Source: Oikopleura dioica
Taxonomy: Eukaryota > Animalia > Chordata
DNA length: 64,000 nucleotides
Assembly: GCA_907165135.1 (NCBI GenBank)
Contig: OU015568.1
Location: 3,968,001-4,032,000, forward strand
Direction: 5' to 3'
Of the stretch, positions 1 to 64,000 are shown one piece after another (position 1 is the stretch's first letter; each line of letters begins with the position of its first letter). The translations under genes were made by a program, and so were the position numbers. Under the pieces are notes generated by a model. That model was given only the letters and a program-made list of their open reading frames with translations. It made no database searches and was not told the origin of the DNA.

Positions 1-22
1 AGTTTTTTGAAACTTCTATGAA

Positions 23-1318
23 GTGATATGCGATTTGGCTCTTACACGCTCGGGCGGCGTATTCAATTATACCGATGGAGAGGTGATGACGCGATTCCAT
101 TTCGCTCTCAAGGCGGCCAGGGCGGTGGGGATGAGCTCAAAGCACATCAGGTACTCAGGATCAATGCTTATGTATATTATGTCACTATATGCTATTATGT
201 CACTTGTTCAAGAACGTACGCCACTCTTACTGTGTTCTTTGACAGAAAAGTCGACAAAGGAAAAACATGATTTGGCGGAAAAAATTGAAGTTTTTGGCAA
301 AAAGTCAAAAAATTAGCGAAAATATCGATATTTTTTCTGTAATTTCGACATTTTTTTCAATAATTTACTGAATTTGTAGCGCAAAAACAGAACCATCAGC
401 TGTTCCGAGGCCTCACGACTGTAGCATGCTTTCAGGAAAGGGAAGCTACTGTATCAAAATGATAAATGATGATGATTTATTCTTGTGTCCTTTTTGGCTT
501 CCTGGAAAAAGACAAACTGACGGGGTACATCAACTTGCCGAAAGTGGACTTCTCGTTACAAATTAAACAATGCTGGGGCGATCGGGTGAAATCCACCGAG
601 GAATCTTCTTCAAAAGCGTGTTCTGGAGAAAAAGATGTAAGCAAGCTGCTTACTTCTGTTACCCCTCTTGTCGAGGATGGTCTTTTTGTGTTCACAACGT
701 CACCAGATGCCAAAGTGAGTGAATACAATCTTTCAATCAATCTGAATGCTTTATTTTCAAGAATTGCGAAGGTGTCAAAATGATTTTTCACGAAAGGGAA
801 GCGGCAACTGTAATCCTTCCTTTGGACGTTGCGAAGTTGAAGGGGCTTGAGTACACGTTTCCCTCAAAGCTGATAACGTTGAACATACACTCGAGTCTTG
901 AGGCAGTCGGATTCATGTACGGGTTGAAAATGGGTCGGCCTCTTCTTTTTTTTGAAAATATCGCTTCAAAGAGCTTGAAATTTTACCAGTGCCCCTGTTT
1001 TTTTAAAGTGCTAAAAATGACGACGTTACTTCCTGAATGACTCATTTGCGATGTCACGTCGTCATTTTTAGCATTTTGAGAAAACAGGGGGACGTTATAT
1101 CAAAAGTGAAAGATGGAATCGTAAGAAACTCACGTTTTTGAACTGCTCGGTTAATTATTTTTCGTTTGAATCCGGGGAAAAGAACGGAAATCAGCAGGAA
1201 GCTCACCGATTTGAAAATACCATGCAACGTTGTCGCCGGATACTACCATGATCATCTCTTCGTTCCTGAGCCGATGCTGGAGGATGCTCTTTCTGTGTTT
1301 CCCAATTTCAAAAACTGA
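23..1318 (+). CDS. Multi-exon gene: unknown N-terminal domain fused to a DUF2241-type tandem ACT-domain module (5' end uncertain, may extend beyond the window)
   Basis: Spliced translation ...SGEKDVSKLLTSVTPLVEDGLFVFTT / NCEGVKMIFHEREAATVILP...ITLNIHSSLEAVGF / ITEISRKLTDLKIPCNVVAGYYHDHLFVPEPMLEDALSVFPNFKN*. It carries the hallmark motifs ITL.VHSSLEAVG and CNVVAGYYHDHLFVP. GT-AG introns at about 715-761 and 917-1182; stop at 1316-1318. Confidence 0.8.
992..1090. repeat. Imperfect inverted repeat (about 35-bp arms) inside the last intron of the ACT gene
   Basis: cccctgttttt..tgctaaaaatgacgacgt (992-1026) versus acgtcgtcatttttagca..aaaacagggg (1056-1090). Confidence 0.8.
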
Positions 1319-1668
1319 GTTATAAAAAGCCTTTTATTCTTTGAAGGGTTTGGAAATGAATGTTTCGAGTGGCTCTAGAAGACTTAGTCGTGAATTTACT
1401 AGTTGTTCACACGTACAATTCAGTGAAGCGCTGTTATTGTTATTTTTGCTGTTTTATGAATCATGACGTAACCTGAATTCGGATTTTCAACATTTTTTAT
1501 TAAAAGATTATTCGGTTTTTTTTTACACGTCATTGCAAATCAAATCAAAAAGGAGTGTTGTCTTGTCTTATATAATATTATATCTATATTATTATATTTA
1601 TATTATTATTCTCTATTATTATATATTATATTATTATCTTATATTATATTATATATAATTATATATTA

Positions 1669-2067
1669 CAGTTAATTATGGAATTTTTGGACATTTTTTG
1701 TCCCAAGATTTTCGCAAAAATGTCCAAAAATTCGATGCATGCTGTCAAAAAAAATGTCCCATCCAAATCGCTCAAAAAAAATTTTTTCGAGGAAAATATC
1801 CATCATCCTCTGTTTCATCCTTCTTCTAAAGACAAAAAATATTCTAAGGGTACGCGATCAACCTTCAATCTCATCATATTCAAAGAAAAAGTAAGATTTT
1901 CGATAAGAAAAAAGGCCATATCTGGCAAAAAACGGAAAATTTAAAATTTTGGCGCAGAAAATGTCCAAAAATTTGATACAGGCACTTTTGAAAAGTGTCC
2001 CCAGAAAACCCCTTAAAATTGCAAAAATGTCCAAATATTTGATGTCCGAAAATTCCATAAAAAACTG
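1669..2067. mobile_element. Tc1/mariner-like MITE flanked by TA, next to a TA-rich low-complexity tract (about 1566-1668)
   Basis: TA|CAGTTAATTATGGAATTTTTGGACAT ... ATGTCCGAAAATTCCATAAAAAACTG|TA; internal subrepeats AAAATGTCCAAA in both orientations; no transposase ORF. Confidence 0.7.
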
Positions 2068-2871
2068 TATATAATTATATAAGACACAATTTTCTTTGGA
2101 GGATGACTCATCCTTTTTGAGGTTTTCTTCGAATTAAGATTATCAAATTTATTAAGTAAAATATAGCGTTTTACATAATCACTCATTTATTCAATTAGTG
2201 GTATCAATACTTATCTTCTTCTTCATCCTAAGTTTGAGACTCAGAATCAGCAAGAAAAAAAACGTGGTGCCGAAGAATTGCTGGAGCTCGTAGATCCCAC
2301 AAAACAATAAATAATTACTTTGGTATTTATAAAAATATCTTTTTTTTCGGCATGCGAGTGGCAGCTAAACACGATTCGAGCATTTTTAGTTGGGGTTTTT
2401 GATTGAAGATGCGTGTTTTCAACACGTTTTCGCTGTCCAAAAAGCGCTAGAATCGAACTTGGAAAACGGTCGGGAAGACGGGAAGAATGCTGTGGTTTAT
2501 AATTTAAGTAGGTATATGTCTATACAGGATAATCTGGTGGAGGCTCCCTTCAATTAAAAAATGGCTTGTTTTCTGTCGGAGCCACGGCGCTCTTTTGATA
2601 CGGACGGAGAGATTCCGGCGTCTACGTAATTTTCTAAAAGGATGTTGAGGCCTTTCTTTTTTGGCTTTTTGGCGGGAAATTTTCAAATATCCCGGAAACT
2701 TTACTGTTTTAGGTGCATCTTATACTACTAAATGCTGCATAAATCTTATCAAACCAATGTCGATACCCTTAAATAACTTCTCCAGGTGTCTCCTGATTTT
2801 TCGGTTCTAGAGGACTAATTTAAGGGTATTGGCATTTTTGTCTGTGAGATTTACGTGGCAGACACGGGATG

Positions 2872-2899
2872 TGACTGACTGACTGATTGATTGACTGAT
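2872..2899. repeat. (TGAC/TGAT)n tetranucleotide microsatellite
   Basis: tgactgactgactgattgattgactgat. Confidence 0.85.
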
Positions 2900-4600
2900 A
2901 AGGCCGCGATAAGAGACGAAAATAACCTACTTCAAGAATTTATTCTTTCTTCGATTTTGGATCGTTCTAAAATCAGAACTGGAGCTATAATTTGCAGAAA
3001 AATGCATCTTTATCTGTTTCGTAAGATTCCTTGAAAGAAACGTGAGGCGGGCTATTATTGTATTAGCTTGGGGAACTTGTGTGACATACCATAACGGCCG
3101 TAAGTCTCCATCTGGTGAAGAATTTGCACAGCCTTCGCTCTAAAACCCAAAGAAGCTAATTGCTGCCTGTGGTTTCTTATTCAAAAGAGGCCAAAATGAT
3201 GAAAAAGATCTCGCTTATTCGAAAATATATAGTAAAGGGAACCCTAAACTCGTCAGCTGAATTTATTGAAAACAATGATGCTTCACGGTATGAGTCATTT
3301 TCGCCTAAATCCTCACCTTCCTTTTTTCAGATTACTAAGATCAATTATATTTAGGGAAAGACCCAAAAAATGGTTAATCCGCTAATAAATCGCATTTCTC
3401 GAATAATGGAAGTGCATTTTTGGAAAACCAATAAGATTGCTGTATTTGGCTTACCGGCCAATCAAAACTCTTATTCATAAGATTTCTTTCATTTTTAGCC
3501 AGTCTAAGTTGAATTCATTCACCGTCTAATAAAAAAAAGATAGTGTTAAGTCAGAAACTACTGTATTTATGTAATTCTGTGGTTCAAAGATCATTTTCCA
3601 TTAGAATTAAACTTAGTGAACCACTATTTATGTGTTGCGGTATTTCAAAAGTTTCGTTGCAATTTGGCTCTCAGATCCTGGATCCCCGAATATTTCCCTG
3701 AAAATACATTTTTGAGAACTGTTACGAAAATGTTCTTTTCCCTGTAGCATCCGGCAATTTTCCTTCCTGGATTATCGCATCTGGATTGTAACGAACCCTA
3801 ATTTTACGCTTGATTATTTGACTTTCGGGTTCTCACTTTTTTTTTGTAAATTATGATGCTCTTTCTCGGTACATCTTTTTTCTCCTAAATTTCGTGTAGA
3901 AATTCCCTTACTTACTGTATCTTCTGAATCGCTTGACAAAACTCCTCGCTGTCTGAAAATAAGATCATCTTTTAAAAACCATAAAAACGAAAGCTGAAAA
4001 AAGCTAAAATTCCCAACAAAAACATTCCCACGAATAATCAAAAATGAAAAACAAAACGTTGTGAAAAATATTCGCAATCCAATTTTCGGTATACAGCAGT
4101 CGTAACTGGATTTGCTTTTTCACGTTGAGCAGACTCACCCGTAATCGCGTGAATTTCGTGGTCGCCAATTTTTTTAAGAATAAAAAAACAACTATTACAA
4201 AAAAAAATGTCAAGGAGGAACATGTCAAGAAGGAACATAATTTCGAAATCGCTCACTCCAGGCAACTTAATTTTAGACCTCTAAAACCTCGAAAACATAA
4301 TGTAAAAACATAATAATTTATTATCAGCGTTCAGATTTCCCTTTATCATGGCCACTTGAAAGTCTTTGAAGACGACAAAGGAACACTATCTTTTTTGAAT
4401 GCGGCAATTTATCAAAATGCGCGAGACGCGGCGTTTTCTAAATTACCTTCGTAATGAATTTTTTCCTCATCACCCAAACCATCTAATAATAATTTCACAA
4501 TAGCTCATGCGTCATTGTAACACTCGCTGGCGATTTTTAAATTAGCTCTCACTTTTTTCGGCTTTCTTTTTATCCACATTGCCCGCCCACCTGCGTTAAA

Positions 4601-4949
4601 ACCTGTGTCAGGGTCCAAAAACATCTTAAAAGAAAAGCCGCGTTGCGGCTTTTTCAAAAACGAAGCCGCAAAGCGGCTTCGCCAGAATTTTTGTTTTCTT
4701 ACTTAAAATACTGTTTCAGGACCCGGACTCAGGTTTTCTGAAAAAATCTGTGTCAGGGACCCTGACTCAGGGTCTAAAAAGATTTGAAAAGAAAAGCCGC
4801 GTAGCAGTTTTTCAAGAAACGAAGCCGCATAGCGGCTTCGCCAGAATTTTCATTTTCTTACTTGAAGTACTGTCTCAAGACCCTGACTCAGGTTTTTTAC
4901 GGCGGTTTCCAAGCGTGTCCAAAAAGCTTGTTTTGAACCCTGACTCAGG
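4601..4949. repeat. Two diverged tandem copies of a 159-bp unit with GC hairpins and repeated CCTGACTCAGG motifs
   Basis: agaaaagccgcg at 4631 and 4790; GAAGCCGC-nnn-GCGGCTTC stem in both copies; CC(T/G)GACTCAGG at about 4723, 4761, 4882 and 4939. Confidence 0.85.
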
Positions 4950-5517
4950 TTGTCTAGCCCGTCTATTTTTTCAAGAAATATTTGTGGATAAAAGACGCGT
5001 CATTTAATTTTATTCAAAAACGTAAATAAAAAACCGCTCAGTAATTTTATAGCAATTCCAAATCAACATTTTTAAGAATTAGAAGTCGAAAAGACGCCCA
5101 GGATTAGCGTGTTAGAAGCGCTCCGGAATTCGAGGACAAATAATTCTGATCGATCGAGGAATCTTATAAGCATTTGCCACTTAGTTCTTATCGAAAGGAG
5201 TTATCGTGAGGAGAAATTGCTTTGAATGTTATCTTTCTTTTTGTCTTTGAAGATAAAGGTAATGGACCATTACAAATGGTACCTTTAAAAATTTCTTTTT
5301 AGAAAGAAATAGATCCTGACCGGACATAAATGTAAGATCAAATCGAAGATAAATGTGGTCAAAATTTGTTTCGAAGAAAAAGATTGAAAAATTGAAAGAT
5401 TTGCTTGTTGATTATCGTCGAATTGGTCAATTATCATCATCGGAAACTCATTTTCGTCGGTTTCAAACTGAATCTTTAATACTGTTTACATTGGTAGTTT
5501 ATGCCCTAAGGTTTGGG

Positions 5518-5577
5518 CCGTTAGGGTTAGGTTTAGGTAAGACGTTTGAAATTCCAGCCTAACCCTAACCCTAACCG
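5518..5577. repeat. Short inverted pair of telomere-like repeats, (TTAGGG)3 ... (CCCTAA)3
   Basis: ccgttagggttaggtttagg (5518-5537) and cctaaccctaaccctaaccg (5558-5577), 18 of 20 complementary. Confidence 0.8.
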
Positions 5578-6108
5578 TAAGCCAAAACTGCCAGTCAGGC
5601 AAATTTCTGGCGCTAGAATCAATGAGACACTTGTTCGACCTTGAGCTGACTACGTTCTAGTAGAAACAGAACATCGAAAAACAGTGATAGAGATTTGACC
5701 CTCAACATCATCTGTGGCGAGTTGTTCTCTTTGAAACCCTTGTTTCGACTGGCCGACATTAAAAAATAGTTTTCTCTGCGGTTCCATAGCTAGAAGAAAA
5801 AACGTGAGGGGCGAACCGATTTGCCCCCATTAGAGCATTCTTCGTGACAAAGATGTGGACAGATGGACGATAACAGATAAAAATTCTAAATATTTTTCCT
5901 GTAAAAGAGGTTCGTTAGTTACGGACTTCGAGAATGATAGAGTCCTGTTAGGGTAGGAATAGGATAAATCCGTTGATAAAATCACGTCTCGTACTCTTAT
6001 CTATCTCGAAAAAACTTACAGTAAGATATGTCAGGGAAGGATTACCTGTTGAAGAAAGCAAGAAAAAGCAAAATCAGCCGGTATGTAACCGATTAATGAA
6101 CCAAAGCT

Positions 6109-6179
6109 TGCAACGTCCGGGAATCGAACCCGGGCCTCCCGCGTGGCAGGCGAGAATTCTACCACTGAACCAACGTTGC
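6109..6179 (-). tRNA. trnG-GCC: tRNA-Gly (GCC)
   Basis: 71 nt, GCAACGTTGGTTCAGTGGTAGAATTCTCGCCTGCCACGCGGGAGGCCCGGGTTCGATTCCCGGACGTTGCA. Acceptor stem GCAACGT/ACGTTGC, anticodon loop CT-GCC-AC, T-loop GTTCGATTC. Confidence 0.97.
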
Positions 6180-6296
6180 TTGATCTTCGGGCTTTATTTA
6201 GGTTGATAGATTTCGCACTTGGGTCTGACAGTACTTGGAGGTGTCGGGAACCCACGAGGGAAAAATAAATCAACCTAATTTGGGCACAGCCCTCAG

Positions 6297-6367
6297 GCAA
6301 CGTTGGTTCAGTGGTAGAATTCTCGCCTGCCACGCGGGAGGCCCGGGTTCGATTCCCGGACGTTGCA
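6297..6367 (+). tRNA. trnG-GCC: tRNA-Gly (GCC), identical to the minus-strand copy
   Basis: Same 71-nt sequence, followed by a T7 Pol III terminator at 6371-6377. Confidence 0.97.
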
Positions 6368-7013
6368 TGCTTTTTTTCCTCAAGTAACAGAGGAAGACCC
6401 AGTTTCAGCTTCCTCTCTTCGCACGACCTTATTCTTCAGATCGGAGAAATTGAAATTGAAGTGAGCTCTTGAATTTCACCAAATACAAGCATCTCTCCTC
6501 CAATTTCTCATCCCCTAATCACGCTTAAATTGCTCAATCTCGCAGCAAAAATTACTCAACGCGGTCCTATCGCGGCGGTAGAACTCAACTCCACCTAGCG
6601 AGATCGCGAGCGCGCTGCGCGAATTTCGCGAATAAAAGCGCGGCCAAATCAACTGGATCTTCACTCAAACACCTTTTTGAAACACTTTTCGATTCAAGAA
6701 AAGAAGTTGAATTGAAGACGACGATATAGTTGTCTCAATTAAGTCCGTTTGCTAAAGAGAACCCATTTTACAGGTAAATATGGAATTTGCGTCAATGAGT
6801 GTTTATTACTTTACTTGTTCCAAGCTGAACACCTAATATCGTCAGGTGGATAATTATAAGGCCTTTGAAGTATATCTTCAAAGGTCATAAAACATAGGTT
6901 TATATGAAAATACAAGTAGATATAGATTCGAATATAAACGCTACAAAATTCAAAAGAAAATAAACATTTTTCAAAGAAGTTGACGTAATATCGTTTTTAC
7001 ATTATTCAAACGA

Positions 7014-7107
7014 GTTAGAAAAGAATAAAGTAGGAGAACTTCTACAGGGAACAAGTCCAAAGGAAATAATGAATTTTCAAAGTTCTTCTACTTTATTCTT
7101 TTCTAAC
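7014..7107. repeat. 28-bp inverted repeat (27/28) about 100 bp upstream of the PLA2-like start codon
   Basis: gttagaaaagaataaagtaggagaactt ... aagttcttctactttattcttttctaac. Confidence 0.85.
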
Positions 7108-7213
7108 CAAGCTGTATGATGGAAGCCATTGCTTCAAAAGCAAAGAAATGATATTTCTTACGTAAAATTTCATTTGTTGTCTTTTAGATCAAAAGAAAAT
7201 CACCAAAATCAAG

Positions 7214-7997
7214 ATGAAACTTTCCATCCTCGCCCTTTCCGCCTCGGCTTCTTCCGTCGGCCGCGTTCGTCGCCAAATCGACCAGGGCCCACGACGATAC
7301 AGTCAGCTCATGGACCAGATGACGGCATACAATGAGAACTTTGACGAGCGGGACTACTGGACTTACGGATGCCACTGTTTCTTCCTTGGTGATCGACCAA
7401 TGACTCAAATGGGCAAGGGCGCACCTGTCGATGCCCTTGACTCTGGTAAGTGACCTGGGGTGGGAAAGCCTGTGTAGAAGCCTGACTCAGGGCTCTGAGA
7501 GCCAAATCTAACTATAATTTTCCAGTCTGCAAGCAGTACAAAGAGTGCCTCAAGTGCGCTCGAGAAGAGTTCGGAGAAATGTGCATTGGTGAATTCGTTT
7601 CATACGGTCTCAAGTTGAAGAACGGACCAACATGCACCGACTCTGCCGGTACTTGCGGACGATCTCTTTGCGAATGCGACAAGCGATTTGCTCAACAACA
7701 CGTCGAGGCGGTAAGATCAAATCGCCCCTTGACCTCTTTTGCAAAGAAATATTGTAGACGCCGGTATTCAACCAGAACTACCACCAGTTCTGGACCAAGA
7801 CTGGATTCGATGTTGACGAAAACTGCGTTCCAAGCGGCAATGGTCCCAGCGAACCCCAGTGCTGTGGAAAATCTGATTCATTCTCCGTAGGACACCCTTA
7901 AATCTCAATGGCTCTATCGTTGACGATTAAGGTGATCTACAACTCCTTGAACAAGCAATGCTGCGATGGAAGTGTCAAGACAATCGGATCTTGCTAA
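7214..7997 (+). CDS. Secreted phospholipase A2-like protein, probably non-catalytic (4 exons)
   Basis: Signal peptide MKLSILALSASA; YGCHC...GKGAPVDALDSVCKQYKECLKC...CGRSLCECDKRFA...QCCDGSVKTIGSC*. Exons 7214-7445, 7526-7710, 7758-7886, 7932-7997, all GT-AG. Confidence 0.9.
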
Positions 7998-8624
7998 AAA
8001 GCATCAAAATTTCAATTTTCGACTAATCGAAAATTCGAAAATTAAAAATATTTTTGCGTGAAAAACGCTCGACTTAGGGACTAATCTTTTGATTTTCAGG
8101 CTTTTTGAATATTCGAAAAAAAACATAAAATCGAAAAAGTTAAATCCCGTTAAACAGTTTAAAAATTGTACAAATCTTGTAATATAGACTTTTTCTTCGA
8201 TTTAGGAAATTTGATTCGCAAAATTTTTTAACCAAAGGAACCGGAAAACAGGACCGGTGATGAATTGATGCATGTTCACCACTGGAGGCGCCAAAAACCT
8301 GAGTACGATAATTTCTTCCTTTGAAGATTTTGATGGAAAATTCGAATTTCCGAAGACGAAAACAGCACAAATCAAACTTTTACTGTTCTTTTATCTCTTT
8401 GCCAAATAAATATATTCATTAACAACATTTTATATTATTGATACAAAAACGGTTTTGAAGGAGGAATAAATGCATTTTGCCTGATTTTTCGTTGTGCTGC
8501 GAGGTTATTTGGCAAGCCCATTGGATTGTGCTTCGATCCGATTGACTTTTTCGAGCACTAGAATTTCTCTTACCATCAGAAAACTCCCCAGAAACAGGGG
8601 ATCGTGTCTCGAATCGACAAAAAA

Positions 8625-8698
8625 TCTCGACAAATTTTGCGTGGGCAGCTACTCAGCTGCTAATTGGCCGGTTTTCCGAATCCAGGCATCTGATTGGT
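8625..8698 (+). repeat. Dispersed direct repeat, copy 1 (74 bp)
   Basis: tctcgacaaattttgcgtgggc...aatccagg..tctgattggt; matches 10073-10146. Confidence 0.8.
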
Positions 8699-9389
8699 AG
8701 AAAAATTTTTCGAGTTTTTGTCGGTTTGAGACGCCTCAGAACCAAGGGCGTTACCTTTGGAGGGAGGGGCTCCTCAAACCAAAATTTGTAACCGTTTTGG
8801 GCCCTCCTATATGCGGCTCCTTTGAAAAGTGGCTTCTTTTTAGCCGGCTGTTTTGTTTGATTGACACTTTGATGAATTTTTGAAGACCCAGTAAAGCGTG
8901 ATCTAAGAAATTAATTTACAACTTTCATTTGAATATTCATTTTTACCAATTTGTGAAAGTGAAGTCATTCTTGTCAGTTTTGAATTTTTCTCTCCTCTTT
9001 TGAAACGATCTTCTAAGACTCAGGATGCTTGTCAAAAAATGTTCAAGTTCTTGTGACAATGAGCAAAATCCCCAACCCGGCCTGCTGCGTTTCCCCTTTT
9101 GTTGCATAAATGTTCTTTTCTTGCATCAATAGCGATCTTGAGTATCTTTTTCGTATCCTCAACATTTTAAAATTAAAAAAATCCTCGTTTTTGAAATGAT
9201 TAATCTTTTGAAATAAAAAATATTTAATTTTTTTCTAATTTTTTTCTTAATTTTTTTATCATTTTTTTTATTATTTTCTTTTTAAAAATTAGTTTTCAAA
9301 ATTATAAAAATTCGAATAATATTTATTTCATTTCAAATAATAAATATAATAAGCACAGTGGGATATAAAAGAATAAGCAGTTTTGAGCG

Positions 9390-9728
9390 TCAATTTCGCC
9401 GAACTCGATCTTCTATTTGAGCATGTTCCGGCGATTCATAGCATTTTTGAAGACGGCATTCAAGTTTTACTTCTGACTCGACTGTCGGTGGGGGACTTAG
9501 AATTCCATTCTTTGCCATGATGTTTTGGACAAAAATGAATATCGAGAAGGCAAGAAGAAAGATGGAAAAAATGCACAGGATATTTATGAATAATTTTCCA
9601 GAGCTCTTTTTCTTTGTTTTTGGCGTGGTTGTGATCAATTCTTCCTTGAAAAATTGATTCTTTGGGAAATATTTTTGACAATGCTTGATTATTTTCATCC
9701 TAATTCTTTTCTTCGAGCTAGATTTCAA
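9390..9728 (-). CDS. Probable first exon(s) of an unidentified type II membrane protein; further exons likely toward about 8.1-9.2 kb
   Basis: Basic N-terminus, hydrophobic segment LFINILCIFSIFLLAFSIFIFV, then ECRLQKCYES; downstream exons not resolved. Confidence 0.4.
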   Translation of the reverse strand: MKSSSKKRIRMKIIKHCQKYFPKNQFFKEELITTTPKTKKKSSGKLFINILCIFSIFLLAFSIFIFVQNIMAKNGILSPPPTVESEVKLECRLQKCYESPEHAQIEDRVRRN

Positions 9729-10072
9729 TTATGAATATATTATGATAGAACTTGTGTATTATAGGCGAGCTCTCGGATGCCATCAGAACACAAAGGATAA
9801 GGCTGAAGGGCGAGGGCTACTGTTTTATAAGATACAAATTACTGACATTTGCCTATTAATAAAATTACATTTGAGTCTTTTTGGAATATTAATAAAAAGA
9901 TCCCACCTTCACTTTTTCTCTTTTTTCGAACATGCAATTCTCTTTCACTTAGAAAAAAATTGTATGGCCCATACAGTACGATCGTACTACGATCGGTTGT
10001 TTGCTTGAAGCATCACTAAATTCACTAAATTGACGATTCATCATTTCCTTCGGAAGGAATCAAAAAAAAAAT

Positions 10073-10146
10073 TCTCGACAAATTTTGCGTGGGCGGCTTC
10101 TCGGCTCATGATTGACCGGTAAGCCAAATCCAGGTTTCTGATTGGT
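10073..10146 (+). repeat. Dispersed direct repeat, copy 2
   Basis: First 22 nt identical to copy 1; the remainder is diverged but co-linear. Confidence 0.8.
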
Positions 10147-10488
10147 TTAAAATTTCCAGTCAAAATTTGTCTGGGATATCTCCGGCATCTCCCCTCCTAC
10201 CCAGGGTAAGGCTGCCTTAAGAAAATTTTGAATAAAATAAGGCGGTCTTTTAATTGAAAAAAATAAATTTGTTTATTAATTATTCATTTTGAGTTTAGGT
10301 AATCATTCTAAATTTACCCTATTCGATGAATTGCTTAATTATCTTCATTGCTTAATTGAAAAATTATCAGACTCCAAATACCTATCTAGCGCTATATCAG
10401 TATACATCTGAATTTATCACAATAAATCTATTTTTAATAAACTCCTTTCTGTCTGGTCAGAAAATACAAACAAAATAAGAAAGCTAGT

Positions 10489-12134
10489 TTATTTCAAGAA
10501 GAAAAAGAAGAACAATGAAGTGAAGGCTGAGGAGAGAATCGTCCGATGGTGAAATAATTCTGTGGGTTTAATCAAAATAGATTGATTTGAAGATATTAAA
10601 AGAATGAGCCCGATCCTCTATTAAATTTAATAAACGAAGATTATTCAGAAGCGAAGATTGACTAGGGAGGAATTTTAGAAAACATCTTCTTGTCAATTAT
10701 TTTGAATTAATGCCTGAAGAAGTGATGAAATCAGCACGGGGAGTGTTGCAATCGTCAAAATCACAGTATTTTCGGACCATTGTTACCTGAAAAAAGGAAT
10801 AAAAGAAATGAAATTCGATATATTTACATTTTGTCCTCTGAAATATGGCGACATTTGTCGATTGACGAATCCTTGTGCCCACTGATCTGGCTCTCCAGGC
10901 AGGTTTTCAGAGCATCCTCTTTTGGCAAATTCGTAAAGTTTGTCACGAGACCAGAATTTGGAAACGGCAGAATCGCAGGTTGTAAAATTTGCTCCGTCAC
11001 ATGTCCCCGAAAATTTGCTTTTGACGGAATAGTAGCATTGATCGCGCTCTGCATCCGTGTTGTTTGGCTTTGTTTGGCACTATTGAAAGCATCATTATTT
11101 GACAAGTTATTTGGCTGAGGCAACCTGTAAGCAGTGAAGACCGTCATTGAGGCTCCAATTAAGCTTTGAAGGCAAGTCTGTCACCGTCCAGTAGCCGTTT
11201 TCAGCCACGTTGTCAGTGTAATAAAAGGCTTAAGATCGAGGCTGAGCATTTGTTACATAAATTCAAGACTTGGTGTAAAGTATTCTTGAGCAACTTCCAA
11301 AAAGGACATGAGTTGTGTCACATAAACACAAAGATAATTTTGTTTCACGCGAGATATAGATTCAATATATTTTGTATGTAATTCTGTATCAACATTGCTT
11401 TTGATAATACCAAAGAGCCTCCCCTTGAAGTTTTCCATAATTGCCATAGTTTATCGAGTCAAGCTCGATTGAGCAACCATCAAGATTTCTATTGTAATCG
11501 CATGTCCCTGCTGATGGAAAAAGATACCGTTCCCCTCGCTCATTTCGCTTGTAATATCTTCTTTGATTTCAGACTGTTCAAAAAGCAAAAAAAAAAACAA
11601 GAAATCAAAATCGGCCAATTCCTACAGCCTCGTTCAACAGTCGTGTATTCGATATTCTGCTTCAGATTGCCAACATTTTTATCTATTAAAAATTTTAATT
11701 TCAAGCGTCAGATTCTTTTGAAACTAATCCGATACTAAAAGCATGTTCCGAATTAAAATAATATTGGAAAAAACTTACATCGATATGCGTAGTAGAGATG
11801 ATAACAGCCTGACATAAGCGTTAATTATTTTCGTAAATAATCATAACGGAAATTTACTGACGAGAAAATTCGTTCCCTGTGTTAAGAAATAACGCTCCTG
11901 TTTCGCAAGACTCAAGATTTGACGAGTTTCTACGCGGGTACCAGCAATCGTCATTATCGCTAAGTAATTATATCAATAATTTGCATTCATCAGGTTAAAA
12001 AAGAACCTTCCACTTGTCGGCCTGTCACTTGGTAAGAATCTATCTTTAATTTCTCTCTTTGTACTGGAACAAACGAGGCACTGAAACTGCGCACTTACGA
12101 AATTGCTGGTTAAAAATAATAAAAACAGCTTCAT
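10489..12134 (-). CDS. Ly6/uPAR (three-finger) domain protein, probably two LU-type domains and GPI-anchored
   Basis: MKLFLLFLTSNFVSA-QFQCLVCSST... (ATG 12134). Second domain by splicing: LHCLQ/CQTKPNN...QCYYS...CDGANFTTCDSA...KRGCSE.../VTMVRKYCDFDDCN, with the L.C..C start, RGC and C..D.CN end. A hydrophobic tail is possible near 10490-10550. Middle exons and the 3' end are approximate. Confidence 0.65.
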
Positions 12135-12952
12135 TTTAGAAATAGAATTCCTATTTTTTTTTTGAAAAGAAATGCGAGCCGCGCCCTTCGAAAATAGAAA
12201 AGGGTTAGTTATTGAATCAAGGAGTATCAACCGCGTATTTGTATTAAGATTGCCGGAAGATCTTTTTTTGTATTATGAATTGGTCAGATACAGTGGACGT
12301 GTCTAATAGCATTTCTTCCACAATCGTCATTTTGCTCATAATCTCTTCCTTGATTTTTCAATTATTGATTCGGATTCGATCAGGTTACTTTATTTTCAGC
12401 TAGCTTCCACGCTGGTTCCATTTTGTAATAGGCACCTTGTGGTCTTCATCCAACATGTTTTAAAGGCTGAAAACAACATGTTTTAATAAAATATGTTCTT
12501 CGCGTTTGATGGTTTCAAAATAATTGCCTGGTTTTAATCTTTTCTTATATAACCATACCTTTTTCTTCTTCCCTGTTATTGCATAGTACCCATCTCTGCA
12601 GAGGCTGAAAATTAGCCCGAGAAAGACCATTTTTCACTTCGAATGATATAAAATTAGGAAGACGGGCTTCAGTTCTGAGGGTTTCCAGAACATTCGTCAA
12701 ATTCAAAAGAATTTCGAACAAAAGCGTCTTTGTAAAGAGCATCAAAATTTACCAAAGGCAACAATTAATTAATCAAATAACAAAAAATAATGATTATTAT
12801 GAAATATGCTCTCGAAAATGAACTTTTAAAGTGCTCGCATTGTACCGTGATTATGTCGTAACGACTCTTACTTTGTCGAACTTGTTAATCAACCGAACTT
12901 AAAGGGGTTAAAATGGAAAAGTCAAGTCAATCAAGCACCGTTTTTACGTGAC

Positions 12953-15900
12953 ATGAACATTTCATCAAACACACTATCATTGACGAGAACGATGACAGAA
13001 GAAGTTGAAGCCCCGCTTTTTAATCTAAAAGAGTGTTTTAGAGAATTTTTCTTTCCACTTGAAAATGTTGAGTGTTTTGGGTGCAAATGCACCGGTCGAG
13101 TTAGGAGAACGAAGAAGAAAGTCATTCTCTTGCCGAATAAGAGCGAGAATACTTTTGCTGCGAAAGAAAAATCATGCGCACCTGCAAATCAGTAAGATCT
13201 TTCAAGATGTTTTTGAGAAAGAAAATAATTTTATTTTTAGTGGATTTGGAACGCAAAATCAACTAAAAGGCTTGCTCTTATATGGAAGCTGTTTTTGGAT
13301 TGTCGTTATGATTCTGTGTATGAAAAACCTCTTTTGTATTTAATAATATATAAAAAAATTTTCGGTAAGAAATAATATTTTTCCTAGCAAACATCGTGAA
13401 TTTTGAAAAGTCGAAATTTCAACCATCATTTTTGACGACAGTTTGTCAACTTGGCTTTAAAAAATGCGTTTTGGTAAAGCTTACTTAAATTTCTATCATA
13501 TTTTTCTTCTTTCAGAAAGCAGAAATGGCAGTATGCTCGGACCGGCTTCATAATTGCACTGCTTCAGGAGCTTTTTATCAACCGGATGCTATTTCAAAAA
13601 TTATCAAAGAAGAGCCGCGTCTGCTGGAATTCACCGAGGAGGAAAATGAAATGAATCTGCGAAGATGTAAGAAAAATAAGTTTTACGACGCGAAAATCTG
13701 TCAATATCTCTGCGCTCAGTACTCGATTAAAAGGACTTTCGAGATGCCGAATCAATGTGAGAATATTTGTTTCGCTTTGACTCGCTCTCGCGAAAGCGCA
13801 GGAGAAGTTTGTCCTTATCAAAAATACTGCATAAATGGATGCCCATGTCCTTATTATCAATGTCAGAAAGCAGATGCAGAAGCACAAAAGTACCAGATTG
13901 TTTGGAACACCACCGTCGGGGACAGTGTTCAAGTAGCTGATGACACCCTTATTTATCGACGAGACGAAGCTTGGGATAGACTACCAGCTGAAAGACGAAA
14001 CCAAAATGGTGTCGGGTCAATTTCAACATTCCCAATGAAATTCTTCAATTTTATTTCAGGAAAATCAAGCAAGATAAAGCTCAACAATGACACGTTTTTC
14101 AATGATCATGAACGGCTTCATTATTTCGAATTATTTCATTATTTCATAATTTCATTATTTCGAACAATTTTCTGAAGAAATTTTATTAAAATTGATAATT
14201 AAAGAAGCCGATTTAAGTCCGTAGGAACAGCTTTTCTCCAGGGCCAGCATTATTTGGTCAGTAAATCTGGCCATCTTGCCCGACTGCGTGAAGAAGACTC
14301 CTCCTTGGAACTCGTGATTGATAAAATTATCGGATACAATGACCTCTTTATGTTCCATTTCTTCTCAAGTATCGGCACCTACCATATTGAAATCCCTCAT
14401 GAAGGGCGTTTTCCCGTGATTGTCATTTGTTCATCTTTTGCAAGAAGAGACAAGTGCTTTTACTACGCTCCGATCCAAAAGAATATAAGAAGATTCGAGG
14501 TCGCCCAGGGCTTAATTGCTAATAATCACTGGAATGCAAAAACGAACATTTTGACCTGGCAAGATCGATTTTATATAATGAGCTTACGCTACGGCGAAGT
14601 CGAGATCAGGACTTCTTCGACAACGTCCCTAACGCAGCTCAGACTGATGGAAGAGGAAGAAAAAGGATGGAAGAAGGGATCAATACATTTTCCAGTGAAT
14701 TTCAAAAACATCGATGTGGTAGATGCGATTCCGCTCAAAGATCTTGATCGATTGCTTTATATCTTGGTTTCAAGAGATATCGCTACAGCAAGTGTCAAAT
14801 ACTCGCTGATTCTCTCGGAAAAGGGCCAACTGATTGTTCTCGGCTCCCAATTCGTCGATAATATTCTTGAATACCGCACGAACGAATTCTGCTTGTCAGC
14901 AATGCTCGCATCGAACGATCCTTTCTACAATCGCCCTCTTCGCTACGAGTGCGAGTACTTTCAAAATGTAATGAACATCGAGGATCGATTGTTCATTCAA
15001 AATTTGATTTTCGACAACGTCTTCGAGCTTGACTCCGATTTTTCTTCATTAAAACTGGTCTTCAAAGAAAAACCAAAGAATCAAATGATGCATGTTACGA
15101 GCAACCCGGGGTTTGCTTTCCACGATGATGTTTTTCCCGGCTTCGCGAAAAACACCGTCTTTCAAAAAAATTTCACAAGCACGAATGTGGCAACAAGCAA
15201 TACTGTAAAATCATCGTTCCCTTCGACACGCTAAGACTGACAGATGAGCGAGAACATTTGTCAACAATCAAATATCATCAAAATTGGAAGCTTCAATTTG
15301 AACTAAAGTGCTCCGCCATCGTTCGTTCTCAAGGATATGTTGAGTTACGATTTAATGATGAGTCGGTGTTTTTGAGGATCGAAATCGCTAAGAAAAAGTC
15401 AATATACTTCAAATTTGGCAACAAAAAGGGCATCAATGATGAGATCTTAACCTGCCTAGATGAATGGCAAAAGATAGAAATTCAAAATTCGAGTGGCTTT
15501 TGGCACATCAAAATCGTCACTGGACAATACAAGAAAAAATATACTTCAATCAAGAAAATTTTCATCGGCTCAGATCTCGTGATACCAGATGAGAACCAAA
15601 GAGTAGAAGTTCATGCAAAGGGAAGCGATATTTACCTGAGAAGTGTTTATTACTTTGAGCGTTTGGAGGTAGCACTTCTCATGATTCTTTAAATTTAATC
15701 AAATTAAAGCCGTTTATCTTGATGCTTGGCGAAGCGTATTGGTTTGATCATGGATGCGCCTTCTGTAATTTCAAAAAAGTAACCTCTTCTGATGGTTTTT
15801 ACCGACAAGACGTAAAGCTTGACATACCTAAAGCAAAATGGGACCGACCGAGGAAATTTCTCGACTCCTCTCGAGCTCTTTTACTCAAAGACGAGATTTA

Positions 15901-16935
15901 CTTCTTTGGCGGTCTAGGTGGAAAGATGTCTGACGGAAGAAAGATTGCAAAATTGACGGATTGTCGTATTCGAGAAACAAAATACAGGCTCAAATATCAG
16001 TATCGCCGCTCTCGTTTGTCTGTCGTCAGCTTCAATCGAGAAGGAAGAACACTTGGTATGTAACAGTATCAAGTTGAGTCCAGGAGCGTTTGATAAATAT
16101 TATTAAGGCATGATCTGCTTTTCGAATGTTATTGGCGACAAATTTGCGTCTTTCAAGAACTGTGAAACATTTGATGGTCAAAAAACAAGCGTGATTGAGT
16201 CGACAGGAGGGGTTCAAATTGACAAAAAAGAATCGCTAAGAGTTAAAAACATTTGACACCCATATCTCCAGCTTATGATCACAAGGCTGGTTGTCTGGGT
16301 CTCTTCAAGGGAAACCCTACTGCAATTGGAAACTATCTGGGCTCCGGAGATTTCAACAAAATTGAGACTCCAAGGGGAATTACCGAAACTCTAACATCAG
16401 ATGGATGGCTTCGTCTCAATGACCATCCACGGTACTTCAAAAATTAATTCGTTAAAAATGAATTTATTCAGTTATCCAGCATATCTGTCTTGTGTTTCAA
16501 TGGATGAGGGGCTCATGACTGTGGGCGGCCAAAGGAAGGGTTTTTGACTCGAACTGAGTCGAAATATTTAAAACTAATCTTAACCCCTTTTATTGCCAAG
16601 AATACAACGAAATCGAGGACAGGACTCCTATAAAAGGTGTTTGGATGCTATACGAAAAAACAGGGGACTGGAAGCAAATTGGTTCAATGAAAATGACATC
16701 TTCGGCAAATACAGCGCTGCGAGTTGGCAATCAGATTTTCGTACTGAGCGGCGTGGACCATCCTGATGATTATGCGAGCCAGATAGAAACTTCAAGCAGA
16801 AGAGGTCTTAGAGGCTTCGAAAGGCTGGACTGGGATGGAGAAAAAGTTTCCAGCACACTTTTATCGCTAGAAGAAGATTACAATAACTCGCCGATTTTGC
16901 TGCAAGTTCCGATAGATTTTTGTCCGCTTGTTTAA
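12953..16935 (+). CDS. Lineage-expanded family protein: TM segment, Cys-rich CPxxKYCxNGCPCP domain, inserted region, C-terminal Kelch-like propeller
   Basis: LLLYGSCFWIVVMILC (TM); EENEMNLRRC...CPYQKYCINGCPCPYYQC; FAFHDDVFPGFAKN; IYFFGGLGG, LGLFKGNPTAIG, GWLRLNDHPR, PILLQVPIDFC*. Co-linear with the paralog at 31.3-35.6 kb. Start codon uncertain. Confidence 0.75.
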
Positions 16936-17199
16936 ATTTTTAGAGCTTTTTTGTAATAAAAACAATGAAATTTCTAGTTTCAAATCCCCTTGATTTTTAT
17001 TCGAATATTCTCGAAAAAGAAGCATTCATTGAGACACGTACGTAGCTTGTGACCTTCGAAATGTCCGGGAAACGTCGTCCTTGCTTTCTATCTAAATCCC
17101 TTTGCCATTTCTACAGGAGCTTTACGCTCATAAAAACACACCGCCGGCTCTGCAAATCTCCAAGAAACGGCTCACTTTGAGTTTAACTAAGTCGAGAGA

Positions 17200-18622
17200 A
17201 TGAAGCTCCTTGCTGCAGGTAATCTCAAATTTTAATTTCTACAAGCAAGACAGAATTTATCAAGGTCTTTTGGGCATCGCCCTCGCTAAAGGTCATGGCG
17301 ATCATGAGGACTCCGGTTACCATGATTCCACTGAACCCGAGGCCGAGGCAGAGCCAGAGCCTGAACCAGAGTACGGCTACGAACCAAATACGGTTGATAA
17401 CCTTTGCGAAAACGGCCAGCACCAGTCCCCGATTGACCTAGCTTTTGTCCACCCTCAATTCCATATGCACGAGACGAAACATGCGGGCAAGTCTAACAGC
17501 ACAGATGGATATGGCGAGGAATTCAAATGGCACTTCGAGTCAGACGGTCATTCAATCAACCTTTTCCTCGAAGATGAGGACGCTGAAAAACTTCAACTGC
17601 ACGAGGAAGATGCCAGCTATACTTTTCATCATATCACTTTTCGGTAAAAACTTTTAACTTAGCAAAACTTAAAATTTGATAAAGATGGGGAGACTTTGAC
17701 CAAGGCGGATCAGAGCACACCGTCAACCATCAGCATGCTTTCGGAGAACTTCAGGCGTGGCATAGAATGAGCAATCTTACCGACGAGGAAGCTCTCGACA
17801 ATCTCAACGGTTTCCGCGTCGTGAGCGCTTTCGTCGAGCTCTGCGAAGTCGACTCGTCTCGTAAGGAGTTTGCATATTGATTATTTATAAATAAGTTTTC
17901 AGCCGTCTTCAACGAAATCTCACAACGGCTAAGAAGCAAATCCAAGAACGAGAAAGAAGATGGCAAACTCGACAAGTTTCATTTCAGCTACAACGATTTC
18001 TTCCATGCTACTGGTTCAAATGATTAAAAAAATGAGTTTTTCATCCCTAGAAAAAATCATACCATAGGTATTTGAATCTGCTGAACAGGAGTCGACCCAG
18101 GAGCATTCTACTACTACCACGGATCTCATACTCATCCCGAGAACAACGCCTGCTCCGAATCCGTCGGATGGGTCATCATGCAGGATGCGATCCGCATAAC
18201 CAAGAACACTGTAAGAAAGTAGATTTTTATGCTTGTCATTGAGAAATTTTAGGCGAAAAACATCATGAAAATGTCGAAAGATGAAGATGGCGAGTACATC
18301 AAGCACAACAACCGACGCACTCAGGTAACCTTCGTCAAGTTCACAAAAACCCTTCCTAACTCAACTCAAGCCCTGGTACGATCGAGACGTTCATCACTTT
18401 TCCTACAACCCACAGGCGTCAAAAATGATCATGCACAATCGCCGCCAATTCGACATGGCACGACACAACATGCACATGAAAATGATGCATATGCACGAAG
18501 AAATCGACAAGCTCAAGGGTAAAATGAAAGAGCATCGACAAGGATCCGGCAAGGCTACTACTGGCAAGCCCAAATCTGGAATGAGCAAGAATGGCAAGAA
18601 ATCTCCAAAATCTCGACGATAA
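17200..18622 (+). CDS. Secreted alpha-carbonic-anhydrase-related protein (zinc ligands replaced) with a His/Met/Lys-rich tail
   Basis: MKLLAA/GLLGIALA signal; CENGQHQSPID, DGHSI, HHITFR/WG, GSEHTV, GELQ, YYYHGSHTHP...CSESVGWVI, NNRRTQ/PWYDRDV. Exon 1 is 17200-17218, exon 2 is 17265-17643, exon 3 starts at 17685. Confidence 0.88.
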
Positions 18623-18720
18623 ACTGATTCTGATAAAAAAAACTGTTCGAGAAATAGAAATTGTAGCGAAAAAGTTGTCCTTTATAAATGTCTATTTATG
18701 TACAGGAAATATCTATGGCA

Positions 18721-19501
18721 TCAGCATTGTCCTATTGATTCAATCTCTCCGTTTTCGCAGCATTCATGGCTAGAAATACAGTATCTATCAGTCGGAAAAG
18801 CAAACTTACGTGAGACTGTTGTACATAAAAAATGGAGTAATTTTCTGAGCTCCAGAGCAGCAGGAACGACCACTTCCATTCTCCCCCTTCTCCATGTTTG
18901 TTCTGTAAGTCGTCCTTGCCTCGCAGTTTTTCTTCGAGTCCCAGATTTGAGAGCCCGAGCTTACCTGATCCATCTGCTTAATATTTGAAAAGTTAGGATT
19001 AAAGGACTCGTATTCGAGCGAGTGAATTTTGGCAAAATGTTTGTCACACTCGCACAGTGATCTTCCGCATGTTCCCCGCTGATTTGTGCACATGACTCGG
19101 CCCGAATCCGTCTCGAAAAGATAGGTTTTTAGCTCAGGCTTGCAATCGGAGCCGAATTGGGCAAGAGAACACTGGATACATTCTTTGTAGATTTTGCAGG
19201 CGCGGTCGAGTTTGTCAACCGGTTTTCCGAAGCCTTTCTCGGACATGAATCGATCGCCGAATTGGAAACAATGGCAGCCGTAAAGCTTTTCAAATGGTTT
19301 TCAAAGTCGTTGAAAGTTTAAATTATTGTGATTTTCAACCATTAGCCAAAGTCTTGAAGAACTGAACTGCGGGTTGTAAATCGTCATCTGCGTAATCAAC
19401 TGATCATATCTTTTCCCCGCCAGGCTCAATCTACTCTCGAACTCGTCATTTTCAAACGATTGCGCCAAAGCTTTGCCAATAAAAAATCCTAGAAATTTCA
19501 T
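18721..19501 (-). CDS. Second PLA2-like secreted protein, probably non-catalytic
   Basis: MKFLGFFIGKALA; LYGCHCFQFGDRFMSEKGFGKPVDKLDRACKIYKECIQC...CGRSLCECDKHFA...YNSLT/HECCENGEIESIGQC*. Last intron 18770-18809 (GT-AG); first intron boundaries approximate. Confidence 0.88.
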
Positions 19502-19751
19502 CTTGCTTTGAATAAACGATGCTGTTTTTTGAGTTAGTTGTATGCACGAATTTTTTGGACTCGTGATGGGTCAGAGGGCGCTATCGGGCGGCACAGACGG
19601 CGGTGAAGCTTCTTTAGTGGCCGTGGCTGATGCGCCTGTTTGTTTTGTCAAGTAAAGATAAAGTCAGAATACAAGCCTGAAAAGACTCGAAATTCTCTAG
19701 AATCCGGGTGTTTTTTCATGAAAAACACAACATACAATCAGTTTACAGAAG

Positions 19752-20430
19752 ATGTCAGACGAAGGGTGTGTGATTTATCAGGGTACAAACCCACGTCATG
19801 CTGTGTTCATTTGGGCAACAATGATCACCTTGATCACAATTGGGATAACGGTCTCCCTCTTGAATCCTAGGACCAATATTTGCCAAGTTGAGAATCCACT
19901 TATTCTTGAAGATGGAGAGACAAGAGTCTTGGTTCCTCCAGCAAGCGAAAACTGTTTATAAGGAAACTGGGAAGATAATCTGAATCGAGAAATGTGGGAC
20001 CGCAGTAGTAATAATCGGAAATGCCCCGACGATTGCGATGCAAAATATCTCTATCGACGCGATATTTACTGTGACTGTAGGTTTTCTCTAAATTTTGCCA
20101 TTCTTTAAAATTTTTAGTGACGATCAAATCAAGTGGAAAACCAATCACCTACAAAATCAACTATTTTGACGTCCATCCTGACTGCGGAGATTACCTTCAA
20201 ATTGGGGATTCTGTGAAATGTATGACAGTCATACTATGACTGGCGTAAGTTTTTTCAGAATTGATTATTCATAATTAAGATTTTAGGCTAACAACGATTT
20301 GCCGAGTGTTCAAACAGGCTTGAACGAATTGCAGCTCATCTGGAACAGTGATGGTGCGAAATACTATCCAAGTGAATCTGTGCCTGGAATGGCGGGATTT
20401 AATCTGACTGTTGGTGCTGGTGATTTTTGA
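19752..20430 (+). CDS. Small type II membrane protein with a single CUB domain
   Basis: MSDEGC...VFIWATMITLITIGITVSLL (TM); YLYRRDIYCDC, ITYKINYFDVHPDCGDYLQIGD, NELQLIWNSDG...GFNLTV* follow the CUB pattern (FD..C.DYL.I.D; SD; GF). Confidence 0.7.
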
Positions 20431-20613
20431 GACCTTGGAAAAAAAGAAGCCTGTGTTGAATTGTACAGATATTGAGATCTATTGTCAATAAAATATTCTT
20501 ATTCACAGATGTCATCTCAGAGCAACGAGTACCCCAAAAACGTTCATTTGCGGAAATATAACTGCGGAATATTGTCGCTCTCTATTTTTTAATCGAGACC
20601 ATGATATTCATAT

Positions 20614-20642
20614 AAACCCTAACCCTAACCCAAACCCTAACC
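20614..20642. repeat. Interstitial telomere-like (AACCCT)n tract, about 5 units
   Basis: aaaccctaaccctaacccaaaccctaacc. Confidence 0.8.
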
Positions 20643-20787
20643 AGATTTTGGTAGCATAGAAAACGTGAATCATGTACCAAAAACGACGTCATAAAAAAGT
20701 TAATTGATAAGTCTTTTATTCTACCCTTATTTGGTATGTTGAGACTGCTGAAGCGTAACAATAGACAAGTGATTCGGCGCCAGTCTC

Positions 20788-20794
20788 TATAAAA
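20788..20794 (+). promoter_or_regulatory. Candidate TATA box of the claudin gene
   Basis: TATAAAA about 35 nt upstream of a GTAAGT donor (20825) that would open a 5'UTR intron ending tttcatag just before ATG 20913. Confidence 0.5.
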
Positions 20795-20912
20795 GAGAGC
20801 GCTTCCTTTGTGATCCTAGAGAGAGTAAGTTTTCAATTCACTTTTTACGACCAGAAAAATATCCCTGTGAGAAAAGCCTAAATCGAAGAGAAAAAGCAAA
20901 CTTTCATAGAAG

Positions 20913-22145
20913 ATGGGGAACGCAGGGCAATTGATGGGAATCGCCATGATGGGGGTCTCTCTTCTCATCTGTTTATTTTGTAACGGTAAGTTTTTTGATA
21001 AAGATATTTTTTCTTCATTTTTTTATCGATGAATAGAACGTCCTCATGACAAATCTATTTAACAATTTTTTACTTGAGCCTATTTCAAAAAAGCAATCTT
21101 TGATAAAACCAATATAAACCGTATAAAGAAGATCCTACTCATCCGTTATTCATAAAGCGGATTCCTCTTGACATATTTTATCTCAGGGGAAGACAAATGG
21201 GGTCGTTACGATGTCGCAAATCAAGTGGTCGAGAGCCGAAATGAGTATTTCGGCCTTTGGAAACGATGTATTTACTTGAGTACTGGAAATTTCGACTGCG
21301 ATAATTATGACAAGTATGAACACTTAATTCGATCTTGTTTGAAACGATTTCAGTTACGTTCTTGGTTCAATGCCACACATGGTCGCAGCCCGAGGAATGG
21401 TCATTGTTGGACTGATGGTTCTCCCCATCGCAATCATTCTTGGCCTTTTTGCAATGGACTGCACTACAATGATGCAGAGCAAGAAAGCACAAGTTGTCAC
21501 TGGAGTCATCGGAACTCTTGGCGGCCTCTGCTTCTGTAAGTGATATTCCAACGACGCATATGAAAGACTTTCTAGTGACTACATCTGTGATGATGATCTC
21601 GATTCTGATGAGAAACATCAACAACCAATTCTACATGTACGGAACTCATGTCGCTCAAGGAAGCCAATGGAGAGGCAGAAGAGGTAAAACAGCTTTCTTC
21701 CACTAATTTTCTAGTCAAAAACTCAGGATTCTCCGCTGTCGCCGAACGAGGAGAAGTTTCCCCATGCGGCGAATTTGCTGTCGTTTGTTACGTTCCAGAC
21801 GGAAGCGGAGGTTTCAAAGAGTGGCATCCAAACAATCCAGCTGATGAAAATGGCCTCAAGACGAGATTTTATGGCGTTCGAGCAGAAGACGACTTCATGA
21901 GCGACTCCAATGTTCGATTTGCCCTTTCTACCTGGCTCGGTAATTCTTTCCTTTCGAACGATTATTTCATCTTTTTAGCACTTATCGGAGGATTGATTGG
22001 CACTATTGGCGGTATTGTCTTCTTGTGCTCAAGAGGAAACGATGATGAATACGAAGAAGACTACCACCCTCAATATTCCGCCGCAAATTCGTACAAAGGA
22101 TCGAACAAAAGCCATCCTAACAAGCGAGAGCCTTCGTACCTTTAA
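20913..22145 (+). CDS. cldn: Claudin-family tetraspan protein with an enlarged second extracellular loop
   Basis: TM1 LMGIAMMGVSLLICLF; signature KW...GLWKRC...FDCD; TM2 MVIVGLMVLPIAIILGLFAMDCT; TM3 VVTGVIGTLGGLCFLTTSVMMISI; TM4 ALSTWL/ALIGGLIGTIGGIVFLC; C-terminus PSYL*. Confidence 0.88.
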
Positions 22146-22728
22146 AATTTGAGAGATTCGCACTGTTAAATTTTCGACTTTTACTTTTGACTGAAACAAT
22201 CAAAAATATACAATCATTTTATCATCTAAGCCGGTATTTTCAACTGCACTGTCCTACTCTAGAAAATTGCCGTTAGATAATACGACCGCTAAGGAGTAGC
22301 GGAATTGCTAATTGCTCACTTGGGCTTGGCGACTTGGCTGCGGCGGATTAAAATCCCATTTTGTTGTTTAGTGACTACTTTGCGGTTTCGATTTTTTCGG
22401 CAATCACTATCGGCTCTTAGGAGATATTTCACTGTAGAAATTTCGAAATATGGTTTTTTCGATAACAGGGCTTTTTTTCTTGTTTTTTATTTTGTACTTT
22501 ACTGTCAGTTGGAATGAAATAAGGTTAATAATAAGTTAAGGTTTTACTGATAAAGCGATGGAGTGTACTTTCGGATTTGTTTTTCGCAGTGAGAAATAGT
22601 AGTTGACCCTCTCGAAGGTTCTTTCAAGAGCTGTTAGTTCATTTTGTTAGGTTTGAAGAAATTAGAAATTAAATTATTGCATTTTTGTTTTTGAGACTTC
22701 TGTACATATAAATATCTTTAGACAGGGC

Positions 22729-25700
22729 TTATATAAGCCGTTCGGGCTCCGGAGATTCCAGAGATTTCCACATTGTTTGTTTGATGACTTCGGGTTGTTT
22801 TTCATGTCGAGTCGGACTGAAAAAAGGGTTGAGAGATTTTTTTATTGATTTTTGATTTTTGGGGGGCGAGGTCGGTTATGGCCAAAATGTGTATTTTGAC
22901 TTGTAAATGAACAATTATCGAGGTTTTTTTACGGTCACAAAGATTTCAAGACGCATGATCCTGGACAATTCGTTCTTTCTTCCACCCTTAAAAATCATCA
23001 CCGGCTCTTCGGGATAAAGTACCTGTATGTTCCTGTTGCTCTTCTTTTCGACCTCAACACCGCCAGAAATGTTATCAGTCCAATAACGATGATGCTGCCA
23101 ATCACGGAAATCACGATGATCCAGGGTAAAGCAACTGTACTTGGCGTATGAGTGAGGCCAGATTCTAGTGTTCCTTGTGTTTCGATAACGCTTCCGCCTA
23201 GTTTTTCGTTGGTTCGCTGATCTTTTTTGTCTTTTGGGTTTTGAGGAGTTTTGTCGATGCATTTAGGTGGAGACTCATCGATGCATGTTTGTGATGACGG
23301 ACATTCGAGAAATTCACAGGTGACTTCCTAGAAAAAAATAGTGGTATGTTCGTATGGAGAAAATAGAAAGTGTAGTAATAATAATAATATCAAACTCCCT
23401 AAGGGCAAAAAATATATAAAAATCTTCTTAAAAAAGCAATTCTGGCTTCCAAATTTACCCATTATCGAAAAAGAGGAAACTCTTCAAAAATATACATCTG
23501 AATATCACCTGAATACACTGTTTGCCAATATATCCAAAGTTGCACTCGCACTCTGCCTGCCCACTCATCTCATCTACTTTGCAGCGTCCATTTCCACAAA
23601 GATCTTCCTCACAAGGATTCTCGAATTCGCAATTCTGACCGACCCATCGGTCGTCACATGCGCAGAGTCCCTCAGCACACGTTCCATTATTCAAACACGT
23701 GACTTCGAAGCAATTATCGATTTCTGAGCAATCAGGCGGGAGAAAACCAGGATTGCAGATGCAGAATCCGGTTGAAGGGTCGCATTGACCTTGATCGGAG
23801 CACGAAACCTAATTTTATCAGAATTTTTTCTAAAAATCTTTTTACCTCGAAACACAAATCCTTGATCTCGCAAAGAATGCCGGAGTATCCATCGTCACAT
23901 TCGCAGGTAAAGCTTCCTGGAGTGTTAAAACAGCTTCCATGATCGCCACACGGGTCAATTTCGAGACTGCACTCGTCTATGTCTTCACCGCAAGTTTGTC
24001 CACTGAAGCCAGTGTCGGTACAATCGCAGAAAAACTTGTCATCTTCCGGAGTGCAAGGTCCATTGAGGCAAGGATCGTCGGTGAAACAGCGGTCTTCGAA
24101 GTTGCAAAGCTTGCCGGTCAGGCCTTCGGAGCATTCGCACTCGAATTTATTTTTGTTTTTGCCGCTAAATTATCAAAGTTTTATTTGAACTTGATTATAC
24201 GTTGAGCTCATGTGGAAAAATATTTCATTTTGTTGGATCAATTCAGTAATTGAAGCATAAATTTATAAAGTACAATTATAACTTCGGTCTTATGGTTTTT
24301 ACCTTGCAATTTCTGTGACGTTCACCACGCATTCATTTTCTGCGCCACAAGGAACAGAGTAACAGGGAGAAATATGCTCACACTTTTCGCCATAAATATG
24401 CTCGGGACAATTGCAGCTCCAGCCTTGATTTCCATTTTCCAGATCTTCAGCTAAATAAATAAGTATTTAAATGAAGATTAATCTGTCATCTGTTGAAGGG
24501 CTTTTCTATTAGAAATTCATCAATCTTCGGATAATAAAATAAACGCTCATATTAATCAGAAAGATTATGGTGTTCAAAACCAACTTACTAAGACAAACTC
24601 CATCATTCTGACAAGTTCCCGGGCGACAAGCAAACTCGCAATTCTCCCCGTAGAATTCTCTGTAGCAGTAGCACTTGTATCCGCCAAATTCATTCTCGCA
24701 TCGTCCACTATTCTTGCACGGATTTTCAATGCACTCATCAACGTCAATCGTACAGAACGGTCCAGTTATTCCATCCATGCACTCGCATCTGTACGTCCCA
24801 GGCATGTTGATGCAAGTCCCGAATTCGCTACAGACAGGTTCTCCATGGCTAGAATGAACAGCGCACTCGTCGAAGTCGATCTCGCACGATTCTCCTTCCC
24901 AACCAGGCAGGCAAACACATGAAGCCGTGTTATTCTTCACCCAGCAATAGCTGTTCTTTTGGCATTCGTCGACAAACTCGCAGTAGTCGATGGGAACGCA
25001 TTGATCTTGCCGGCAAACAAGTCCTTCAGGACATGGTTCCACGCAATCAGGGCCTTTCTTCACGCATTTGAAATTGAATTCCATCGATTTTATATCCACT
25101 GGAACACATTGTTCATCGTCTAAGCAGGGCGAATCCGCACAAGTAGAATTCTTCGTGATAGTACAATGGGGACCAAAAAAGCCACTATCGCAAGAACATT
25201 CGTACGAATTCACCCCATCGATGCAGGTCGAAAATCTACTGCAAGATGAACTCTCGCAATCATCAATGTTTACTTCGCAATTTTCTCCTTCAAAACCTTC
25301 ATCGCAAATGCAAGTTCCGTTGTTCATCCCGATGCAGTACCCGAAATCGCCACAATCAATATCCTGGCAAGCCGCGGTAATGTTACAGTAGTCACCAACG
25401 AATTCCTCGTTGCAAATGCAGAGGTGGACTTCGGAATCGGAGATGCAAGCGCCGTTACCGCTGCAGCTTGAGTAGATGCAAGAATCGAAAGCGCACTCGG
25501 TTGAGATGCAGAAATCGTCGTCGGTTGGGAAGAAGACGAGATCGTCAGAGGGGGCATTGTCAGGATCAATTCCAGGTTGTAGACCGAGACCAATGGGTGC
25601 GCTTCCGAGCTAAAATTATTTTTATTGTTTTCAAAGAAAAAATTCGAATCTTATAACACAATCTAGTTACATTGTAGGCTCTAATTAAAATAATAGAAAC

Positions 25701-28700
25701 CATATACGAAAGTATTATTCGATGTGGTTAATATTTATCGTATCTTCATTAATTGATATCATTGATAGAAGATTAATATTTCCTTGCTATTCCCAACTGT
25801 GTGACCAAAAAATCAAATATATCTACCTTCAAATCCTTAACGCATCCTTCAAAAGTCTCTGATCCTAGTTTCATCAGATTCTCCCCTTCTCTGAAGAGCA
25901 ATGACGTGCTTTTTTTAAGGTTAAGGAAGTTATTTCACCCACTTCCTCGTTTTTAGACCCAGAACATCGTACATATTTTGAATCAGTGGAAAAAATCTAG
26001 AAACTTGACGGTTTTAGTTTTTCGAAAATCACTTCCGGTTGCGATTCTAGAGCCGGAAGTAGGCAAAATTTTAGAGTCAGGGTAAAGTGTGAGGTATCAA
26101 ATTGATGCGCAGAAGATTCTCAATCATCTCATCATCAATTTATAAGAAGAAACAGTCCCAACCGCGGTTAAACTGACCGGTAAAACTATGAAAAAAGCAT
26201 GATTTAGTTAGAATTTTTTCATTTTTGCCGGTTGTTTACCGGCGGTTTTTGACCACCGTTGGACTCGGTTTCAATCCTCAATGACTTGACTTGTTGTAAG
26301 ATTCAATTTGATAGCTCATATGCATGCTTTTCTTATAAATTTTGTGCATTTCCGGCTCTAGAATCGTAACCGGAAGTGAATTTCGAAAAACTAAAACCGT
26401 CAAGTTTCTATATTTTCTCCACTGATTCCAAATATGTATGGTGTTCTGGGTCTAAAAACAAGGAAGTGGGTGAAATAACTTCCTTAACCTTAAAAAAAGC
26501 ACGTCAATTTCAATGGCCAGTGTTTCTGAGTAAGCTGAACTTCCACCAAATCATCCACATGGCCATTTATCGACAAGATGATTTTTTGAGGCAGCAGTTC
26601 CAAATTGATATCATGGAAGAGTCCATCTGAAATTGACGCGCCAGAGATAATTGTGGAAACAGCTCGTGGCATTTTCAGAATATCCGGGGCTAGTGTCACA
26701 TTGACAAGGCCATCAGAAGTGACTGACAATTCAACAGCCTCGTTGATTGATAGAAAAGGGGTTGAAGAAGATCTAGTCCTGACGCTGAGCGAAATTGACG
26801 AGAGCGGCTCAGCGGGCGGCGACGTCAACAGCCGAAGACGTTGATTTGCGCAAAGATCGTCGTCCGCGCCTAGCAGGGGTCGTCAGATTTCAAAAGACAC
26901 AAATGGTAAATCAGTAAATTTGCGATCGGCAAATTTAATGATATGGAAAGCTAAGGGCCCTTACCGAGCGTGATGGGGTGATCGCAAATATAGCCAGTTG
27001 TTAGAGGGCGGCAAAGGGTTGGATTTGGGCACAAGTTGTCGATGCAGTTGGTGAATACTTCGCAGAAGAAACCTTCGGTTCCCGATGGACACTAGAAAAA
27101 TTGTTCAAATCGGGCATATTTACATTTTGATGCTTTTCGCAAAAACCATAAATACTTTTTTTCTTGAAAAAATTAGAGTTTTAGATCAATTGTCCTTTCT
27201 GAAAATAAATAAACAGGTAATACAACAGGTAGAGTCTCCTCTTATTCTAAATCGGGTTTACCTCGCATCCGCCATTTTCAATATAGTTCCCTCCATTCTT
27301 GCACTCGCAATTTTCCACCTTCTTTTCATTCTTCACTGCGCTTTTTTCTTTCGGCAAAACAATTTTCCACCCGTTTTCTAAGTGCATGTCTCCTTCAAAT
27401 TTCTCATCATCGGAGTCTTCAAAGAGCAGAAATTTCTTATTCAAGCGAACATCTTGAATTTCTCCGTGGAAGAAAAACGTTGAATCGAGAAGCTTTGCAT
27501 TGTTGTTTTCAATTCCCGAATCAGGTCCATTTCCAGCTGCGAGGACTTTTGTAATTATATCCGGTAGGCCTCCAATATATGCAAATTCAGACGTCACATT
27601 TACATCTCTCTCCAGCGCCAGTGTTTCGGTCACATTCTTATCTAGCTCGATTTGGAGAGAGTCCGGAAGCAGCGAAATCTTCAGGTCATGCCACAGGTCA
27701 TCAGAGACCTGCGTATCGGACCTGTGGAGAATTTCTGAGGTCAGTTGGATCACCAGCCGGCCCTCGATGATTTGAACCAAGAAGAATTCGTCAGATCTGT
27801 TTTACGGCTCATTTTTTGACAAGAAAAATGCTATTTTAAAGACAATTAAAGTCTCATTGTATATTTTGATGATACAATTGAGCCGGTTTCTTAGACTAGT
27901 GTCGCCCAAAAATGCCAAAAAGGATGTTTCCTGGTTCGTTTTGAAGCGCGTTTCAAAGTCGATTTTCTAAATGGGATTTGTTTACATGATCGGAGATTCT
28001 GCGGTCCAAATATCCCGTGAATTTTCAATATTTCTTGTTTTGCGTTCTTTGGTGAAAGAGCTTAAGCGTTAAGATATTTAAGCAAAAGTCACATGGATGA
28101 TACAAATTTTTCCAATTAATCAAAATCACCAACCAAAAAAAAATACAGACAAAAATAATTTTTGAAAAAATTATGGTTTTCTGATTTAAACTCACGTTGC
28201 TTTCAAGCTGAACAAGATGAATGATAAAGCTGAGCTCGTCATCAATAAAATCCGCGGTGCTCAATTCGTTGGCGCAGTTTTGCCCGACAAACGGACTTGG
28301 ACAGTCGCACTTGTAGAGAGTAGTTGGAGACGTCAAATTGCTTGTTGAGCATATTCCGGAGTGGAGACATGAAGGGTTAAATCGCCGGCTTGACGGATCA
28401 TACTTGAAACATTCATCTTCGAAATAACATCCGTCTGAGTGGAATGAGCAAAATTTTTTTGAAAAAATTTGAAAAAAAAGATGTAAAATTTCTGAAAAAA
28501 AATTTTTTTTGAAAAAATAAATATCCAAATTTTTTCATTTAAAAATCTCACTCCGATGAAAAAAGCTCTATAATTTCTCGGCCACTGTCCTAGAATCTCC
28601 GAAGGTCGTTTGACAAGCGCGCCGCCAGTACTATCGCTTGTAATCTCCTGATTTTGATGTTTGACTCCGCCCAAGCATCCTGAAACAAAATCATAAAAAT

Positions 28701-29937
28701 CTACGCTGCTTCCTTCGTTTTCCGCATTATTTGGTCAAACACAATTATAATTATAATCACGATTCTTGCATTTTTTCGCCAAAGAATTTTTTTCAAAAAT
28801 GCAGCTCGCGGTTTTCGCGTGAATTAGCGAAAAAAATGACAATCTGGAAACTTTGACTTACCGATTAAATCTCGGCCGAATTCAATTCTATCCGCTGATT
28901 TTAAGAAATCGATGTTTTCGAAGATTTTCAAGTCCTTTTTGGTCTGGAGTTTGCGGCCTTCAATTTCGAGCGAAGCGCTCAAGTGTCCATCTTCGATCTT
29001 TAATGACATTTGATACCATTTGTAAGCTTCGAGCGGACTAGCAGGGAGCACAACTTTATCATCCAAGTTCTTAGCTTGGCTCTTTTTTTTCGAGAAAGAA
29101 ATTAAGAAATAAAGCGTTTTATCGTTTCGTTTTAATCCTGGCTTACCGAGGTTTAGTAAGATAAGGGTGGCAGCGTCTTATTTTCTTGTTTTTCGAGCCC
29201 AGTTCCTGATTACTCGCCGAGTCATACGCATTGAATGAAATGGTCATATTCGCCCTGCTGACGTCGACAACAATATCCCACTCCAAATCGCGCTCTCTCG
29301 AATCCATACTGAGCAAAATCAACAACCCTTTCTTTCGACAACTTTTTACCTGACAAGTTCTCCATCGAGAGAATCGACGAAAAATTCGAATTGCAGATCG
29401 AGTGCGAGGACATTTTTGGAAGAAGCGTCGTTGGATGTTTCTGGGTAGAAGCTGAGCTTTTGGTTGTCGTCGAAAAAGGTGAAGGTTGAGGCTTGAAGGG
29501 TTGAAATCAAGCCCAAGAATATCACTAAATGAATAATTATTAAAATTATCCTTATTTGAAGAAATTTTTATTATATGACGACGATGAAATTTTGGACCGT
29601 ATCGATATCATAAATATATTGAATAGTGTTACATTTTCAAAAGTCGCCTTCAAGCCGAAAAGTTTCATACCAGATTGTCCATTGGATATTTACATTATGG
29701 TTTTTGAAATTTGTTCTTTCTTTGAATTACCATAAGACAAATTGGTATCATATGATTTGTATTGAACAAAATGTCTTATTTTTTTATTTATCACTTTTAT
29801 AATAAGATTATTTAATATTTTATATTTCTTTTATATTTTATTATAATAATTTTTTTTTAATCATAATTGATTTTTAGAATAAGAATTTCAAATATTCATA
29901 GTAACAATAGATACTCACATTTTAATCCCTTCTTCAT
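22729..29937 (-). CDS. crb: Crumbs homolog (signal peptide, 3 LamG domains, EGF repeats, TM, FERM- and PDZ-binding tail)
   Basis: MKKGLK/LIFLGLISTLQA (ATG 29937, GTGAGT donor); LamG motifs (DDLWHDL, YIGGLP, FHGEIQDVRLN; SDGLFHDI, FEGCVKDLKL); many EGF and calcium-binding EGF repeats; TM LPWIIVISVIGSIIVIGLITFLAVL; tail RSKRRATGTY/SPTRHE...ESPEPERLI* (last exon 22729-22816). Confidence 0.93.
25908..26500. mobile_element. 593-bp non-autonomous TIR element with about 151-bp arms, flanked by an ACGT duplication, occupying essentially a whole crumbs intron
   Basis: ACGT|GCTTTTTTTAAGGTTAAGGAAG... (arm 25908-26058) ...CTTCCTTAACCTTAAAAAAAGC|ACGT (arm 26350-26500); arms about 90-95% complementary by eye. 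Confidence 0.88.
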
Positions 29938-30922
29938 TCTTCTCTTTTTAATCCTCTGTTCTTCATCCAAATTAATGAGTCTCAATGTTCATTTTGATGC
30001 AAAATAAAACTTCGATTCTCAACCTTTTTTTTATAAATTATTGTTTGTTATGAACTTTTCCGCATACAAGAAAAGCTTGAGCTGGGAAAAGTGTGTTCGC
30101 CAGTGAAGTTTTCTTCGAGTAGTAGCGCCGCCCCGAGGCGAAGCGAGAGCTCAACCCTTTTGATCTTTTCAATCATGTCACTTTCTATTCTACTAAGATT
30201 TTATATTTATCGCGCGCTTTTGATTTTCTCGCTCGGAATCTCAATTTCGGAAAAGGGCGAAAGTGTACGTACAGTTGTAAAGCTCGGAGGAGGGATTTGT
30301 TGAAGTATTTTATTGATTAAATTTCTACAACTTAGGACAAGGCGTATGAGAAAAAGGCTGATTTTTGGGCTCCAAGCGTCAATTTTATTGAAAAAAATCA
30401 AACATAATTTTAATAAAATTTGATTATGGTTCATCAAAATCAATTTTCGCAGCGCTGAGAATTTTCTAGAGGTGCTGCATGTTTTCCGGATTATCTAAGA
30501 GCCCACACCTGGGCGCTCCTATCTCTTTTCTTAGGAATTTTCTTGAAGTAGAACACTTTTAAGAAACTTTATTTATTGACAGTTTTTTTATATTTTTAGA
30601 ACAAAGTTTGTTTTTGAAAATTGGTACGAGGAGATTGTCGGGATGAAAATAGAACGAATCTTTCTGAAGCAGAAATTGATTGAGCGGAACTTCAAAGGGA
30701 TTGATTAACAAGTAAACAAAGTTCTAGGGTCTGAGAAACTTTTTCAGCGACATATTTTGCGGGGAGGCTCTGCGGAGAAGCAATTTCTACTACTGTCAAA
30801 CTCGTTTGAGTTTGGCGATTCAGCTTGATTTTATTCAAATACAGTATGTGAAAAAGGCTGCGGAATTAAGCAAGAAATCGAACCGATAGCTTTTTTATTT
30901 ATACAGTTGAAAAAACTAATTA

Positions 30923-31309
30923 CAGTGAAAACCCAAAAATTGGCCGGTTTTCAGATGTAAATTCCCGAAAAAAACGGCCAAATTTTGGGTTTTATGCCGG
31001 GTAGCCAAGTTTCCCCTTCAAAAAGCAAAGTTTCGAAATTTTCGAAAATCTGCATGATTTTTGACGAATATATTCAAATTTTTGCTTGTTTCAAGACATT
31101 CTTATGAGAATCTAGTCATTTTTAATGATTAAAACACTCTAAAAAAGCTAAAAATGATCCGAAATAGCATCATTTGGGCCCGATTCTGATGAAAAATTTT
31201 TTATTTTTGAAAAAGCGGCCAAATTTTGGGTTGATTCCAGGTTCCAATAAAGGCGGATTTAGACAAAAAGCGGCCAAATTTTGGGTGGGCAAATTTTGGG
31301 TTTTCACTG
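30923..31309. mobile_element. Tc1/mariner-like MITE (387 bp), TA target duplication
   Basis: TA|CAGTGAAAACCCAAAA ... TTTTGGGTTTTCACTG|TA; three internal copies of CGGCCAAATTTTGGGT. Confidence 0.88.
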
Positions 31310-31329
31310 TATATCAAATCAAGTTTACT

Positions 31330-34300
31330 CTAACTGATGCAGGTTTTTGAAGGAGATAGAAAAACAATCGGATAATACACCCCCGCTTCCTTCTCTCCAA
31401 TAATCTGAGTGGTAATTTTTCTTCATTTGAGTCTTTTAAAAAGTTCCAAAAAATGTTAATTTGAAGATGGCTTTCAATTATTTGAGTCGGCGTTCGGTTA
31501 ACTTATCGCCCTTATATTTAGAAATGCTTGGAAACCTTGACCTAAGAATTCAATCTTTTGAATCAAATGGTCACCTTCGCCAATAAAGCCTGGAAACACG
31601 AAGATAGAATTCTCATATAAAACTGCTGATGGATAGTTTGTACTCTGAAATCATAATACATAAAGAATATAATCAAAAATATATTTACTTGTAAAAGAGA
31701 GCCGATTCGTGACCATTTGCAGTCCATCAATCGCCAGATATCATTCAATCGCCCCGAAGCCCACCCTCCAATTGTTAAAAGGCTTCCGGAAGGCAATCCA
31801 ACGGCAGAAAATCTTGTTATGGTTCTTAAATTATTCTCTTAGAAATTTTCGTCATTCTCGTCTACCTTGGATGAAACCCTAAAAGAGTCCAACCATCTTC
31901 CATCAGAGTCTCGACAAGTCCGTCTGCAGTGTCTCCTCCTATTGCGGTTGGTCGATTGTTGTAAAGGCCCAATTCTCCAGAACGATGTTTCATAATAGCT
32001 TCATAAGTAGTTTTTATTGATAGACCATCGAATAGCTGACATTGCATGTAAGTAAGGCGGTCAAAACAAATAAGAGCTTAAAAAGAAGTAACAGCTCAAA
32101 CAGACAAAATTAAAAAAAATAGAACCTTTACTTCCTTTGTCGTAAGATAAAGCTGCATGGCCATATGAATAAGAAAAATGAAGGCGGATAGATGAAAGGG
32201 CAAATTGACATCCGTCGAGCCGGGCAATCTGAAATAAATTTTTTTGAGATAAAGTCATTTATAAATTTTTCTTGTTACTTGATAAGGATCAGAGTATCCG
32301 CCAAAGATGTGAAGCTGATCATTAACGATCGCATGCCTTGAGCGCCAAAGGTAAAGAGAAATAGTGCCGTCGTAAGTAAATGGAGGTGAAAATGATAATT
32401 CGCTTTGAATTGATCCATCTAATAATAATCCGTACGGCTGAAAATTTTTATAATTATGAGGAAGCATCACATTTATCTTGGAAGACGTGTCGGTAACGTA
32501 ATAAAAATTATAGATTCTTGAAGCCCGATCGAGTTTGAAGATTCGGATTTTCTTGTTTTTGATATTTTCGAGACCTCTTATACCCATTTTCGAGCTTTTT
32601 TGGCTCTTTTTCTTGCGAATCTTTTGGAGTTTTGACAAATAAAAATGCAGAAAAATGAATTAAGTCGGGCTTAAGTCCATCAGGTCAAACCCTTCCTCAA
32701 AAACTTGGACAAAAGATGACTCGACAGAGTTCCTTAAATTCATGAATAAACTAAGTCCTTTCAGGCTTGACACAGTTGATTTAAGCAAAAACCGTTTATC
32801 AAAATAGTCAGAATCCATCCAAATAGAGCCATTATTATAAAATCCGAAATCAAAAGAATCTTACCATCGTAAAATTGGAATTTTAGAATTTCAATTTCAT
32901 CGAAAAATTGAAATTTCGTCTCACGAAGGTCTATTTTGAGCTCAAATTTGGTTAAATCGTCAAGTTCAATCTCAATATTAGAGATGTGGTTTAATTCTTT
33001 GAGAGATGAAAAATGTTTATCTCCGAATTTGTCCGGGATGATGGTTTTGAAGAAATGACTAGGAACGGGAAATCGAGGCTGAGCAACTGCGTTTTTAGCG
33101 AAACCGGGAAAAACATCGTCATGAAAGGCAAAATAGGGATTGCTCGTTATGTACATTTGCTTGTTGACTTTCATCTGTACAAATTCGAGGTCTATTTTCT
33201 CTTTTGAAGGATATTAAATCGCTCATACACGCATTTGTCCCATTATCAGCTACTAGATGATATAAATTTTATCCTTTCCGAAATTAAACTCGATCGCAAA
33301 AGCGAAATCGAAAACGTAATTTTGAATGATGATTCTTTCGTCGTTAACGAATCCATTTCCAAAATACTCGCACTCATCGTTAATAAGTCCACCTGTATTT
33401 GTATAATAGTGATCATCTGCAAATAATTTTGAGAAACATAAAGCTTTGCCATCGTAATTAACAAGAGAACCTATCCACTCACTACCAATAGGCACAAATT
33501 TTCCGTCCGCCTCAAGCAGGATCGAGTAAAAGGTGTTTGAAAGCTTGATACTTCTGGAAACAAGAATCAGCATCAGTCGTCCAACATCGATCTTTTGTTG
33601 AGTTAAAACTTTGAGATTTTTAATTCTTCTTTAAAAAGTTATAAAACTCGTTCCAGTGGGACGACATGAACTGGGTCTAGGTCTCTTGATTCAGCGGGTA
33701 GTGCAAAGTCGCCTTTTCTCCAGCCTTTCTCCAATTCTTCACTTTTCCTGATTCTATTCAGGGCAATTGTCGTCGTCAGTTTTATCCATTTTTCGCCCAT
33801 TCTTACACTCATCAGATAGAAAAGCCCCTTGAAGCTGATCGAAGATACTTTTGCATTGAAGTGATTGCTCGCAATGTAACCCCGCGCTTCTTCGAAGCGG
33901 TTCAAGTTGTAATTGAGAGCGTAGTAATAGCATTTATCGGGCTTTCCAGTTGGGGAGCTTTTGGCTGGTCAAAAATTATGTTCTTCAAAGTTCTTCTACG
34001 ATTTTACTGACCATTTTCAGATAACGACGACGGGAAAGACTTTTCTATCTTTGTCTTTCAGACGAATTTCAATGAAATGAGTTCCAATCGATGATCCGAA
34101 ATGAAACACGAAAAGGCCTCTTTGTAAGCATTAAAGGATTAGACCAGAGTATAAATTAAATACTTACATGTATTTGAGTCGATTATGAACATAAATTGGA
34201 GCATCGCCGTTTTCCTTAATCCTCATTAAATTTCCGATTGCATCGACCAAGTAATGCTCTCCATTCAGAAAAGTGGCGCCGGTCGACTTTCGTGTTTTGA

Positions 34301-35568
34301 GTAATTGATCTTATGTGAAAAAACTAATCAGCAAAACCGTTCATAAGAAAACAAAAATCCGTTCGAATTAATATTTTTAGCTTCCATTTTGCGATTTAAA
34401 TCGACTAAATGAATCGGAAAACTTTCTTTTGAATCTTCCGTCCGGTCCAACGAGCAGTTATCAGTTCAATATGCTTCTTTGTTTGCTGAGACAAAGCCCT
34501 TGACAAAATTGAGGTTGACGAAGTTGATTTCAAATCAAAGACTGGAATCAATTTTTGACGCGACTCAAACTTCTCACACTTGTAGAAAGGACAAGGACAG
34601 CCATTTTTACAGTACTTTTGAGTTGGGCACACGTCGCCGGCGGAATCAGACGATCGAGTTAGTTCAAAGCAAATCGATTCACACGGCGAAAGAGGGTTAG
34701 TCCTTGTTGATTTCAAAACAAGCGTTTCTGAGCAAAGATGGCGGCAGATTTTCTGGTCGTAAAACCTCTTTTTTCGACAGCGGATTAGGTTTACTTCGTT
34801 TTCTTCCTTCGAGAACACGAGCGGCGTAGCTTTGGTTGTCTTTATTTTCGAAACTGATTCAGGCATGATGAACTGTTCAGTTTCATGACATTGCTTCATC
34901 AGATGGCCACAGTAGTCCATTTCAGCGATTTGGAGGCATTTTTTATAGTTTCGGTGGCAGGTCGACGTGAGAAAAGTCGTTACTCCCTTTGACCTTTGAA
35001 GAGAGTGCCAGTTCGCTGAAGAGTGTTTGGTTAAAAAACAAAGCAATAAGTGAATATTAACTTATAAGCACGACAGTAATCCAGAAAAGCGATCCAAGTG
35101 CGAGGTAACTGTATTGCTGCTTGTCGGTGGCGAATCCATGCTCAGCCAGGCTCACTTTTTCCTTCCATGTTTTCTCTTTTTTCAAATCCGCCTCTTGCGT
35201 ATGAATGCTGCGGGTGGAGAGAACTTCTTCAGTGAAGAGAACGACTTGGTCGCCGACTTTCCGCAGAGTTCCGAAGCATTCGCAGTCCAAGCACTTATTT
35301 CGATTTAATATTTGTTAAGAAATTTTTTTTTTCTCGTCAATTTTTATATGAAAGAAAACGATTTTTTTTCTCGGATTACCTGAATTTTCATTTCACTGAA
35401 TTGCTTGAAATTATCGGTCATTTCCAGTTTATCAACAGCCAAGTTTTCCGAACGAATCATATCCTCATCAACTTGAGTTTTTTTCTTGCGCCGAATTTTT
35501 GCTTTTTTGATCTTTGGCCGTTTCGCCTCTTCGACGGGCTGGATCTCTTCCTCGATTCTCAATTTCAT
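31330..35568 (-). CDS. Paralog of the 12.9-16.9 kb Cys-rich + Kelch-like family gene
   Basis: LALGSLFWITVVLIS (TM); EENEVNLIRC...CPTQKYCKNGCPCPFYKC; FAFHDDVFPGFAKN; LHIFGGYSD, LGLYNNRPTAIGG, GWTLLGFHPR, LLTIGG, YYPIVFLSPSKTCIS* (stop 31330-31332). Start codon uncertain. Confidence 0.78.
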
Positions 35569-36109
35569 TCGACTCGAAATGGATAAATCCGCCACCGCTC
35601 GTAGATATCACCTCGTTACTAGGGTTATCTCTTCAGATTCGAGTCTCTGCGACAGAGAGAGAGAGCAAGAAACGGGGATTATTTGAAATCAGTTTGGTAT
35701 TCAAGATCAAATCTGACGGATATTTTTCGCTCTTTTGGCGCGGCGCAAAACAAGAGCCGGGTAGCACAACTCCTTGGAAAACACTACAAAAATCTGATTT
35801 GAAAATTACATTTTCTACTGATTTAGCTCAAACATCATCAAAATCATTTCCCAGGAATCAATCGTTATATTTATTAAATAATTCTTATCAATTCACGTTA
35901 GTTCCAAAAACCAATCTTATCCCGCTCCATCTCCGTCCGCCCGATTTTTCCATAAAACGAGCCGTTTTTCTTTCAAATCTCGGCTTTTTTCGCCGCATTT
36001 TTGAGCTTTCTTTCATGATAGTACCGACCGATAATTTCCGATTTTTTTCGTCGGACTTTTTTCTGACTCTGGGAAACGAGGGTTGAGCCAAAGAGAAACT
36101 GTATTTAAG

Positions 36110-37429
36110 AGGAACCGAGCACGACTTGCACCGGCGCGCAGACTTACAATGAAGACTTGACCGATAATGGCTTCTTGTCACTTCTTGGCGAGGGACTTTA
36201 CATCGACAAGGTCACAGTCGGTAAGAGATTCGACTAGAAACAAAGTCATCACCCGCTTTATTTCAGGGCGAGGCAGTGAGGAGGTCCCGTACAACGATCC
36301 TTCCTACGATGGCGATGTAATCTTCCACAACGAAGGTGACAAGGTGCGAGTCGGCTGCCAACTTGGCTACGATAACGGCGTCGGAAAGCCATTTACAGCT
36401 GCTGAATGCGTCTGTGAGACAGGGCTCTTCTTCGATCATTTTTTAAGAGAGCAACGGAGAAAGAGCCCTGTGATAGCAAGGAGATTGCAGCTTCCAGTTC
36501 GTAAATAACCCGAACTTCAACTGCGTCAGCCACGAACAAGGACAGCAGATTCCCATCTGGGCTGGAGGAAATTTCAACTCCATCAGGGTAGCGATTTCTA
36601 AGCACTTTCTACTCACCGCTATTCTTTTCAGAAAGTTTTCCCATCCTACTTCGTGATGAAAGCGCGAGTCTCCGACCTCTTGAAGGCAGAAAAATGGGAC
36701 TTCGATACCGTCGATACAAAAGCGCATCCTGAGTACCTCGATCCTAACTACTGGAAGACCGCTGACTTCACCCTCTTCATCTGGTGCCCCTTCGATGTCA
36801 CCAAGGGTGGATACAACGGGAATGATGGTAAAATTACTGTCGCGGACTTTTACGAGGCGGAGCACTCTCCTGATGGACATCTCTGGTCGTTCTTGTCGAG
36901 ATCGAAGACTAAGCTTTTCAAGGTTTGTTTCAATTTAATCAACATTAATACCATCATTTAAAATACCTTGTTCTACAAATGGCATAAAATTAATCGCTTT
37001 CATCAGAGTAAATTCTCGCCGGAAAACACTTAATTGAAATTACTAAATTTTTTTTATTTTTATGTATTTATAGTATTTACTTATTTCATTTTCTAGACTC
37101 CACGATGCATCCCCAACAAAGAAACCGGCCTGGTCGAATGCACCTACAGATCGTACTACTTCCAAGCCTACGTTGACCGCTCAATGAACCCCGACGAGCA
37201 GGGACCAGTCGACATCAACACTGAAATCGTCCCCGGCGAGACCTGGACTTGCGAGACCGGAATTCTCCCCGGCCACCAGAAGTACGCCATCACTGGCTTG
37301 ATGAACTACTACGAGATGTTCCAAAACGGCACTTTCGAAATGATGCCCAAGTACTTCCGAGATCCTCCGGCTCATATTTTGCCAGTTGAGGAATCCAAGA
37401 AGAAGAAATCACGAAAGAACCAGCTCTAG
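36110..37429 (+). CDS. Cys-containing, probably secreted protein with a sushi/CCP-like module; first exon not located
   Basis: Spliced: EPSTTCTGAQTY.../...VRVGCQLGYDNGVGKPFTAAECVCET/QGDCSFQFVNNPNFNC.../KVFPSYF...LFK/TPRCIPNKETGLVECTY...WTCETG...KKSRKNQL*. Confidence 0.65.
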
Positions 37430-37668
37430 AAAATCAGCCCTAAATCGACCCTGAACGAAATCAAAAGAAAATGACCAACAAAAGAGAAATATTTTCTGAC
37501 CAAGTTTTCTCTTTTTGTTTTTGTTCATTTTCTTCATTTCTGTCCCTTTTTTGAATATCAACTGAGAAATATTACCGTCAAGAAAATACAAATTTCAATC
37601 AGCCTCGGAAACTGTAAAGAATAAAATAAGGAAAATTTTTATTTACAAAAAGCATCAGATTTTCGAAA

Positions 37669-40600
37669 TCAAGGAAGAGGGCGAAGAACAATGAGGGTTT
37701 CCGCGAATGAGCCTTCTACTTCTGCCAAGAGCTTGAAGAAACCAATCGATTTTGTTCGATCGAGAGGGACGGATAATCGGATGTTAATCAGATTGTAGCC
37801 TTTTGAAAGACGGCCGGATTTTTCGGTGACGATTTCGGGGACCTTGTTCGTATCGCTAGAATTTGATTGATAAGCTGAATTACTCTTTCTTTTCAAACCT
37901 TTGGATGATTGACCATTTTCCCGCCTTTTCCGCTAGGCAGGGAATTTCGAGAATTCCAGACTCGTACCAAAAATTGAAAACTTCTTCGTCGAACGAAATT
38001 GAATCATCCTCACTTATCGAGTCGAACTTGATGAAATCACCGACATCAATTGGTTCCAGAGTGTCCAAATCGTCGTCGTCGAGAATTTCTAGCGCGTAGT
38101 CGGCTTCAGAAGAGGTGGTGGACATTGAATCGACTGACGCGAGCTGCGAGTATTTTGGTCGAGAGAAAGTTGGAAGAGCGGGGAGGATTCGAATGGACGT
38201 CTCGTAGTTTCGCATGATATCGACAGAGGATTTTTCTGCGTTTCCAAGCGTCATCGAGAAGTTTCGCTCTTCTAGCGATCTTGGGCCGAGGTTGAGGCTG
38301 AGATCTTTGTAAACATCAGTTGGACCGAAGCGGATTTTGCCGGCGACGTCTTTTGTGCAAAAGAAATCGCGGCCTTCTTGAGCCGACCCATCTTGAGTGA
38401 AGATCAGAGCATCTTTAGCGCGGCCGATACTTCCTCGCCGGCGGACTCGGACGGAGATCCTTAAAATTACCAAAAATTATTCTCAAAATCAAGTTACTTT
38501 TTCGAGTTGGGGGAAATATTAATCTCGGGCGAGCAAAATTCCAAATATCCGCTTCCGTTCGGCATCGTTTCCAATCCATCAACACTGATTTGAATCTCGT
38601 TTGGAGGATCATCTGCTGGATCAGTAAGAACGTTACAGTTAGTATTTGGTGAAATTCGGCAGGTGAAGTATTTCGCTCCTTCGGCTTGAGAGAAGAGGAA
38701 AGTGGGTTTGAAATCGACGCTGACGGATGTGTATTCGTCGCCTTCCTGGAATCTGAAAAAAGCGATGAGAAACCATAATTTGGTTTCGAAAATGGGAAAA
38801 GCGATTTTATGAAGAAGTCAAAATAATGAATCTGACTTATAATTATAAACCCTTCTTAGCCATCTTGCGAAATCTGACAACACGATTATGTTTTAAAATC
38901 AATAGACAAAGAATATACCTGGCAACACCAGAAAGCTCCGCAAACAAGTCCTGATCGCTTTCAAGATTCTCCGACCAGATCTCCCAATTCACCGCGCACA
39001 CTTGAGAAGTATCCCCAGTTCTTGCGAGCTGGAAGTCAAGCTTGGTTTCTTCAAGATTCACAGAAATATCAGGAGTGTCAAAGATGACAGTCGAAAACAA
39101 CGTTTGAGTCTCGCGGGTGACGACATCTCGAACTCGGAGCTTAAGTTTATCATGAACCTAGAAATCGATTTGGAGAGGGAAAAGAGAGGGGCGCTTACGG
39201 TCTTGATTTCGGTTGCGGTTTTACGAATCAAAAATGGAAGAGGGATGATTCTGCGTTTGACCTTTTCCGCGGCGGATTCGTTTTCAGCCGGTTTTTCTCG
39301 GACGGAATCGTTTAGGTCATCGATGGACAGATTGTCGGTGAAGTCTTCTGGAAGCATTTCATTATCCATAAGCTAAAAATGGAATAAAAAGCGAACTTCT
39401 TTGAAAAATTTACCTTCGAGATCAACCTATCCATATCAAGTCGAGCAAGAGCTTGCCTGGCCTCCAAATCATCAATTGCAGGAGTCACCTCATTGTTCAA
39501 AATATCCTCCGACAGCTTTCGCTCCTTCTCGGCAGCGTCGAGCTCGTTCTTAAGATCTTCTCCCGCTTGAGATCCAAGACGCTCTTTTTCTTCGAGCTGC
39601 TCAAGTTGGAGACGCAACTTTGCAAGATCAAATTCGACGCTCTCGATTTGAAGATTTTTTTCAACTGATTTCTGGTTTCAAAATGTAAGGGAAGAAATTA
39701 GTGATCAAAATTTTTTTTGGAAATTTTGAAACCAAGCGAGTGTTAATCGTATTATTTCGACGCTTTTCTTCTCGTCGGTGATTTGATCAAGCAAGGAGGA
39801 TATTAGTGAGTCTTTTTCGTTTGTTAGTTTCTCGATTTTCGATTTGAACTCGTCGTCTTTCTCGCTTATTTTCCTTGCGATTTCAAGAAAGCGATTTTCC
39901 AGCTCGATTGCGAGTTTTTCAAGGGTTTCGATTTCTTCATCCTTTTGGCTGATTTTGCTCCAAAGGGACTTATTTTTCTCCTCGAGGATTGGAACTTGAT
40001 TCCGTTTGAACGATAACTGGACCCAAAGCTGGTCGTATTTTAGTTTTTGTTCTTCGATCACGTGGTTTAGATTTTCGATTTCTGATTCGAGCGATTCGGA
40101 TTTTGATCGTTCCTGTTTCAGAAGATCTTCGTAGTCATTAAGATTTTTCTTGTATTCGTTGATTTCTATGTCTTTTTCGTTCCCACAGGTTGTACAAGCA
40201 TTGAGTTTAGCTTCCAAATCAGCTCGCTCGTCTGTCAAATCACGCTTTTTTGGAGTTTTTGAAACAAAATTTTTGAAGAATATTTTTAGCGGAATTCGAA
40301 AACTGGCCTGAATTTGCTTCAAAATTTCCTTTTCGTCTTCTAGAGCCTTAATTCTATGCAATGATTTGCCTTGCTCCTCGATGAGTCGTTGGATTTCATC
40401 GTTGAGATCGTCGATGATTTTTTGAAGAGCTTTGTTTTCTTCTTCGCTTTCTTTGATGGATGTTCTGTATTCGAATGAAGAATAAATTGACGAAGATAGA
40501 TAGACCATAAATTTGATTCTTTATTGTTAAAAAAGTTTAAATTTATCGCTTTCTTTGAAAATAATTTTAAACGATCCCCATCGATTAGGAATTTAGAAGA

Positions 40601-43600
40601 GATTTCATATATATATATCCAATTCATAAATGATGACATCTCGTAGATAAATGAGTTCGTTTATTTGCAGTGGCTTAACGTTTTCGGAACAGCAAAAGTT
40701 CCATCATCAGAGCCGAAGTCTTGGAGTTACTTGTAAACCTTCCAAAAACAGACAAACGTACCTTTTGGTGAAAACTGCAGAACTGATCAAGCTCCCAAAA
40801 ACAATCATCCCTCCAGATAGTGTTCTAGAGAATTTAACCCATTAAAAACTCAAAAATTTGTCAGAGGCTCCTGCTCAATTTTACAATGCCTCTGCCTGGT
40901 ATTACAAAATAAAGATTTTCCTATGCTGTATCTGTTTGTTTAAACTGGGATTTTTCAACGAAATTTCAAGTCCCTCTACTTGTTTTCGTTTGTCATACGA
41001 TCGTTGAAAAATCCCAGTTTAAACAAACAGATACAGCATAGGAAAATCTTTATTTTGTAATACCAGGCAGAGGCATTGTAAAATTGAGTAGGAGCCTCTG
41101 ACAAATTTTCGAGTTTTTAATGGGTTAAATTCTCTAGAACACTATCTGGAGGGATGATTGTTTTTGGGAGCTTGATCAGTTCTGCAGTTTTCACCAAAAG
41201 GTACGTTTGTCTGTTTTTGGAAGGTTTACAAGTAACTCCAAGACTTCGGCTCTGATGATGGAACTTTTGCTGTTCCGAAAACGTTAAGCCACTGCAAATA
41301 AACGAACTCATATATCCAATTAATAAAAAAAGATCATCATTCCGCGCCTGAGTGAGAACACATCCTCAATATCAACATCCTCTGCCATGGAAGACTCGAT
41401 CATCTCCGCATCTCTGAATGGCGTCTGCACGACAATGTCATTTTCCCACTTGAGATCAAGAACTTCTTCATCTTGCTCCACCTTAGCTGTCTTCAACTCT
41501 TCGATTTCTTTCTCAGCCTTTGCTTTCGCTTCTCTGAGTTCATCAATAAGCTTTTTAAGCTCTTCAATTTCCTCTCCCGCCGCCTTGAGCGACACCTTCA
41601 TTTCAAAAGCATTAAGTTCGGTTTTACCGCTTTCCTTCTCCAACTCCGCAATTCGATCTTTCAACGACTTGATGCCAATGTCTTTTGAAGGTTTTGGATG
41701 TCAAATCATTTATGTTATTTTCTTGCTTTGTAATTTTGAGGTTAAGATTAGTAATGGACTCTTTGATGAATTCAAAATTTTTGGTGATAATGATTTGTGA
41801 GCTTTGCACGTTCTCCAGGTCGATTTCCAATTTCGATTTTTGAAGCTTGAGTGTTGAGACGTCCGATTCTAGCGATCGCTTTTCTGTTTCAAGGGTCTTC
41901 TTCTCGGATTGTAGGTTCGAGACTCTGTTGCCAATTTCTTTCAGATTTTTCTCCAGCACTGCATTCGCCTTTTCGATGTCTTGCAGAAGACCGTTAAGTT
42001 TATATACTTGAGCATCTTGCGCAGTTTTATCAGCTTGAAGTTGCTTGTTGTCATTTGTAAGGGCATTATTTTCGTCTTGAAGCTTTCGAACAAAGCTTCG
42101 AATTGTCACGAAATTTGCAGAAACTACATTGTTGGCTGCAATGATACTTTCCAGCTGATTCTCGAGGTCGATGTTTTTCTGCTTGAGGCTTTCGTTCTTC
42201 TTTTCTGAAGCTTGTAATCGTCCTCCAAGGTTGTCTCTCTCCAGGATAACAGCATCAAGAGATGATTTGGCCGAATCAAGTTTACCGTCAAGCTCGCTTA
42301 TTTCTTGAATTTGATCGTCGATCTTTTTCTGTTTTACGTCATTTTCTTTAACAAGAGCGAGTCGTGCAGTTTCATTTACCTTCAACTGCTTCTGAAGTTC
42401 GATTTTCGTAACTTCGAGCCGCTCATTTTCTTCTCTCAGGTCATCAACAAATTCGGAAATCAGCTTGAAATTGCTATGGACGATCACATTGGCGTTGGTT
42501 AATTTTTGAATGAGAACATCTGCATCCTCCTTTTCCTTCGTAATTTTCTTCAATTCATTCTCTAACATCTCTTTCTCATCCATAACCACGTCGTGAACTT
42601 TAGTCAGAGCATCGAAATCGTCTTGTAGATCTTCTTTCTCCGACTTCAGTCTGTCCTTTTCGTCCTTTGTCTGTTGAAGGTCAGAAGAAAGCTGATTCTT
42701 TTCTTCTTCGAGGATTTCAATTTTTTCGTTGAGAATGTCGATTTGGTCATTCAGGTCCTTAATTTTTCTTCATCAAGTTTCACCTGATTGACGGCGATCA
42801 TCTTCTCTTCATTCAATATCCTCTTTGATTCCTTCAGCGATTCATGATCCATTTCAAGCTTTGCTTTTGAAACTTTAACTTCGTCGAGTTCTTTCGACAT
42901 ATTTGCGAGATGATCCTTGAGCTGTTTCAGATTTGCTTCAAGAATCTTGCTCATGTCTGAAACATTATCCAATAAAACATGAGCCTTTTTCAATTCTTCT
43001 TGAAGCGCGATATTTTCTCCTCGAAGAGTGTTGATCTGCTTCCGAAGACTGTCAACATGCTTTTCGACCAATTCGAAATTTCCCTTGAGAACAAAAATTG
43101 CATCAGTCAAACTTGCGTTGAGTTTGATGGCAGCATCCCTTTCTGTGGAAAGCTCGATGATCGTCCTGTTGAGATTGTCGACTTCCTTTTTGATCAAATC
43201 GAAATTGGCCTTGAGAGTTGTGTTCGCATCCGTCAAGCTGACATTGAGTTTCTTTGCAGCATCCCTTTCTGCAGTTAGTTCGGTGATCGCCTTGTTGAGA
43301 GCGTCGACTTCCTTTCTGACCAAATCAAAATTGGCCCTGATGACTTTGTTCGCATCGGTCAAGCTTGCATTGAGTCTGTTGGCAGCATCCTTTTCTGCAG
43401 TGAGGTTGGTGATCGTCTTGTTAAGATCGTCAACTTCCTTTCTGACTAAACCGAAATTCGCCCTAAGAACTGTGTTCGCATCAGTCAAGCTTGCATTGAG
43501 TCTGTTGGCGGCATCTCTTTCGGCAGTTACGACGGTGATCGTCTTGTTGAGATCGTCGACTTCCTTTGTGACCAAATCGAAATTGGCCTTGGTTACTGCA

Positions 43601-46600
43601 TTCGCATCTGTCAAGCTTGCATTGAGTTTGTTGGCAGTATCTCTTTCTGCAGTGAGGTCGGCGATCGTCTTGTTGAGATCGTCGACTTCATTTTTGACCA
43701 AATCGAAATTCGCCCTGATGACTTTGTTCGCATCGGTCAAACTTGCATTGAGCTCGTTGGCAGCATCTCTTTCTTCAGTAACGCTGGTGATTTTCAAATT
43801 CAATGCGTCCACTTCATTCTTGACAATGTGGAAATTCGCGGTAAGAATGATGTTTGAGTTCTCAAGATCGAGAATTAGCTTATCAGCAGCCTTTTTATGA
43901 TTTTCCAAAATAGTTTTCTCCTTTTCCAAACCATAGATTTTGTCTAGAAGGTCAGAAACATGTCCAGCAACCTGCTTGAAATTAGCTTCAACAATCTTCG
44001 CAAGACTTTGTAAATTTTCAATTGTCTTATTCGCCTCATCAATATCTCCCGTCAGCTTTGCGCTTTCGCCGTCTTTTTCCGTAATCGTCTCAGTTAAAGT
44101 GACAATGTTACTTTCGAGGGATGAAATGGTTAGATGATGTTTTTGGATAATTGCATCTTTATCAGCAATTATCTCTGTTAGCGATGAATTTGTTTTGGTC
44201 AGTGATGAAATTTTTGACTTTTGGTGGAGAACCTTGGCTTCGAGAATTTTTATATTTGCTGCGAGGATTTTGTTCGCATCAAGATGATTTTCGTTGAGTT
44301 TTTGAGCATCGTCCCGTTCAGTTGTAAGGGTGTCGATTTCGTCTCCTTGGTCAATTATCATCTTCTGCAAAGATTCCACCTGATCATCAACCATTGAAAA
44401 ATTCGATTTCAGTACAAAAATCGAGGCTTCAAGATTTTGGTTGAGTTTTTGAGCATCGTCTCGCTCAGTTGTAAGCTTGTCGATTTCCGATTCTTGCTCA
44501 GCTATCTTCTTATTGAGAGAAACCACCTGGTCTTTAACCTTCGAGAAATTTTCTTCGATAATGAAGTTTGCATTTCCAAAGTCAACGATGATGTCATCAG
44601 CTTCTTTCTTCGCTTCTTTCAAATCTTCGTGCTCCTGTTCAAGCTTTGCTTTCTCCGTCTTGACAACAGCAAGTTCTTCAGACAAATCATCAAGATGTTT
44701 GTTCAATTTCTCCAAGTTTCCTTCGAGAATCTTGCTCATATCTGTCATATTTTCCAGAAGAAGTTGGGACTTCTCAAGATCTTCCTCAAGAACAGCCACT
44801 TTCTTGTTGGCGATGAAGAAATTTTGTGTCAAGATAACAGTACCAGCGGCAAGATTTTCATTGAGTTTCTGAGCAGAAGAAGTAACGGATATTCGTTCAT
44901 TCAAAAGGTCAACTTGATCTTTGACAAGCTTAATGTTTGCTTCCAAAATAGAATTGGCGCCGACAAGGCTTTCGTTGATCGTCAAGGCATTGTCTCTTTC
45001 TGAAGTAAGAGTGGCAACTTGTTGATTAAGTGAATCAACTTGGTTTTTGACCTTGCCGAAATTCGCTTTTAGGATCACCGTGGCACTGAGAAGATCCTCG
45101 CTTAGTTTCAAAGACTCATCCCTTTCAGAAGTAAGATCGGCAATCTTCTGATTTTGTGAATCGACTTGGTCTTTCACCGTCTCAAAATTCGCTGACAAGA
45201 TAGCATTTGCATCCGAAAGATCCTTGATGAGATTTTTCGCGTCGTCCCGCTGAGTCGCAAGGTGTTCAATCTCATCTTCCTGGACGATTATCTTCTGTCT
45301 GAGAGAATCCACCTGGCATTCAATCGTCGTGAAATTCGATTTTATAATCAAATTCGATTTTTCCAGATTTTGATTGAGTTTTTTGGCAGAATCTCGTTCA
45401 GTTCTGAGGTTTTCGATTTCCATTTGTTGATCAGCTATCGTCTTTTGGAGAGAGTCAACCTGATCTTTGACCGTCGAGAAGTTCGCTTCGACAATCATGT
45501 TCGCGTTTACGAAGTCAACAATTAGTTCATCAACTTCGTTTTTCGCGATTTCAAGGTCGTCAAACTGCTTCTGCAGAGCTGTCCTCGAATTTTCCGATGA
45601 CGTGAGCTTAATTTGAAGATCTGATTTTTCTGACTCAAGAGTGCCGATCTGATCTCGCATAGCTTTAACGCCGTCGATGATGAATTTGAAATTACCATTG
45701 ATGATCGTATTTGCACTTTCGTAGTCTTGGATAAGTTCATCAGCGATTCTTTTAGCGTCAGAAAGATCATGATATTTTTGACTAAGCAAATCGTGGTCTT
45801 CTTCGAGTTGTGCTTTTTCAGATTTGACATCAGAGAGTGCCACAGACAGTTCGTCGAATTGTTGTTTAAGTTTCATCAGGTTGCCTTCAAGAATTATGCT
45901 CATATCGGTCATGTTGTCCAATAGCAATTGAGCGTTTTCAAGTTCTTCCTCAAGATTTTTCTTATCCGATCTAAGCGTCGAGATCGTTTGATTAAGTCCT
46001 TGAACATGGTTGTTGACTAAACTGAAGTCAGCTTCCAGAATAACTGTAGCATCAAAGAGATCCTTATTGAGGTTCTTAGCTTCGTCCCTCTCAGCAGTAA
46101 GAGCGTCGATGTTTCGGCTAAGAGAGTCCACTTGATCATCGACTTTTTTGAAATTCGCCAATAAAATTGTGTTAGAATCCCGTAGATTCTCATTTAGCTT
46201 TTGAGCTCCATTCTTCTCAGAAGTAAGATCAGCAATCTGAAGATTCAAGGAAGCAACCTGGTCTTTTACAATCGCGAAGTTTGCTGCCAGAATAACATTA
46301 GAATTCTGAAATTCCTCATTCAAATCTTTCGCATCGTCCCTTTCTTTCGTTAGATTCGTGATTTGGAGTTCCTTAAATGCTACGTCATCATTCAAATCAG
46401 ATATCTGATTGTTCAGCAAATCGACGCGGTCTTTGACTATTCCCAAGTTTTCAGCAACGATGACGTTAGATTTTGCGAGATCGGAAACAAGACCGTTCGC
46501 CAAATCCCGTTCATCCTTGAGGTTGGTAATTTGACCGTCTTTAGCAGCTACTTGATCTTGTAGATCGGATATTTCTTGATTCAAGGACTCAACTTTATCC

Positions 46601-49600
46601 TCGACAATTTTGAAATTTTCAGCAATGATGATGTTAGAGTTTTCAAGGTCTGAGTTCAGATTTTTTGCTGCGTCTCTTTCCTCCGTAAGACTGCTGATAC
46701 GAAGGTCTTTAGCAGTCACTTGATCATGCAGATCCGAAATTCGCTGATTTAGGAAATCGACTTGATCTTTGACCTTCTCGAAATTCTCTGTCAGAATGAT
46801 GTTTGAGTTTTCGAAGTTAGATATCAGTTCTTTGGCCGCGTCTCTTTCATTTATTAGGTTGGTGATTTGAAGATCCTTAGCAGTAACTTGATCTTGAAGA
46901 TCCGAAATTCGTTCATTCAAGGAATCCACCTGACTTTTGACCGTTTTGAAGTTGGCTGCTAGAATGATACTTGCATCAAAAGGATTCCTATTGAGTTTCT
47001 CAGCGTTTTTCTTCTCAGTTGTAAGACTGGCGATTTCGAGATTCAACGTATCAATTTGATCATTCAACGACTTGAAAGTTTGGGCAATTATGACGTTCGA
47101 GTTTTGTAGATCAGTAATCAATTGATCAGCAATTTTCTTCTGCTCCTCAATTTTCGTTTTCGCTTCTTCCGTTGCAGTAAGTCTGCTCTGAAGATCTGTC
47201 TTTTCAGACTCAAGAGAACTGATCTGACTTTGGAGAGTTTTGACAGATTCACTGATGAACGTCAAATTACCGTTAATAATTGTTTTTGCGTTTTCGTAGT
47301 TTTTAATAAGTTCATCGGCGATTCTTTTTGCTTCAGAAAGATCACTGTACTTTTTATCAAGTAGATCCTTCTCAATCTTCAGCTTCGCATGTTCTTGATC
47401 CAAGATCTTTTTCGACTCTGTAAGACCATCAAAATCGCCCTGAAGCTTTGCTTTTGACGCCTTGACATCAACAAGCTCTTCAGTTAAATCCGTAACATGA
47501 TTCTTGATCTTCTTCAAATTTGCTTCGAGAATCTTGGTCATGTCATTCATGGTCGCCAATCGAAGCTTGTTGTCTTCAAGGTCTTTCTGAAGCTTTTGAT
47601 TTTCGCCTTGTAGTTGATCGTTATTGTTTTCAGATTTCTCAAGTTTTGCTTCAAGGTCCTTTTTCATCGCTTTCAGGTCGTCGATTCGCGCTTCTTTTCG
47701 CTTCTTATAATCGTCAAATTTAGCTTGAAGATCATTTTTCTCAGAAGTAAGCGCAAGAATATCCAATTGCTTTTCGATAACCTTCGCCTTTAGATCGTAG
47801 ATGTCGTCGCTTCCGTCAAACAGACCCTTCTTTTTCTTCTTATCCATGCGACCACTTTCGACAGAGGTATCGAGTGGAGTCACCACAACGATCGATTTTT
47901 CCCATTCGTAGTCTTCGATGAGAAGTCTTTGCTTCTCATTTTCTTCCTGAAGATCTTTCACATCATCCTTGAGGCGAATGATCGTTGAATCTTGATCCTT
48001 GATCTTGTCATTCATGGTAAGAGCGAGTTTCTGAAGCGTTTCGAAGTTAGCCTTGATGACGATGTTTGCATTTTCATAGCTCTGGATGAGAGCATCAGCT
48101 TTTCGTTTTTCATCAGACAGGGAATCCACTTGGTCTTTTAACAGATCAAAATTTGCCATCAAGATGATGTTGGCATCAGAAAGTCTGCTGATCAGATTGT
48201 GAGCATCGTCTCTTTCCGTAGTTAGATCATCTCGTTGAACACCGAGGTCGTCAACTTGCTGATTTAGGGCACCAACATTGCTTTTGAGCAAACTGAAATT
48301 TGCCTGGAGAATTGTGTTTCCATCGACCAGGTTCGCGTTCAGTTTCTGAGCAGCATCTCTCTCATTTGTGAGGTCCGAAATTTTCTGCTTCAGGGAATCC
48401 ACTTGATCTTGGATAATCTTGAAGTTCGCTTCGAAAATAATGTTGCCACCGACAAAGTTCTCATTGAGTTGCTGTGCCTTTCCAAGTTCTTTCTCCAGTG
48501 TGCCAATGTTATTTTTGAGGGATGAAATGGTTAGCTCATGATTGGTGATAATGCTGTTCTTATCATCAATGGAAGTTGTTAGAGATGAAATTTGTGTATT
48601 CAAGTCAAAAACCTTGGCTTCGAGAATCTTGAAGTTCGCAGCGAGAACTTTGTTTGCATCAAGAAGATTAACGTTAAGTTTTTGAGCGGCGTCGCGTTCT
48701 TCTGTCAGATTTGTAATTTGATCTTGTTGAACAGCTATCTTCTTATTTTGAGAATCAACTTCATCTTTCAACATCAAGAAATTTGCCTCTATGATGGTGT
48801 TAGAATTAACAAGGTCGACGATGAGCGCATCAGATATTTTCTTTTGCTCTTCAAGCGCTAACTTGTCAGACTCAAGAGAGCTGATTCGATCTTGCAGAAC
48901 TCTTACAGCGTCGACCAGAAGGTTGAAATTTGCTTCGATGACAATTCTAGCATAGTCCTTGTTTTCGAGAAGCTCATCTGCTTTTCTCTTCGCCTCAGCA
49001 AGATTATCGTAATTATCTTGAAGCGTTTGAAGCGATTTCTGAAGAGCTGATTTTTCATCTTTCAAAGTTTGGTTGTCATCCCTAAGTGACTGGACAAGAT
49101 CAGCTAGGAGCTTGGAATTTCCGTCGACCACAGTATTTGCGTTCTGGAGATCTTCGAGCTTGTTCTCCAAATCAGATTTGATCGTTTTCAGATCACCATT
49201 TTCAATCCTTAGAGATTTGACAGCGTCGACTAAGATCTTGAAGTTGGCCTCGATTACAATTTTGGCGTTGATATAGTCTTGAAGCTTCTTTTCCAAATCA
49301 GCTTTGTCGGCCTTGAGGGTTGCAATTTCATCCCTGAGAGATTTGACAGCGTCGACGAGAAGCTCAAAATTGGCTTCGATGACAATTTTTGCCTTCAAGA
49401 AGTCATCAATTTGTTTTTCGAGGTTCGCTTTGTCGGCTTTCAAGCTATCGTTTTCTGTCCTCAGAGATTTGACAGCGTCAACCAAAATCTTAAAGTTTGC
49501 CTCGATGACAATCTTAGCATTCGAAAAATCTTCGATCTGTTTTTCCAGATTTGTTTTTGTGACCTTCAGATCATCGTTTTCGGCTCTCAATGCTTTGACA

Positions 49601-52600
49601 GCATCGACCAGGAGGTTGAAATTGGCTTCGATGATGACCTTCGCATCGATGAATTTCTGAACCTTCTTCTCAAGATCGGCTTTGTCAGCTTTCAGAGCTT
49701 CATTTTCATCCCTGAGAGTCTGAACAGCAGTTGCTAGGAGCTTGAAATTAGCCTCAACAATTATATTCGAATTGGTCAAATCGTTGATAGTCTGTTCCAA
49801 ATCAGAGTTAGCAGCTTTCAAGTCGTCGTTCTCCGCCTCAAGCTTTGCTTTTTCAGTCCTCAGAGCAGCATTTTCATCGAGAAGAGATTTCACAGCAGAT
49901 TCAAGGGTCTTGAAATTTGCTTCAATAATCGAGTTCGCATTCATAAATGCTTGAAGTTGGTTCTTCAAATAAGCGTTTTTAATTTCAAGCGCTTCTTTTT
50001 CTTCCTTCAGAGTAAGTGCCAGCTTCATGATCTGGTTGAAGTTCGACTCTAGAATGATTGTCGCGTCGTGCAAATTTTTGATTGATCCTTCTTGCTCTTG
50101 ACATTTGATGTTCACAGCTTCAAAACTGACAGTAAGGGCGTCGTAATCGTGTTCGAGAGCTGATTTTTCTTTTTTCAACTGATCTCGTTCTTTTTCGGTT
50201 TCTGCTAACTCTGATGCAAGTCGAGTGTTTTCATCAATTTTCTCTTGAATAGTGGAGTTGAGTTTGACAGCTTCAGATTCGAGTGAAGCAATTTTCGCGG
50301 TGTCCAACTCGACCTGGTGCTGGAGAATCTCATGTTCTTGATCCAATATCTTCTTCTCTTTTTCAAGAGATGAATAGTTTTGCTGAAGATCGAGTTTTTC
50401 TTGCCTCAACGATTTCACCACACTAGCCAAGATCTTGAAATTGGCTTCGATAACAGCATTGGCTTTTGAAAAATCCTCAAATTGACTTTCAAGGTCTGCT
50501 TTTTCGATCTTCAGTGCGTTATTTTCATCATAAAGAGAATTGACAGCATCGACTAAAAGACTGAAATTGGCGTCGATGATAATCTGCGCGTTGTTTCGGT
50601 CTTCCAGTTGTTTCTCAAGATCAGCTTTCGCTGTTTTGAGAGCGTCATTATAATCGCGTAGGGCTTGAACAGCACTGGCGAGAATTTTGAAATTCGCTTC
50701 AATGATCTTATTCGCGTTTGATAAATCGAGAATCTTTTGATGCAAATCAGAGTTTGTAGCGTGAAGTTCATCGTTTTCTGCCTGAAGCATTTTGTAGGAC
50801 GTTGTCAAGTCGCTTAGATTCTTCTGAAGATTAACATTATCATTCTTTAAAGTTGTGTTTTCGTCAAGAAGCGATTTTACAGCTGATTCGAGAATCCTCA
50901 AATTCGCCTCCATGATGATGTTCGCATCGTCCATATTCTTGATCAGTTCTTCTTGTTGTTCACATTTGGCATTAACAGCTTCAAAACTCACAGTAAGAGC
51001 ATCAAACTTGTGTTCAAGGGCGATTTTTTCGTTTTCAAATAGATCTCGTTCTCGTTGCGTCTTCTTCAAGTCGGATCCAAGTCGAGTGATTTCACCAGCC
51101 ATTTCTTGGATTATTGAATTGCGTTCGACGGCTTCAGATTCAAGAGTGGCAATCGTCACGGTGTCAAAATCAACCTGTTTCTGAAGAATTGTGTATTCTT
51201 GGTCCAAGATTTTCTTTTCTTTCTCAAGAGATGCGTAGTCCGACTCCAGCTGTGCTTTTTCTCCCTTGAGATCAGAAATTTGCTTGAGAAAGGTAGAAAC
51301 ATGACCGACAAGTAGATTCACATTTGCTTCTATAACTTTGCTCAGGTTTTCAAAGTTTTCTAGAGCCAGATCGGCTTCTGCCTTTTCTTTTGCAAGAACA
51401 GCCTTTTCGGCTTCAGATTGTTTCAGCGAGTTCTTGAGGTTCGCGTTATCAACGACGAGATTTTTTAATTCCTTATCAAGCGCTGCGATTTGATCTGCCA
51501 TTTCTTGCTTTTTGATTTTGTCCGATTCAACTGTCGATTTTAAGTTTTCAGTCTCTTCCGTCAGTTTTTCGATGTTTGCCGTTAAAACCAAATTTGCATC
51601 GTTGAGATTTTTCTTCTCCGTTTCAAGCTGGTCGATGATGGAGTCTTTGTTCTTGATTTCATTTTGAAGATCATCAACTGTTGTTCGGAGAGCATTGACA
51701 AGAGTTAAGACAAGCTTGAAATTGGCCTCGATGAAGACATTGGCGTTTTTGAGATTGCCATTATCCCTTTCCAATTTCTCCGCTTGCTCTTTTTTAACTT
51801 CAAAGGCGACTGTCATTTCATTGAGCTTATGCTCAAGATCATCCTTCAAAGAAGTCAAGGCAGCATTTTCAGCAACTGATTTAGCGAGGGAATCGTCCAC
51901 CATGCCTTTCGCTTTGCTTAGACTCGTAAGGTTTGCATTGAGGGAGGAAACTTGGTCTTCAAGATCGTTGATTTTCTGGGTGTCGCGGAGGAGGTTTTCT
52001 TGAAGAATGTGATACTCTTGTTCGAGAATCTTCTTGGATTTGCTGACTTCGTTGAATTTTGCGTTTGTTGCGGATAATTTAGTTCTATTCATGGATGTTC
52101 AAAGAGCTCATATTTGCCAGAAATTTCAAAAATTATCATTTTTTTACGAAAAAAAAAAAAATTTACATCCATGTTCCTAAGTGAAGAGATCTCTTCATCT
52201 TGTTTGACAATTTTTGTTTTCTGGGCGGAAGAAATGATCTTCAAAACTTCAAAATTCGCAGCAATTATGATAAAGGCTGAGTCCAAGTTGCTATTTTGCT
52301 CCTTCAACTCACCATAAAGGTTCTTCAATTTGTTCTGGGCATATTTCAAACTGGCGATCTCTTCATTTTTATTGTTCAAAAGTCCATCTTTATCCTTGAT
52401 CTTTTGCTCGAGCAGGGATATTTTGGCTTTGAGTCTGTCGATTTCGGTGTTTTTCTGGGCGATAAGTTCGATTGCTTTATCTTTTCCATCGTGAAAAAAC
52501 TTGAGCTGGGCGGCTTGATCGTTTAGTTTTTGATTGAGGAGCTGTTGCTGTTGCTTGAGTGTTGCATTTTCGTTCTTTAACGCATCATTTTCAGCAATCT

Positions 52601-55364
52601 TGGAATTGATAATTTCCATTTTTTCCTTCAACTCATCTTCCTGTGCGGCAATAGTATCCCTTGCAGTCTTCAAGTCCTCGTCGAGATTCGCGCTTGCTAG
52701 TGACGCATTGGCCAAGTTGGTCGTTAAGTCGTCTTGAGAGGTTTAGTTATGAGAAAAAAGTTATGAATCATAACTTATGAATTGAGAAGAAGTTAAATCG
52801 TGAATGAGATGTTTTTCATGGAATTTGTGAATTTTTTGCGTAAATGCGTTGAATTTTTAAAACCCTTTCCTTGAAGCTTCTGAATTTCGTCGTTTTTGAG
52901 CTTGAGTTGACTTGCAAGATCATCATTTTCGGATCTAAAAAAATCATAACATTTGGTCAAATCAAAAATCAATAATTTAGCCAATCAAAAAGCTTCTTTG
53001 CTTTTAAAAAATGCAAATACTAACCTGAGTTGGAGATTTTCAGCTTTTGCATCGTCAAGTTCATTTTTCATTTTGTCCATGTCATACTTCATTCCATCAA
53101 GTAGCGCCTTGAGATCATCAATCTCCTGGCCTCTTTCTCGTACCTTCGTAGTAAGGGAGTCCATGTTGAACATGACGATGTCCAGAGCTTTGTCTTTTTC
53201 TATATTTTCGGATTTTAGCTTGTCGTTTTCTGCGTTCGAGTCGGCTAGTTGTTTTCGAAGATCAGCGAGGAGAGCATTTAGCTCGTCGATTTCTTCTTGT
53301 TTTTCGATGACGCTCATTTTGAGTCCGTAAATGTCTTCCGTAGGTTCATCTTGTTCGTTCTTGCTTTTGACGGTCTTAGCATCGAGTGGTGTTTTGAGAA
53401 TAATGTCGTTTTCCCATTGAAGATTGGTGATTTTCAAGTCCTTTGTGGCCAACTCGTCTTTCAATTGAGCGATGACAGCTTCAAGGTCCGCCAGTTCTTT
53501 ATTGGCATTGGCAAGTTTAGCATCGTGAATGGCGTTGTGGTTCTCCAAGTCGGCTTTTTCGGTCTTCAAGCGGTTGATTTGAGCACTTTGCGTGTCAACG
53601 TCCTTTTGAAGATCGTCAAAAGCGCCCTTGGCCGCGTCCAGATCAAATTGAATTTTGGCATTGAGTTCTTCTGAAGCCTTGAGCTGTTGTTTCAACTTCT
53701 CAAGCTCAGCAGACATGTCGATTCCATCGGTCGAGATATTCTTCGTTGATTTTGATTGTTTGCGCTCGTCCAAAATGGAAATGAAGCAACGAGCACCTTC
53801 TCGGCGGATTTTGCCGCCGTTGACATCATGGAAGACTCAACCGGATTTTCAAGATTTTAGGGACAATGTTATTCTTTTAATTGATTCTGGATCCGGGCCT
53901 AATATTATTTGGTCAATTTCTTCGCACTCAACTTTGCTTCGTTTGTGATTGATGCTCAAGGAAGAAGTAAAATCGTCGATGATGTCTTCAATCTGACCAG
54001 CAGGATTCACAAACATCAAACAAGTGAAATTTAACTAGCTCAACTATAAAAATCATAAATGATAAAGAATCATGCGTGATTATGCTGGTTCGTCTGGGTT
54101 TATCGTTATTTATGAGTTTGTGAATCCTAGCGAAATTGTCGTCTGTCCGCGTTTGTGGCCCGTTGGTACTATGATCTCACCTTTTTGAAGGTCAGAGTCG
54201 TTTCAAGGGAAGTTATTAACAAATACGTATAGCGCTACTACCTATTCAACTATTAAAAATTCGACCTCCATTCCTTTCCATCGTTGATATTTCGCCATGT
54301 TCGTTGCAATTTCAACGTGCCAAAAGGCTGTTACATCGTGATCAACGATCTTGTCAGTGACAGCACTGATGCTAAGGGATTGCCCGTGGCGGATCGAAGT
54401 AAGGACTCGATTCCACGAGACGCGGGGGACATCTTCAGAGATGGAGGCCACTAAAAATCAATTATTTTTTGAATAGTCAAAAGAACTGTCAAGCTACTCA
54501 GGTTTCTACTTAGTCTAAAAAACTTCTTTCTACTTTAAACATCCATAAGAAGATGACTCATATTTTAAGGAATTCTCAAAATATAAGAATTAATTTTTTT
54601 TAACTTACACTTAAGTTTTTTGATCTTTCTATCTGAAAAAAAAGCATATAAAAAGAACTAAAACTGTCGTTCTCAAATCAAAATTATGCTGAATTCACAA
54701 TTCATCGCAGTAAAAAGTACCTGAAGAGACCGAGGGCGTCCTTCGCAAGTGATAAATCTCCGAGCTTCCACTCGAGCTCCGCCGTATTTTTCGTCGTTCG
54801 GGAGTTAGCTGCGCGCTTGTCTTGCCATCCACGTGTATGATTTCATCACTTCCGGCGGCGCTTTTTCGTCTAGAAGTAGCTTGGTATCCGGCTTGATATT
54901 GAACCGACTCTTTTTGGATATTGAAGACGACAGCATCATTCGTTTTCGGGGTCTGTGGCTTGCGTCTCACCACTTGGGAACTGTTGAAGACTAAAAAAGT
55001 GCATTTTAGACTACTACTTTCGACTACGACCAGTTACCCCGGAGACTATTCCGCCACTCCCGCTGACTTGAATCTTAACAATTTATGATTTGTTTTTTAG
55101 TCGGGCGGACGAAAATCGTAAATGTGAGATTAGGGTGCTGATTCGCTTCCGTGAGCTGATAACTTATCAGTGATAAGTTAGACTTTTTGCAAAATAATCA
55201 AAAATTTGACAGAAAAATTAATTTTCCAAAAAACCGATTTGGTAGCCTTTATGTCGATCATACGATTAATAATGACTTGCTAGTTGCTACAGAGTTGAAT
55301 TTTCTCAAATAAAAAGACTCTTACGTGAATCATCTCTTCCAGTGGGCGGATCTCCCTCCACCAT
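37669..55364 (-). CDS. Giant coiled-coil protein (over 4000 aa rod) with Calx-beta-like domains at both ends; 5' end uncertain; local frame disruptions
   Basis: ORFs 52985-53773, 52089-52715, 42751-52092 (3113 aa), 41624-42589, 41320-41664, 39705-40508 and 39312-39617 join into a continuous heptad sequence. C-terminal exons (VIFDTPDISVNLEETKLDFQLARTGD; VRVRRRGSIG...TQDGSAQEGRDF...GKIRFGPTDVYKDLSL) and N-terminal exons (GEIIVPTG; KRITLSL...VNGGKI...FISILDE) resemble Calx-beta. Confidence 0.75.
40651..41311. repeat. Near-perfect foldback: 311-bp arms with a 39-nt spacer, in an intron of the giant gene
   Basis: Arms 40651-40961 and 41001-41311; I see only 2 mismatches. The ORF track shows identical 64-aa ORFs on opposite strands (40651-40845 +, 41117-41311 -). 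Confidence 0.95.
43080..43760 (-). repeat. Coding tandem repeat, 126-bp (42-aa) unit, most homogeneous block
   Basis: Recurring ANFDLV..EVD.LNK.I..LTAERDAA..LNASLTDAN; 42 residues from one ANF to the next. Confidence 0.9.
49190..49760 (-). repeat. Second homogeneous block of the 126-bp coding repeat
   Basis: Recurring AKIVIEANF.(I/L)LVDAVKSLR.EN..LK..K..LEK. Confidence 0.88.
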
Positions 55365-57624
55365 TTTGGCTCTTGAAAGGCGTTTTGCTCCTTTCTATCC
55401 GAGTATTTATCTCAATGCGATTCTTTTCAAAGAAGGGCTTCGTTGAATGAGAAGTCAGATCGCTGGATGGGTGGCTTCGACCAAGTTTTACGATCTATGT
55501 TAGTTTTTTTTGACGACGCGGGTACGTGCTCGGTTCATCATTTCTCATTTCTGTTTCCTCTGCTCCAGATTTTTTTGATGATGCTTTTCTTTTGAAGATT
55601 TTTAATGAAGTATTAATCGATTTCTTATTTAGTGACCCTTATAATGGATTAAGAAATCGCGAGGATTTTATTTTTAGAAATCATAAAGGATTAACAAAGA
55701 ATAAATGTATATATATTTTTACAGATAAGGATCCTTGTATGAACATATTAATACTTATTATGACCTTTGGTTCTGAGCATCATGCAGAAGTTTATTTATT
55801 GAATAACGAAAAACAGAAACGTAAGTACGAGTTCGCCAGTTATGAGCACCATAAATCAGCTCAGCTGCTCGTTTAGACGGAGATTAATCAAGCTTAGCTT
55901 TGTCGACAGATATTGCAAAAAATAACGACATTTTTTAAAATACCGTTCATATTTTTGAGATGGAAAACATAGAGTCAGTTGCAAATCGATAGCTAGAAAT
56001 TCCCAAATTGCAAAAGGGCGTTTTACAATCAATCGATTCTGGATTCAAAGGATTAAGTCCAGATGCAGGCCAAAATCTTCAAAGTCCAAAAAAAATTTGG
56101 ATCAGACAGTACTTCACTCAAGAAATAAAAAGACAAGAAAGTCGACAAGCATTCAAAATAAATTTTAAATGATTTCATGTACTCAAAATCGAACAGACTT
56201 CTTTGACATCAGCGCCGCCACTAAGTCCGTCTCAGCATATAATATGAACAAGATTGACGCGTTCTAATATATAATTTTCCAGATTATAGTTGATAATACG
56301 AAAAAATCAATGGCGCGAGCTACTAGTCCGACCCGTCTAAAACTTCTTGACGCGAGGATTCCGATCAATGCGACAAAGTAGTAGGAAAGTAGCTTGTTTG
56401 CGTCATATTTCCACTACTTAATCTTTCCCCAAAGGAATTTGAGTCTTCAAGATGGAAATAAAGAAAGCTCGAGTTTTGAGACCGAAGTCTATCCGCCAGA
56501 CAGCTGAGAAAGTGGCCTCGTTCTCCTTTTTGTTTGCAATCCCGAAAATAACGAAATAAGAATGTTGGGCTTCAAGCATCGTTGTTTTGATGATCTGTCT
56601 GGACTCAAGGAAAAACGATTTTTGGCCTTCTTGATTTTCAAAATTTGGAAAACATGTTTTCCTGATTATTCCAAAAAAAAAATTCATTCTTTCTTGATTT
56701 CGACCTGTCCATAATTTTTGTTTGACAAACACTCATGATTACTGAAATCGGCCTTTTCAAGAAGTTCTTCTTCAGCTGCCCCGATTTTCCGCAAGTCAGA
56801 GTCACGGGAAAGCGCGCATGATTGAAGAAGGTCAGTTGGAAATTCGCAAAACGAAAAAGTCAGGCTGAGCGAGTAAGATCCGGGAGATCAGCTGTCCCAG
56901 CTTCGGTCACGAGCTCCGAGCGCGGACAAAGCAATCGCCAATTTTGATCAAAACAATGCGGCATTTGCCACTCTGGATAAATAAGAAGCAGCAGCATCGA
57001 AGCTCGAAAAAGAAAAGCTCGAAAATATGTTTTTGGACCAATTTAAATCTTCAAGCAACAGATTTCAATTTTCCAAATTGAAATTTGATGAAGGCTTTTT
57101 GTCTCGATCTCCAAAGCGTTTATTTTTCTGTTTGAATTTCTCAAAAAGACACCGGGAAAATAGATAGGGTCTAAAACTCACGACACAAAGTCTAAGAAAA
57201 ACAACCTGGGCGGTATACTTTTTGACGTAATCGCTTATTCTAGTACCTAGACATTTTTTCAGACGAGTCAACAAAAGTTGCTCAAGACAAAAATTAGCCT
57301 CCTGTTCAATCCGAGCAACGAAAAAAAAAGAAGAAATATGGCCTGATTGGAATCGCCAATTAGTGTTTTGGTACTAGACAAAAGTCACAACAGCAGCACT
57401 TGACAGGGCTCCGTCGTAGGGTCCCTTCAGCCCTTAGGGGAAAGTAAGAGACTGGCGATAAAAAAGTTACTTACGGAGAAGCAAGAAGCAGGTGTCTTTT
57501 CCATTTGATGAAGAAATAGACTCAATAGCCCCCGATTCAATTAAAAGTTGGCGAAAATCATCATTGCTTTTTGCCAAATGAGAGCAGTTTTGTAGCATTT
57601 TCGATGCTCATATAAGGTTCTTAA

Positions 57625-57756
57625 CCCGTTAACAGGGTGGTCGATTTCGCCTACGCTTTTGCCTGTCGATGATTGAGTGAAATCAAGGATCCGAGGTTGT
57701 GATTGGCTACCCGTTTCCACGCGTGCAGGTCAAACCTGCACGCCCCTGTTAACGGG
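57625..57756. mobile_element. 132-bp piggyBac-like MITE with TTAA target duplication
   Basis: TTAA|CCCGTTAACAGGG ... CCCTGTTAACGGG|TTAA (13-bp perfect TIR); internal hairpin GCGTGCAGGT-caa-ACCTGCACGC at 57721-57743. Confidence 0.85.
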
Positions 57757-58971
57757 TTAAATTTGAAAATATGTTTGATCAATATTATTATACAGTAAAA
57801 GCCTTTAAAAAGCTGCTTTTGGCGGGTAGACAACCAAGTGACGCTTTAAAAAGCATCCAGACGAATATGTTTAGATAAAGAGGCTCTTAATTCGCTGCGA
57901 ATTAATAGTTTATTTATCTCCGGGCGAGATACGCGGTTTTGAGAATTTCATCGCGACATGATTATACCGCGAATTTAAAGAATTTAAAGATTTCGGCCTT
58001 TAAAATTAAGGTTTTGTTTAAAAAATATGTTTGAGAGTTGTCGGGTTTAAGGCCGTTCAAAAATATTGAATGCATCGAAGGTTTCAAATTCAAAGAAAAT
58101 GCACGCTAAAAATTAAATAACAGAAAACTAGAATCCGGCAATTTGTGTATTTCCTAAACCGTCGCGTGAAAGCATCTTTTCCGCTTCGTATTGTATTCAA
58201 AATAGTCCCTTGAAACGCCTCCTGAATTTCCCACAAGCGGCCTCTTCTTTTTATTACGAATAGTAGGTGGCGCTGTGCGACGCGCGCAATTTGAAAAGTC
58301 GTTTTTGCGCGCTTTCGGGATTTTCTGTTGAGACGAATTATCCGATCGATCGGCGTATTTTGACGGAAATCCGCAAATTGATTAAATTTACTCACGCCGA
58401 AAGCGTAAAATAGCTGGGCTTCCGTTTGATCAGAAAAGAAAGGGATGAACGGATAAGCTGTTTAATGCTTCGAAGATTTTCAATGAAAAATTTGTTTCTT
58501 TTTCTTCAAAATTTCATGATAAAATTAACATCGCCGACTAGTTATGCAATAAAAATTATAAAGTTGTTGGTCACGTGATAAACTCTTTTCGCCTCTTGAA
58601 ACCGAGGGACAATTAATTCCCGCTTAGCTTCTTTAAAACCCCCTCTTCTTCTCTACTCGAAAAGTAGAGCATCAAAAGCCTCTTGATCCACTCGAAGATT
58701 CAAAAACCTTCCAAATCCGTCTCCTTCTGAGCTAACTCCTCCCGTGACCAAGCTTTTATTCGGGCAGAAAAAAAACCTAAGTTCATTTTTCTGACGTCAG
58801 TTTTTTTTGCCAAAGTTTAAAACTTCTTATTTTCGATTGGGTTTATTTGGAGGACGCGGTATAGCGTCAAATAAAAATATCAACTCTCCACAATTTGTTG
58901 AGGATTAAGTTTTTTTTTCGACAAGTCAGCAAGTTTAAATACTAAGATGGAATTAATATTTATTAGTTCAG

Positions 58972-59158
58972 GTTTCCCCAAAGATTTTCTGAAAATTATT
59001 ATTATCATTGTGACACCCTTATCTTTTTAACAGCTGAAAAGCTCAAAGATGATTCCTTACTCTAGTATTTATAATTTTAAGTTTCTACAAAGATTTTCTC
59101 AAAATTTATTTTATCAAAGTGACACCCTTATTTTAATAAGCAAATAGAAAGCTCAAAG
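58972..59158. repeat. Diverged tandem duplication, unit about 109 bp
   Basis: caaagattttct..gtgacacccttat..aaagctcaaag occurs at about 58979 and 59088. Confidence 0.7.
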
Positions 59159-59670
59159 GGTAAACCCCTACAATAGCACTCTTACTAGCATTATTTTACT
59201 AAAATTTCATTCAAAAAAGGGCTTTTTTACTTCAAGAAAAGGCTAAAATCGCCGGCGATAGGTCAAAAAAGACCCTTTTTTCGCATGAACTGTGACAGCC
59301 GATTTTGATTGACACGGGAGAGTTGATTTCGTAAGCTGGCCGCTAATAAACCCTCGTGACGTTTCGCTGTTTTATGAGCACATATTTATAAAAACCGACT
59401 GATGCTTATTTGTACGCTTTGAAGGCGAATCGACATGATTGTAAATAAATCATGAGCCAAAAAAGGGGTCCATAAACGTGTCAGTTCATTTTCTTGGCAA
59501 TCAAATTTAACAAAGATTGTAATCAATGACTTTCATTCGTTAATTCTTCATTTTTGGAAAGCATAAAAAAGGACAACTCCAGCGCAAATTTTGATAGATC
59601 GACCTAAGCATTTTTTTCGTTCCAAGTTGGTTCTTATTACTTTTTTTATTCTCAGTTCAAATTGGAATTT

Positions 59671-60138
59671 TTACCCCTTATCTTCTTGTTTCTTGGCCGC
59701 TTTTTTGTTTTGGTAAAATTTTCTTATTTCGTCAAAAAGGAACAAAAACACCTTATCTACGACCAATATGTACCCAAAACACGCACCTGGAAATGAAAAG
59801 AATGATATTATCCCCATTGAAAAAGAGAATTGTCTGCTGGACAAAATGGCTGTCTGCCAGACCGCAAAAACATCTGTTCCGCAGGTACATGCCTTAGCAA
59901 GTACCTTGTCTAAAAGAAGCTCCATTGATTAGCGGAAAATGGCATGTACCAGGAATTGTAAGAAGCTCTCCCCCGGGGGCATGGCAGTAGTCAAAAAGTC
60001 ATGCGGGAAATAAAATTTGACAGGCTCAAATTTGAAATTTGCCTCCCACATTTTTCTTCTGTTTGAGTGTTCTATTTTGTCCGTCGCTATAGAAATGACT
60101 TGGTAGCATATGAATACAATGCTAGTCATGCTTCTCAC
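59671..60138 (-). other. Two same-frame hydrophobic ORFs separated by one stop; possible membrane-protein exon(s) or gene remnant
   Basis: 59929-60138 and 59671-59925 are in one frame, split by TAA; ends VFLFLFDEIRKFYQNKK. Confidence 0.25.
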
Positions 60139-61558
60139 ATGATCCCTGAACTGGAATTTTTACTGATTCAGAAATTTCACGTGAGTGAATAAATTTATGC
60201 GAACAATTAATGGTTTCTCTGAGCAAACAAGGAAGGAGCGGACTTGAATAGGACCGAAAATCGAGGAGAATTTATGAATAGAAGGCTTCAAATCTTGTTA
60301 TATAATTTCTTACTCGGATTTCCAAGGCTTTTTCGCGTTATGAACTCTGAAAATAGACAATTTAGGGCCTGAATTTCCGAAAATCGACAATTTAGGACAT
60401 TCAAACCCGTTCCATTTAACACTGGGTTAGGGCTACTGTACTTAATTTTAAGCATATTTAAATTTATTCTGGATCGATTTCTTAGAACCCAACTAAGGCG
60501 CCTTCAAGCTTCGTGTTCTACCTCGCCTCGGGGGTGTGAGAGCGTCTGTGATCCGCCCTGTTTTACTCGCTGCTCTAATCGATCTTCGTTTATTTCTTAA
60601 TGCATTTTTCGAGCAATTATTGCATGCTTGATTGGCAATTTTAAATTTGATTGCTTTTATTGCAACTGACAGGACACGACTGCGTTTTCATCCAAAAAAA
60701 TGAAACATTGTAATTAGAAATTGTTCCAAAATCAACCCTACCTTTCGCAATCAAACGCTTTAGATTCGAGTCGAAAAAGATATTATGAAGCAATTTTTAA
60801 ATTAAAATCTGTCATTTGGATAATTACCGCACATCTGCTCGGTCAATTCCGTATTTTTTCTCATCAAGAATTTTTTTTTCGTGAATAAAAATGAAAAATT
60901 CACGATTTGAATTGAATTAGACAGCAAAATAGACAGTAAAGTCTAAATTTTCATGATTATGATAATTAATGTAATTTAGACTTTATTGTCAGTTTTGTCC
61001 CAATTATGAATATGGTGCATGTCAATCTTTCTTCAGATCGATCTGATAGAGAGAGAACCTTCTTATCAGAATTAATTTGGTGCCTTGGCCTGGCACCGAA
61101 AATGCTCCGCGCGGTGGTGGTGTGTTTTGAGTGCAACACTGGGTGCGGTAAGAGTGTAGTAGAGCTACTACACCGTCCAATCGTAGTGGGCCCCTTCACA
61201 TGACCAGCAGTGACCAGCAGTGTAGTGACGTGAGCGCCCAGTGGCGTACGTGCTCTGCTGCTCGTCTCCGTGTTGGATACGCGGCCGAGCGGTGGCGCTG
61301 GCGAGCTACGAGCACCCAGCCGCACGGGCAGGTTAAATTCTTCGCACAAAAACTCCTCTTCTCATTCATCACGAAATACCACTCTACTACGAGTCCCCTC
61401 CTTTTTTTACAAAAAGAAATCTTCGAGAGCCAGAGTTGCAATCATCGCTAGAACAATCGAAAATCGAAAAAGAAGAAACAATTATTTTCCTAAAACGAGC
61501 TTCAACAAGCTTCCTAAATAAGAGACTTCAAAGAAAAAAGAAACAGAATACGATCACA

Positions 61559-62873
61559 ATGTCAGAAAACTACAACATTACTATGGGATGCTCCAGAGAG
61601 CGAAGAATCGCAGTCGTTGGCAAATCTACTGTTGGAAAGAGCTCCTTAGTCCGACAGTACATCGACCACGAGTTTATTGACAGGTAAGAACAGCTACAGT
61701 CACTTTACCCCTTAAAAACCCCTTGAAACCAACCCTGAATACCCAATTCTTCTCAAAAAGCCCTCACTCCCCTAGAGATTCCCTTAGAAATCCCAAAGCA
61801 TTAAGGGTAGGGTCCCTTGTTCAAGTCCCAGGGAATCTCCAAACCCTCTCCCTAATCCGCGAATATCTAATGTCTAGTTTTTCGGCGATAATTGTCTATT
61901 CCTTCAACCAAAATACACCACACTTTTTTTTCTCTACTCTCGCTGAACCCAAAACACCACCCACTGTACCAACCATAAACAGCGCTGCTAATAACTAGTA
62001 CCACCTCCAATCGAGAAAAATTGCAAGAGCAACTGGCAAATCAAAATTAATAGAACCGGTTTAAGGCACATTCCAACCGCCGATCGCGAGTGGGTCAAGG
62101 AAGACAGCTTCTTGCAGTCGGACTTCCGGCTTGAAGTGCACGACTCCTCCGGCATGGACGAAAGCACTCACATTCCCCCCTCCTGGGTCGGCTCCGTCGA
62201 CGCCTTCGTCATCATGTACGCCATCAACGATCGAGAGAGCTTCGAAATCGCCTGCCACATCCGCCGCAAACTCGCCGAGGCCATGGGCCAATGCGACGAA
62301 AGCTGCTCCATCCCCATCACCTTAATCGGCAACAAGCGCGACAAAAAGAGCGAACGACAAATTTCAAAAGCAGAAGTCCTAAATCACATCAAGGTGAGAC
62401 ATTTTACATGTCCAAAACAGCGTCATGTCTGACAGACAGCGGGACATCAGTTGTTGTTTTTGAGACGAAAAACAATACGATTTTTCGGATCTTTTTTGCA
62501 TCGATTTTCTGGGTGGAAAATCCATACACTTTCGAGTCGAAATCCAAGAATTAACCGGCGCTCCTTTGATCTAGAATCTAAGAACGGGATCCCCTTAATT
62601 CTTTTCCTCTCAAAAACAGCCTCGATTCTCCTTATTTTCTTGAAGATTTCCTCAGCTCATTTTCTCATCTCATTCTTTCAGGATTGGAAAAACACCAAGT
62701 TCGCCGAGATCACCTGCACCTCCCTTTACGAAGTCGAGACAATCTTCGCCGAGCTGATCGAAATCCACGAGCGCAAGTACGGGCTGTACACGCCTCAGTT
62801 CACCTTCTGGCAAAAAGTTCACAACTACTTCAAAAAGCCGGATATGCAGATTCACCTCAACAGCGTCCACTGA
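61559..62873 (+). CDS. Divergent Ras-family small GTPase, most similar in pattern to Rheb; no CAAX box
   Basis: RRIAVVGKSTVGKSSLVRQYIDHEFID/RHIPT...LEVHDSSGMDE...FVIMYAINDRESFE...IPITLIGNKRD...ERQIS/DWKNTKFAEIT...LNSVH*. Exons 61559-61683, 62066-62393, 62682-62873. Confidence 0.88.
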
Positions 62874-64000
62874 GAAATAAGGATCCCCCCTTCGGTTATT
62901 AATTTCAAGAAAACGAACAGATGTTTCTGGTGTCACTGAAAACATTTTAAAAAATTACTTCTTCCATGAAACTCTCCAGCATTGACCTCAAAAGACCTCA
63001 AAAAAAAAATAAGTGAACCATCTTTTCTCATGTCGCACTTTTTTTTAAAAATAAGGGAATCTCATGAAATTTCCCTTTTTCGAGTTCCTGAACCGTTCAA
63101 AAAACAACAGCTTATTTGTTCATCCAAATCTATTCTCCCGAAAAAATGTGTGCTAAAAATCCAGCGCGAGGATAGAATACTCCAATAGTTCGACCCCAAA
63201 TCTTAGGGGTGGGTACCTCCTTCTTGCTTATTGAAAGTCTTTCCTCTTTCCTTTTGCAAGAATAAGGGTACCCATTCTTAAGTTATGACCCGACAAGAAT
63301 CCCATTTAATGCTCTGGTGCCCCTAAGTAAAAAAAGAAAGAAGATATACTAGAATCAAAAATCTAAAAAAATTACATCTGTTCTTAATTTTACAGGGATC
63401 GCTAGTCATTGGGATTAAGGGTCTCCACTTTTCAAACCAACAAAATCATCTCTTTTCTTTTTAAAGAAAACTCCAGTTTGCTTGTGCTCTAGGTGCTTGA
63501 TTCAATATCATACTATTATATCATTTACTATATTTCGATTCTATTTTACGGTTGTTTCATTACTGTAGTTATGTTTTGTTATAATCCAGCTTATTACTGT
63601 CTGCTTATATTTTTCAAAATCCCTGATGTTCAAGATATACTGGTGATGCTTTGCCCTCAAGCTTTAAACCCCCATTTGAAATAGCGGCCCTACGCTCCTT
63701 AGGCTAAGGAGAATAGGGCCCGCTTCCCACCCAAATGATACCCAAGTTCACTTGCTTTGCCCCTCAAAAGGCACCTGAAAATCCCTCGGTTCTATTGCGC
63801 CACCTTGTGTTCCGAAAGACGAAGTGACGCTCTGCACCAGGTTTTTCACGAGTGTGACCACTTTTTACTACTGGTTATCCCCAGTCCTTTCTTGTTACTA
63901 CTATTATTCTTGTTATACTTTACTGAAAACATTTATTTTTTCTTTATAGTCCCTCAAAGCTTTTATTTCATCACGTGATTAGCTAGCGCCAGAGAACATG

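Follow-up and report, generated by a model that had tools for sequence, protein, structure and literature searches.

A single-copy gene of Oikopleura dioica encodes a giant, probably intact and apparently intracellular coiled-coil protein with a C-terminal Calx-beta pair

Introduction

In the cytoplasmic CBD12 region of the exchangers NCX1 and Drosophila CALX, two consecutive Calx-beta sandwiches sit in a membrane-transporter loop. A single Calx-beta domain, followed by FnIII domains, occurs in the cytoplasmic part of integrin beta4 (3FQ4, 3FSO, 3H6A), a transmembrane receptor that links to the cytoskeleton; it is not known to have an exchanger-type Ca site. Long heptad rods with globular or unstructured ends, short hinges and periodic repeats are known from giantin, rootletin, CENP-F, pericentrin/AKAP450 and the tails of myosin and paramyosin, proteins of approximately 2,000–3,500 total residues.

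Here, we describe a gene of the chordate O. dioica, located in a 64,000-nt window of its genome, with features of both groups. The tail of the predicted protein resembles CBD12 in having two Calx-beta sandwiches in the same order, apparently also in the cytoplasm, but the pair ends a coiled coil rather than lying in a transporter loop, lacks the acidic Ca-binding clusters, is supplemented by a third beta-sandwich and is only 13–17% identical in sequence. The integrin beta4 domain is an equally good fold match, although the O. dioica protein has neither a transmembrane segment nor FnIII domains. Compared with the animal rod proteins, its rod is longer (~4,200 helical residues, with a heptad phase of ~1,380 residues without a skip), its end domains differ, and their Pfam signatures are absent. 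A preliminary description of the locus had proposed a dumbbell, with Calx-beta domains at both ends of the rod, acting as a cytoskeletal tether or ruler that is perhaps Ca-regulated. The observations behind it were partly confirmed (the rod, the C-terminal Calx-beta domains and a single gene, but not an N-terminal Calx-beta domain).

Results and discussion

Gene model and reading frame

The minus strand between 55364 and 37669 reads as one gene of ~15 exons and ~5,040 codons (Table 1), from an ATG at 55364 to a stop at 37669–37671. The gene is single-copy in the O. dioica genome, where its rod repeats have no other match. The open pieces are collinear on this strand, and the coiled coil carries on over each junction. 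The encoded protein (~5,000 residues) comprises, in order, a Ser/Arg-rich head, a beta domain, a four-segment rod, a tandem Calx-beta pair and a third beta-sandwich. One frame, that of the giant exon, stays open from 52098 to 42754; counted from an ATG at 52092, these are 3,113 codons without a stop, at a GC content of ~40%.

Table 1. Features of the O. dioica giant rod gene, in window coordinates
Feature	Position	Strand	Remarks
Candidate exon 1	55317..55364	-	Putative start codon ATG 55364-55362; GTAAGA donor; short hydrophilic start; read from sequence
Exon 2, Ser/Arg-rich head	54721..54991	-	~90 aa; RRxS-type motifs; in-frame GT-AG candidate splice sites
N-terminal beta domain	53745..54450	-	Three exons: 54450-54251, 53992-53900, first ~30 codons of 53835-53026
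Proposed GC-AG intron	53836..53899	-	63-64 nt; removes two in-frame TGA; inferred from sequence
Exon 5	53026..53835	-	N-domain end, rod segment 1 (~105 aa), hinge 1, start of rod segment 2
Two short coiled-coil exons	52168..52934	-	52934-52864 and 52732-~52168; includes first ...IIIAANFEVL motif
Short intron upstream of giant exon	52085..52167	-	GT donor leaves frame off by one; GA/GG donor 1-6 nt upstream restores it
Giant exon	41348..52084	-	~10.7 kb; ~3,580 coiled-coil codons; hinges 2 and 3
Further rod arrays	49187-49610; 46510-46968		126 nt; 168 nt (56 aa), respectively
Hinge 2	47743..47916	-	WEKSIVVVTP...KKKKKG...DIYDLK
Most regular rod repeat block	43100..43791	-	Tandem array of 126 nt (42 aa, 6 heptads), 5.4 copies
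Frame break 1	42754..42769	-	1-nt shift in A5 run; coiled coil smooth in new frame; an intron would not fit
Frame break 2	41627..41700	-	1-nt shift in stretch with A4 runs
Hinge 3	41348..41454	-	WENDIVVQTP...DVFSLR; end of giant exon
Intron, proposed GC-AG	40465..41347	-	883 nt; contains palindrome; flanking exons contiguous in spliced contig L011 of a relative
Rod segment 4	39414..40464	-	Coiled-coil exons 40464-~39735 and ~39650-39414; tblastn with L011 ORF matches 40457-40086, 39626-39411
Acidic/basic linker exon, rod to first Calx-beta	39199..39372	-	63% identity to L011
Calx-beta domain A, first strands of domain B	38498..39139	-	Exons 39139-38920, 38752-38498; 83-89% identity to L011
Calx-beta domain B, acidic linker, start of beta domain C	37899..38459	-	...RVRRRGSIGR...TQDGSAQEGRDFF...
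Last exon, remainder of beta-sandwich domain C	37669..37855	-	Ends ...IVLRPLP, stop; 62% identity to L011

The frame is not literally unbroken. Two 1-bp breaks (at ~42760 and within 41700–41627), two TGA codons at 53851–53837 that are in frame unless a GC-AG intron is assumed, and an out-of-frame GT donor in one intron could be genuine lesions of a recently disabled gene. Three introns of the proposed model require non-canonical donors, and together with the two breaks this means that the gene could be partly broken or wrongly modelled. We nonetheless consider a pseudogene unlikely, as the giant exon is stop-free over such a length, heptad phase and rod motif are intact over ~54 units, and the end domains are 62–89% identical to those of an expressed relative (contig L011). 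Both shifts sit in A-runs, within repeats of a Nanopore-based assembly where short-read polishing is weakest, and 11–12% of O. dioica introns are non-canonical (PMC8008620). With the GC-AG intron, moreover, the N-terminal domain equals in length that of the relative L003 (IIL-VFHD... versus IVLQLQ...VFKE). For the short intron upstream of the giant exon, the acceptor was taken as the used one because the exon sequence that follows its AG shares homology with the other units of the rod, and a 43-nt GT-AG intron before the last exon gives the same ...IIQS... junction as in L011.

Relatives and transcript linkage

Detectable relatives were confined to marine-metagenome fragments (P0001–P0012; contigs L002, L003 and L009–L012). 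Of these, L011, from a close relative, is free of introns and encodes in a single frame a hinge with rod on either side, followed by the three beta domains and the stop codon; L012 is its genomic counterpart, with introns at the same places as in the window gene. In this close relative, the rod and the Calx-beta end are on one transcript. The relatives share with the O. dioica protein the N-terminal domain, the TP hinges and the C-terminal trio, including the signature RRRGS.GR...FTRD..AEEG.DYF and the ...VLRPPP end, and L003 also has a head of similar Ser/Arg-rich character. They mostly lack the ANF motif of the rod, however, and their rods appear far shorter (a few hundred to ~800 residues, if the N- and C-domains on each of L002 and L003 are parts of a single gene); the N-domain, coiled coil and C-domains lie within 6.7 kb on L002 and 4.1 kb on L003.

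An alternative is that the N-domain, rod and Calx-beta tail are two or three adjacent genes, for example in an operon, with the 883-nt gap as an intergenic spacer. Operons are common in Oikopleura. L002 seems to have two N-domain modules, a hint of tandem genes, and the gap at 41347–40465 is long relative to the median intron of 49 bp in this genome (PMC8008620). This arrangement is nevertheless very unlikely. The spliced contig L011 reads through the equivalent of the gap into the Calx-beta domains, and the two sides, once joined, rebuild a hinge motif (hinge 3) that equals hinges 1 and 2 in length. In addition, the final N-domain strand (...ARCFISILDE) lies in one exon with the start of the rod. 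The earlier expectation of a single transcript for rod and end domains was therefore borne out for rod, hinge and Calx-beta domains in L011, and for the N-domain only through the exon that it shares with the rod.

The coiled-coil rod

Heptad sequence in the gene totals ~4,350 residues, or ~4,200 when the three hinges are left out. At 0.1485 nm per residue, the extended rod would measure ~0.62–0.65 micrometre, in agreement with the ~4,400 residues and ~0.6 micrometre given previously. In the giant exon, the residues LIVMF occupy 67% of a/d positions (30% of positions overall), and proline and cysteine are rare (2 and 3 of 3,108 residues, respectively). The heptad register is constant in residues 1–1376, 1453–2383 and 2405–3066 of this exon. 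A motif, ...N.II.ANF..L...V..L, occurs ~54 times at spacings in multiples of 7, among them 17 spacings of 42, 10 of 49 and 5 of 56. Asn is found at one 'a' position in 33 of the 54 units, and Lys/Arg is most frequent at two other 'a' positions, one 14 residues N-terminal and one 28 residues C-terminal of the Asn position.

Three hinges with the consensus W-E-N/K-x-I-V-V-x-T-P, an acidic loop and D-I-Y-x-L-K divide the rod into segments of ~105, 1,700, 2,120 and 380 residues. Hinge 1 (WENDIILKTP...DIYGLK) lies at ~53404–53270; hinge 2 holds one of the two prolines of the giant exon, and the heptad register shifts there. Pfam searches of the rod returned generic coiled-coil matches only, with no signature of rootletin, golgins, plakins, intermediate filaments or myosin tails. 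The protein is thus not an ortholog of any of these.

The terminal domains

The C-terminus was confirmed as a tandem Calx-beta pair followed by a third beta-sandwich. Domain B, in the window exon 37883–38476 alone, scores 22.7 bits against Pfam Calx-beta (below Pfam's 27), and in relatives, where it is unsplit, 36–41 bits (highest 40.9; 40.3 in L011). In a structural model of L011, residues 20–142 (domain A) superpose on NCX1 CBD1 (Z 14.3, rmsd 1.9 A over 112 residues) and on the integrin beta4 Calx-beta domain (Z 14.0–14.2), residues 142–267 (domain B) superpose on CALX CBD2 (Z 13.6), and the model matches the CBD12 tandem with Z 13.9; Foldseek matches to exchanger CBDs have E values of ~1e-14. 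Residues 318–413 (domain C) are all-beta.

The N-terminal domain is conserved, predicted to be all-beta and in the same position in relatives, and it aligns with the uninterrupted domain of L003 and L005 and with the modules of L002. It could not be identified as a Calx-beta domain: Pfam gave no match even at E<=10, hhalign against Calx-beta profiles gave probabilities of 0.4% and 0.05%, and PDB sequences gave no match. An AlphaFold (AF2) model is all-beta, but its pLDDT of 39.5 is too low for use, and an ESM look-alike, PLAT/LH2 (0.89), serves as a lead only. The symmetric dumbbell is accordingly unsupported, as no Calx-beta test of the N-terminal module was positive.

In an alternative reading, a cytoskeletal tether or ruler with Calx-beta domains at both ends, these domains would bind Ca in the manner of exchanger CBD1/CBD2 and thereby control attachment or stiffness. 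The superposition of the C-terminal pair on CBD12 of both exchangers, the acidic linker after domain B and the Calx-like look of the N-domain by eye (W..AT....Y...G.l.I / E.DQI.L / C.I..LDD) would fit such regulation. However, in an alignment with canonical Calx-beta domains and the NCX1 and CALX CBDs, G, P, R, P, A and L stand where acidic residues bind Ca in exchanger CBD1: in domain B, the DDD..E..E loop reads G-PR..E..R and the terminal DDD reads P-A-L. Domain A also lacks the acidic clusters. Ca regulation is therefore unsupported and, given also the negative N-domain, decidedly unlikely. As the acidic Ca ligands are absent, the two domains probably bind proteins, as the integrin beta4 domain does, rather than sensing Ca; the cytoplasmic integrin beta4 domain (3FQ4, 3FSO) reportedly need not bind Ca.

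Cellular location and proposed function

The giant rod protein is apparently intracellular. As noted in the preliminary description, it has no signal peptide, the N-terminus predicted from candidate exon 1 being hydrophilic, and no 19-residue window is hydrophobic enough for a transmembrane segment. Calx-beta domains are frequent in extracellular proteins (e.g., FRAS/FREM and ADGRV1), HMMER searches with the Calx-beta domain find multi-Calx-beta proteins, and most HMMER and Atlas matches are of bacterial surface or extracellular type; the 5' end of the mRNA is also putative in our model. A secreted fibre, such as a component of the house or extracellular matrix, is nonetheless highly improbable given that the only plausible first exon lacks a signal peptide, the head is Ser/Arg-rich, Cys is scarce in the rod, and structure comparison points first to the cytoplasmic CBDs and integrin beta4 domain.

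Heptad logic suggests that two chains would zip in parallel and in register. Hydrophobic residues fill most a/d core positions of each unit, and the regular return of a polar 'a' position would disfavour chains that pair out of register in so repetitive a rod. The end modules may be attachment sites, and we therefore propose that the molecule is a long structural tether or spacer. Our searches returned no named or characterised counterpart of the end-domain layout. Of the earlier interpretation, the giant, non-orthologous rod and a layout without a match in these searches are supported; the dumbbell and Ca regulation are not. We place a probability of about 0.55 on the reading as a whole, that is, an intact single-copy gene for an intracellular rod protein that acts as a structural tether or spacer and whose rod grew by repeats. 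As the tandem arrays and motif spacings indicate, the duplicated blocks probably comprised 6, 7 or 8 heptads and were added in tandem. Because relatives with the same end domains appear to have shorter rods, rod length would be the variable part of these proteins and the ends the conserved part.

Gene model and reading frame

The gene on the minus strand between 55364 and 37669 is real and unusual. A three-frame scan of this strand from 56.5 to 36.5 kb yielded a chain of collinear open pieces, the largest of which (52098-42754) holds 3,113 codons from its ATG (52092) onward. Together the proposed exons encode ~5,040 residues, of which ~4,350 belong to the rod, and the gene is single-copy in the genome. 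Upstream of the head exon, only the ATG at 55364 is followed by a good donor; no signal peptide is encoded from this start, and no hydrophobic segment of transmembrane quality was found across the predicted protein. The coordinates of individual features are collected in the table below.

Coordinates of gene features, repeats and overlapping open frames in the window
Feature	Position	Strand	Remark
N-domain	54450-54251, 53992-53900, start of 53835-53026	-	Aligns with relatives
Flanking pieces of giant-exon-like sequence	53836-52988, 52742-52092, 42769-41627, 41700-41323, 40520-39708, 39677-39315	-	
Proposed 63-nt GC-AG intron	53836-53899	-	Would remove two in-frame TGA at 53851-53837
Intron	52085-52170	-	GT donor out of frame; GA or GG donor needed
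883-nt intron	40465-41347	-	Longest in the gene; fits as GC-AG
Tandem array, 126 nt	49187-49610	-	
Tandem array, 168 nt	46510-46968	-	
Tandem array, 126 nt	43100-43791	-	
Antisense open frames, 150-290 codons	43028-43900, 44437-45003, 49279-49737	+	Overlap the tandem repeats of the rod

Introns at most junctions are in-frame, GT-AG and 38-270 nt long. The proposed 63-nt GC-AG intron also brings the N-domain to the length seen in relatives, and GC-AG splicing of the 883-nt intron restores the rod's third hinge to the same length as the first two. Three of the ~14 introns thus seem to require non-GT donors (GC; GA or GG; GC), above the 11% of non-canonical introns reported as the average for the OKI2018_I69 Okinawa assembly, where the median intron measures 49 bp (PMC8008620). 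Relative to that median, the 883-nt intron is long, and it contains a near-perfect palindrome, which may represent an inserted foldback or MITE-like element.

Two 1-nt shifts are needed to keep the frame open, one at ~42760 (42754-42769, within an A5 run) and one in 41700-41627, a stretch with A4 runs, and both sites offer too little space for an intron. Because the assembly is based on Nanopore reads, polished with Illumina data (PMC8008620), and the target is repetitive, we read both shifts as putative assembly indels; they look like residual homopolymer errors. Comparable frame defects may occur in other long repetitive genes of this Nanopore-based assembly. The antisense open frames look like by-products of a stop-poor, repetitive coding strand and not like genes. 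Four RNA runs carrying the same species label gave 0 reads at ≥92% likeness on 37420-43400, which is no test of expression; the likely reason is that the name O. dioica covers several highly divergent cryptic species. The lack of reads fits such deep divergence, which makes species labels a poor guide for mapping reads to this genome.

A heptad rod built from duplicated blocks

In its best register, the giant, 3,113-aa exon carries Leu, Ile, Val, Met or Phe at 67% of a/d positions, versus 30% overall, and only 2 Pro and 3 Cys occur in 3,108 residues. The register is constant in windows 1-1376, 1453-2383 (~930 residues) and 2405-3066 (~660 residues), so that the longest skip-free stretch of ~1,380 residues corresponds to ~205 nm. 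The constant register, the a/d occupancy and the scarcity of Pro mark the rod as canonical coiled coil. With a rise of 0.1485 nm per residue, its full extent would come to ~0.62-0.65 micrometre, and this length, like the residue count, agrees with the preliminary description of roughly 4,400 residues and about 0.6 micrometre.

The rod is divided into segments of ~105, 1,700, 2,120 and 380 residues by three copies of a non-helical hinge (W-E-N/K-x-I-[IV]-[LV]-x-T-P, an acidic loop, then D-[IV]-[YF]-x-L-[KR]), and hinges resembling it occur in relatives. A recurrent unit, approximately [DN]-[AS]-N-x-[IV]-[ILV]-x-A-N-F-x-x-[LV]-x-x-x-V-x-x-L, occurs ~54 times in the rod. Its spacings of 42 (n=17), 49 (n=10) and 56 (n=5) residues, and the rarer spacings of 35, 63 and 70, are all multiples of 7. 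One 'a' position is held by Asn in 33 of the 54 units and is followed at the next three 'a' positions by Phe (39), Val (44) and Ile, with Leu at 'd' positions, while 21 residues away on each side (14 before and 28 after the Asn) the 'a' position is taken by Lys or Arg. Conserved surface positions comprise Ile/Val at c, Ala at f and g, and Asn at g, the last being the anchor by which the units were selected. The tandem arrays, with periods of 126 and 168 nt, indicate that the rod grew through duplication of blocks of 6-8 heptads; the repeat had no match elsewhere in the genome.

Pfam searches of the rod, run on the 3,113-aa exon and on three further pieces, returned only generic coiled-coil families (ATG16, Rod_CreS, KASH_CCD, GAS, CENP-F_leu_zip and others). 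We considered rootletin, golgins, plakins or spectrin, intermediate filaments and myosin tails as possible identities and rejected them, as their family-specific domains (Rootletin, GRIP/GRAB, plakin or spectrin repeats, Filament, Myosin_tail_1) were absent from the rod; Filament scored 19 bits versus a cut-off of 40. A complex prediction for two copies of 43156-43785 (210 aa) scored 0.00, which is evidence neither way on pairing.

Evidence joining both ends to the rod

A HMMER search with exon 37883-38476 recovered a small family of metagenome fragments, and a pattern scan of metagenome contigs identified L011 (3,553 nt) and L012, which is the L011 sequence interrupted by introns. L011 itself is intron-free and reads in a single frame through rod (with a ...NNAIYLIEGN... 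unit), hinge, coiled coil and three beta domains to a terminal ...VVLRPLP. It has a 1-nt frame slip at 1012-1025, within a repeated rod unit, which is probably a short-read assembly artefact in repeats. Searched against the window with tblastn, the L011 frame matched, in order, 40457-40086, 39626-39411, 39372-39184, 39157-38915, 38754-38497, 38461-37901 and 37857-37672. The first match, to a coiled-coil exon, is 41% identical, and the remaining six are 62-89% identical; the source of L011 is probably a further cryptic lineage within O. dioica. The single frame and this collinearity show that rod and Calx-beta tail form one mRNA in a close relative. The same frame also spans the equivalent of the 883-nt intron. 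At the other end, the N-domain's final strand (...ARCFISILDE) shares an exon with the rod in the window, and in the metagenome contig L003 the whole N-domain and the coiled coil that follows form one uninterrupted frame. The preliminary proposal that end domains and rod belong together is supported, with the C-terminal end on the rod's own mRNA in L011.

A Calx-beta pair at the C-terminus that has probably lost calcium binding

Searches were run on single window exons or on the uninterrupted sequences of relatives. Exon 37883-38476 alone, encoding the second C-terminal domain (B), scored 22.7 bits against Pfam PF03160, under the gathering threshold of 27, because an intron splits the domain. 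Unsplit copies in relatives lie above the threshold (40.3 bits in L011, 36.0 in L009, 38.1 in L010, and 39.8 and 40.9 in protein fragments P0003 and P0007), and L011 is 70-83% identical to the window in domain B. An AlphaFold (AF2) model of the L011 C-terminus, built from an alignment (A3) with the window exons as rows and 70-89% identical to them, has a pLDDT of 77 and contains beta-sandwiches at 22-138, 149-255 and 318-413. Foldseek placed the Na/Ca exchanger NCX1 and the CBD12 tandem of the exchanger CALX on top (E ~1e-14). By VIA-align on the same model, the first domain (A) matched NCX1 CBD1 with Z 14.3 (rmsd 1.9 A, 112 residues) and the integrin beta4 Calx-beta domain with Z 14.2, domain B matched CALX CBD2 with Z 13.6, and the A+B pair matched CBD12 with Z 13.9, versus Z 9.8 for the next unrelated fold (PapD-like). 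An Atlas search returned Calx-beta clusters only. The scores of the relatives (36-40.9 bits) and the fold matches (Z 13.6-14.3) bear out the Calx-beta assignment at this end.

The calcium ligands of CBD1, which we take to be an E-F loop DDD..E..E, an A-B loop E and a DDD after the last strand (2DPK structure), are present in the exchangers, whereas they are replaced or missing in the Oikopleura pair. In canonical Calx-beta and NCX1/CALX CBD1 alignments, ...LNLG-PRSLEERNF... of domain B aligns with ...IIDDDIFEEDENF... of CBD1, and ...IRILPAL with ...TIFDDD. No acidic residue was found in domain B at the A-B loop position (alignments A5 and A3 of the C-terminal domains, and NCX1/CALX), and comparable acidic clusters were not found in domain A. 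Judging from these residues, the C-terminal pair is probably not a calcium sensor, and the calcium regulation suggested in the preliminary description is unsupported.

A conserved, predicted all-beta module at the N-terminus

The N-domain aligns with an uninterrupted domain in the metagenome contigs L003 and L005 and with two modules in L002. Neither its window exons nor the unsplit L003 and L002 domains gave a Pfam match, even at E ≤10. The hhalign probability of the N-domain was 0.4% with the Calx-beta profile and 0.05% with the C-terminus of its own family, a PDB profile search with it was empty, and BLASTP against the C-terminus gave E >1. An AF2 model is all-beta, with a pLDDT of 39.5 (8-row alignment) that is too low for a fold search, and ESM look-alikes point to PLAT/LH2 at 0.89, under the trusted level and hence a weak lead. 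By eye, the pattern of the N-domain is Calx-beta-like, and the sole stretch aligned by hhalign is the expected one; we treat this as a lead only. Both ends are conserved. Of the suggestion that Calx-beta modules cap both ends, the C-terminal assignment stands, whereas the N-terminal module showed no Calx-beta similarity at the sequence or profile level.

Relatives and variation in rod length

All relatives found are ENA, JGI or Tara fragments. A profile search with the C-terminal alignment added further such fragments, and the sole named animal protein was a weak tick Calx-beta match. Protein word-index searches with the 3,113-aa exon and a 283-aa N-side exon returned nothing at E ≤0.001, a result of little weight given the length window and composition. 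Literature searches did not find Calx-beta in Oikopleura, returned hemidesmosome and Usher work only for Calx-beta with coiled coil and cytoskeleton, and, for Oikopleura coiled-coil proteins, gave nothing on a giant rod gene. The view that no known ortholog exists still holds: the rod lacks the signatures of established rod families, and the relatives found are metagenome fragments.

N-domain and C-terminal trio lie 4.1 kb apart in L003 and 6.7 kb apart in L002, with ~830 coiled-coil codons between them in the latter. If each contig represents one gene, rod length in the family would vary more than 10-fold, with the Okinawa gene as the extreme. Two successive N-domain copies, each followed by coiled coil, lie upstream of one C-terminal trio at L002:2046-4330, an arrangement that would fit a pair of paralogs in tandem or, alternatively, a single protein whose N-module was duplicated. 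A tblastn search of the window with the initial ~550 residues of the L011 rod gave no significant match, from which it appears that the rod evolves fast while the ends are conserved.

Proposed architecture and its significance

Recurrent Asn at 'a' is a classic feature specifying register and dimerization in zippers of the GCN4 type. Since Asn recurs at 'a' in the rod, we infer by this analogy that two chains would pair as a parallel in-register dimer. The end domains would serve for attachment, making the molecule a long tether or spacer, with the Ser/Arg head and the TP hinges as possible phosphorylation sites. The gene product is a putative member of the long coiled-coil tether type.

A more specific reading, to which we give a probability of roughly one in five, is that the gene belongs to a family probably restricted to appendicularians, with fixed ends (an N-terminal beta domain and a Ca-blind CBD12-like pair) and a coiled coil between them that is reset by duplication of heptad blocks. 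Rod length would be ~0.05-0.12 micrometre among relatives and ~0.6 micrometre in O. dioica from Okinawa, a naturally graded set of molecular rulers or tethers, and the regularly spaced Asn-at-'a' motif would be the register lock for skip-free pairing over 1,380 residues.

If the gene were broken or silent, it would be a mere repeat-expansion curiosity. If expressed as modelled, its product would rank with the longest coiled-coil rods so far predicted from animals, and no characterised protein is described with a CBD12-like Calx-beta pair at the end of a rod. The pair would also be a second cytoplasmic Calx-beta module, after that of integrin beta4, with probable loss of calcium binding. The unit with Asn and Phe at 'a' positions is a candidate answer to how long repetitive coiled coils keep register, and rod length itself may serve as a ruler, as relatives seem to carry the same ends on rods ~5-40 times shorter.
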